Source of the DNA: Delftia acidovorans NBRC 14950
GTDB lineage: Bacteria; Pseudomonadota; Gammaproteobacteria; Burkholderiales; Burkholderiaceae_C
Reading direction: 5' to 3'
Length of the DNA stretch: 32,000 bases
Assembly: GCF_001598795.1 (NCBI RefSeq)
Contig: NZ_BCZP01000009.1
Coordinates: 180,001-212,000, forward strand
A model generated the notes under the pieces. The model was not told the origin of the DNA. It searched no databases and saw only the letters and a program-made list of their open reading frames with translations. Both the position numbers and the translations under genes were made by a program. How positions within the stretch are numbered: the first letter of the stretch is position 1; each line of letters begins with the position of its first letter. Positions 1 to 32,000 of the stretch are shown in pieces.

Positions 1-380
1 ACCACGGCCTGGCCGCGCCGGGCGCTGTCCGTCCAGGCGTCGCCCAGCACGGCCATGACGCGGCGTGGGCCGCCCTGGTCGTCCTGCACGGGGGCGGCGC
101 CGTAGGGCGGCGACTGTGCCGCCTCGGGCTGGGCCTGGTTGCGGTCCCACCAGGCACGGGCCTCGCTGGCGGCACCGGTGGCCGCGTTGGTGGCCGTGCT
201 GGCTGCGCTGCGGCCGGCCTCCAGCGCCTGCTGGCCGGCCGTGGCGGCGCCCGAGGCCCGCTGCACGGTGTCGGCAGCCTGGCCGATGGCGCCCAGGTCC
301 AGCGCCTGTGCGGCCGGGGCGGCCAGCAGCGCGGCGGCAATCACTGCCGTGGTGGCGCGTGGAAGACGGCGCCCGCTCAT
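1..380 (-). CDS. Partial CDS (first ~126 codons, continues past the left edge): Ala-rich exported protein of unknown function, translationally coupled to clpV
   Basis: Open-ended, so absent from the ORF track. My reverse-complement translation from the ATG at 380-378 reads MSGRRLPRATTAVIAAALLAAPAAQALDLGAIGQAADTVQRASGAATAGQQALEAGRSAAS... with no stop down to position 1. It has a Sec-type signal peptide (RR n-region, hydrophobic core, AQA-L cleavage motif). Third codon positions are G/C-rich like the neighbouring genes. The ATG overlaps the clpV stop (ATGA at 377-380). Confidence 0.5.
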   Translation of the reverse strand, partial: MSGRRLPRATTAVIAAALLAAPAAQALDLGAIGQAADTVQRASGAATAGQQALEAGRSAASTATNAATGAASEARAWWDRNQAQPEAAQSPPYGAAPVQDDQGGPRRVMAVLGDAWTDSARRGQAV

Positions 381-3118
381 GCGGGCTCCGCAGCGCGGGT
401 GCGCACGTCCAGCGTGAAGTCGTCGCCGCTGGCGCCGGCGTGCAGGCTTTGCAGTTCCTGGCCTTCCACGGTGGCCTGCAGGAAGTGGGTTGCCATGCGC
501 GGCAGCAGGTTCTGGGTGAGGATGCCGTCCACCATGCGCGCGCCGGACTCGACCTCGCTGCAGCGGCGGCGCACCAGGTCCACGGCGGCTTCGTCGAAGC
601 TGAACTGCGCGCCGTGGCGCTCTTCGATGCGCCGCTGTATGCGCAGCATCTGCAACCGGATGATCTGCTCCAGCATGGCGTCCGAGATGGGGTAGTAGGG
701 CACCACCGTCAGGCGGCCCAGCAGCGCGGCGGGAAAGGTCTGCAGCAGCGGCTGGCGCACGGCCTGGGCCAGGCCTTCCGGCGTGGGCGCCAGGTCCGGG
801 TCGCGGCACATGTTGGCGATCAGGTCCGAGCCCACGTTGGAGGTCAGGATGATGACGGTGTTCTTGAAGTCGATGTAGCGGCCCTCGCCGTCCTCCATCC
901 AGCCCTTGTCGAAGACCTGAAAGAACATCTCGTGCACGTCGGAGTGGGCCTTCTCTATTTCATCGAGCAGGACCACGCTGTAGGGGCGGCGGCGCACGGC
1001 CTCGGTCAGCACGCCGCCTTCGCCGTAGCCCACGTAGCCCGGTGGCGCGCCCTTGAGGGTGGAGACGGTGTGCGCCTCCTGGAACTCGCTCATGTTGATG
1101 GTGATGAGGTTCTGCTCGCCGCCGTACAGGGCTTCGGCCAGGGACAGCGCCGTCTCGGTCTTGCCCACGCCCGAGGGACCGGCCAGCAGGAACACGCCGA
1201 TGGGCTTGCCCGGGTCGTCCAGCCGCGCGCGCGATGTCTGGATGCGGCGCGTGATGGCCTCCAGGCCGTGGCGCTGGCCGATGACGCGCTTCTCCAGCGT
1301 GTCTGCCAGCGAGAGCACGGACTGCACCTCGTCGCGCACCATGCGGCCCACGGGAATGCCGGTCCACTCGGCCACCACGGCGGCGACCACGCCGGCATCG
1401 ACTACGGGCTGCAGCAGCGGGGCATCACCCTGCAGCTCGGCGAGCTGGCGGCGCAGCGCTTCCAGCGCGGCCACGCTGGGGGGCTCGGCAGGTTCGGTTG
1501 CGGTGGCTTCGGCGGCCGTTTCCGGCGCCGCAGCGGACGGGTCTGCGGCGGCGCCGGTGGAGAAGACGGGCGGCTTCAGGCCCATGAGGGCGGCCTCGGT
1601 TTCCAGGATGCGGCGGGCCAGCGCGCTTTCCTGGCCGAAGCGCTCGGCCAGCGTGGCCTGGCGGTCGCGCAGGCTGGCCAGGTCGGTTTCCAGCGCCTGC
1701 AGGCGCTCGGCCGTGGGCAGGCCGAGGGCGGCCTCGCGCAGCAGCACTTCCTGCTCCACGCCCAGGGCCTCGATGCGGCGCTGCACGGCTTCCAGCTGGG
1801 CGGGCGTGGCATGCAGGGCCATGGCCACGCGCGAGCAGGCCGTGTCCAGCAGGCTGACGGCCTTGTCGGGCAGCTGGCGCGAGGGAATGTAGCGGTGCGA
1901 CAGGCTGACGGCCGCGGCCACCGCGTCGGCCGCAATGCGCACCTGGTGGTGGTTTTCCAGCTTGGCGGCCACGCCGCGCAGCATGTCCACGGCGCGGGGC
2001 TCGTCGGGCTCGTGCACCTGAACGAGCTGGAAGCGGCGTGTCAGGGCCGGGTCTTTTTCGATGTATTTCTTGTACTCGGCCCAGGTGGTGGCGCCGATGG
2101 TGCGCAGCGTGCCGCGCGCCAGGGCGGGCTTGAGCAGGTTGGCGGCATCGCCCGTACCGGCCTGGCCGCCCGCGCCCACCAGGGTGTGGACTTCGTCGAT
2201 GAAGAGCACGATGGGCGTGGTGCTGGACTGCACGGCGTCCAGCAGGCCGCGCAGGCGGTTCTCGAACTCGCCCTTCATGCTGGCGCCGGCCTGCAGCAGG
2301 CCCACGTCCAGCACGCGCAGCTCCACGCCCTGCAGCGGCGGCGGCACGTCGCCCTGGGCGATGCGCAGGGCCAGGCCCTCGACCACGGCGGTTTTGCCCA
2401 CGCCGGCCTCGCCCACCAGGATGGGGTTGTTCTGGCGGCGGCGCAGCAGGATGTCCACCATCTGGCGCACTTCGTCGTCGCGGCCCGTGACCGGGTCCAG
2501 CTCGCCCGCCTTGGCGCGGGCCGTCAGGTCCACGGTGTATTGCTGCAGCGCGCCGCCCTGGCCGGGCGCGGTGCCCGTGGCCTGGCTGGCTTCGCCCGGC
2601 GTGCCTTCCAGCCCGCTGCCGTCGGCCGCGCGCATGCGTGCCTCGGGCGAGTCGGGCAGCAGGCGGGCGAAGGCGTCGCTGAGCGCGGGCTCGGAGATCT
2701 TGTCGAATTCGCGCGAGATGGAACGCAGCTCATTGGCCAGCGAGCGCGTGCGCACCATGCCCGACAGCAGATAGGCGCTGCGGATCTGGCTGTCGTTGAA
2801 CATCAGCGTGGCATAGACCCAGCCGCGCTCGATGGCGGTCTCTATGTGCTCGGAGAAGTCGCTGATCGAGGTGGCGCCGCGCGGCAGCTGGTCCAGGCGG
2901 CGCAGCACGTCGGCGGCCAGGCGGTCGGAGGCGATGTCGAAGTGGCGCAGGATGCGGATCAGGTCGCAATCGTTTTCCTGCAGCAGCTGGTGCAGCCAGT
3001 GCACCAGCTCCACATAGGGATTGCCGCGCAGCTTGCAGAACACGGTGGCGCCTTCCAGCGACTTGAACAGCAGCGGGTTGAGCTTGCCGAAGAGGGATTG
3101 GCGGCTGATTTCTGTCAT
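377..3118 (-). CDS. clpV: T6SS AAA+ ATPase ClpV (TssH), 913 aa
   Basis: ORF 377..3352 trimmed to Met79 (ATG at 3118, MTEISRQSLFGKLN...). The upstream 78 codons are Arg/Pro/Ser-rich and run into the neighbouring gene. There are two AAA+ modules: Walker A GEAGVGKTA with Walker B VLFIDEVH, and Walker A GPSGVGKTE with Walker B VVLLDEIEKAH. The layout is ClpB-like and the context is T6SS. Confidence 0.95.
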   Translation of the reverse strand: MTEISRQSLFGKLNPLLFKSLEGATVFCKLRGNPYVELVHWLHQLLQENDCDLIRILRHFDIASDRLAADVLRRLDQLPRGATSISDFSEHIETAIERGWVYATLMFNDSQIRSAYLLSGMVRTRSLANELRSISREFDKISEPALSDAFARLLPDSPEARMRAADGSGLEGTPGEASQATGTAPGQGGALQQYTVDLTARAKAGELDPVTGRDDEVRQMVDILLRRRQNNPILVGEAGVGKTAVVEGLALRIAQGDVPPPLQGVELRVLDVGLLQAGASMKGEFENRLRGLLDAVQSSTTPIVLFIDEVHTLVGAGGQAGTGDAANLLKPALARGTLRTIGATTWAEYKKYIEKDPALTRRFQLVQVHEPDEPRAVDMLRGVAAKLENHHQVRIAADAVAAAVSLSHRYIPSRQLPDKAVSLLDTACSRVAMALHATPAQLEAVQRRIEALGVEQEVLLREAALGLPTAERLQALETDLASLRDRQATLAERFGQESALARRILETEAALMGLKPPVFSTGAAADPSAAAPETAAEATATEPAEPPSVAALEALRRQLAELQGDAPLLQPVVDAGVVAAVVAEWTGIPVGRMVRDEVQSVLSLADTLEKRVIGQRHGLEAITRRIQTSRARLDDPGKPIGVFLLAGPSGVGKTETALSLAEALYGGEQNLITINMSEFQEAHTVSTLKGAPPGYVGYGEGGVLTEAVRRRPYSVVLLDEIEKAHSDVHEMFFQVFDKGWMEDGEGRYIDFKNTVIILTSNVGSDLIANMCRDPDLAPTPEGLAQAVRQPLLQTFPAALLGRLTVVPYYPISDAMLEQIIRLQMLRIQRRIEERHGAQFSFDEAAVDLVRRRCSEVESGARMVDGILTQNLLPRMATHFLQATVEGQELQSLHAGASGDDFTLDVRTRAAEPA

Positions 3119-3167
3119 GGGTCTTGGGTGCGAAAAAAAGTGGATGAATGGGGGCCGGGCATGCCGG

Positions 3168-3731
3168 CTAGCGGAGGGGGCGGACTTCGACCTTGCGGCC
3201 CTTGGCCTGGCACTGCGCCAGCAGCCGGTCGACCCAGGCGCGTTCGACGAGGAAGCTGCTGCCGGTCGTTTCCTGCGCCGTTTCACGGACGTCGGTGGCG
3301 AGGTGGATGGTCTTGGCTTCAGACAAGGCATCGCCATCCCATTGCGCTTCATCCGGCGATGGTTTGGCGGTGAAGCGGCGCTGTCCCAGATTGGCGATCT
3401 GGCGACCTTCGAGCCAGACCATCCAGACCGACGATCGCGCAGGGACTGCGCTGCGGTTGTGCTGTTGCACGAAGCAAAAGCGCTGGAGGGCTGCAGGCTT
3501 TCCGGGGCCAGTCGATGCCTGGCGGCTCTTCAAATAGAGACGCAGGGCGGCTGGAGAAGGAATCAGGGATTGCGCCGGACGCGAGAAATCGGAGGCCCGC
3601 CCGCTTTCAGGCGCTGCCAGCAAAGGCAGTGCCGATCCCGCAAGGGTGGCCAGCAGACACCTTGCGAGCAGGCGACGGCCTTGCCTGACACGGCATGGGC
3701 CGGGAAAGCGGTTGCGTCCGATATGCGGCAT
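3168..3731 (-). CDS. Exported (periplasmic) protein, putative immunity paralog 2 for the upstream effector candidate, 187 aa
   Basis: ORF 3168..3731 has an N-terminal signal peptide (RRLLARCLLATLAGSALPLLAAP). The C-terminal ~140 aa align with the adjacent paralog (FCFVQQ, VWM.W, SIHLATDVRETA.E.TGSSFLVERAWV.RLLAQC.AKGR). It starts 5 nt after the stop of paralog 1. Confidence 0.7.
   Translation of the reverse strand: MPHIGRNRFPGPCRVRQGRRLLARCLLATLAGSALPLLAAPESGRASDFSRPAQSLIPSPAALRLYLKSRQASTGPGKPAALQRFCFVQQHNRSAVPARSSVWMVWLEGRQIANLGQRRFTAKPSPDEAQWDGDALSEAKTIHLATDVRETAQETTGSSFLVERAWVDRLLAQCQAKGRKVEVRPLR
3194..3310. repeat. Copy A of a ~117 nt near-identical segment shared by the two immunity paralogs (3' coding ends)
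   Basis: Manual gap-free alignment of 3194-3310 with 3762-3878 (offset 568 nt) gives roughly 11 mismatches in 117 nt. Confidence 0.8.
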
Positions 3732-3735
3732 GCGG

Positions 3736-4332
3736 CTATCGAGCAGGAGTCACTTTGATGGTGCGGCCCTTGGCCTTGCACTGCGCCAGCAGTCTGTTCA
3801 CCCAGGCGCGTTCGACGAGAAAGCTGCTGCCGGTGATTTCCTCTGCCGTTTCACGGACGTCTGTGGCGAGGTGGATGGACTTGCTTCGTGCCAAGCCTTG
3901 GCCGTCTTCTTCGGCCTCTTGCGCCGTCGCGTGGACCTGGGCCGGCAGCCGACCCAGATTGAGAATCTCGCCGCCGTCTTGCCAGATCATCCAGACGAAG
4001 GGTCCTGGATCTTCGGGTGGCGTGGAGCGCTGCTGGACAAAGCAAAAGTGCTGGGGCCTCCCCGCCATGGATGTGCCTGCACGCCTTTCCTTGAGCTGAA
4101 GGTAGGCGCGCAGCACGGTGGGCGAGGGGATGCTTGCCTTGCTGGGGCGCGAAAAGTCGGCGGGAACGGGATCTCGGGGTGCTGCTGGTGTTGGCGTAGC
4201 GGTGGCGTTGTCTGCCGCTTCAGATGTATGGGCAGGCGCGGAGACAGACAGAGCCAGCGTGGCCACTAGACATGCAGTCCATCGTATGCGGCAGGCGGGT
4301 AGCCAGGAACTCTTTGGTTGTGGCATGGGCAT
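3736..4332 (-). CDS. Exported (periplasmic) protein, putative immunity paralog 1, 198 aa
   Basis: ORF 3736..4563 trimmed to Met78 (ATG at 4332, MPMPQPKSSWLPACRIRWTACLVATLALSVSAPAHT...). This start lies 29 nt downstream of the effector stop, whereas the full ORF would overlap the effector gene by ~200 nt. It has a signal peptide, then a Pro/Thr/Ala linker, then the domain shared with 3168..3731. The alternative start at 4326 is equally possible. Confidence 0.7.
   Translation of the reverse strand: MPMPQPKSSWLPACRIRWTACLVATLALSVSAPAHTSEAADNATATPTPAAPRDPVPADFSRPSKASIPSPTVLRAYLQLKERRAGTSMAGRPQHFCFVQQRSTPPEDPGPFVWMIWQDGGEILNLGRLPAQVHATAQEAEEDGQGLARSKSIHLATDVRETAEEITGSSFLVERAWVNRLLAQCKAKGRTIKVTPAR
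3762..3878. repeat. Copy B of the ~117 nt segment shared by the immunity paralogs
   Basis: See copy A. Example: tgcggcccttggcct[g/t]gcactgcgccagcag...cccaggcgcgttcgacgag[g/a]aagctgctgccggt... Confidence 0.8.
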
Positions 4333-4360
4333 GGTGTCGGGAGTTGGTGGGACAGGGTCT

Positions 4361-5200
4361 TCAGTCCTGCTTGCGCAGTCGGGCATGCGTGTAGAAGGTG
4401 TTGCCCATGAGCGTGGCGTGCACCTTGAAATCCGGACCGGGCGAACCACTGCCTTCCGATCGCCAGGCATACAGGCCGGTGCTTGTGGGATCCGCAGCGA
4501 GCGGTTCGGAGGCAACAGTGATGGCCGCTTGTACAAACTGCTGGTACGCCGTCCGCTTGCCATGCAGGCCGTTGTTGGCGATCTGCAGGTAGTCCGTGAG
4601 GTTTTCCTGCATGTTTTGGTTCAGCGTGGGATAGGTCGGAAAGCCATGGAACTGCACCATGCCTCGGTCGTTGGCCTTGATGATGTCGGCGATGGTGGTT
4701 GCACCGCGGGCCATGAACTCCTCGGGCTTGCCGCTCTTGAGCCGGTTCTCGATGACGCGACGCATCCAGCGCATGGACGTCAGGACGTCGGAAGCTTTCC
4801 ATGCGACGTTTCGGGGGGCGCCGTCTGGCGAGAAGTTCTCGGCCAGCAGCAGGCGTACCAGCATCCCCTCCGTCGTCTTCTCCGCAGGCAGCGAAATGCT
4901 CTTCTCCACCTGCACGGTGATGGCTGCGGGCATGACGCTAAGCCCGGTTCCCTGCACCGCCACGATGCTGAGCTTGGTGAGCCCGGGCTGCTGGGCCACG
5001 AAGTCGAATTGCCAGCTGTCGGCGCGGGCGTTGTGGGCGGGGGGCTGGGCCGCAAGAATGCTGGGCGCATCGATCCTGGCGCCCAGCTTGTAGGTCTTTG
5101 CGACGGCCTCGATCTTGACGCGCAGGCGGTTGCCTTCGACCAGCGTCAGCGTGGAAGGGACCGGTGCGTTGTGCAGGAACTTGATCTGTACGGTGGGCAT
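4361..5200 (-). CDS. Candidate T6SS effector, 279 aa: beta-rich N-domain plus a SleB/CwlJ-like (Hydrolase_2-like) cell-wall hydrolase C-domain (inferred)
   Basis: ORF 4361..5200 with no signal peptide. The C-terminal half carries, in order, LLLAEN, MRRVIENRLKS, MVQFHGF, GLYAW and MGNTFY. This order is collinear with my recollection of the Hydrolase_2 signature (GEA.., AVa.VilNRv.s, qF, yF, h.FY). The gene lies between tssG and clpV and is followed by two exported-protein genes. Confidence 0.6.
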   Translation of the reverse strand: MPTVQIKFLHNAPVPSTLTLVEGNRLRVKIEAVAKTYKLGARIDAPSILAAQPPAHNARADSWQFDFVAQQPGLTKLSIVAVQGTGLSVMPAAITVQVEKSISLPAEKTTEGMLVRLLLAENFSPDGAPRNVAWKASDVLTSMRWMRRVIENRLKSGKPEEFMARGATTIADIIKANDRGMVQFHGFPTYPTLNQNMQENLTDYLQIANNGLHGKRTAYQQFVQAAITVASEPLAADPTSTGLYAWRSEGSGSPGPDFKVHATLMGNTFYTHARLRKQD

Positions 5201-5218
5201 GTGTGCGAGCAGGGAAGT

Positions 5219-5250
5219 GGTGATTCAGTGGTTCGGTGATTCAGTGGTTC
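5219..5250. repeat. Perfect 16-bp tandem duplication (ggtgattcagtggttc x2) spanning the tssG stop codon
   Basis: Read directly: 5219-5234 and 5235-5250 are identical. The tssG stop (tca at 5225-5227) lies in copy 1. The same triplet in copy 2 is out of frame. Confidence 0.9.
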
Positions 5251-6415
5251 GAGGGCTGGGGCCGGGGCGCCGGCCCCGCACGGGCTGGCGGCGCTGGCGC
5301 AGCCAGGCTTCGGGGTCCAGGCGGAAGTCGCGCGCGTCCTGGGCGGGCTCGGCGTGGGTGAGCCAGGTGGTCCAGCCCAGCTGGGTGCTGCTGCCCAGCC
5401 GGGCGGCAGGCACTTCCTGGCGGCGCAGCACCAGCACGTAGTCCCAGGCGAATTCGATGCCCAGGTAGTTGCGCACCCAGTCCACCAGGGTCTGGAACAG
5501 TGCGGCCTGCGGCAGCAACTGCTGGTATTGCTCCAGGCCCAGCGGGCCGAGCACCAGGCGGAACTTGCTTTGCGCATCGGGCACGCGCGAGCCCACGACG
5601 GCGTCCACGCCCAGGCGCGAGTTGCAGGGGCGGCCCTGCAGCCGGGTCTGCTGCTCGGGCTCCAGCTCCAGGTGGTGCAGGCAGTTTTCTTCCAGCCGCA
5701 CGGGAATCTGGAAGTAGTGCGACAGGGCCTGGCACAGGCCTTCGGGGTTGCGCGTCCAGCGGGTCAGATGGCCGGCCATGAAGCGCTTGGCGTGGTCGGG
5801 CACGTCGTCGCGCGCGCGCTGGCTGGGCAGGCCGGCGCCTATGAAACTGTCTATGTAGCGGCCAAAGGGGTCTTCGCCCGGGCGGTCCAGCGATGCGGTG
5901 GGCTGTGCGTCCGACCAGGCGCGGAACAGCAGCAGCAGCATGCGGTGGTGAAAGATGTCGGAAAAGCGTGCCAGCGTGGCGTCGTCATGCTGACGCAGGC
6001 GCTCGCGCACGTATTCGGTGATGTGCGTGGGCAGCGGGCCGTTGGGGCCGTAGAGGCCGAAGTTCCAGACCGTCATGCGCTCGGGCTCGCCGGCGCGCGA
6101 GGGCAGGATTTCTGCAATGGTGGCGGGGGCGAAGGCCAGCGACGGGTCCTGGCCCAGGCGCAGCGGCTCGTCCTTGGGGCGCGTGGCCTGGCCCAGGCGC
6201 GGCAGCGCGGGATGGCGTGCCTGCAGGTAGCGCAGGCTGTGCATCAGGTCGAACTGGTAGGGCTTGGCGCTCAGGCGCTGCCAGAACAGGCGCGCCCGAG
6301 CGTCGTCGGGCCCGGCGGCCTGCACGGGCGCACGCGCGGGCGCCGGAGCTGGAGCCGGAGCCGCCGACTGGAGGTGCTCCGGTTCGGGCAGCGGGGCGTG
6401 GGCGGCGTTGCTCAT
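5225..6415 (-). CDS. tssG: T6SS baseplate protein TssG (ImpH/VasB), 396 aa
   Basis: ORF 5225..6964 trimmed to MSNAAHAPLPEPEH... (ATG at 6415), which overlaps the tssF stop (ATGA at 6412-6415). An Ala/Pro-rich N-terminus is followed by YQFDLMHSLRYLQA...PRLG...RLGQDPSLAFAPA, typical of TssG. The gene sits in the tssE-tssF-tssG order. Confidence 0.9.
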   Translation of the reverse strand: MSNAAHAPLPEPEHLQSAAPAPAPAPARAPVQAAGPDDARARLFWQRLSAKPYQFDLMHSLRYLQARHPALPRLGQATRPKDEPLRLGQDPSLAFAPATIAEILPSRAGEPERMTVWNFGLYGPNGPLPTHITEYVRERLRQHDDATLARFSDIFHHRMLLLLFRAWSDAQPTASLDRPGEDPFGRYIDSFIGAGLPSQRARDDVPDHAKRFMAGHLTRWTRNPEGLCQALSHYFQIPVRLEENCLHHLELEPEQQTRLQGRPCNSRLGVDAVVGSRVPDAQSKFRLVLGPLGLEQYQQLLPQAALFQTLVDWVRNYLGIEFAWDYVLVLRRQEVPAARLGSSTQLGWTTWLTHAEPAQDARDFRLDPEAWLRQRRQPVRGRRPGPSPRTTESPNH

Positions 6416-8286
6416 ATGCCGGGCCTTTGTCCGGGGCGCGGAGTCCAGCGCGCGACGGGGCCGCGCTGGCGCGAGTGCAGCTGCAGCTCGGTGAAGCTGT
6501 TGACGCCCACATGGCGGGCGAAGAATCGCTCCAGCACATTGGACAGGGGCCAGGGGCTGACGCCGGCCATGGCCGGCTCGTCCACGCTCAGGTGTACGCC
6601 CACGCCGCGGCCGTAGACCAGCTGGCGGTGCTGGGGCAGGCGGCGCGTGATGGGTTCGATGCGCATGCCCTGGATGGCGGCGATCTGCCCGGCCAGCTGG
6701 TGGTTGCCCAGGTCCAGGTACAGGCGCAGCAGCTCCTGCAGCGTGGCCGCGCCTTCCTCGTCGGACAGATCGGTCATGGCCAGGTAGTTCAGGCTCAGGT
6801 GGGAGATCAATCGCCAGGTCAGGCCTCCGTCGGCCACGGCGGGGATGGGCGCGCTGGGGCCGGCGATGGCGCGGGCCCATTCCACGGGCGCCGATTCCTG
6901 CAGCGCAAAGTCGCCGCCCGGCTGGTTGACGCGCATGAGCAGGGGCAGGTCGCGGTTGGTGCACAGGGTGTGCATGGACAGCTGCTTGAGGTCGTCGGAG
7001 AACGGGGCCTCGCGCTGGTCCACCAGGGAGATGAAGACTTCCGAGCCCAGGTACTGCGTGCGTGGGCCGCTGCGCAGGCTGCGCTCGGAAAACAGCCGGG
7101 GCTCGCGCCGCGTGGTGAAGTAGGCCTGCTCGGTGGAGTGCAGGCCGTGCGTGGATGCGTACAGCGGCGCGAATTCGCGGTCCTGGGTCTTGCCTTCGTG
7201 GTGGCCGGTGACAGCCTGCACGCCGTAGACCTCGAAGTCCAGCGGCCGCGTGCGGTCGGGAATGACGTGGTACTCGTGCACGTTGGAGGCCACATGCAGG
7301 CGGTCCGCCGTGTACTCGAACAGGTTGATGGCCGGAATGCAGTGCATCAGCAGCTTGGCCGCGTCGATCTGCGGCTCCAGCGTGGGCGCGGCGCGGCGCA
7401 GCAGCACGGTGATGCCCACGCCGTCATGGGCAATGCGGCGCATGCTGCGCGACAGGCCGTTGATCGAGAAAAACCGCTGCCGCGCGGGAAACGCAAAGTA
7501 CTCGTGCAGCAGACGGTGGCCCTGGAAGGCGCGGTGCGAATAGGGAATCAGCGCCTGCTCGGTGTCATGGCCTTCGGCGCGCAGTGCATCGGGCTGCAGC
7601 ACGTCCCAGACCTGGCGCGGGTCCTGCGGGTGGTGGACCACGATGGCCAGCGTCTGCGTGTGGATGAGCTCCTGCAGGTGGGAGGCGACGACATCGCCCG
7701 CATGGATGTAGACCCACAACTGGTCCATCGCCAGTTGCATGCACTGCGAGGCGTCCAGCGTGGCCAGCTGCAGGCGCAGGTGGCCGCCGGCCTCGCCCAG
7801 CTGGGGTACCAGCGCATGGGGCAGGTCCAGCGCCGGGCCGCCCAGGCGCGCCTGGCGTATCTCCAGCGGCCACAGCGTCAGCGGCCCGCCGGTGCGGAAT
7901 TCGCAGATGGTCTGCTCTTCCTGTGACTTGTGGGTGCGCAGCACGCTGCCAGAGGGCAGGGTGAATCCGTCCACGAGGTTGCCTTCCTTGGCGCTGGGCT
8001 TGAGCTGGACTACCACCATGGATGGCGTGGGCGCCAGGTAGTGGGGGCACACCATCTCCATCATGCGCTGGGACAGGCGCGGAAACTCCGCATCCATCTT
8101 CAGCTGAATGCGCGCGCTCAGAAAGCTGAAGCCTTCCAGCAGGCGCTCCACATAGGGGTCGGCCACATCGGTGTCGTGCAGGGAAAGGCGGCCCGCCACC
8201 TTGGGGAAGGCGGCGGCGAACTCGGCGCCCAGCTCGCGCAGATAGGCCAGTTCGCGGTTGTAGTACTCGACGAGGCGGGGATTCAT
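6412..8286 (-). CDS. tssF: T6SS baseplate protein TssF (ImpG/VasA), 624 aa
   Basis: ORF 6412..8286. The N-terminus MNPRLVEYYNRELAYLRELGAEFAAAFPKVAGRLSL is the hallmark TssF start, and the length and synteny fit. Confidence 0.95.
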   Translation of the reverse strand: MNPRLVEYYNRELAYLRELGAEFAAAFPKVAGRLSLHDTDVADPYVERLLEGFSFLSARIQLKMDAEFPRLSQRMMEMVCPHYLAPTPSMVVVQLKPSAKEGNLVDGFTLPSGSVLRTHKSQEEQTICEFRTGGPLTLWPLEIRQARLGGPALDLPHALVPQLGEAGGHLRLQLATLDASQCMQLAMDQLWVYIHAGDVVASHLQELIHTQTLAIVVHHPQDPRQVWDVLQPDALRAEGHDTEQALIPYSHRAFQGHRLLHEYFAFPARQRFFSINGLSRSMRRIAHDGVGITVLLRRAAPTLEPQIDAAKLLMHCIPAINLFEYTADRLHVASNVHEYHVIPDRTRPLDFEVYGVQAVTGHHEGKTQDREFAPLYASTHGLHSTEQAYFTTRREPRLFSERSLRSGPRTQYLGSEVFISLVDQREAPFSDDLKQLSMHTLCTNRDLPLLMRVNQPGGDFALQESAPVEWARAIAGPSAPIPAVADGGLTWRLISHLSLNYLAMTDLSDEEGAATLQELLRLYLDLGNHQLAGQIAAIQGMRIEPITRRLPQHRQLVYGRGVGVHLSVDEPAMAGVSPWPLSNVLERFFARHVGVNSFTELQLHSRQRGPVARWTPRPGQRPGI

Positions 8287-8309
8287 GGTGTGTGTGGCGG
8301 CGTCCGGGC

Positions 8310-8864
8310 TCAGGCCCTGAGGTTTTGCAGCGAGACCTGGCCGGTCTCCAGGTCCAGGCTGGTCTTGAGCAGCAGCTCCAGCGGATAGGGCATGGACCAG
8401 AACTGGCAGCGGATCTCGAACTGCAGCGTGTTGTGGTGGTTGAGCTGCTCGGTGGAGGCCAGCAGCGTCACGGCCAGCGTCTTGGGCAGGATGCGCGGCT
8501 CGAAGGCCAGGATGCTTTCGCGGATGCTGCGCTCCACATGGCTCCAGTCCAGCTCGGAAAGCAGCTGGCCGGCCAGCGGCGGCATGCCGTAGTTGATGAC
8601 CGAGCGCTGCACATGCTCCAGCCCCTCCATCTCCACGTGGTCCCAGGCATCGCGCGCATTGAGCAGCCAGCCCAGGTCGCGCAGCAGAGCCTCGCGCAGG
8701 CGGGATTCGTTCACGAAGACCGCATCGGGCCGCTCGGTGCGCAGATGGGGCTCATGGTCGGTCAGCCGGTCCAGCAGGGCGGGCTGCAGCCGGTCCTTGG
8801 CTGCGGTCGCCTGGTTCTGGCGCGTGCGCAGCGTGGGCATGGGGTTGAGGGGACTGGGGCGCAT
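8310..8864 (-). CDS. tssE: T6SS baseplate protein TssE (gp25/GPW-like), 184 aa
   Basis: ORF 8310..8864 has the LLDRLTD motif near the N-terminus and gp25-like size. A GAGGA Shine-Dalgarno lies ~6 nt upstream of the ATG at 8864. The gene precedes tssF. Confidence 0.9.
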   Translation of the reverse strand: MRPSPLNPMPTLRTRQNQATAAKDRLQPALLDRLTDHEPHLRTERPDAVFVNESRLREALLRDLGWLLNARDAWDHVEMEGLEHVQRSVINYGMPPLAGQLLSELDWSHVERSIRESILAFEPRILPKTLAVTLLASTEQLNHHNTLQFEIRCQFWSMPYPLELLLKTSLDLETGQVSLQNLRA

Positions 8865-8873
8865 GGACGGTCC

Positions 8874-9338
8874 TCAAGGGCCAGTGCGGCCCGAATCGGC
8901 CAGTGGGTTCTCGGGCTCCTTGCCTTTCAGTGCAGGGTCCTTGCGACAGGCTGAGAGAGGCCGTGCACGTGCAGAGAAGATCTGCACGATCTGCTCTTTG
9001 CCATTGTCAGTGGACACCTTCAGGCAGGCACAGCCATAACCGGCACTGCCATGACTTGTGCGCACCCAGTCACGGTCCGTGAAACGCGGCCATTCGCCGC
9101 GCGCCTGGTGGCCGCCCTGCTGGCCGATGGTCCATTCGGCCTGGCTGTCGGTCAGCGATGCATTGCCCGGGGTGGGGTTGTCGAACCAGCCACAGCGCAT
9201 GGCATTGGACGGGCCGGGGCCTGCAGCTGATGCAAGCCATGGGCCCACGCACATTACGGCGGCCAGCAGAATGCGCGGGCAGCGAAGAGTGGCCGGGAAC
9301 GGGGTGGCACTTGCTTTTGGCATTGTCTTGTCCTTCAT
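8874..9338 (-). CDS. Small exported Cys-containing protein, putative immunity for the GH19-like effector (DUF4087-like by recollection), 154 aa
   Basis: ORF 8874..9644 trimmed to MKDKTMPKASATPF... (ATG at 9338), which overlaps the effector stop (ATGA at 9335-9338). It has a signal peptide (ILLAAVMCVGPWLASAAG). It also has the motifs RCGWFDNPTPGN, WTIGQQGG and GYGCACLKV. Confidence 0.7.
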   Translation of the reverse strand: MKDKTMPKASATPFPATLRCPRILLAAVMCVGPWLASAAGPGPSNAMRCGWFDNPTPGNASLTDSQAEWTIGQQGGHQARGEWPRFTDRDWVRTSHGSAGYGCACLKVSTDNGKEQIVQIFSARARPLSACRKDPALKGKEPENPLADSGRTGP

Positions 9339-10231
9339 GGCGTGGCGGTGGCTGCCGGTTTGAGGACGCGGGCCTCCAGGAGGATGGCCTGGAACTTGGT
9401 GGCGATGGCTGCGATGTCGGTGGCATGGTCGCTGCCGTTGACCATGCGCCGCGCACCGACGTAGTCCGTGGCACTGCCCAGGAAGAACTGACTGAAGCGT
9501 CGGCCGTTGGCAAAACCTTCCCCGGTACGCATGCCATGTGACATGAGGGCGTAGGCCACCTCGGGTGTCTTGACCAGTTCGGGGTCCAGCAACAGGCCCA
9601 TGCCTCGGCCCACGGCCACGCCGGCGGCTGCATAGTTGGACCACCAGGTGAGCTGGACGTAGCCGCGCCCGTAGAACGCCTGCTCGGCACCGTCGTCCGT
9701 TTCGTAGGCCTTGACGGCGGCGCCGCCATCCTTGGTGCCCATGACCGCCTTGGCCTGGCGGGGCGTCACGGAGCCATTGGGAGAGACGTAAAACTGGTCT
9801 CCATCCTGTTCGGTGATGCGTATCCTGCCGTCAGGCTGCATCTTGATCTTCACGGGCTCGTGATAGCGCCGCCCCTTGCCCTTACCCGCCTCGTTGACAG
9901 GCGCCATGGTCATCAGCCATTTGCGCTCGCGCACGACGATGGGGCGCTTGTGCTTGTCCAGAAGCGGCTGACCCTTCTTGTTGACTGCGATCCGTTCCAC
10001 ACTGGTCGGAGAGGTCGTCTCCCACATCACGGTAGCCAGCATGTAGGCCGCGTAGCGGATGTCGTTGATGCCGGGGTCCTTTTCGATCATGCCCAGCAGT
10101 TGGGCGGCGGCAGGAATGGCAGCGGCATCGAACCGCGCGTCCTTGCCGAACTGCTGCATGAACTCGCGCTGGAACACCGCGCGGTCGTAAGTGCCTGCGT
10201 ATTGGAAGCTGGGTGTAGTCTTGTTGGTCAT
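9335..10231 (-). CDS. GH19/lysozyme-like peptidoglycan glycoside hydrolase, putative T6SS effector (Tge-like), 298 aa
   Basis: ORF 9335..10450 trimmed to Met74 (ATG at 10231, MTNKTTPSFQY...). It has no signal peptide. A candidate catalytic Glu lies in ATVMWE(71)TTSPTSVE. FYGRGYVQLTWWSNYAAAG matches the GH19 YYGRGPIQ(L/I)S.NYNYG motif. The gene sits inside the T6SS core operon and is followed by an exported protein. Confidence 0.75.
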   Translation of the reverse strand: MTNKTTPSFQYAGTYDRAVFQREFMQQFGKDARFDAAAIPAAAQLLGMIEKDPGINDIRYAAYMLATVMWETTSPTSVERIAVNKKGQPLLDKHKRPIVVRERKWLMTMAPVNEAGKGKGRRYHEPVKIKMQPDGRIRITEQDGDQFYVSPNGSVTPRQAKAVMGTKDGGAAVKAYETDDGAEQAFYGRGYVQLTWWSNYAAAGVAVGRGMGLLLDPELVKTPEVAYALMSHGMRTGEGFANGRRFSQFFLGSATDYVGARRMVNGSDHATDIAAIATKFQAILLEARVLKPAATATP

Positions 10232-10271
10232 GCGTGTCGATATGGATAGGCAGTCATTGGGGCAGGCCAGA

Positions 10272-11078
10272 TCAGCCGACGGTCTCCAGCGCCAGCTGGC
10301 GCACTTGCAGCATGGGAAAGTCCTCGGAGTCGGTGACCCAGGTGCGTTGGCCGTGTCCGGCCACGTGGCCCGAGGATTCGTCAGGATCGGAGGCATCTGT
10401 GTCCAGCGGGCTCCACTGCGTGCGGCGCGACATGCGGACGGCGTCGTCATCGCCGGGCGCCAGCGGATAGCGCGCGGGCATGAAGCCCTGCAGCGCGCCG
10501 CCCTCGCGCAGCGTGACCTCGCAGGGCAGCCAGATCAGGTCGCGCAGGTCCTGCACGGGCTCGAAGCCGATCTGTGCAATGGCGTCGAAGGGCAGCCAGT
10601 AGTAGCTGCCGTGCGCCAGCAGCTCGCAGACGGGCCCCAGGCGGGTATCGCTGTCGGCCAGCCATTCGAAGCGGTGCTCGCCCATGTGGCCGGCCGTGGC
10701 GGGCGCTTCGTCCAGGGCGCGGGCGCGCAGGTCCTGGGCGGCCGCTCCTTCATGGGCCAGGGCGTCGATCAGGCAGGCCAGCCATTGCGCGGGCTCGCCC
10801 ATGAGAAAGGGCTTTTTCTTGCCGGCGAAGACCTCGGCGCGCAGCACTTCGCAGCGGATGGCCTCGCGGTAGGCGCGCGCCATAGGCTCGCACGACGGGT
10901 CGAGCTGGGCGCACAGCTGCAGCTGCTCCAGCGCCTTTTGCCATTCGCCCAGCACGCACAGCAGCTGGAAGTAGTAGACGCGCAGGGGCGCCGAGGCCGG
11001 TGCCTGGCGGATCTGGTCCTTCAGAGCCTTGAGTTGCTCGTCCAGGGAAAGCTGTGAGGTGAAGCTGGGCAGGGGCAT
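10272..11078 (-). CDS. tagJ: T6SS accessory protein TagJ (ImpE/SciE family), 268 aa
   Basis: ORF 10272..11078 has a TPR-like N-terminus (LRVYYFQLLCVLGEWQKALEQLQLCAQLDP). The C-terminal ImpE-like part (GSYYWLPFDAI...IWLPCEVTLREGG) fits the family. Its position relative to tssC and tssE matches P. aeruginosa H1. Confidence 0.85.
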   Translation of the reverse strand: MPLPSFTSQLSLDEQLKALKDQIRQAPASAPLRVYYFQLLCVLGEWQKALEQLQLCAQLDPSCEPMARAYREAIRCEVLRAEVFAGKKKPFLMGEPAQWLACLIDALAHEGAAAQDLRARALDEAPATAGHMGEHRFEWLADSDTRLGPVCELLAHGSYYWLPFDAIAQIGFEPVQDLRDLIWLPCEVTLREGGALQGFMPARYPLAPGDDDAVRMSRRTQWSPLDTDASDPDESSGHVAGHGQRTWVTDSEDFPMLQVRQLALETVG

Positions 11079-11126
11079 GGTGAAAACGCAGGAAAAAGAG
11101 AGGGGCGGGGTGCGGCTGCGCCCCGG

Positions 11127-11696
11127 TCAGTCGTCGTAGGAGCGGCAGCCCCAGCGCACGGCGTCGGGCGCCTCGCCGGCCACATGGCCGATGACGATGC
11201 GCGGTGGCGTCTCGTCCAGGCCCTTTCTGAGCGGCATGGCGCGCGTGTACTGGGCGGGCAGCTCGCCAAAGCCTTCAAGATCCCAGCGGCTGCGCGCCTG
11301 CGGCCGGGCCTTGGTGCGCTGGACCAGCGCCTGCAGGCTGCCCGTGGCGCGCGCCGCGACAATGCTGCCGCTGCCGCCGCGCACGGTGATGGAGGACACC
11401 TGCGTGCCATCGATCTCCAGCGGCGTGGCAAACAGATAAAGCAGGTCCAGGCTTTCGCCGGGCGCGCGGTCCACCACGGTCACGCCCTGCGCGCGCAGGC
11501 GCTGGGCCAGCGCTTCGTCGCGGCCGTCGGGAAACTCGATGCGGCAATGCAGGGCGTCGGTGAACAGGGTGGTGATGTCCGCTGCCGTGGCAGGTGCGGC
11601 TTGCACCGTGGCGCAGGCCGTGCCGGCCAGCAGCAGGGTGAAGAAAGCTTTGGAACAGGCGTTCATGGCGTGGCTCAATGGGCGCATCAGGCGCAT
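11127..11696 (-). CDS. Exported protein, putative immunity (Tai-like) for the upstream amidase, 179-189 aa
   Basis: This is the C-terminal part of the composite ORF 11127..12791. Candidate starts are 11696 (MRLMRPLSHAMNACSK..., overlapping the effector stop as TGATG), 11687 and 11666 (MNACSK...). The signal peptide is AFFTLLLAGTACATVQA-AP. It lies directly 3' of the amidase gene. Confidence 0.7.
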   Translation of the reverse strand: MRLMRPLSHAMNACSKAFFTLLLAGTACATVQAAPATAADITTLFTDALHCRIEFPDGRDEALAQRLRAQGVTVVDRAPGESLDLLYLFATPLEIDGTQVSSITVRGGSGSIVAARATGSLQALVQRTKARPQARSRWDLEGFGELPAQYTRAMPLRKGLDETPPRIVIGHVAGEAPDAVRWGCRSYDD

Positions 11697-12067
11697 CAGG
11701 GATGGCGGTAGATCTTGAAAGCGGGCTTGTGGGTGCGGTAGCCGGGGCCTGCCCAGAAACCGTTCTGCTTGAAGTCCGAGATCCAGACGCTTCCGTCGAA
11801 CATCTGCATGTGGCCGGCGGGCGATGAGGTGAAGCCCTGCATCACCGCCACATCGCCCTTCTTGTAGCCACCTTCGGGCATGGCGTCGTAGCGTGTGAAG
11901 CCGGCGGCCACCAGGCTGGTGCCGTAGTCCTTGGCATCGCGCGTGCGCTGCAGTGCGATGCCGCCAGCGCCGATCGCATCGCGCACATAGCGCGCGCAGT
12001 AGCCGGCGGAACTGGCGCGGGCATTGGTCTGCAGGGTGGCGACGGCGTTGTCTACATTCCAGGGCAT
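11696..12067 (-). CDS. Small papain-like (NlpC/P60-CHAP superfamily) peptidoglycan amidase, putative T6SS effector (Tae-like), 123 aa
   Basis: ORF 11696..12067 with no signal peptide. The Cys...His pair is GYC(24)ARYVRDA and PAGH(86)MQMFDG. A GAGAGG Shine-Dalgarno lies ~8 nt upstream. An exported-protein gene follows. Confidence 0.7.
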   Translation of the reverse strand: MPWNVDNAVATLQTNARASSAGYCARYVRDAIGAGGIALQRTRDAKDYGTSLVAAGFTRYDAMPEGGYKKGDVAVMQGFTSSPAGHMQMFDGSVWISDFKQNGFWAGPGYRTHKPAFKIYRHP

Positions 12068-12089
12068 GAAAAGCCTCTCTGAGTTGGGT

Positions 12090-12164
12090 CCTGGAGGGGA
12101 AAGCTTCTCCAGGCCTGTTTCTTGTTATGGGGCCTGGCCCTGGTGCGAGCGTGTCGGCACCAGG
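12090..12164 (-). terminator. Two GC-rich stem-loops in the tssC-to-amidase intercistronic gap (possible partial terminator or mRNA-stabilising structures)
   Basis: Plus-strand pairs are cctggag(12090-12096)/ctccagg(12107-12113) and cctggtgc(12139-12146)/gcaccagg(12157-12164). No clear U-tract follows, so the function is uncertain. Confidence 0.35.
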
Positions 12165-12184
12165 AGCCAGGTGGGCGGACAGTC

Positions 12185-13678
12185 TTACTTCGCGCCCTGC
12201 TTCACGGAAGGCAGCTTGGACACCAGGCGCAGCGACACGGTCAGGCCTTCCAGCTGGTAGTGGGGGCGCAGGAAGAACTTGGAGGTGTAGTAGCCGGGGT
12301 TGCCCTCGACTTCCTGCACCTGCACCTCGGCGGCGGCCAGGGGCTTGCGGGCCTTGGTTTCCTGCGAGGAGTTGGCCGGGTCGCCGTCCACGTAGTTCAT
12401 GATCCAGTCGTTGAGCCAGCGCTCCATGTCGGTGCGCTCGCGGAAGGAGCCGATCTTGTCGCGCACGATGCACTTGAGGTAGTGCGCGAAGCGGCAGCAG
12501 GCGAACATGTAGGGCAGGCGCGCCGACAGGTTGGCATTGGCCGTGGCGTCGGAGTCGTAGTACTCGGCGGGCTTGGCCAGCGACTGGGCGCCGATGAAGG
12601 CGGCCACGTCCGAGTTCTTGCGGTGCACCAGGGGCATGAAGCCGTTCTTGGCGAGCTCGGCCTCGCGGCGGTCGCTGATGGCGATTTCCGTGGGGCACTT
12701 CATGTCCACGCCGCCATCGTCGGTGGGGAAGGTGTGGGCCGGCAGGTTGTCCACCGCGCCGCCCGATTCCACGCCGCGGATGGAGGTGCACCAGCCGTAG
12801 TACTTGAACGAGCGGTTGATGTTGACCGCCATGGCGTAGGCCGAGTTGGCCCAGCAGTACTTGCCGTGGTCGCCGCTGTCGGTTTCTTCCTCGAAATCGA
12901 ATTCATCGACCGGGTTGGTGCGCGCGCCGTAGGGCAGGCGTGCCAGGAAGCGGGGCATGGCCAGGCCGATGTACTTGGCGTCGTCGGACTCGCGCAGGCT
13001 GCGCCAGGCGGCGTACTCGGTGTTGGTGAAGATCTTGGTCAGGTCGCGCGGGTTGGCCAGCTCCTGCCAGGATTCCATCTGCATGATGGCAGGCGCCGCG
13101 CCTGAGATGAAGGGGCAGTGGGCCGCTGCGGCCACCTTGGCCATTTCACCGAGCAGCTCCACGTCCGGCGGGCTGTGGTCGAAGTGGTAGTCGCCCACCA
13201 GGCAGCCGAAGGGCTCGCCGCCGAACTGGCCGTACTCTTCTTCGTACACCTTCTTGAAGACAGGGCTCTGGTCCCAGCCCACGCCCTTGAAGCGGCGCAT
13301 GTTGCGGTGCAGCTCCTTCTTGGAGATGTTCATGACGCGGATCTTGAGCATCTCGTCCACCTCGGTGTTGGTCACCAGGTGGTGCAGACCGCGCCAGGCG
13401 CCTTCGAGCTTCTGGTAGTCATCGTGGTGGATGATGCGGTTGATCTGCTCGGACAGCTTGCGGTCGATCTCGGCAATGATGGCCTGCACCGTCTGGTAGG
13501 CATCGTTGGACAGCGTGATCGCCGAGCCCAGGGCCTGCTGGGCCAGCGTCTGCACGGCCGCTTCCACGGCTTCGCGGGCCTGGTCGGTCTTGGGCTTGAA
13601 TTCCTTTTGCAGCAGGCTGCCGAATTCGCTGCCGGCCAGCGCCTGGGTCGATTGTTCGAGTTGGGTTGCGGTATTCAT
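12185..13678 (-). CDS. tssC: T6SS contractile sheath large subunit TssC (VipB/ImpC), 497 aa
   Basis: ORF 12185..13678 has typical TssC length and sequence (e.g. KIRVMNISK, GEPFGCLVGDY, NLSARLPYMFACCRFAHYLK). An AGGAAGG Shine-Dalgarno lies upstream, and the gene follows tssB. Confidence 0.97.
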   Translation of the reverse strand: MNTATQLEQSTQALAGSEFGSLLQKEFKPKTDQAREAVEAAVQTLAQQALGSAITLSNDAYQTVQAIIAEIDRKLSEQINRIIHHDDYQKLEGAWRGLHHLVTNTEVDEMLKIRVMNISKKELHRNMRRFKGVGWDQSPVFKKVYEEEYGQFGGEPFGCLVGDYHFDHSPPDVELLGEMAKVAAAAHCPFISGAAPAIMQMESWQELANPRDLTKIFTNTEYAAWRSLRESDDAKYIGLAMPRFLARLPYGARTNPVDEFDFEEETDSGDHGKYCWANSAYAMAVNINRSFKYYGWCTSIRGVESGGAVDNLPAHTFPTDDGGVDMKCPTEIAISDRREAELAKNGFMPLVHRKNSDVAAFIGAQSLAKPAEYYDSDATANANLSARLPYMFACCRFAHYLKCIVRDKIGSFRERTDMERWLNDWIMNYVDGDPANSSQETKARKPLAAAEVQVQEVEGNPGYYTSKFFLRPHYQLEGLTVSLRLVSKLPSVKQGAK

Positions 13679-13706
13679 GACGTGCTTGCCTTCCTGATGT
13701 GCTGCC

Positions 13707-14249
13707 TCAAGCCTCGGATGCAGGGCCCAAGGCCTGCGGGGCAGTGATGTTGGGCGCGGCGGCCAGCGACTTGAGCAGCGCAGGGTCCTTGAGCACCTTG
13801 CCGATCAGCTCTTCGGCGCCCTGCTTGCCGTCCATGTAGGAAAGCAGGTTGTGCAGCTGGGTGCGGGCCTCCAGCAGCGAGTTGAGCGCGCCCACGCGCC
13901 GCGCGATGGCGGCGGGGGAGAAGTCCTCCATGCTCTCGAAGCTCAGGTCGATGTTGAGCTTGCCCTCGCCCGTCAGCGTGTTGTCCACCTGGAACGCAAC
14001 GCGGGGCTTGATGGACTTCATGCGCGCATCGAAGTTGTCGATGTCGATTTCCAGGAACTTGCGGTCGGCGATTTCGGGCAGCGGATCGACGGGCTTGCCC
14101 GACAGATCGGCCAGCACGCCCATCACGAAGGGGATCTGCACCTTCTTTTCCGAGCCGTAGATCTCGACGTCGTACTCGATCTGCACGCGCGGCGCACGGT
14201 TGCGCGCGATGAATTTCTGACCACTCTTGCCGGTTTTGGTGAGCGACAT
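13707..14249 (-). CDS. tssB: T6SS contractile sheath small subunit TssB (VipA/ImpB), 180 aa
   Basis: ORF 13707..14249 carries the hallmark RVQIEYDVEIYGSEKKVQIPFVMGVLADLSGKP. An AAGGAA Shine-Dalgarno lies upstream. Confidence 0.97.
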   Translation of the reverse strand: MSLTKTGKSGQKFIARNRAPRVQIEYDVEIYGSEKKVQIPFVMGVLADLSGKPVDPLPEIADRKFLEIDIDNFDARMKSIKPRVAFQVDNTLTGEGKLNIDLSFESMEDFSPAAIARRVGALNSLLEARTQLHNLLSYMDGKQGAEELIGKVLKDPALLKSLAAAPNITAPQALGPASEA

Positions 14250-14372
14250 GCGGGTGTTCCTTTCAAGAAAAAAATGGGTCGCAGAAGTAAAAAGCCTGGA
14301 GTCCCGCCTTGCGGCGGACCGAAGGGCTGAGGGCGCAAGAGGCCGTGTGGAAACAGGTGGACGGGGTGGGTG

Positions 14373-14795
14373 TCATGGGGCAGCCAGCTCCTTGAAAGTG
14401 AAGTCCGGGGCCAGCAGGTCCGTGCATTCCTCGCAGTAGAGGTAGGCGATGGAGCGCTTGTTCTCCGCCGTCCCCCAGCCCGTGCCGCTGTCGATGGTCA
14501 GGTTGACCTGGCGGCCTCCCTTGAAGCGCACGACGGCACTGGCACTGCAGCTACCGGTTTCATAGGCATGCGCGTAATTGAACTGGCTGCTGGGCTTGGC
14601 GTGGCGCAGGAAGTAGCGCGCGCGCTTTTCGTCAATGCGCAGTGAATCGCAATGGATGCTGGGGTCTTCGCTTTTGGCGGTGCCGTCGCGGATCGTGATG
14701 CGCTCGATGGCGTTTGCAGGCCGTGCACCGGCATCTGCGAAGGCTGGCGTCGAGAGACCCACGCCCAGGGCCATGAAACAGCATTTGGCATTCAT
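14373..14795 (-). CDS. Small exported Cys-containing protein of unknown function, 140 aa
   Basis: ORF 14373..14795 has the signal peptide MNAKCCFMALGVGLSTPAFA-DAG and four Cys in the mature part. Its ATG overlaps the tssA stop (ATGA at 14792-14795). Third positions are G/C-rich. I recognise no family. Confidence 0.6.
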   Translation of the reverse strand: MNAKCCFMALGVGLSTPAFADAGARPANAIERITIRDGTAKSEDPSIHCDSLRIDEKRARYFLRHAKPSSQFNYAHAYETGSCSASAVVRFKGGRQVNLTIDSGTGWGTAENKRSIAYLYCEECTDLLAPDFTFKELAAP

Positions 14796-15817
14796 GTCTG
14801 CTGGTCCTGCAGGTGGGCGCCCGTGATCACTTCCACCTGGGCCAGGCTGTCGGGCGACAGCTCGCGCAGGATGTCCATGAAGCCCATGCGCATGAAGCGG
14901 GCGGCACGGCGGATGAGCAGGGGGGCGGGGTTGGAGGGCTCGGTGCGCTCCACGAAGGCGGCGATCTCCAGCAACTGGGCAATCGCCTGTTCGCGGTTGC
15001 GCGCCGGGGCGGGTGCCGAGCCTGGCGCGGGGTGGGCCACCGTGCCGCCCTCTGTGCCGGTTTGTGCGGCCGGATCGGTTTCAGCGTCCGTGTCGGCATC
15101 GCCTGTGGACTGGGGCTGCCATTGCCTGAGGGCCAGCAGCAGCTGGCGCAGGCCGTCGAGCTCGGGCTGCTGGTGGCTGGGCAGGTGCTGTTCGCAGCAG
15201 GCGCGGATCCGGTCGAGTTCCTGCAGCGCAGGGGTGACGGCCAGCAGGGTTTCGTGGCCCTCGGCATGCGCGCGGGCCGAGGCCATGCGCAATTCGTCGG
15301 CGGTCAGGTGCGGCAGGTCCTCGGGCACGTTGCCCTTGGCCATCAGTTCGGCGTCGCGCACGCTGATCTGGCCCAGCGCGCCGCGCAGGAAGTCGGCGTT
15401 GCGCAGGTCACGCACAAAGCCTGTCACGTCCGACAGGGTGCCCAGGGCATTCATGCGCATGAAGTAGTCGTCGCCATCCTCGGGCAGGGGGTGGACATGC
15501 TCCCAGTGGCGCTCCAGCAGGGCGCCGCACAGCTGCAGGCCCTGCAGCGTACCGGGCAGGCCGTGCAGGATGGTCCAGGCTCGGCACAGCAGCACGGCCA
15601 CGCGCAGGTCCTTGGTGCGCTGCATCAGGGCCGAGGCCTGGCGCTCCACATCGCGCCAGTCCGGTGGCTCGGCGGGGATGACGGTGTCGCCGAACTGCTG
15701 TTCTACCTTGCCCTGGGCAGCGCTTTCCATGGCCTGGAAATCGTTGTCATAGGTAAGGTCCGGGCCGCAGGGCGGCTCGGCGGCGGTCTCGGTCAGCAGG
15801 TCCTGGATATTGGCCAT
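14792..15817 (-). CDS. tssA: T6SS protein TssA (ImpA N-terminal domain, short form), 341 aa
   Basis: ORF 14792..15817. The N-terminus PCGPDLTYDNDFQAME...PPDWRDVERQASALMQRTKDLRVAVLLCRAW matches the ImpA_N domain signature. Confidence 0.9.
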   Translation of the reverse strand: MANIQDLLTETAAEPPCGPDLTYDNDFQAMESAAQGKVEQQFGDTVIPAEPPDWRDVERQASALMQRTKDLRVAVLLCRAWTILHGLPGTLQGLQLCGALLERHWEHVHPLPEDGDDYFMRMNALGTLSDVTGFVRDLRNADFLRGALGQISVRDAELMAKGNVPEDLPHLTADELRMASARAHAEGHETLLAVTPALQELDRIRACCEQHLPSHQQPELDGLRQLLLALRQWQPQSTGDADTDAETDPAAQTGTEGGTVAHPAPGSAPAPARNREQAIAQLLEIAAFVERTEPSNPAPLLIRRAARFMRMGFMDILRELSPDSLAQVEVITGAHLQDQQT

Positions 15818-15874
15818 GGGCGGGTCGGTGTTGCTTGGGTATGGTGTGGAGTGGACGGTGCGATCTGGACGAAC

Positions 15875-16555
15875 TCAGGCGCCCTTGAACAGCCGGGTGA
15901 ACAGGCGGCGGTGCAGCACTTCGTGCTGGACCACTTCGTCAGGGGCGTGGCGCGGCGTGGCCGAGATCCACCAGACGGAGGTGGTGGAGCCCGGGCGCAT
16001 GCAGGCGCGCCAGTCCATGCGCGGCAGGCGCGCGGCGTTGCCTTGCGAGGTGCCCATGTCGAGGTCGGCCAGCAGGCTGTGGATGGAGGCGCTGCCCGGC
16101 GTGCGGCCGTCCTGCTGGAACGGCCATTGCAGGGTGGCCAGCCGCTCGTCGAGCTGCTGGGCTGACAGGGGCAGGCGCCGGGCGTCGATGAGTGCATCGC
16201 GTGCGCCGCTCAGAAAGCGTTCGATGTCCTGGTCCGACGCCGGCATGCCGGAGCTGCCGTCCACCGTGGCCATGATGGCCAGTGGAAAGAGCCGGCCGAT
16301 GCGGTCGGAGCTGGGCCCGATCACGCCCACCATGGGCTGGCCCAGGATGGAGGCGGGGCACAGGAAGAACCACAGCGGCGAGTGCACGAAGCGCGTGGAC
16401 CAGTTGTCGGCCGCATCGCTGCGCAGCTGGTCCATGCCGTTGCGCAGCCACTCGTCCCAGCGCATGGTCAGTGCGTGGGGCATGCGCCGGCCGACGAAAT
16501 CGCCCTGGCTTGGCAGCTTGCCCCACCAGGCGGCGCAGGGTCGCTGGAGGGTCAT
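15875..16555 (-). CDS. tagF: T6SS post-translational regulator TagF (ImpM/DUF2094), 226 aa
   Basis: This is the C-terminal part of composite ORF 15875..17842, with the start taken at MTLQRPCAAWWGKLPSQGDFVGRRMP (ATG at 16555, 5 nt after the tssM stop). WGKLPSQGDFV is the TagF hallmark. An alternative start at 16579 would overlap tssM. Confidence 0.85.
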   Translation of the reverse strand: MTLQRPCAAWWGKLPSQGDFVGRRMPHALTMRWDEWLRNGMDQLRSDAADNWSTRFVHSPLWFFLCPASILGQPMVGVIGPSSDRIGRLFPLAIMATVDGSSGMPASDQDIERFLSGARDALIDARRLPLSAQQLDERLATLQWPFQQDGRTPGSASIHSLLADLDMGTSQGNAARLPRMDWRACMRPGSTTSVWWISATPRHAPDEVVQHEVLHRRLFTRLFKGA

Positions 16556-16560
16556 GGCGT

Positions 16561-19500
16561 TCACAGCCGGTCCGGACATTCGAATTCCTCCATGGCCTTG
16601 AGCCGGAATGGGTTGAGGACGCTGCTGGTGGTGACTTCCATGCGCAGCTTGCGTCCGTCGATGGTGAAGATGGCCGTGAAACGCTCGGGCGAGTTGCCCG
16701 GCAGGATCTGGGCACGGTCGAACAGGCGGTGCAGCGCCCAGGGGCCTTCGGTCACGATGCCGGTGTTCTGGGCGCCGGCGGCCGTGATCTGCAGGCGTGT
16801 CTGGCCGGTGCCGCGCGTGCCCGGCCAGGAGACGGCCTTGGGGATTTGCGGGCCGTGCTGGTAGCGCACGATTTCGCCGTCCACGTCCAGCACCATCTGG
16901 GAGATGGAGGCGTCCATGTCCAGCGGCTTGATCTCCAGCCGGATACCGGGCGTGTTGCCGCCTGCGCGGAAGAACACGTCGCGGATGGAGGCCGCGCGCT
17001 GGAAGGCGGCCAGCGAGGCAGAGCCCCCCACCGGCGTGCCGTCCACACCCTGCTTGAAGGTCCAGGGCACGGTGGAGATGTCCACCATGGTCTGCAGCTG
17101 GGTGCGGAAGAACTCGTCCATGGTGCCGCCGGTGGCGAACAGGCGGGCGAAGTCGTCCGTGGTTACGTCGCGCGTGGCGCTGCGCGTGAAGGGGTAGCGG
17201 CCCAGGATGGCCCGGCGGCAGAAGTCGCCGATGGTGGCGTTGAGGTTGCCGCCCAGCGTGCTGCGCACGCTGCTTCCCACGAAGGACGAGGTGGACGTGG
17301 CCAGGGCCTCGTACATGCTGTTGAGCGGAGGCGGCACGCGCTTGGCTTCCGAGCGCACCTTCTCCAGCGTGCCGCTTAGCGAGGGAGGCACGCCGCCGCC
17401 CTGGATCACCTGCTGGCGCGCCGAGGCGATGACGGCCGCCGCCTCGTTGAGCACCTGCAGGCTGGCGGTGATGGGAGCCGGGCCCGAGCCGTTGCTGGTG
17501 GCAAGGCGCCGGTATTCGCGGAAGCGGAAGTCCACGATGTCGGCCTCCAGCGTGCCGGTGGCCAGCATGCCGCCCACGTTCAGCGGCTTGCCGGTCAGGC
17601 GGCTGAGCTGGTGCTGTTCCTCGCGGATGCGCTGCAGTTTCTCGCCCAGCCAGCTGCTGGTGCTGCCCGAGCTGCTGCCTTCCTGCTGGTCCGGGCGGCG
17701 GGCCAGCGTGGTCTCGCGGGCCACGGCGCGGATGAACTGCTCCAGGCTGGAGTTGGCGGACGAGTACAGGCGGGCCTGCTCGCCGGCCTGCTCCAGCGAG
17801 GCCGTGCGTATGGGGCGGATGTCGGCCAGGAAGGTTTCCCACAGGCGCGCGTATTCCATGAGGTACAGGCGCTTGACCTCGTTGGCCAGCTGGCCCGTGA
17901 GCACTTCCTGGGCCACGCTGCGCCGGCCTTCGGCCTGGCCCAGCACCCAGGTTTCCTCCTTGGCCAGCAAGGTGGTGACCTTGGGCAGCTCGTGCAGGAA
18001 GAGGCCGTGGTAGCCGTCATAGGTGAACAGGCCGCTGATGCCCTGGGTGAGCGGCTTGCCGCTGGCACGCGCAAAGACCTGGGGCGCCTCGGGACCGCTG
18101 GCACGCACCACGCTGAAGTCGGGCGGCAGCTTGTCGCCGGTGTTCAGCAGCTGCTTGAGGCGGCTGTAGGCGCGCTGGGCGGGCGACATCTGGGCCAGGC
18201 GCTGGCGCACCTCGGCGACCAGGTTGGCGTCGATGGGCTGGGCGGAGACCACCACGCGGCCGTCGATGAGGCGGTCCAGGTGCTCGGACAGCTGGTCCAC
18301 CAGGCCGGCCTGCACCAGATGCTGGGGCAGGGTGTTTTCCCAATCGCTGCGCAGCCAGGCCTTGACGAAGGTGGCGTCGAAGTGGTCGGGCTCGTAGAGC
18401 ATGAGATAGGCCTTGAGCGTTTCGTAGCTGGCCTCGGGGCTGCCGGTGCTGACCTGGCGCAGCGAGCGCGCGACATGGCTGCTCAGGCGCGGCAGCCAGG
18501 CGTCTTCCAGCAGGCGCAGGTAGGTGGCGTGGGCGGCCGTCTGCACCTTGGGCACCTGCAACAGGCCCCAGCGCCAGCCCAGCGGGGCCGATTCCTCGAA
18601 GCGGCTGCTCTGCGCCACGCGCGCCGCGTGGTTGAGCATGGGCACCAGGGCGACCACGTTGTCGGGGTCGGTGGCCTTGGATTCCTCCACGGCCTGGCGT
18701 AGCGTGCCGGCGTTGTCGGCCACTTCGTTCAGGTAGCGCTGGTTGTTCTCGTAGCTCAGCGTCCAGGCCAGGGCCGCGCCGCCCAGGGCCAGCAGCAGAG
18801 CGCACAGGCCGGCGGCCTGCATCAGGCGCAGCTGGCGCTCTTTCTTGGCGTTGCGCCCGGTCAGGCCGGACTCGTTGAACATCACGTCCTTGAACAGCGA
18901 CTCCAGGAAGTAGCTGCGGCCCTGCTGTGGCACGGCATCGGCCGGCAGGCGGCCACGCAGCGCAAAGCGGCGCGACAGGGCCGACATCACGCGGTCGAAG
19001 GGCATGCCCTCCTGCGTTCCGCTGGTGAAGTAGACGCCGCGCAGCAGCGGCTTTTCCTTGAAGCGCGAGGCGGAGAACGCCGCATCCAGCGTGTCGCGCA
19101 CCACGTCCTTGAGGCCGGCAAACTGCTGGGGCAGGGCGTAGAGCAGGCTGCGGCGCGCAAGGTCGGGCTCGGTCATCAGCCGCTGGGGCAGCAGGCGGTT
19201 GATCTGGGCGACCAGTGCGTCGAACTCCTCCATGTACAGGGCGCTGGCGGCCTGCGGGTCGCTGGCGGGCGAGCGCTGGGTCTTTTCGTCATAGGGATAG
19301 GTGAAGCCCCAGACCTGGGCGCGCTCCTCGCGGCTCATGGCCCCGAAGAACTCGTTGAAGCCCGCCAGCAGGTCGCTCTTGGTGACCAGCACGTAGACGG
19401 GGAAGCGGATGGTCAGCTCCTCGCACAGCTCGCTCAGGCGCAGGCCGATCAGCTGGGCCAGCTGGGCGCGCTCGGCGTCGCTGGCACTGAGCAGCTCCTG

Positions 19501-20217
19501 CACGCTGAGCGTGACGATCACGCCGTTGACGGGCTGGCGTCCGCGAAAGCGCTTGAGCAGCTGCATGAAGCCCTTCCAGGCTGCCTTGTCCTGCTCCGCA
19601 TCGCTTTCCTGGGTGGTGTAGCGGCCGGCCGTGTCCAGCAGCACGGCCTGGTCGGTGAACCACCAGTCGCAGTTGCGCGTGCCGCCTATGCCGGGGATGG
19701 CGCGCTTGCCGAACTGGGCCGCCAGCGGGAAGTCCAGCCCCGAGTTGATCAGGGCCGTGGTCTTGCCCGAACCCGGCGAGCCGATGATCAGGTACCAGGG
19801 CAGCTGGTAGATGTAGCGCTTGTTCCAGCGGCCGAACAGGCCGCCTTCGGTCTGGCCGAAGCGGGTCTTGCTCAGCGTGTCCAGGGCTTCCTTGAAGCGC
19901 GACTCCAGCTCGGCCACTTCCTCGGAGCCTGCTGCGGGCGTGCCGTCCGCCTCGCGCGGCGAGGTCAGGCGGGCCAGGCCGGTCATGAGGTGCTCGTTCA
20001 TGCGCTGTGCGCGCCACCAGCGCAGCAGCAGGCGCAGGAACCAGAGGATGAACAGGCCGGCAATGATCCACCAGCGCACTGTGGGGCTGCCCAGTGGCTG
20101 GTAGGGCTGGATGAAGACGAGCGGGCCGACGAACCAGATGAGCAGGCTCAGGGCCACCAGGCCCAGAAGCTCCAGCATGTAGCGGTTGAACAGCCATGAG
20201 GCGATGCGACGGATCAT
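16561..20217 (-). CDS. tssM: T6SS membrane complex protein TssM (IcmF), 1218 aa
   Basis: ORF 16561..20271 trimmed to MIRRIASWLFNRYMLELLGLVALSLLIW (ATG at 20217, 4 nt after the tssL stop). It has N-terminal TM helices, the Walker A GSPGSGKTT, and IcmF-like length. Confidence 0.95.
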   Translation of the reverse strand: MIRRIASWLFNRYMLELLGLVALSLLIWFVGPLVFIQPYQPLGSPTVRWWIIAGLFILWFLRLLLRWWRAQRMNEHLMTGLARLTSPREADGTPAAGSEEVAELESRFKEALDTLSKTRFGQTEGGLFGRWNKRYIYQLPWYLIIGSPGSGKTTALINSGLDFPLAAQFGKRAIPGIGGTRNCDWWFTDQAVLLDTAGRYTTQESDAEQDKAAWKGFMQLLKRFRGRQPVNGVIVTLSVQELLSASDAERAQLAQLIGLRLSELCEELTIRFPVYVLVTKSDLLAGFNEFFGAMSREERAQVWGFTYPYDEKTQRSPASDPQAASALYMEEFDALVAQINRLLPQRLMTEPDLARRSLLYALPQQFAGLKDVVRDTLDAAFSASRFKEKPLLRGVYFTSGTQEGMPFDRVMSALSRRFALRGRLPADAVPQQGRSYFLESLFKDVMFNESGLTGRNAKKERQLRLMQAAGLCALLLALGGAALAWTLSYENNQRYLNEVADNAGTLRQAVEESKATDPDNVVALVPMLNHAARVAQSSRFEESAPLGWRWGLLQVPKVQTAAHATYLRLLEDAWLPRLSSHVARSLRQVSTGSPEASYETLKAYLMLYEPDHFDATFVKAWLRSDWENTLPQHLVQAGLVDQLSEHLDRLIDGRVVVSAQPIDANLVAEVRQRLAQMSPAQRAYSRLKQLLNTGDKLPPDFSVVRASGPEAPQVFARASGKPLTQGISGLFTYDGYHGLFLHELPKVTTLLAKEETWVLGQAEGRRSVAQEVLTGQLANEVKRLYLMEYARLWETFLADIRPIRTASLEQAGEQARLYSSANSSLEQFIRAVARETTLARRPDQQEGSSSGSTSSWLGEKLQRIREEQHQLSRLTGKPLNVGGMLATGTLEADIVDFRFREYRRLATSNGSGPAPITASLQVLNEAAAVIASARQQVIQGGGVPPSLSGTLEKVRSEAKRVPPPLNSMYEALATSTSSFVGSSVRSTLGGNLNATIGDFCRRAILGRYPFTRSATRDVTTDDFARLFATGGTMDEFFRTQLQTMVDISTVPWTFKQGVDGTPVGGSASLAAFQRAASIRDVFFRAGGNTPGIRLEIKPLDMDASISQMVLDVDGEIVRYQHGPQIPKAVSWPGTRGTGQTRLQITAAGAQNTGIVTEGPWALHRLFDRAQILPGNSPERFTAIFTIDGRKLRMEVTTSSVLNPFRLKAMEEFECPDRL

Positions 20218-20221
20218 GGGA

Positions 20222-21553
20222 TCAGTTCCTGGTCTCGGGTGCGGCAGGCAGGGCCTGCAGTTGCTGGTCACGTTGCTGGGGAGCGACCAGCAGGACGATT
20301 TCCACCCGCCGGTTCAGCGCCCGGCCTTCTGCCGTGTTGTTGGGGGCGACGGGGTCGCTGTCGGCACGGCCCTCGGCATGCAGGCGCTGGCGGTCGCGCA
20401 GCGAGCCGCCCAGCATCTGGGACACGGCCTGGGCACGTTCCTGCGACAGGTTCCAGTTGGACGGGAAACGCGCCGTGCGGATGGGCGTGTTGTCGGTGTA
20501 GCCGTTGACGACGACCTTGCCCGGCACTTCGTCCAGGGCCGCTGCCACGCGGTGGATGACCTGCACGTAGCGGGGCTTGACGACGGTGGCGGCCGGGTCG
20601 AACAGGCCGTCGCCGCGCAGGATGACGGTGCTGCGGTCGGCCTCGTCGCGCACGCTGACCAGGCCTTCGCGGATCTCGGGCTCCAGGAACTGGCGCAGCC
20701 GCGGCTTGAGCGTGGCGACGGTGGCGGCCGCCGAGGTGCGCGGGAAGCGGATCTCGTTGATGGCGGCGAACAGGTCGTCCGAACTGTTGGACAGCCGGTA
20801 GCTGAACCACAGGTAGATGAAGAACGCCAGCAGCAAGGTGATGGCCGCCGCCACCCACAGCGGCACCATGGCCCAGGGCGGCGAGGCCAGGCGTTGCACG
20901 CCGCGCCAGTGCACGGACAGCAGGCTGCTGCGGTCGCCGCGCGTGGATTCGATGAGCTGCAGCAGGCGCGCCTTCAGCGTCTCCAGCTGGGCGCGGCCGT
21001 TGTCGATCACGCGGTAGCGGCCTTCAAAGCCCAGCATCACGCAGTAGTACAGCAGCTCGATCAGGTCGATGTGCTGGTGCGGCGTCTGCACCAGGCGGGC
21101 CAGCAGCTGAAAGAACTTCTCGCCGCCCCAGGTTTCGTTGTGCAGGGCGACCAGCAGGCTGTGCTTGGGCCAGACGCCGGCACTGCCCCAGGGCGTCTGG
21201 GCGGCGGTTTCGTCCAGCACCGTGCAGATGCAGTAGCGTGCACCGATGATGGTTTCCATGGGCACGCCGCTGGCGCCTGCGCGCTGCTCGAACTCGCGGA
21301 TGTGCTCGAGCAGCAGTTGTTGCAGCGCGCGCGGGTCCTCGTTGGTGACCATGGCGCGGATCTGGGGGATGAGGTTCAGCAGCCGGTTGGCGGCGGCCAC
21401 CAGCGGGTTGCCGCCGCTGACCACGTCGGGCAGGTTGGAGCGCAGCGGCTCCTGGCCGGCAGGCGCGGGCGCGGCGCTGGCCGCGCCTTCGGCACGGCCC
21501 GTGTCGGCGTCGCCGCCCCAGGGCATTTGGTGGCTGATGTTGGAACTGTTCAT
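20222..21553 (-). CDS. tssL: T6SS membrane complex protein TssL (DotU/ImpK) fused to a C-terminal OmpA/MotB-like peptidoglycan-binding domain, 443 aa
   Basis: ORF 20222..21553 has a DotU core (NPLVAAANRLLNLIPQIR...YCICTVLDE...LGFEGRYR). A TM helix follows (MVPLWVAAAITLLLAFFIYLWF). The OmpA-like motifs are VVNGYTDNTPI...NWNLSQERAQAV...NRRVEIVLL. Confidence 0.93.
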   Translation of the reverse strand: MNSSNISHQMPWGGDADTGRAEGAASAAPAPAGQEPLRSNLPDVVSGGNPLVAAANRLLNLIPQIRAMVTNEDPRALQQLLLEHIREFEQRAGASGVPMETIIGARYCICTVLDETAAQTPWGSAGVWPKHSLLVALHNETWGGEKFFQLLARLVQTPHQHIDLIELLYYCVMLGFEGRYRVIDNGRAQLETLKARLLQLIESTRGDRSSLLSVHWRGVQRLASPPWAMVPLWVAAAITLLLAFFIYLWFSYRLSNSSDDLFAAINEIRFPRTSAAATVATLKPRLRQFLEPEIREGLVSVRDEADRSTVILRGDGLFDPAATVVKPRYVQVIHRVAAALDEVPGKVVVNGYTDNTPIRTARFPSNWNLSQERAQAVSQMLGGSLRDRQRLHAEGRADSDPVAPNNTAEGRALNRRVEIVLLVAPQQRDQQLQALPAAPETRN

Positions 21554-21574
21554 GTCGGAAGATGCGTCGCGCCG

Positions 21575-22909
21575 TCAGCGGCGGATGGCCCAGAACTCCA
21601 GTTGCAGGTCAGGGAATTCGCCGGAGACGTGCATGGCAAGGCCGCCGGAGCTTTGCAGCTGGTTCCACAGATCGTGCGTGGTGTCCACCTCGAAATAGTT
21701 GTAGCCCGCGTGGTAGGGAATCTCGCGCGGGGCAATGGGCAGCGGCCGCAGCGTGACGCCGGGCAGGTGCAGGTTCACCAGGTCGCGTATGCGCTCCACG
21801 GGGCCCAGCTTGGTCTGGGTGGGGAAGTGGGTGCGCAGGAATTCCGGCGTGGTCTGGGCATGGGCGGCCAGCACGAAGTCGCAGGTGGTGAGCAGTTCGG
21901 TGGACGGGATCAGCGCCACGCGCACGCCGTACTGGCGGTCGTGCAGCGGGATCTGGATGGCGTTTTGCTCCAGCACCGAGGACAGGCTGCGCCGCAGCTC
22001 CAGCATCAGCGGCGGGAAGCTGCGCCGCAGGTCGTCATGGTCGTAGGCGGGCAGCACCTCGGGGCGGCGCCGCTCGTGGTCGAAGGTGGTCAGCTCGGCG
22101 GCCAGGCGCAGCAGTTCCTCGAACAGGCGCTCGGGGTGGATGCTGGCGGTGCGCACCCAGTGCTGGGCCGCGCCCGTCCAGTGGTTGATGAGCTGCAGCA
22201 GCAGGAAGTCGCCGACCTCGCCGATGCCGCCGCGCTCGGGCTGGATCATGCGCTGGGCCAGCACTTCGCCGCGCTGGCGCAGCAGGCCGTGGATTTCCTT
22301 GCAGAAGGTGTTGAGCACCGAGCTGGGCCCGTTGTTGACCACGGTGGGGATGAAGCCGGGCTCCAGCAGCACGCCGCCGCTGGCCTGGCGCTCCACCACA
22401 TGGGCCACGGGCAGGCTGACCCAGCCTTCGGTCAGCTCGTGGGCGGGGCGCAGGCTCAGGCGCAGCCGGCCCAGCTGCACCTCGGCGGGCTGGGCACCCA
22501 CGTCGTTGCTGTCCGCCACTTCGGTCACGTCGCTGAGATAGCGCGCAGGGCTCTGGGAGCCTTCGCCAAAGGTCACTTCGCTGCCCGAGAAGCGGCGCAG
22601 CGGCAGCGCCAGGTGGACCACCACGTCCTTGAAGTCCTTGCCGATGTCCAGCGGGGTGGGCGCCTCGTCGTCGCCCGGCAGCTGGAACGGCGTGCCGTCG
22701 GGCAGCACGCCGTGGGCCGAACGGATTCCCAGCTTGCCCATGCGCAGCAGATCGGTGTCCAGCTCCAGTTCCGAGAAGCCCCAGAAAAAGGGCTGCCCCG
22801 GCAGGCTGCGTGACTGCAGTTGCCGGAACAGGAAGCGCTCCTGCTGCTGGAAGTGCTGGGGCCGAAGGAACATGCCCTCGGCCCAGATGACTTTGCGTTG
22901 CCAGACCAT
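21575..22909 (-). CDS. tssK: T6SS baseplate protein TssK (ImpJ/VasE), 444 aa
   Basis: ORF 21575..23026 trimmed to MVWQRKVIWAEGMFLRPQHFQQQERF (ATG at 22909), which is the hallmark TssK N-terminus. Confidence 0.95.
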   Translation of the reverse strand: MVWQRKVIWAEGMFLRPQHFQQQERFLFRQLQSRSLPGQPFFWGFSELELDTDLLRMGKLGIRSAHGVLPDGTPFQLPGDDEAPTPLDIGKDFKDVVVHLALPLRRFSGSEVTFGEGSQSPARYLSDVTEVADSNDVGAQPAEVQLGRLRLSLRPAHELTEGWVSLPVAHVVERQASGGVLLEPGFIPTVVNNGPSSVLNTFCKEIHGLLRQRGEVLAQRMIQPERGGIGEVGDFLLLQLINHWTGAAQHWVRTASIHPERLFEELLRLAAELTTFDHERRRPEVLPAYDHDDLRRSFPPLMLELRRSLSSVLEQNAIQIPLHDRQYGVRVALIPSTELLTTCDFVLAAHAQTTPEFLRTHFPTQTKLGPVERIRDLVNLHLPGVTLRPLPIAPREIPYHAGYNYFEVDTTHDLWNQLQSSGGLAMHVSGEFPDLQLEFWAIRR

Positions 22910-22926
22910 GGTGGATAGATGTGCGT

Positions 22927-23526
22927 TTATTGGGATGCGGGTTGAATGCGGACGGTGACCTCTTCGCGGGTCAGGTGCACCTGGTAGCGCACGGGCTGCA
23001 GCTTTTCGGTGGAGCCCATGCCCCACCAGCGCCGGCGCAGCTCCACGGAGTTGGGCGCGACGGCCGAGGCGCGCCAGGTGCTGCGCTCCAGATCGCGGTA
23101 GGCGGCGAACAGGCCGAAGGCGCGCACATCGGGGTTGCCCTTGCGCTCTATGACCTGGCGCTGGCCGGGCGCGACCAGGAATTCCTCGCGCCGCACGAAG
23201 TCGCTGCCCAGTTGGCCGTCGTCCTTGTCCTGCAGGTCGAAGAAGCCGGCGCGGTCGAAGGCGGCGGAGGCGCGCAGCTCGTAGATGCGCAGCAGAACGG
23301 GCTTGGGAATGCCTTCACGGTCCGGGTTGATGTCCATGTCCGCCACCACCTCGAATATGGCGGTGGGCACGGCTGTGGGCGCCACTTCGGGCGCGCGGCT
23401 CAGGGGGTTGAGGGAGCCGCAGCCGGCCAGGCCGGTCACCACGGCCGTGCCCAGGCCCAAGGCGCCCAGCGTTTGCAGCGCCTGCCGGCGCCCCTGCGAT
23501 CCCTGCGGTTCCTCTGATCTCCACAT
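22927..23526 (-). CDS. tssJ: T6SS outer-membrane lipoprotein TssJ (SciN/VasD), 199 aa
   Basis: ORF 22927..23562 trimmed to MWRSEEPQGSQGRRQALQTLGALGLGTAVVTGLAGCGS (ATG at 23526). An AGGAG Shine-Dalgarno lies ~6 nt upstream. The lipobox is LAGC. The SciN-like body (PVLLRIYELRA...FGLFAAYRDL) fits the family, and the gene precedes tssK. Confidence 0.9.
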   Translation of the reverse strand: MWRSEEPQGSQGRRQALQTLGALGLGTAVVTGLAGCGSLNPLSRAPEVAPTAVPTAIFEVVADMDINPDREGIPKPVLLRIYELRASAAFDRAGFFDLQDKDDGQLGSDFVRREEFLVAPGQRQVIERKGNPDVRAFGLFAAYRDLERSTWRASAVAPNSVELRRRWWGMGSTEKLQPVRYQVHLTREEVTVRIQPASQ

Positions 23527-23545
23527 GGCTTCTCCTGTCTCGATG

Positions 23546-24334
23546 TCAGTCATTGGTTTCACGCGGGCAGATCCACACCGTCAGCGCGCTGAGGTTGTCC
23601 TGGTGCGGATTGCCGCTGGATACGACGCGGCCGACCATGCGCTGTATCCATTCGTCGGGGCGCTGGCTGGCGGCCAGCAACTGCTCCATTTCCGACTCGT
23701 GCATGCCTTCCCACAGGCCGTCCGAGCACAGCAGGAAGACATCGCCGGCCTCCAGGGCCACGGCGTCGGCGCGGATGCTGGGCGGCACCTGGCCCTCGGC
23801 GCCAATGGCGCCGGCCAGCACGTTGCGGTTGGGCAGGCGGCGCGGGTCGTTCTCTTCGTACAGGCCGGCGTGCAGCAGCTGCTGGACCAGGCTGTGGTCT
23901 TCGGTGCGCAGGTGCATGCGTCCCGCGCGGAACCAGTACAGGCGCGAGTCCCCCCAGTGCGCCCACAGGGCACGGCCCTGCTCGGGATCGATGCACAGCA
24001 CCACCACGGTGGCGCTCATGTGCATGCGAGAGACCGAGGTGGACTGCTGGCCGCTGACGCGGTGCTCCGCCTGGGAAATCAGGGAGGCCAGGCTGGCGGG
24101 GGCGAACAACGGGTTCTGCCGGAAGCCATCCACCACGGCCTGCACGGTGAGCTGGGCGGCGAGCTCGCCGTGCCCGTGTCCGCCAGCGCCATCGGCCAGC
24201 GTGCAGCACAGGCCGCCGGCGCCCAGGTCCATCAGGCCCATGGCGTCTTCGTTGCTGGAGCGCCTGCCGCTGTGGGAGGCGCTGGCCACCTGGATGCTGT
24301 AGCGGTGGCCGGCTCCGTCGAGGTAGGCGATCAC
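23546..24334 (-). CDS. pppA: PP2C-family Ser/Thr phosphatase PppA (TagG), 262 aa
   Basis: ORF 23546..24460 trimmed to a GTG start at 24334 (VIAYLDGAGHRYSIQVASASH...) that overlaps the fha stop (GTGA at 24331-24334). No in-frame ATG lies near the expected N-terminus. The PP2C motifs are SGRRSSNEDA, LADGAGGHG and LLCSDGLWE. Confidence 0.88.
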   Translation of the reverse strand: MIAYLDGAGHRYSIQVASASHSGRRSSNEDAMGLMDLGAGGLCCTLADGAGGHGHGELAAQLTVQAVVDGFRQNPLFAPASLASLISQAEHRVSGQQSTSVSRMHMSATVVVLCIDPEQGRALWAHWGDSRLYWFRAGRMHLRTEDHSLVQQLLHAGLYEENDPRRLPNRNVLAGAIGAEGQVPPSIRADAVALEAGDVFLLCSDGLWEGMHESEMEQLLAASQRPDEWIQRMVGRVVSSGNPHQDNLSALTVWICPRETND

Positions 24335-26427
24335 GGCTGGCCTTTCACGGACTGCTCGGCGTTTTCGTAGGCCTCGACGAAGGTGCGGCCCGAGAAGGCC
24401 ATCAGGTCGTCCTCGGCATGGCGGCGCAGCACGTCGAAGTTGTGCTTGTAGTCGTCCCACAGCGCGGCCTTGCGGCCATTGGTCAGCAGCTTGTCCAGCA
24501 GGCCGGGGTTGGTTTCGGTGCGGCGCTCCAGTTCGGTCGGATCGAACCGGGTCAGGGCCTCGGCATAGGCGGCGCGGATGCCGGCCATCAGGGCCAGCTG
24601 GTGCACATGCAGGTCCTGGAAGGCGTCCTGCATGGCGGGCAGCGGCTTCATGAAACCCGGGAAGGTCTGGTGGACCATCTGCATGAGCACGCCCTCGGAA
24701 TTGGGCAGGAACTTGAGCGGGTTGTTGGCCCCCGTGGCAATGATGGTCACGCCAGCGCGGAACTCGCGCTTGATCTCGGAGCGCGCGGCCAGCAGGTCGA
24801 TGGTTCCCTGCACCGCAATGCGCAGGGCTTCGCCGAAAGTGCGCATGAATTCCGGTGTGACCTCGAAATGGGTCTTGGCCGGGTTCAGGCCTGCGCCCTC
24901 CATGAAGGCTGCGGCCAGTGCCTGCAGATCGGCGTTGGCGGCCGGTTGGGGCTGCACGGGAATATCGACAGGCGCGGCGGTGGAGGGCAGGGCGCCGATG
25001 GGGATGGCGGCGTCGCCCTGGCCGAGGATGCTGGAGGCCGCGGGGATATTGACGTTGACGCCTGTGTCAAGGGGGGGAGCCGAGGCAACGGCAGCCCTGG
25101 CGACGGGCGCAACATGGGCAAGACCGGACTTGAAGAGGTCCAGATCCAGTCCATTGGTGGGCAGCAGACCGTCCAGCGCGGCCGGCTCGGCGGGGATCTG
25201 GGGCACGGGCGCCGGGACAGGCGCGGCAACCGGAATGTCCTGTGCCTGCGTCGGTACCTGCGCGTGTACCTGCGTCTGTGCCCGCGCCTCTACCTGTACA
25301 GGAAGCTGCTCCTGCACTGCAGGAATCACGGTATCGATCACAGGTGGGAGTGCGGGCTGGACCGGTGCTGCCGCCTCCTGCGGTGGCACCGGCTCTGCGG
25401 GCTGTGCATGCGACTGCATGCGTGGCAGATTGAAGGCCTGGCCCAGTTCGGAACCCCGGCCCGAGGCCTGCTGCAGCGGCTGCGCATCGGGGGGCAGGCC
25501 GCCCTGGTCGAACAGCGCAAGCGGGTCGAGCTTTTGGGATTGCTCGAAGCACGAAGGCAGGCCGGTATGGGAGGCATCATGCAAGGCCTCGGTGCTCAGG
25601 CCCTTGAGCGGCAGCGTGTGGACCATGCCGTCATGGCGCTGCTGTATCAGATCGCCCGTGCCTTGCGATGGCAGGCCGGCCCAGCCTTCCTCCTGCTGCC
25701 GAGCCTGCTGGGGCGGCGGAGCAAAGGGGTCGAAATCATTGGGGATCAGCAGGGGGCGATGCTGCGGCTTGGCGGGCTGCGGCATGGCCAGTGCAGCCTG
25801 CTCGGGCGGGATGGCGCTCTCGATCGAAGGCACGGCAGGGGTCTGGATGGCATCCAGGCTCAGTGCCGTCAGGCCTTCCCAGGGATCGGCGATGCCGGGG
25901 GCGGCGGCAGGCAATACGTCTGCCAGCGGCGCTGCCTCTGCCGGCGGCGCTGCTTCCGGCAGCGGGGGCTGGGAGGCGACGGGAGGCGGGACGATCTGGG
26001 GCTGCGGGGCGGCTGTGACGGGTGGGGCCGCTGCCTGCGTTGCTTGCGCGGCTTGTGTGGCTTGCGCGTTTTGCATTGCAGCCGAAGGCGGTGCCTCGAA
26101 AGGCGTGCCCGGCGCCACGGCGGCCAGGGTGTAGGCGCCGATACGGATGCGCGCACCCAGGGGCAGGCCCACTTCCTGGCCCGAACGCACGGGCTGCTCT
26201 GCCACCCAGATGGGATCACGCTCGCTCAGGTTCGCAACAAAGGCTCCCTCGGAATCCAGCCTGACCATGGCGTGCACGCGCGCGACGGAAGCGTCCGGGT
26301 CCGAGATGATGAGCTTGTTCTGGCCACTGCGTCCGATCGTGCCGCCGGCCATGCCGAATACGGCATGCCAGTGGCGATCGACCGGAACGCCATCGTGGTC
26401 CACGACCCTGAGTTCGATTTTGTCCAT
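24331..26427 (-). CDS. tagH: FHA-domain T6SS protein (Fha1/TagH), 698 aa
   Basis: ORF 24331..26427 has an N-terminal FHA domain (GTIGRSGQNKLIISDPDASVARVHAMV...GAFVANLSERDPIWV). A ~350 aa Pro/Ala/Gln-rich low-complexity centre follows. The C-terminal domain is conserved and ImpI/VasC-like. Confidence 0.9.
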   Translation of the reverse strand: MDKIELRVVDHDGVPVDRHWHAVFGMAGGTIGRSGQNKLIISDPDASVARVHAMVRLDSEGAFVANLSERDPIWVAEQPVRSGQEVGLPLGARIRIGAYTLAAVAPGTPFEAPPSAAMQNAQATQAAQATQAAAPPVTAAPQPQIVPPPVASQPPLPEAAPPAEAAPLADVLPAAAPGIADPWEGLTALSLDAIQTPAVPSIESAIPPEQAALAMPQPAKPQHRPLLIPNDFDPFAPPPQQARQQEEGWAGLPSQGTGDLIQQRHDGMVHTLPLKGLSTEALHDASHTGLPSCFEQSQKLDPLALFDQGGLPPDAQPLQQASGRGSELGQAFNLPRMQSHAQPAEPVPPQEAAAPVQPALPPVIDTVIPAVQEQLPVQVEARAQTQVHAQVPTQAQDIPVAAPVPAPVPQIPAEPAALDGLLPTNGLDLDLFKSGLAHVAPVARAAVASAPPLDTGVNVNIPAASSILGQGDAAIPIGALPSTAAPVDIPVQPQPAANADLQALAAAFMEGAGLNPAKTHFEVTPEFMRTFGEALRIAVQGTIDLLAARSEIKREFRAGVTIIATGANNPLKFLPNSEGVLMQMVHQTFPGFMKPLPAMQDAFQDLHVHQLALMAGIRAAYAEALTRFDPTELERRTETNPGLLDKLLTNGRKAALWDDYKHNFDVLRRHAEDDLMAFSGRTFVEAYENAEQSVKGQP

Positions 26428-26469
26428 GGAGTCTTAGGCTAGGCAGTTTTCAGGAAGCGTCGGGATGCC

Positions 26470-26964
26470 TCAGGAGGCTTTGCGCGCGGGCGCAGGGCGC
26501 TTGTTGCGCAGCGCGGCACGGGCGTTGTTGAACTCCCGGCCCCAGATGGGATGGCCCTTTTCGGCCTCGGTCAGCTGGAAGGTGGGGTCCAGGGCCAGGG
26601 CCATGTCGAAGTGCTGACGGCAGGGCTTGCGGCGGCCTTCCACGCAGTGGCTGAAGGCGATGTACTTCAGCGCCTTGACCTGGCTGCTCATGGGCAGTTC
26701 CTGTGCGGTGGACAGGGGCGTCAGCGCCGTGATGGCGTCCTCATAGCGGCCGTCCACATAGAGCTGGATGGCTTCGACCAGCTCCTGCTCCTTGATCACC
26801 ACGGGGTCCACGGGCTTGACGGGCTCCGGAGGCTGGACCACGGTCGGGGCCGGCTCGGGCTCCACGGGCTTTGGCGTGGTTTCACACGCGGCCAGGCCGA
26901 AGGCAACGGCCAGGGCAAGGGTCAGGCGCTGGATGGAGTGAGGAATATTCAGGGTCATGGACAT
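26470..26964 (-). CDS. Lipoprotein with a TPR-like helical domain, T6SS-associated (TagQ/TssQ-like role possible, family uncertain), 164 aa
   Basis: ORF 26470..26964 has the lipobox LAAC in MSMTLNIPHSIQRLTLALAVAFGLAAC, followed by a Pro-rich linker. The helical domain contains KYIAFSHCVEGRRKPCRQHFDMALALDPTFQL...HPIWG, which is paralogous to the N-terminal half of the next gene. Confidence 0.75.
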   Translation of the reverse strand: MSMTLNIPHSIQRLTLALAVAFGLAACETTPKPVEPEPAPTVVQPPEPVKPVDPVVIKEQELVEAIQLYVDGRYEDAITALTPLSTAQELPMSSQVKALKYIAFSHCVEGRRKPCRQHFDMALALDPTFQLTEAEKGHPIWGREFNNARAALRNKRPAPARKAS

Positions 26965-26966
26965 GG

Positions 26967-27755
26967 TCAGCGGGCATCAAAGTCATGGGAAAGGGTCACC
27001 GACTGGCCGTCGGTGATGCGGATCACCTGCCGATAGCTCTCGAAGCCGGGATTGCGCAGCTCCACCGTGTGGGAGCCTGGCGCCAGCTTGAGCAGCACGA
27101 CGGGAGGGGTGACGCCGGACGGCTTGCCGTTGATCAGCACATTCGCCCAGGGGCTGACCCTCAGGCGCAGGTTGTGATCTGTCCGTGGCGTCTCAGACCG
27201 TGCGGCCAGCGCGGCGGAGCGCGCTGGAGCAAGGCCGGGTGTCAGGGCGGTGATCGAGGTGATCACGCGGCTGTTCAGTGCAAAGCCGCCGGCCGTGGGT
27301 GCCGCAGGCGCCGTGCGCAGCCGCTGCGCGGAAGGGCAGCGCTGGATCCAGCGGTCCTGGGCGCGGCTGTAGGCGTCCCGCCACGGTGTGCCCGTGGTTT
27401 CGTAGGCTTGCAGTGCAAAGCCCGGGTGTGCGGAGAACGCGGAGTCGAAGGCCGCCTCGCAGCGCGCCCATTCCTTGTGCGTGCAATAGGTGTAGGCCAG
27501 GTACTTGTGGGCGGAGGCCCGCTCCATGGGATCGGCCAGCCCGCCAAACAGCGCCGCCTGCAGCGCACGCTCGGCCTGGGCCAGGTCGCGCGCCTCGAAC
27601 AGCGCAATGCCCTGCGCCAGCTGCGGGCGTCCTGCCGAGCCGGTTTGGGTGGGCGCTGCCTCTTCGCATGCCGCCTGGGAATGCGCCAGGCAGGGCAGGC
27701 CGAGCACTGCAGTGCACAGCATCCATCGCCAGCGGTGGTTCATCAGTCGAGCCAT
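26967..27755 (-). CDS. Exported protein: TPR-like domain (paralog of the lipoprotein) plus a C-terminal PEGA-like beta domain, 262 aa
   Basis: ORF 26967..27755 has a signal peptide (WRWMLCTAVLGLPCLAHSQA). KYLAYTYCTHKEWARCEAAFDSAFSAHPGFAL...TPWRD aligns with the lipoprotein. The C-terminus LRLRVSPWANVLINGKPSGVTP..LAPGSHTVELRNPGFESYRQVIRITDGQSVTL looks like a PEGA domain. Confidence 0.75.
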   Translation of the reverse strand: MARLMNHRWRWMLCTAVLGLPCLAHSQAACEEAAPTQTGSAGRPQLAQGIALFEARDLAQAERALQAALFGGLADPMERASAHKYLAYTYCTHKEWARCEAAFDSAFSAHPGFALQAYETTGTPWRDAYSRAQDRWIQRCPSAQRLRTAPAAPTAGGFALNSRVITSITALTPGLAPARSAALAARSETPRTDHNLRLRVSPWANVLINGKPSGVTPPVVLLKLAPGSHTVELRNPGFESYRQVIRITDGQSVTLSHDFDAR

Positions 27756-27764
27756 GGGCCGCGC

Positions 27765-29873
27765 TCATTCGAAAAGATGGTTCACGGTCACCGACTCGCC
27801 CTTGGTGACCGTGATGGTCTTGGTCACCGTGGAGGCCGCACCCGGGTTGCTGATGTCGATGCGGTACTCGCCCTCTGGAAGCTCCATCTGGGTCAGCGGC
27901 GGGCTGGTCCGCGCAGGGGCGCGGTTCACGGAGACATAGCCCCAGGGCACGACCCGGAACACCACCTTGCCCGTGGCCGCTGCGGGCTTGACGGGGCGGG
28001 CCTCGGTCTTGGACGGCTCGGTGGGCAACGGCTCGGACCCGGTGGCCACCGTGACGGGGACGACTGGCGTGCTCTGCTCGGGCTGCGAAGGGGCAATCTC
28101 GGGCACCGCGGCCTGCTGCTCGGGCGAGGTCATCGGCTGCACCTGCTCCGTGGAGGCCAGCGAGGCCTCGTTGAGCAATTGCTTGAGCAGCGCCTGGGCC
28201 TCGGTGCGGTGCTGTCCTTCGGGGAAGCTGTCCAGGTAGTCCTGCAGGCGGGCCAGGCTGGACTGGCTTTGCGCCTGCTGCCAGGCCAGGCTGTCGCGTG
28301 CTGCCAGGGTCTTGGCGCGTGCCTGGTCCTGGGAATGGTCGTACCACAGCACGCCGCCGCCCGCGATGGCAGCCAGCACCAGGGCGCCGATGGCCAACGG
28401 TACGGCCATGCTGCTGCGCCTGGCCTTGGGCGCAGCCTGGGCCCCCGCAGCTGGAGGCCGGGCAGCCGGAGGCTTGGCCTGGACGGCCGGCGCTGCGGCG
28501 GGCTGCTCGGGAACGGGTGCAGGTGGTGAAGCCGGGACCGGAGCCTGAACCGTAGCCTGAGGCGCCGGCATGCCTTGCAGTGCCTGGTCGATGTCGATGA
28601 ACGGCCCGTTGCCCAGGCCCATCGGGTCGGCTGCAGAGGCCTGGGGCGCAGATGGGGGTGCCATCTGAGGCGTGGCCATGGCAGCAGGTGTGCTGGGGGC
28701 CGGTGATGCCGGGGCCACGGGTGGAACCGTTGCAACAGGCGGCATGGGCAGCACAGGTGCTACAGGTGCTGCAGGTGCCACAGGTGCCACCGGCATGACC
28801 GTCGCCACGGGCGCAACCTGTGGGGTGGGTGCGGGAACGTAGGTTTCCGTGATCGGCAGGAAACGGGGTGCCTGCGCGGATGCCGACTCGCTGGCCATGG
28901 CGGCCTGAACGGCCGCAGGCGTCGTGATCGGGATGTAGATGGGGCTGGCGCTGGGCTCCACAGGCGCAGGCGCCGCCCGGCTTTCGGCAGACAGGCCCAG
29001 CAGGCTGCGCAGTTCGGCAATCGACTGGGGCCGGTCCTGCGGGCGCACGGCCAGGGCTTTTTGCATGCCCTGCAGGAAGGCGTCGGAGTAGCCGGGAACC
29101 TGCTCGGAAGTCAGCGGCTGCATGGGGTCCGTGACCATGCGCGCCACCGAGGTGGCAGGAGTGCGGCCCGTGGCGGCCTGGTGAATGAGGGCGCCGACCT
29201 GGTAGATGTCCGTCCACGCGCCCTGGGGCATGGCGCCGTCGTCCACGTACTGCTCGATGGGCGCAAAACCGGGCTTGAGCACCATGGTCAGCGCCTGGGT
29301 CATGTCGCCGATGATGCGGCGCGCGGCGCCGAAATCCAGCAGCACGGGGCTGCCATCGCGCTGCACGAAGATGTTGTCCGGCGCGATATCGCGGTGGAAG
29401 CAGTCCTGTGCATGCAGGACCTCGAGCACATCGAGCAGCGGGGCCAGCAGGGTGCTGAGCTGGGCCTGGTCGATGCGGCCCGACGATGCCTGCAGCACGC
29501 GGCCCAGCGTCTGGCCCTCGTAGTGGCGCATCACCATGTAGGCCGTGCCGCCGGCTTCGAAGAATCGGTAGACATGCACCAGGGTGGGGTGCGAGAAGCG
29601 CGCCAGCAGGCGGGCCTCGTTGATGAAGCTGCGCAGCCCGGCGTCGAACGCGCCACGGTGCTGCGAGCGCACATGCACCTGATGGGAGCTTTGCCGCCCG
29701 GCCAGGGCCGAAGGCATGTACTCCTTGATCGCGACCTCGCGGTCCAGCGAGAGGTCACGGGCCTTGTAGACGATGCCGAAACCGCCTTCGCCGATGACAT
29801 CGAGCACGCGGTATTCGCCAATCTGGACACCTGCCGGAAGGCAGTTGGTCGAACATGCTGCTTCGCTAACCAT
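27765..29873 (-). CDS. ppkA: Transmembrane Hanks-type Ser/Thr kinase PpkA (TagE) with a periplasmic PEGA-like C-terminal domain, 702 aa
   Basis: ORF 27765..30020 trimmed to Met50 (ATG at 29873, MVSEAACSTNCLPAGVQIGEYRVLDVIGEGGFG). The kinase motifs are GEGGFGIVYKA, VAIKEY, HRDIAPDNIF, DFGAAR and FAPIEQ. A Pro/Ala-rich linker leads to a TM helix (VPLAIGALVLAAIAGGGVLWY). The C-terminus is VVFRVVPWGYVSVNRAP...LPEGEYRIDISNPG...VTKGESVTV. The start is uncertain, and Met15 at 29978 is possible. Confidence 0.9.
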   Translation of the reverse strand: MVSEAACSTNCLPAGVQIGEYRVLDVIGEGGFGIVYKARDLSLDREVAIKEYMPSALAGRQSSHQVHVRSQHRGAFDAGLRSFINEARLLARFSHPTLVHVYRFFEAGGTAYMVMRHYEGQTLGRVLQASSGRIDQAQLSTLLAPLLDVLEVLHAQDCFHRDIAPDNIFVQRDGSPVLLDFGAARRIIGDMTQALTMVLKPGFAPIEQYVDDGAMPQGAWTDIYQVGALIHQAATGRTPATSVARMVTDPMQPLTSEQVPGYSDAFLQGMQKALAVRPQDRPQSIAELRSLLGLSAESRAAPAPVEPSASPIYIPITTPAAVQAAMASESASAQAPRFLPITETYVPAPTPQVAPVATVMPVAPVAPAAPVAPVLPMPPVATVPPVAPASPAPSTPAAMATPQMAPPSAPQASAADPMGLGNGPFIDIDQALQGMPAPQATVQAPVPASPPAPVPEQPAAAPAVQAKPPAARPPAAGAQAAPKARRSSMAVPLAIGALVLAAIAGGGVLWYDHSQDQARAKTLAARDSLAWQQAQSQSSLARLQDYLDSFPEGQHRTEAQALLKQLLNEASLASTEQVQPMTSPEQQAAVPEIAPSQPEQSTPVVPVTVATGSEPLPTEPSKTEARPVKPAAATGKVVFRVVPWGYVSVNRAPARTSPPLTQMELPEGEYRIDISNPGAASTVTKTITVTKGESVTVNHLFE

Positions 29874-29924
29874 GCAATCCCACCCAAGATGTTGTTTCAC
29901 ACCCTGGCGGGCGATGTCTGTCGC

Positions 29925-29939
29925 GCAGCCAGGGTGCCG
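29925..29939 (-). promoter_or_regulatory. Candidate sigma54 (-24/-12) promoter facing ppkA
   Basis: The minus strand reads cGGCAC-cctgg-cTGC (reverse complement of plus 29925-29939), against the consensus TGGCAC-N5-TTGC. The predicted start would be ~40 nt upstream of the ppkA ATG at 29873. Confidence 0.4.
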
Positions 29940-30436
29940 AACCTGTTCGAGGCCATTGGACAAGGAGAAAGCCGGCATCACACCGGCAATCTGTCTCTGT
30001 AAACCGTTGGTTTTCCTCAATCAGCCTATTGTCTGAAGCCAGGGGCCAAAGACGAGCGTCATGGATTCGTCATGAATACAAGATCGTATTTCAATCGGAC
30101 TCCGAATGCGGCGTGAGTGTAGCTTGAGTTCCGCAAAAAGCCATGACACGAATCGAATGGATATGAGGTGGATACATTTTTTTTCAGATGTATCCGCCGT
30201 AACAATTCAGTCTGCTCAATTGTTTGTATTTTGCCGGCCTTATCCACTATCATCGCGGCTCCAACAAAGGAGGGCGGTTCACGACAGTGAGGATTGCAGG
30301 CGATTGTCAATACATTCCTTGACCATCCAGGGTATGCGCCGCACTGATCTGAATCACGTGTTAAGTGAATCGGTTTCGTGCGCTCTACCCGAGAGTGGTT
30401 TCCCCTTTGTTCGCGTGTGAACTATCCGATGCAATC

Positions 30437-30452
30437 AGGCTATTGGGTTGCA
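30437..30452 (+). promoter_or_regulatory. Candidate sigma54 (-24/-12) promoter facing hcp
   Basis: The plus strand reads aGGCta-ttggg-TTGCA (GG at 30438-30439, GC at 30450-30451), so the spacing is correct. The -12 element is good and the -24 element is degenerate. The predicted start would be ~25 nt upstream of the hcp ATG. Confidence 0.3.
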
Positions 30453-30488
30453 TGCGAACGTTTAATCCATTAGTTCGAGAGGTGTGCA

Positions 30489-30971
30489 ATGTCCGTTGAT
30501 ATGTTCATGAAGGTCGAGGGCGCCAGTGGCGAGTCCCAGGATTCCAACCACAAGGGCTGGACCGACATCGACTCCTTCACCTGGGGTGCTACCCAGCCCA
30601 ACACCATGTCCAGCGGCGGTGGTGCCGGTGCCGGCAAGGTGAGCTTCCATGACCTGAACGTCATCGCCAAGGTGGACAAGTGCTACCCCGCCGTGCTCAA
30701 GCACTGCGCCACGGGCAAGCACCTGGGCCAGGTCGACATCTCGCTGTGCAAGGCCGGCGGCTCGCAGATCGAGTTCACCAAGATCACCCTGACCGACGTC
30801 ATGGTGACGAACGTGACCGTCAGCGGCGCCAACTCCTCTGACACCGTGACCGTGAACTACTCGTTCCAGGCTGCCAAGGTCAAGACCCAGTACTGGGAAC
30901 AGACCAACCAGGGCGGCAAGGGCGCCGAGAGCCAGATGGGCTTCAACATCAAGGAAAACCGCGAAGCCTGA
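30489..30971 (+). CDS. hcp: T6SS inner tube protein Hcp (TssD), 160 aa
   Basis: ORF 30489..30971. MSVDMFMKVEGASGESQDSNHKGWTDIDSFTWG is the hallmark Hcp N-terminus. A GAGAGG Shine-Dalgarno lies ~7 nt upstream, and codon bias is strong. Confidence 0.97.
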   Translation: MSVDMFMKVEGASGESQDSNHKGWTDIDSFTWGATQPNTMSSGGGAGAGKVSFHDLNVIAKVDKCYPAVLKHCATGKHLGQVDISLCKAGGSQIEFTKITLTDVMVTNVTVSGANSSDTVTVNYSFQAAKVKTQYWEQTNQGGKGAESQMGFNIKENREA

Positions 30972-30979
30972 GCTTCCTC

Positions 30980-31029
30980 CCGCAGCTGTGCTGCTGCGGC
31001 AACCCGCGTCGGACTCGTCTGGCGCGGGT
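30980..31029 (+). terminator. Two GC-rich hairpins immediately after the hcp stop
   Basis: The pairs are ccgcagc(30980-30986)/gctgcgg(30993-30999) and acccgcg(31002-31008)/cgcgggt(31023-31029). No U-tract follows, so these may be stabilising structures rather than terminators. Confidence 0.4.
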
Positions 31030-31054
31030 GTTGCCGTGGACAGGCGGGAATATG

Positions 31055-31080
31055 GCCTCCATCTATCGATGGAGGCTTTT
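31055..31080 (+). terminator. Rho-independent terminator downstream of hcp
   Basis: A perfect 9-bp stem gcctccatc/gatggaggc with a tatc loop is followed by tttt (31077-31080). Confidence 0.75.
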
Positions 31081-31232
31081 CAGTATGGAAAGTCGAAATT
31101 GGGCTGTTGAAGGAATATCGGAGAGACGTGCCTTGAGGCCGCGTGGGTAACCGCGTGCCTGGCTGGTTTTTGTGTCATTTTTTTGACGTGGGCCAGCTTT
31201 CCATTCCTGTCAAAAGCTGAATGTCGTTAGGC

Positions 31233-31249
31233 TTGTCAATCTTTGACAA
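31233..31249. promoter_or_regulatory. Perfect palindrome TTGTCAA-tct-TTGACAA (candidate operator)
   Basis: Read directly. A second inverted pair, ttttgac (31181-31187) and gtcaaaa (31209-31215), uses the same TTGAC/GTCAA core. The GT-N-AC symmetry is compatible with GntR-type operators, and a GntR gene starts ~540 bp downstream. Confidence 0.35.
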
Positions 31250-31785
31250 ACACAAAAACCCATGGCCGCGGGCATGGGGAATCGACTTGCTCGCTGCACT
31301 ATCAATGTGCAGAAAATTTCTGATAAAAATGGATTGCCGTGGATATGCGCAGGATTACCGCGCGTGGGTTCCTGTGTCTATTGATCAGGCACATTGAATG
31401 CCTGGTGCCGGGGCCTGCGAACCGTTGTGGTGCGTTTGGCCCGTACTGCGGCGAGTGGCGGAGCATACACGAACATCGGACGTTGTCGAGAATATTTTTG
31501 CCGGTCCAATTATTAAAACGCAATTCGTTTCTTTAATAAATTCCACTGCCAACTTGTGTACAAGAAAGAGTACTAAATGCGTGAATGGACCATTGCCCAT
31601 TGCCGGCGTGCAAACCAGTCAGAGAGATTGCAGCAGCAATCGGCGTATACCCTGTCACCGCCCGCAAATCTGCCCGGTGCCGCAGGCATGGCTTCGCTCT
31701 TTTCCACCGCCTTGAGCCGGGTCTTGGCTGGCCTTGGCTGTCGCCAACGGCAGGGGCGGTGTTCTCCAACCGGCATGGCAGTCGC

Positions 31786-32000
31786 ATGAGCATCGCGGTT
31801 GCCTCCCCGCCCGTGTGCGAGACGCGCCAGGGGCCTGCAAGCAGCGCGCACTCGCTGGCCGCGCAGATCTACGCTTGCCTGAAGAACGACATCTTCGACT
31901 TCCGCCTGCTGCCCGGCGACCGCTTCAGCGAGGGCGAAATCGCCACGCGCATGCAGGTCAGCCGCACGCCTGTGCGCCAGGCGCTGTTCTGGTTGCAGCG
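31786..32000 (+). CDS. Partial CDS (5' end, runs off the right edge): GntR-family transcriptional regulator
   Basis: Open-ended, so absent from the ORF track. My translation from the ATG at 31786 reads MSIAVASPPVCETRQGPASSAHSLAAQIYACLKNDIFDFRLLPGDRFSEGEIATRMQVSRTPVRQALFWLQ. The segment L.PG.R.SE.EIA..M.VSRTPVR.AL is the GntR winged-HTH signature. The start is uncertain, because in-frame alternatives exist (GTG at 31759, ATG at 31585). Confidence 0.65.
   Translation, partial: MSIAVASPPVCETRQGPASSAHSLAAQIYACLKNDIFDFRLLPGDRFSEGEIATRMQVSRTPVRQALFWLQ

Follow-up and report, generated by a model that had tools for sequence, protein, structure and literature searches.

The locus analysed here raises the question of what is encoded by the genes that separate tssG from clpV in a T6SS cluster of Delftia acidovorans NBRC 14950. 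The window, i.e. the whole stretch of DNA under analysis, spans 32,000 nucleotides (contig NZ_BCZP01000009.1, positions 180,001 to 212,000), and all coordinates given below refer to it. It contains a complete H1-like cluster, made up of ppkA, pppA, fha, tssJ/K/L/M, tssA/B/C, tagJ, tssE/F/G, clpV and hcp. Three co-directional minus-strand genes are wedged between tssG (5225..6415, minus strand; TssG domain PF06996, E 1.1e-107), the upstream flank, and clpV, or tssH (377..3118, minus strand), the downstream flank, whose product is a ClpV-type double-AAA ATPase with AAA_2, AAA_lid_9, AAA and ClpB_D2-small domains, 99.9% identical to the D. acidovorans orthologue. This arrangement, pointed out in a preliminary description based on the sequence, was confirmed by the open reading frames and by the domain matches of the flanks. 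Gene 1 (4361..5200) codes for 279 residues, gene 2 (3736..4332) for 198, if the first Met lying outside gene 1 is taken as the start, and gene 3 (3168..3731) for 187, all on the minus strand.

The gaps met in going from tssG to clpV are 24, 28, 4 and 49 nt. The region 2900-5500 was scanned, and neither a promoter-like site nor a minus-strand terminator-like site was found; no obvious Shine-Dalgarno sequence precedes the ATG of gene 1. The G+C fraction of the insert is 0.63, versus 0.69-0.72 in the flanks. Three Delftia genomes and 9 metagenome contigs show the same order (tssG, candidate effector, two candidate immunity genes, clpV); with the window, this gives 13 Delftia loci that have the insert between tssG and clpV. 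Elsewhere in the cluster, between tssC and tagJ (11127-12067), a Tae3 amidase effector (match to PDB 4HZ9, E 8.6e-33) lies together with a signal-peptide partner; effector-immunity pairs are therefore indeed accommodated between core genes in this cluster.

Relatives of gene 1 form 30 close clusters, and 460 representatives at 50% identity were detected by profile searches; the AlphaFold2 model of the protein has a pLDDT of 94.6, and dN/dS between alleles of the locus ranges from 0.13 to 0.30. The genes are therefore real, and not chance ORFs of a GC-rich genome. All of the 10 relatives looked up in the clusters are annotated as 'hypothetical protein' only.

The protein encoded by gene 1, a candidate T6SS cargo effector, has no signal peptide, as had been described: its N-terminus is a beta-strand of an Ig-like domain, and a hydrophobic segment is absent. 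This domain, a beta-sandwich (residues 1-105; 4886..5200, minus strand) for which a role in delivery or loading is proposed, had been predicted from the sequence and was recognised both in the model, where residues 3-99 are all beta, and by Foldseek, which matched it to filamin repeats and to SbsC Ig-like domains (E about 1e-5, probability 1.0). Weak Invasin_D3 and Big_1 Pfam matches were found in relatives. No PAAR domain was detected by Pfam in the gene 1 product, no fusion to PAAR, VgrG, Hcp, MIX or FIX among the relatives scanned, and no PAAR, VgrG, MIX or XVIPCD-type delivery domain in 20 long family members scanned against Pfam.

For the rest of the protein (residues 106-279; 4364..4885, minus strand), a divergent SleB/CwlJ-like peptidoglycan-cleaving domain, within the Hydrolase_2 superfamily, is proposed on the evidence of hhalign, Foldseek and a relative, P0168. 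The six motifs listed in the preliminary description are all present, in the order given there (LLLAE121N, MRRVIENRLKS, MVQFHGF, QQFVQAAITVA, GLYAW and MGNTFY). The assignment to SleB/CwlJ, also made there, was upheld by remote homology, but not by direct Pfam and PDB searches. No PF07486 match was reported by hmmscan for the gene 1 protein at E values up to 1, and nothing meaningful came from Pfam and NCBIfam scans of all three proteins. Within the family, P0168 scores highest against PF07486 (18.4 bits, E 0.0033, in register), with 12.8 bits for another relative, P0033, and 70.8 bits for a CwlJ control; the family is thus below the Pfam gathering threshold of 27 bits. By hhalign, 156 family domains aligned end to end with 21 diverse Hydrolase_2 sequences (probability 79%, P 1.6e-5, 135 columns); with CwlJ and SleB only, the probability was 57% and P was 1e-4. 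All five conserved blocks run in the same order as in Hydrolase_2, among them those with the catalytic Glu and the NR, QF, DP and FY motifs. The C-domain thus appears, at the level of sequence, to be a remote superfamily-level homolog of Hydrolase_2, and not a member of the family.

The proposed catalytic residue is Glu121 (GAG codon, 4838..4840, minus strand), on the basis of conservation, alignment and model. It aligns with the Glu of SleB 'YGESRGE' and of CwlJ 'RAEAEGE', is kept in 155 of the 156 family domains, is invariant in alignment A1, and sits, in the model, at the C-terminus of the first C-domain helix (residues 110-121).

Structural comparisons gave a divided result. Against viral models (BFVD), nearly all the top Foldseek matches are phage proteins named 'cell wall hydrolase SleB', the best one reaching a TM of 0.52 over 164 columns, with modest individual E-values (6e-3 or weaker). 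Against the PDB, however, neither SleB 4F55 nor lysozyme-like structures were retrieved with the C-domain (best E 1.9), and the full model matched Ig-like domains only. Searches of the PDB with gene 1 by phmmer and by profile returned chance matches only (a designed repeat protein and a homoserine dehydrogenase). Compared with the catalytic domain of SleB, the C-domain has about 50 more residues and additional helices. One relative carries PG_binding_1 (E 1.5e-14). SleB domains are found as annotated endolysins in 1212 phage records, mostly of phages of Gram-negatives; the fold therefore acts on ordinary peptidoglycan. When gene 1, its C-domain and P0168 were compared with phages and plasmids by tblastn, no real match was found.

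Genes 2 and 3 had been described as two periplasmic immunity paralogs, and their products are indeed 45% identical (E 2e-52). Each N-terminus shows a basic stretch, a hydrophobic stretch of 15-20 residues and an Ala-rich cleavage-type site, i.e. a signal peptide as judged by eye from the sequence. Two Cys are invariant in the family, and the gene 2 product is probably disulfide-bonded. Profile searches with this family retrieved no relative from either PDB or Pfam. In all 22 loci with enough flanking sequence (from Delftia, Acidovorax, Acidocella and metagenomes), an immunity homolog adjoins the gene 1 homolog, with one to three copies per locus.

The gene right after the effector tracks the effector allele: immunity type A follows allele W, type B follows allele X (in two loci) and type C follows allele Y. 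Gene 3 is 76% identical to the gene that follows allele X, and shares 94-96% identity with the second immunity of D. tsuruhatensis, whereas the effector toxin domains of the two loci are only 62% identical. From paralogy, adjacency and allele tracking for gene 2 (type A), and from immunity-type identities for gene 3 (type B), we infer, over four fully analysed loci, that the former is probably the cognate immunity and the latter probably an orphan of another allele's type, possibly cross-protective. The two paralogs of the preliminary description are in this way refined into a cognate and an orphan immunity.

When the locus was compared with that of D. acidovorans, ClpV, TssF and TssE were found to be 99.5-99.9% identical, and TssG 95.6%. 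Within gene 1, the N-domain is 98% identical and the toxin domain 63%; the immunities are 67-76% identical. The corresponding dS values are 0.07 for the N-domain and 1.19 for the C-domain, with a dN/dS of 0.27, and the 18-fold jump in dS falls exactly at the domain linker. Given its identity of 98% and dS of 0.07, the N-domain therefore evolves with the T6SS core genes. In loci L001 and L003, a common toxin domain (96.6% identity, dS 0.16) is associated with more divergent backbones (N-domain dS 0.33). The pattern of divergence indicates that toxin domain and immunity genes are exchanged between Delftia strains as a cassette, with the apparent recombination break in the linker after residue 105.

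Most of the homologs from outside Delftia belong to orphan loci, in which T6SS genes are absent within 8-10 kb. A relative 40% identical to gene 1 belongs to an hcp-immunity-effector module, with the immunity gene directly after hcp (locus L032), and another one lies just downstream of an RHS-repeat protein gene (locus L007). The T6SS linkage claimed from the sequence is supported by the 13 Delftia loci, by this hcp module and by the presence of Tae3 in the cluster. In other members of the family the toxin domain is joined to an SH3-like tail, or stands alone. P0168 bears a signal peptide of its own, and a subgroup is prolonged at the C-terminus by a long stretch whose end is conserved; these features hint that the toxin domain can also be exported by other routes. 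No homolog of gene 1 was found in the plasmids and phages searched. The possibility that gene 1 is a phage endolysin remnant was rejected, as phage context is absent and an immunity partner is present.

The closest published parallel is T6EC3 of Acinetobacter rudis CIP 110305 (IMG gene id 2566738812, Foldseek cluster 275), a PAAR-fused T6SS effector and structural homolog of SleB (Geller et al. 2024, Mol Syst Biol, PMC11148199). In the periplasm of E. coli, T6EC3 proved toxic; the E108Q substitution abolished the toxicity, and an immunity with a natural signal peptide, T6IC3, neutralised the protein (PMC11148199). Like gene 1, it has a C-terminal domain that lacks a Pfam annotation but resembles SleB; its essential Glu, placed about 20 residues from the start of this domain, parallels the proposed catalytic Glu121 of gene 1. 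Its N-terminal PAAR makes it a specialised effector, whereas gene 1, with an Ig-like N-domain and no PAAR, would be a cargo effector. In Foldseek searches, PDB 4F55 was retrieved with T6EC3 but not with the gene 1 C-domain; the two proteins are set side by side here by the published description of T6EC3. With its publication in 2024, the SleB-like kind of T6SS effector is therefore already described, and only a part of the earlier claim of an undescribed effector-immunity system holds: the Ig-domain architecture and the immunity family are not described. A literature search returned no paper pairing PF07486 or DUF4087 with T6SS.

Among other known systems, the SleB/CwlJ spore cortex-lytic enzymes (PF07486; PDB 4F55, 4FET) share with gene 1 the collinear blocks, the Glu ending the first helix, and a C-terminal three-stranded sheet with W/Y and FY motifs. 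Gene 1 differs from SleB in having no N-terminal PG_binding_1 domain, and in its proposed role of inter-bacterial toxin with an immunity, not of an enzyme of spore germination. The best structural matches, i.e. the phage SleB-domain proteins (for example those of Pseudomonas phages pf16 and PaYy-2 and of T5-like phages), have annotations as endolysins or cell wall hydrolases, and their substrate is the ordinary peptidoglycan of Gram-negatives. They resemble the gene 1 C-domain in size (150-210 aa), common motifs and a DPT block, but show no BLAST-level similarity to it; they often have a signal- or signal-anchor-like N-terminus and, unlike gene 1, lack an immunity partner. The Tae3-Tai3 pair (PDB 4HZ9) is directed at peptidoglycan, as is proposed for the gene 1 pair, and is likewise wedged between core genes of the same cluster, but its fold and chemistry are unrelated, Tae3 being a cysteine amidase that acts on the peptide stem.

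Tse3/Tge1, Tge2 and Tge3 were reportedly presented by Whitney et al. in 2013 as glycoside-hydrolase T6SS effectors, with Tsi3 and Tgi as immunities. Effectors of this group are small cargo proteins, lacking a signal peptide, that cleave glycan strands; a periplasmic immunity is encoded next door, often in or beside T6SS clusters. Gene 1, as a proposed small cargo effector with no signal peptide and with an adjacent periplasmic immunity, is similar to them; no match to the solved structures of Tse3 and Tge2 was obtained by PDB sequence search or Foldseek. The Tse3/Tge effectors and Tsi3/Tgi immunities are cited in PMC4096383.

Three other explanations of the locus were weighed. Gene 1 and its partners might be a peptidoglycan-degrading toxin-immunity pair that uses another route, such as bacteriocin-like release or a different secretion system, and that would be no more than a mobile cassette lodged in the T6SS cluster, the Ig-like domain being a receptor-binding one. 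The orphan loci outside Delftia, the variety of modules joined to the toxin domain (signal peptide, C-terminal extension, SH3-like tail or none), and the mostly extracellular occurrence of Big- and invasin-type Ig domains would suit it. We regard it as unlikely, given that in the 13 Delftia loci the cassette keeps its place between tssG and clpV, with gaps like those of an operon, that the N-domain co-evolves with the T6SS core while the swap is limited to the toxin domain, that a distant relative belongs to an hcp module, and that homologs are not found on plasmids or phages and an adjoining lysis or release gene is absent. An equally low probability is given to a toxin that does not cleave glycan strands, whose likeness to SleB would be spurious or limited to the fold and whose periplasmic target would be another one. 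In favour of such a toxin, the C-domain lacks Pfam and PDB Foldseek matches, the hhalign probability is no higher than 79%, and some 50 residues and several helices are additional to those of SleB; the five collinear blocks with the catalytic Glu, the PG_binding_1 domain of one relative, the SleB-domain proteins that make up almost all the top viral matches, and the periplasmic nature of the immunity argue against it.

Less probable still is that gene 1 is a T6SS accessory enzyme, of the TagX or MltE type, opening the producer's own wall for the membrane complex, with genes 2 and 3 as periplasmic regulators. Peptidoglycan hydrolases, either dedicated or recruited, are known in T6SS assembly (review PMC10433429), a precedent that favours this explanation, as does the encoding of a peptidoglycan-cleaving fold within a structural operon. 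Gene 1 has neither a signal peptide nor a membrane anchor, however, and the producer's own periplasm is therefore out of its reach. No part of the locus varies more than the catalytic domain, and this domain is swapped along with the partner genes, as fits a weapon rather than a housekeeping part; the pair is also found in orphan loci, where the partner is present in one to three copies. An assembly hydrolase was thus rejected for the absence of an export signal and the hypervariability of the catalytic domain.

In our judgement the insert likely encodes an antibacterial cargo effector of the Delftia H1-like T6SS (gene 1), with gene 2 as the cognate immunity and gene 3 as an orphan one. We infer the secretion route, the enzymatic activity and the role of the N-domain as follows. 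The Ig-like N-domain would load the protein onto Hcp or onto the VgrG spike; after injection into the periplasm of a rival, the C-domain would cut the glycan strands of peptidoglycan, probably as a lytic transglycosylase, with Glu121 as the putative general acid. The gene 2 product, which its signal peptide would direct to the periplasm of the producer, would block the enzyme delivered by sister cells. Gene 3, as the immunity type that follows a different effector allele in other strains, would probably protect against that allele.

The kind of effector is known, since peptidoglycan-degrading T6SS effectors, including a SleB-like one, have been described. To these the locus adds an effector of the cargo type, free of PAAR, whose Ig-like N-domain could serve for loading. 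It also adds an immunity family that accompanies the toxin in both Beta- and Alphaproteobacteria and has no relative in Pfam or the PDB, and a family, several hundred members strong, that connects classical Hydrolase_2 enzymes with inter-bacterial toxins. A single Delftia T6SS cluster holds three different cell-wall-targeting modules between its core genes. The locus is also a clean natural experiment in cassette exchange, with cognate and orphan immunities rotating among strains. As a more tentative proposal, the Ig-like N-domain may be an unrecognised T6SS cargo-loading module, fixed to its apparatus while toxin domains swap; at least three Delftia alleles (W, X and Y) would be matched to immunity types A, B and C, and each strain would hold its cognate immunity and one orphan immunity against a rival allele. 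If true, this would amount to a compact strain-discrimination system, built on a new family of periplasmic, disulfide-bonded immunity proteins.

A complete H1-like T6SS cluster lies on the minus strand of the window, with only hcp on the plus strand (30489-30971, divergent from ppkA). Its genes follow the order ppkA (27765-30020), fha, pppA, tssJ, tssK, tssL, tssM (16561-20271), tssA (14792-15817), tssB, tssC, tagJ/ImpE (10272-11078), tssE, tssF, tssG (5225-6415) and clpV (377-3118). As noted in the preliminary description, the tssG-clpV interval is occupied by three co-directional genes, gene 1 (4361-5200, 279 aa), gene 2 (3736-4332, 198 aa) and gene 3 (3168-3731, 187 aa), all on the minus strand, and every gene 1 motif quoted there was found in its place. 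The gaps between genes, from tssG to clpV, are 24, 28, 4 and 49 nt, and no promoter-like or minus-strand terminator-like site was found within the interval, which suggests that genes 1-3 and the T6SS core genes are probably transcribed as a single unit. The G+C content of the insert is 0.63, compared with about 0.70 in its flanks. A perfect 16-bp tandem duplication (GAACCACTGAATCACC, present twice, minus strand) covers the last codons and the stop of tssG (5219-5250), just upstream of gene 1; D. acidovorans has the same TssG C-terminus, and the duplication may be the scar left where cassette and core gene were joined. At the other end of the window (29500-32000), in the region of hcp, G+C is 0.55-0.58, down from about 0.69.

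The order tssG-effector-immunity-immunity-clpV does not vary across three Delftia genomes and nine metagenome contigs. Modules of this kind, wedged between core genes, are the rule in the cluster, as indicated by two further pairs. The first includes a 123-aa protein (11696-12067, minus strand) clearly homologous to Tae3, an amidase effector of T6SSs (PDB 4HZ9, E 8.6e-33), followed, in the immunity position, by a protein with a signal peptide (about 189 aa) that matches nothing in Pfam. The pair spans 11127-12067 (minus strand), between tssC and tagJ, a slot occupied by hcp in the P. aeruginosa H1 cluster, and is conserved at 99-100% in all nine Delftia metagenome contigs scanned (L018-L026). 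The second, between tagJ and tssE (8874-10260, minus strand), is composed of a GH19-like protein of chitinase or lysozyme type (Pfam E 1e-5, PDB GH19 matches about 2e-4) and, after it, a DUF4087 signal-peptide protein (Pfam E 2.7e-37), and probably represents a third effector-immunity module directed at the cell wall. This slot is variable among Delftia loci: both genes are kept (99%) in L025 only, most others have DUF4087 at about 70% and lack the GH19-like gene, and L018 has neither.

The structure of gene 1 was modelled by AlphaFold2, using 22 homologs as input (pLDDT 94.6). Residues 3-99 form a beta-sandwich, which Foldseek matches to the repeats of filamin and the Ig-like domains of SbsC (E about 1e-5, probability 1.0); weak Invasin_D3 and Big_1 matches are found in gene 1 relatives. 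Residues 106-279 form an alpha+beta domain in which six helices precede a three-stranded sheet; modelled by itself, this domain reached a pLDDT of 95.2.

The proposed relationship of this C-domain to SleB/CwlJ hydrolases gave negative results in all direct tests, whereas the remote-homology tests were all positive and mutually consistent. Gene 1 had no match in Pfam or NCBIfam, nor, by sequence, in the PDB; a Foldseek search of the PDB with the C-domain gave no match, SleB 4F55 being absent from the results, as were matches to the Tse3 and Tge2 structures. Two of 43 diverse gene 1 relatives, on the other hand, matched the Hydrolase_2 family (PF07486). For one of them, P0168, residues 55-140 align to profile positions 2-78, within the shared domain, with an E-value of 0.0033; since PF07486 was specified beforehand and the E-value allows for 24,736 models, the match is far beyond chance for a single family. 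A CwlJ query, validated as Hydrolase_2 (E 1.6e-19), retrieved SleB 4F55 and 4FET. Comparison by hhalign of 156 family domains with 120 CwlJ-like proteins plus SleB gave a probability of 57% (P 1e-4), rising to 79% (P 1.6e-5), over 135 columns from the first helix through the last strand, on addition of eight proteins with a SleB domain from phages that infect Gram-negative bacteria; most of the eight carry an endolysin or cell wall hydrolase annotation. In a viral structure library, the top 21 Foldseek matches were mostly 'cell wall hydrolase SleB' proteins, the best being from Pseudomonas phage pf16 (E 6.4e-3, probability 1.00, TM 0.52, 164 columns). In every alignment the catalytic Glu of SleB and CwlJ falls opposite Glu121, the C-terminal residue of helix 110-121, and 155 of 156 family domains keep this residue. 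By these comparisons the C-domain is a predicted divergent member of the SleB/CwlJ superfamily, falling outside the family in its Pfam definition. In phages, mostly those of Gram-negatives, 1212 records annotate a SleB domain as an endolysin, so that the fold does not need spore-cortex peptidoglycan. One gene 1 relative also contains a PG_binding_1 domain.

The N-termini of genes 2 and 3 (45% identical) run from basic residues through a hydrophobic segment to an Ala-rich site of cleavage type; in some relatives a lipobox takes its place (VSAC in P0181, for example). Two cysteines are invariant across the family (C97 and C185 in gene 2), which has no relative in Pfam or the PDB. When searched by HMM, a member directly adjoins the gene 1 homolog in every locus with enough flank: two copies downstream in 13 Delftia loci, window included; one on each side in the Acidovorax-type L004 and L027; one upstream in L005/L006 (Acidocella) and in metagenome contigs L008, L009, L032 and L033; one downstream in L007 and L028; and three in tandem downstream in L031 (10717-12336), where they follow a distant, 35%-identical effector relative. 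An enzyme with no export signal, next to a conserved, predicted periplasmic neighbour, is the classic arrangement of an effector acting in the periplasm and its immunity.

The window proteins were compared with those of D. acidovorans (L001). Identity is 99.9% for ClpV, 99.7% for TssF, 99.5% for TssE, 95.6% for TssG and 98.1% for the gene 1 N-domain, dropping to 62.6% for the C-domain and 67-76% for the immunities. Synonymous divergence jumps from 0.066 in the N-domain to 1.19 in the C-domain, where dN/dS is 0.27; these values mark the C-domain as an old functional allele, imported by recombination at the linker, rather than the product of rapid local change. The converse is seen in L001 and L003, another Delftia locus: they have a C-domain in common (96.6%, dS 0.16), but their backbones have diverged further (N-domain dS 0.33), and TssF is 82% identical between the window and L003. 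Among four loci analysed in full, the toxin occurs as three alleles (W, X, Y) and the immunities as three types (A, B, C), in the order W-A-B in the window, X-B-A in L001, Y-C-B in L002 (Delftia) and X-B-C in L003. The type of the gene directly after the effector tracks the effector allele, the first immunities of the two X loci being 90% identical, while the second gene is of a type cognate to some other allele. On the pattern in these four loci, gene 2 would be the cognate immunity, and gene 3 an orphan that gives cross-protection.

The effector-immunity interpretation put forward for genes 1-3 is a prediction from sequence, supported by genomic context, remote homology and population genetics. 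The accompanying statement that no characterised T6SS effector has a SleB-like fold is out of date, because Geller et al. 2024 (PMC11148199) described a system of this kind in Acinetobacter rudis. Its effector T6EC3, a PAAR-fused structural homolog of SleB, is toxic to E. coli when located in the periplasm, loses its activity through the E108Q mutation, and is counteracted by an immunity with a signal peptide. Gene 1 differs in being a cargo protein with an Ig-like N-domain, and not a PAAR fusion, in the greater divergence of its toxin domain from SleB, in its location inside the core operon and in its two immunities.

Outside Delftia, L032 (1154-3197) contains hcp, then an immunity homolog and then a 40%-identical relative that includes an Ig-like N-domain, and in L007 (1-4288) a relative comes just after an RHS-repeat protein and a 108-aa ORF; the remaining relatives are mostly orphan loci. 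A C-domain match was obtained for 177 family sequences. The toxin domain is preceded by the Ig-like domain, as an extension of 80-130 aa, in 90 of them, and by fewer than 30 residues in 72, of which 14 carry a long C-terminal extension. In the four of these inspected (P0105, P0118, P0139, P0142), the N-terminal toxin domain is followed by 190-310 low-complexity residues and a conserved end of the RLPPxGxxxFDPxLTPAWxG(M/L)KLPG type, with no Pfam match; this end may be an export or anchoring signal for a non-T6SS route. P0168 (202 aa), the member closest to Hydrolase_2, has its own N-terminal signal peptide, and may link the toxin family to ordinary SleB-like hydrolases that are secreted. The varied extensions and this signal peptide indicate a modular toxin domain, which may use more than one export route, and mainly for this reason T6SS delivery across the family is rated as quite likely and no higher; for the Delftia gene 1 itself, the T6SS context is strong.

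Follow-up and report, generated by a model that had tools for sequence, protein, structure and literature searches.

The window, the whole stretch of 32,000 nucleotides analysed from Delftia acidovorans, encodes a T6SS threonine-phosphorylation switch. Its kinase gene, ppkA, a middle gene and tssQ form three tightly packed minus-strand ORFs that fill positions 26470-29873 exactly as the sequence-only reading had it (27765-29873, 26967-27755 and 26470-26964, respectively). The intergenic gaps are 9 nt between ppkA and the middle gene, 2 nt between the middle gene and tssQ, and 42 nt between tssQ and fha. The features considered here are as follows.

15875-16530, minus strand: tagF, post-translational repressor of the switch (Pfam TagF_N, 131 bits)
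23546-24334, minus strand: pppA, PP2C phosphatase (Pfam PP2C_2, 61 bits)
24331-26427, minus strand: fha (tagH), FHA scaffold and PpkA substrate (Pfam FHA and T6SS_FHA_C, 193 bits; TIGR03354, 203.8 bits)
26470-26964, minus strand: tssQ, putative tssW ortholog, outer-membrane lipoprotein of 164 aa (NCBIfam NF038027, TssQ_fam, 119.2 bits against a cut-off of 65), with lipobox LAAC (Cys27), Pro-rich tether (residues 28-55) and basic C-terminal tail
26506-26799, minus strand: TPR-like domain of TssQ, residues 56-153
26967-27755, minus strand: middle gene, exported TssQ-like (TPR)–linker–PEGA fusion protein of 262 aa (Pfam PEGA, TssQ_fam, AF2, alignment A1), with signal peptide (about residues 1-26) and disordered linker (residues 151-191)
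26970-27182, minus strand: PEGA domain of the middle protein, residues 192-262
27306-27638, minus strand: TPR-like domain of the middle protein, about residues 40-150
27765-29873, minus strand: ppkA, T6SS threonine-phosphorylation Hanks Ser/Thr kinase of 702 aa, ATG at 29873 (Pkinase match, HRD and DFG motifs, synteny)
27768-27974, minus strand: C-terminal PEGA-type beta-sandwich of PpkA with conserved H-x-F-E end (Pfam PEGA, hhalign, AF2)
28149-28340, minus strand: periplasmic helical unit of PpkA, motif W..A....L..YL..FP.G..R..A (AF2 pLDDT about 90)
28341-28409, minus strand: TM helix of PpkA, MAVPLAIGALVLAAIAGGGVLWY, about residues 489-511 (hydrophobicity scan, AF2 helix)
28410-28973, minus strand: cytoplasmic Pro/Ala-rich low-complexity linker of PpkA, about residues 301-488 (Ala and Pro account for 97 of 188 residues)
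30489-30971, plus strand: hcp (100% identical to its match in locus L001; orthologs match Pfam T6SS_HCP)

Pfam or NCBIfam matches were obtained for PpkA, PppA, Fha and TagF, so that the switch recognized earlier from sequence is indeed encoded here. The listed pppA ORF reaches 24460, but the gene probably starts at 24334, where it overlaps the stop codon of fha, as it does in orthologs of 247-262 aa. The locus was also said to lack TagR and TagS/TagT, and no match to TagR (FGE-sulfatase) or TagS/T (ABC permease/ATPase) was found among the main minus-strand ORFs of the window, each of which was scanned with Pfam, NCBIfam or both. The flanks of close relatives agree: none was seen when about 10 kb on the far side of ClpV was examined in a genome whose ClpV is identical, nor, by ORF inspection only, in a Delftia locus of 97% identity, whose sequence past hcp and past the end of the window (roughly 6 kb) instead holds an integrase-like gene and low-GC ORFs. 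No vWA domain turned up in the window or in these flanks. The Delftia hcp gene, transcribed divergently from ppkA, stands where the P. aeruginosa H1-T6SS has tagQRST. The order of divergent hcp, ppkA(PEGA), tssQ-like-PEGA, tssQ, fha, pppA and tssJKLM is kept in 14 genome loci (L001-L014) from genera including Delftia, Comamonas, Acidovorax, Paracidovorax, Rhizobacter, Ideonella, Curvibacter and Rhodoferax. Six more loci (L025-L030), retrieved starting from three TssQ proteins, have the same order of hcp, kinase, PEGA protein, TssQ and Fha. In both sets ppkA adjoins hcp and fha.

The kinase domain of PpkA (residues 21-283; Pfam Pkinase, 103.7 bits) contains HRD and DFG motifs. The Pro/Ala-rich linker that follows is consistent with the condensate formation reported for PpkA of A. 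citrulli (PMC12607579). A single TM segment is present at the corresponding place in all PpkA orthologs according to the hydrophobicity scan. In the AF2 model the TM helix leads into a confident helical unit, a disordered linker and a six-stranded beta-sandwich. The helical unit is kept in T6SS-linked PpkA sequences and missing from non-T6SS STK-PEGA proteins (L015-L023; alignment A2). The Pfam PEGA match of the terminal domain (residues 659-699) scores 20.2 bits, slightly below the gathering score of 20.8; hhalign and AF2 agree with it, supporting the earlier description of the outer part as a helical segment plus a PEGA-like domain. No Pfam vWA match was detected in PpkA even at E<=1, unlike in P. 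aeruginosa PpkA, whose ectodomain is a vWA domain.

The middle protein likewise ends in a PEGA domain, with a Pfam score of 35.4 bits, above the cut-off. This domain is 36% identical to that of PpkA (BLASTP E 4e-10), and comparison of the two by hhalign (probability 99.7%, E 4.5e-26) upholds their proposed paralogy. The paralogy suggested between its N-terminal half and the lipoprotein is also borne out, both by BLASTP (E 2e-6) and by hhalign (98.5%, E 3.7e-15 over 98 columns), and the two Cys residues noted at the outset are invariant in both families (C91/C99 of the middle protein, C107/C115 of the lipoprotein). AF2 modelled both domains of the middle protein with pLDDT above 90 and residues 152-190 with pLDDT below 50. 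The overall pTM of 0.53, together with the disordered linker, does not suggest that the TPR-like and PEGA domains are held in fixed contact within the molecule. Fusions of this kind are rare (about 14 clusters at 50% identity). Neither the fusion nor the PEGA identity of the PpkA ectodomain is described in the literature searched, including a 2026 T6SS accessory-factor review and PMC12607579, whose main text applies none of the terms lipoprotein, TPR and PEGA to TssW or to the ectodomain of PpkA.

The third protein fits the NCBIfam family NF038027, "TssQ family T6SS-associated lipoprotein", and its Delftia orthologs already bear this name in RefSeq. The middle protein, with its added PEGA domain, scores 53.9 bits against TssQ_fam, under the cut-off. 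In the lipoprotein family the lipobox Cys27 is invariant, as are Cys107 and Cys115, and the TPR part, with a pI of 9.0, is basic. In Bacteroidota T6SSiii the name TssQ stands for a different protein. Judging from synteny and short primer-derived termini, the Delftia lipoprotein is the ortholog of TssW (Aave_1467), described in 2025 in Acidovorax (Paracidovorax) citrulli AAC00-1 (Pei et al., mBio, PMC12607579), where Delftia acidovorans is named among the species with tssW beside ppkA and fha. Both genes lie directly upstream of fha, the tssW stop being 20 nt ahead of the fha ATG. The mature TssW construct starts with TGC CAG ACG CCC CCT GC, that is, C-Q-T-P-P-A, and TssQ of locus L010 reads ...SAC QTPPEPP; the basic C-termini read ...KKAP in TssW and ...RKAP/RKAS in TssQ orthologs. 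PpkA of A. citrulli ends in ...ESVVLTHKFE, a PEGA tail as in L011 and L012, and the tail ...VLTHKFE is a likeness to Delftia as well. The A. citrulli order hcp | ppkA – tssW – fha – pppA – tssJ is that of Delftia except for the extra TssQ-like–PEGA gene between ppkA and tssQ. In AAC00-1 a single locus tag separates ppkA from fha, so the middle protein appears dispensable for the TssW–PpkA–Fha axis. The module can therefore not be called uncharacterised, as the sequence-only reading had it: the lipoprotein matches a curated family, and its positional ortholog has been studied experimentally.

According to that study (PMC12607579), TssW resides in the outer membrane, is pulled down with PpkA and TssM, and in two-hybrid assays interacts with PpkA, TssM and TssJ through their periplasmic domains. 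It is an evenly distributed anchor that sets the sites of PpkA/T6SS foci, whose number is tuned by the relative amounts of TssW, PpkA and Fha. Deletion of tssW leaves fewer, polar foci and less Hcp secretion, which the authors attribute to inefficient PpkA activation; PpkA overexpression rescues secretion but not localisation. The PpkA–Fha interaction does not depend on TssW, firing is constitutive, and the sections consulted mention neither a signal nor a ligand for TssW. These data speak against the envelope-sensing input proposed earlier and favour a tether over a stress sensor.

TssQ also accompanies PEGA domains outside T6SS. In all eight loci sampled via a PEGA profile (L031-L038), a TssQ_fam gene (106-202 bits) lies immediately downstream of an STK-PEGA or cyclase-PEGA gene, with no T6SS genes within 4-5 kb. 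Every TssQ there has a signal peptide followed by Cys, and every PEGA enzyme has one TM segment and an ectodomain of linker and PEGA only, without the stalk domain. The "T6SS-associated" name of the family thus does not describe its members in these loci. Among ten further loci found through TssQ-domain patterns (L015-L024), none has T6SS structural genes or a TagH-type Fha in the examined stretch, and in nine a PEGA-bearing kinase or cyclase-like protein is adjacent; no PEGA match was seen in the tenth, a 2.8-kb fragment (L024). The pairing is not described in the literature searched, including the main text of PMC12607579. Such adjacency establishes functional linkage, but not physical binding. 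The presence of both domains in one polypeptide in about 14 clusters provides a Rosetta-stone argument for interaction, and comparative genomics leads us to infer a conserved binding partnership between the TPR domain of TssQ and PEGA.

We therefore consider it somewhat probable that a tether of the TssW/TssQ type, in place of TagQRST, connects the kinase end of the Delftia pathway to the outer membrane. PpkA would be an inner-membrane protein with the kinase domain and the Pro/Ala-rich linker on the cytoplasmic side and the PEGA beta-sandwich extended into the periplasm on the helical stalk and flexible linker. TssQ, lipid-anchored in the outer membrane, would reach into the periplasm with the Pro-rich tether, which carries its disulfide-containing TPR-like domain of three repeats. 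By orthology with A. citrulli, it would bind the periplasmic parts of PpkA, TssM and TssJ and keep PpkA–Fha assembly sites spread along the cell body, where Fha phosphorylation would efficiently trigger T6SS assembly, opposed by PppA and TagF. The contact with PpkA would be made by the TPR-like domain on PEGA. This would be an older and general pairing by which, in Betaproteobacteria, lipoproteins of the outer membrane are coupled to Ser/Thr kinases and class III adenylate cyclases that cross the inner membrane once; the T6SS locus appears to have co-opted it. More speculatively, the middle protein would most likely act as a soluble daisy-chain adaptor, its PEGA domain on TssQ and its TPR-like domain on the PEGA of PpkA, which might lengthen or multimerise the bridge between the membranes.

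It seems rather unlikely that the three proteins form a genuine sensory input from the envelope, functionally analogous to TagQRST or RtkS, which would respond to damage of the membrane, contact with a cell or a ligand and would switch PpkA on by promoting its dimerisation. The place of the module in the pathway is that of TagQR in P. aeruginosa and RtkS in Serratia, both of which act on the periplasmic domain of PpkA, and the secretion defect of the tssW mutant and its rescue are compatible with such a role. In the H1-T6SS, too, a lipoprotein of the outer membrane acts together with a periplasmic partner on PpkA, upstream of Fha/PppA/TagF (TagQ and TssQ being compared by description). RtkS of Serratia marcescens (Ostrowski et al. 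[quoted passage not shown] Contact-dependent assembly in other T6SSs is mediated by TPR-containing periplasmic proteins or lipoproteins, TslA (Acinetobacter) and TagM1 (B. thailandensis), which are signal-peptide/lipoproteins with a TPR-like fold and, likened by description, also control the site of assembly (Lin et al. 2022, PMC9251886). However, their genes lie upstream of tssBC in i4b systems without PpkA, PppA or Fha, and they have no PEGA partner. Damage sensing by TagQRST contrasts with the positioning, constitutive firing and TssW-independent PpkA–Fha interaction indicated for A. citrulli, and TPR-like and PEGA domains alone were found in the Delftia proteins, with no recognisable ligand-binding or enzymatic domain.

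The tether might also be assembled differently. The TssW/TssQ site on PpkA could be the conserved, T6SS-kinase-specific helical stalk rather than PEGA. PEGA would then bind an envelope polymer (peptidoglycan or glycan) as a spacer or anchor, TssQ would touch only the stalk and TssJM, and the adjacency of TssQ and PEGA enzymes would reflect a common envelope role. The PEGA/CarboxypepD_reg-like fold is indeed a generic beta-sandwich, with carboxypeptidase regulatory domains as the nearest structures. We nevertheless regard this as quite improbable: the stalk-less STK-PEGA and cyclase-PEGA proteins still have an adjoining TssQ in eight of eight loci, and in three others (L016, L017 and L020) the kinase has no ectodomain and PEGA is on a neighbouring cyclase-like protein. 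As to the middle protein, it is doubtful that it serves as a periplasmic competitor or buffer, occupying TssQ through its PEGA domain or the PEGA of PpkA through its TPR-like domain and thereby limiting productive tethers and T6SS firing. It does duplicate both putative partner domains, and in Delftia inspection revealed no convincing lipobox, so it is probably soluble. Its apparent absence from the highly active A. citrulli system and the effect of stoichiometry on focus number point the same way. Against this, the gene is strictly kept, in the operon, in all sampled Comamonadaceae-type loci outside A. citrulli, the short gaps on either side of it suggest co-expression more typical of a structural partner, and some homologs have a lipobox-like LAAC or LTAC.

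The window contains a complete T6SS locus of a Delftia acidovorans-like genome. The nearest related locus is 97% identical to it at the protein level, and an identical ClpV is present in another genome (locus L039). The genes are arranged as follows.

Features of the T6SS locus (positions in the window)
377-3118, minus strand: clpV
between clpV and tssE, minus strand: tssG and tssF
8310-8864, minus strand: tssE
between tssE and tagJ, minus strand: genes for a DUF4087 protein and a GH19-like protein
beyond these, minus strand: tagJ, then tssC, tssB and tssA, then tagF
between tagF and pppA, minus strand: tssM, tssL, tssK and tssJ
beyond these, minus strand: pppA and fha, then the next three genes
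26470-26964, minus strand: TssQ lipoprotein
26967-27755, minus strand: TssQ-like–PEGA fusion (middle protein)
27765-29873, minus strand: PpkA kinase
past these three genes, plus strand, divergent: hcp

The interval 26470-29873 coincides exactly with three ORFs, which are separated by gaps of 9 and 2 nt and followed, after 42 nt, by fha; given this tight spacing, their co-transcription is very likely. The threonine-phosphorylation switch that the sequence-only reading had recognized is borne out by Pfam and NCBIfam matches, and the pathway is complete in the cluster: a Hanks kinase with a TM helix and an ectodomain (PpkA), a PP2C protein (PppA), an FHA protein with T6SS_FHA_C, and TagF. The same reading had seen no TagR, TagS or TagT, and it was right: among the main minus-strand ORFs, each scanned with Pfam and/or NCBIfam, there is no TagR (COG1262/FGE-sulfatase-like), TagS (COG4591 permease) or TagT (COG1136 ATPase). 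In this the Delftia locus differs from the H1-T6SS of P. aeruginosa, where TagR/S/T belong to the TagQRST input to PpkA. Nor are these genes encoded in the 10 kb past clpV in L039, which hold Peptidase_S41, unknown proteins, VgrG and DUF2169. On the opposite side, the outer flank past hcp in the 97%-identical Delftia locus (L001, 1-6000) contains, by ORF reading alone, an integrase-like gene and other low-GC ORFs.

The lipoprotein (164 aa) consists of a signal peptide with the lipobox LAAC (the sequence reads LALAVAFGLAAC), a Pro-rich tether and a TPR-like domain. It matches TssQ_fam (NF038027) with 119.2 bits (E = 8.8e−35, cut-off 65), and its Delftia orthologs are already named 'TssQ family T6SS-associated lipoprotein' in RefSeq. 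Across 29 TssQ homologs the lipobox Cys27 is invariant and Ala26 nearly so. Elsewhere in the literature the name TssQ mostly denotes an outer-membrane protein of the Bacteroidota T6SSiii or a Proteus tss gene; these were set apart from NF038027 by context alone. Searches of PDB sequences for a solved structure of the TssQ or PEGA family produced no meaningful match. Foldseek returned only weak similarity (E-values of at least 3.5e−3, none at E ≤ 0.001), to three-repeat TPR modules (CTPR3, MamA, CHIP) and carboxypeptidase regulatory domains, which agrees with the Pfam/NCBIfam reading and adds no function.

The sequence-only reading had called the module uncharacterised, which does not hold for its lipoprotein. 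According to a 2025 study (PMC12607579), the Acidovorax citrulli protein TssW (Aave_1467), whose gene lies between ppkA and fha, pulls down PpkA and TssM, interacts in two-hybrid assays with the periplasmic domains of PpkA, TssM and TssJ, and serves as an outer-membrane positioning anchor. Upon tssW deletion T6SS foci become fewer and confined to the poles; overexpression of PpkA in the deletion strain restores secretion but not localisation (PMC12607579). Delftia acidovorans is among the species listed there as having tssW beside ppkA and fha. We hold TssW to be the TssQ lipoprotein; confidence in this, which is based on primer-derived termini and synteny, is good though not full. The primer for the signal-less TssW construct, TGC CAG ACG CCC CCT GC, encodes C-Q-T-P-P-A, that is, a start at the lipobox cysteine, and the TssJ construct of the same authors likewise starts at its lipid-modified Cys (PMC12607579). 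The TssW C-terminus derived from primers is …KKAP. Acidovorax/Paracidovorax TssQ orthologs, encoded directly upstream of fha, read …LLSAC-QTPPEPP… and end in …RKAP or …RKAS. The tssW stop lies 20 nt before the fha ATG (primer KI3); the Delftia tssQ is likewise located directly upstream of fha, on its ppkA side, and ends 42 nt before it. Furthermore, the A. citrulli PpkA tail, …ESVVLTHKFE, is the PEGA tail found in two of the related T6SS-type loci (L011 and L012). Aave_1467 itself was absent among the 83 TssQ matches and their cluster members, an exact scan of metagenome contigs with an A. citrulli 41-mer found nothing, and blastn-short comparison of the published primers with Paracidovorax loci was uninformative.

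In PpkA (702 aa) the Hanks kinase domain (Pfam Pkinase, 103.7 bits) is followed by a Pro/Ala-rich cytoplasmic linker of ~190 residues and a single TM helix. In the AF2 model the TM helix runs into a confident helical unit, and ~45 disordered residues separate the latter from a C-terminal beta-sandwich. This sandwich corresponds to the PEGA-like domain proposed from the sequence. The PF08308 match at the PpkA C-terminus scores 20.2 bits, marginally below the gathering threshold of 20.8. Many homologs carry a precomputed PF08308 match, and the domain aligns with the PEGA domain of the middle protein (BLASTP E = 4e−10; hhalign 99.7%, E = 4.5e−26). No VWA family was present among Pfam matches of PpkA at E ≤ 1. 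PEGA replaces the periplasmic vWA domain of P. aeruginosa-type PpkA.

Ser/Thr kinases normally carry Lys in the catalytic loop where all T6SS-linked PpkA orthologs, including those of L001-L014, have Ala (HRDIAPDN; 29382-29405, PpkA residues 157-164). Non-T6SS relatives combining a Ser/Thr kinase (STK) with PEGA retain HRDIKPAN. A. citrulli PpkA is reported to phosphorylate Fha (PMC12607579), so the HRDIAPDN variant is active. Very long Pro/Ala/Gln-rich low-complexity regions are present in both PpkA (28410-28973) and Fha (24900-26100), which fits the liquid-liquid phase separation reported for the A. citrulli homologs (PMC12607579).

The product of the middle gene (262 aa) was expected to be an exported protein ending in PEGA and paralogous, in its N-terminal half, to the lipoprotein, with two conserved cysteines in common. 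All of this was confirmed. Following a signal peptide, the AF2 model has a TPR-like all-alpha domain (pLDDT>90), a disordered linker and a C-terminal seven-strand PEGA sandwich, the latter matching PF08308 at residues 204-258 with 35.4 bits, above the gathering threshold. The N-terminal half is linked to the lipoprotein by both BLASTP (E = 2e−6) and hhalign (98.5%, E = 3.7e−15, 98 columns), and alignments show the two cysteines to be invariant in both families. With TssQ_fam it scores 53.9 bits, under the curated cut-off of 65. Judged by sequence, the protein is a divergent TssQ paralog with an added PEGA domain that the curated rule leaves outside the family. The model (pTM 0.53, with the linker disordered) gives no sign of a fixed intramolecular TPR–PEGA contact. 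A conserved C-terminal H-x-F-E was considered as a free peptide ligand of the TPR groove, in the manner of EEVD, and was rejected because the equivalent His lies within the last beta-strand of the middle-protein model.

The middle gene was found in 14 of the 14 T6SS-type loci of the genome scan, and also in all six loci reached via three TssQ proteins, which belong to Acidovorax and Pseudorhodoferax. As an architecture the fusion is rare: a word-indexed search gave ~20 clusters at 90% identity, and an exhaustive profile search over 1.84 billion representatives gave ~6 close and ~8 distant clusters at 50% identity with the full TssQ-like plus PEGA arrangement. For the A. citrulli/avenae group the species-level genome scan produced no match, and in AAC00-1 the locus tags 1465-1470 run consecutively through hcp, ppkA, tssW, fha, pppA and tssJ (PMC12607579); the middle gene is thus probably missing from the A. 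citrulli model strain. The translation of primer KI1, RDDLRVM, matches the start of the PpkA PEGA (…ILRVMPWG) and is compatible with the middle gene being either present or absent. The Delftia middle protein has no convincing lipobox. In a sub-clade of the family alignment (homologs P0008, P0011 and P0013) lipobox-like MTAC, LAAC or LTAC occurs within the signal peptide, so some lineages may have a lipid-anchored fusion and others a soluble one.

TssQ and PEGA are also paired outside T6SS. A PpkA-ectodomain profile retrieved 310 proteins; those among the matches listed are for the most part Ser/Thr kinases of ~450 aa and class III adenylate-cyclase-like proteins of 350-450 aa, and each finishes in a common PEGA subtype, …IEIRN…I[KR]HKF[EQ]. 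Eight of the 310 were sampled via the PEGA side only (L031-L038). In every one of these loci the very next gene encodes a TssQ_fam lipoprotein (106-202 bits, single or tandem domains), and T6SS genes are absent within 4-5 kb. In this sample a Cys follows the signal peptide of every TssQ protein, and each PEGA enzyme has a single TM helix. Ten further loci were collected through TssQ-domain patterns (L015-L024), and neither T6SS structural genes nor a TagH-type Fha was seen in the stretches covered. In nine of them a PEGA-bearing kinase or cyclase-like protein adjoins the TssQ-domain gene; no PEGA match was seen in L024, a 2.8-kb fragment. In L016, L017 and L020 the kinase is tail-anchored and without an ectodomain, and PEGA is borne by the neighbouring cyclase-like protein. 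The TssQ and PEGA pair is the constant element of the non-T6SS loci, and both domains are also fused in single proteins. Such adjacency together with fusion is the classic genomic signature of putative physical partners.

Two cassettes recur in the non-T6SS loci. One consists of FHA–PP2C divergent from STK-PEGA–TssQ, and the other of metG–cyclase-PEGA–TssQ(×2)–tail-anchored STK. In the metG-adjacent cassette (L016, L017, L020, L033, L037 and L038) a class III cyclase-like protein with a TM helix and C-terminal PEGA is followed by one or two TssQ domains, in tandem within a single lipoprotein in L037 and L038, and then by a tail-anchored Ser/Thr kinase that has hardly any ectodomain.

Taking the A. 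citrulli data together with orthology, we suggest that in Delftia the outer-membrane lipoprotein TssQ/TssW would hold the periplasmic end of PpkA, as well as TssM and TssJ, and that this tether would place PpkA–Fha assembly sites along the cell body. Once PpkA phosphorylates Fha, T6SS assembly would be triggered, opposed by PppA and TagF. Comparative genomics suggests that the contact may be formed by the TPR-like TssQ domain with the PEGA domain, and that an older FHA/PP2C/STK-PEGA/TssQ signalling cassette may have been co-opted by the T6SS locus. More speculatively, the middle protein, which combines one TssQ-like and one PEGA domain and in Delftia lacks a convincing lipobox, could be a soluble adaptor linking TssQ to PpkA in a daisy chain. 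A broader proposal, which we put forward tentatively as having a substantial but somewhat less than even chance, is that the TPR-like domain of TssQ and this PEGA subfamily constitute a dedicated trans-envelope docking pair that, throughout Betaproteobacteria, links the outer membrane to signalling enzymes spanning the inner membrane once, namely Hanks kinases and class III adenylate cyclases. The FHA/PP2C/STK-PEGA/TssQ cassette would have existed beforehand and been captured by the Comamonadaceae T6SS, the fusion would be a Rosetta-stone adaptor polymerising or extending the tether, and the label 'T6SS-associated' would be a misnomer for TssQ.

Alternatively, the three proteins might be a genuine damage or contact sensor, for which TagQR and RtkS are precedents; the TssW phenotype, however, is constitutive and positional, and we regard a sensor as unlikely. 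Of the sequence-only interpretation, the part that stands is that the module replaces TagQRST and PEGA replaces vWA, whereas the 'uncharacterised sensor' is outdated. Still less likely, the middle protein could act as a competitor or buffer. That A. citrulli apparently lacks it fits such a role; the strict conservation of the middle gene within the operon elsewhere speaks against it. Least probable is that PEGA binds an envelope polymer and TssQ a T6SS-specific helical stalk, as TssQ adjoins stalk-less PEGA enzymes in all eight PEGA-sampled loci.

What was already known is the lipoprotein as TssQ/TssW, its role in A. citrulli and its presence in Delftia. Not described in the literature searched are the nature of the kinase ectodomain as PEGA, the protein that fuses a TssQ-like domain to PEGA, and the general coupling of TssQ–PEGA to non-T6SS kinases and adenylate cyclases. 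In the main text of the TssW paper (PMC12607579) the words PEGA, TPR and tetratricopeptide do not occur and 'lipoprotein' is used only for TagQ; a 2026 review of T6SS accessory factors mentions none of TssW, TssQ, PEGA and Acidovorax; and our literature search found no paper joining 'PEGA domain' with 'type VI secretion'. Where and when T6SS assembles is an active question, and the input to PpkA seems to be lineage-specific (TagQRST, RtkS, TssW). To the TssW system the present analysis adds a domain-level reading (TPR-like lipoprotein plus PEGA ectodomain), an extra adaptor-like fusion protein in most Comamonadaceae-type loci sampled, apparently missing in the A. citrulli model strain, and a tie to a wider family of kinase/adenylate-cyclase cassettes unrelated to secretion. 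A TPR–PEGA contact, if real, would provide a simple mechanism by which the state or position of the outer membrane is coupled to signalling enzymes of the inner membrane, and would supply parts for engineering T6SS positioning. Should the docking-pair proposal be true, outer-membrane lipoproteins would exert a general, unstudied control over cytoplasmic phosphorylation and cAMP signalling.

Several other features of the locus deserve mention. A GH19 (chitinase class I/lysozyme-like) protein is encoded beside the DUF4087 protein between tagJ and tssE (8874-10450, minus strand); lying inside the core cluster, the two look like an embedded cell-wall-degrading effector/immunity pair. Several conserved ORFs of the cluster (3168-5200 and ~11127-12150, minus strand, in the window; 1052-1992 and 7919-9951 in L039) have no Pfam or NCBIfam match. 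By gene calls in L039, their products measure 279, 110 and 187 aa in the interval from tssG to clpV, and 123 and 189 aa in that from tssC to tagJ. Just past hcp (30000-32000) GC falls from ~0.68 to 0.55-0.57, and this drop, together with the integrase-like flank in L001, makes the T6SS locus seem to abut a mobile or variable region; there is no tRNA within the window. Downstream of clpV, at a position corresponding to just outside the left end of the window, L039 has a gene (12739-15018) that overlaps the clpV stop and encodes a 759-aa protein with PDZ and Peptidase_S41 domains. This C-terminal processing protease, an unusual companion for a T6SS cluster, is followed by two unknown genes and then vgrG.
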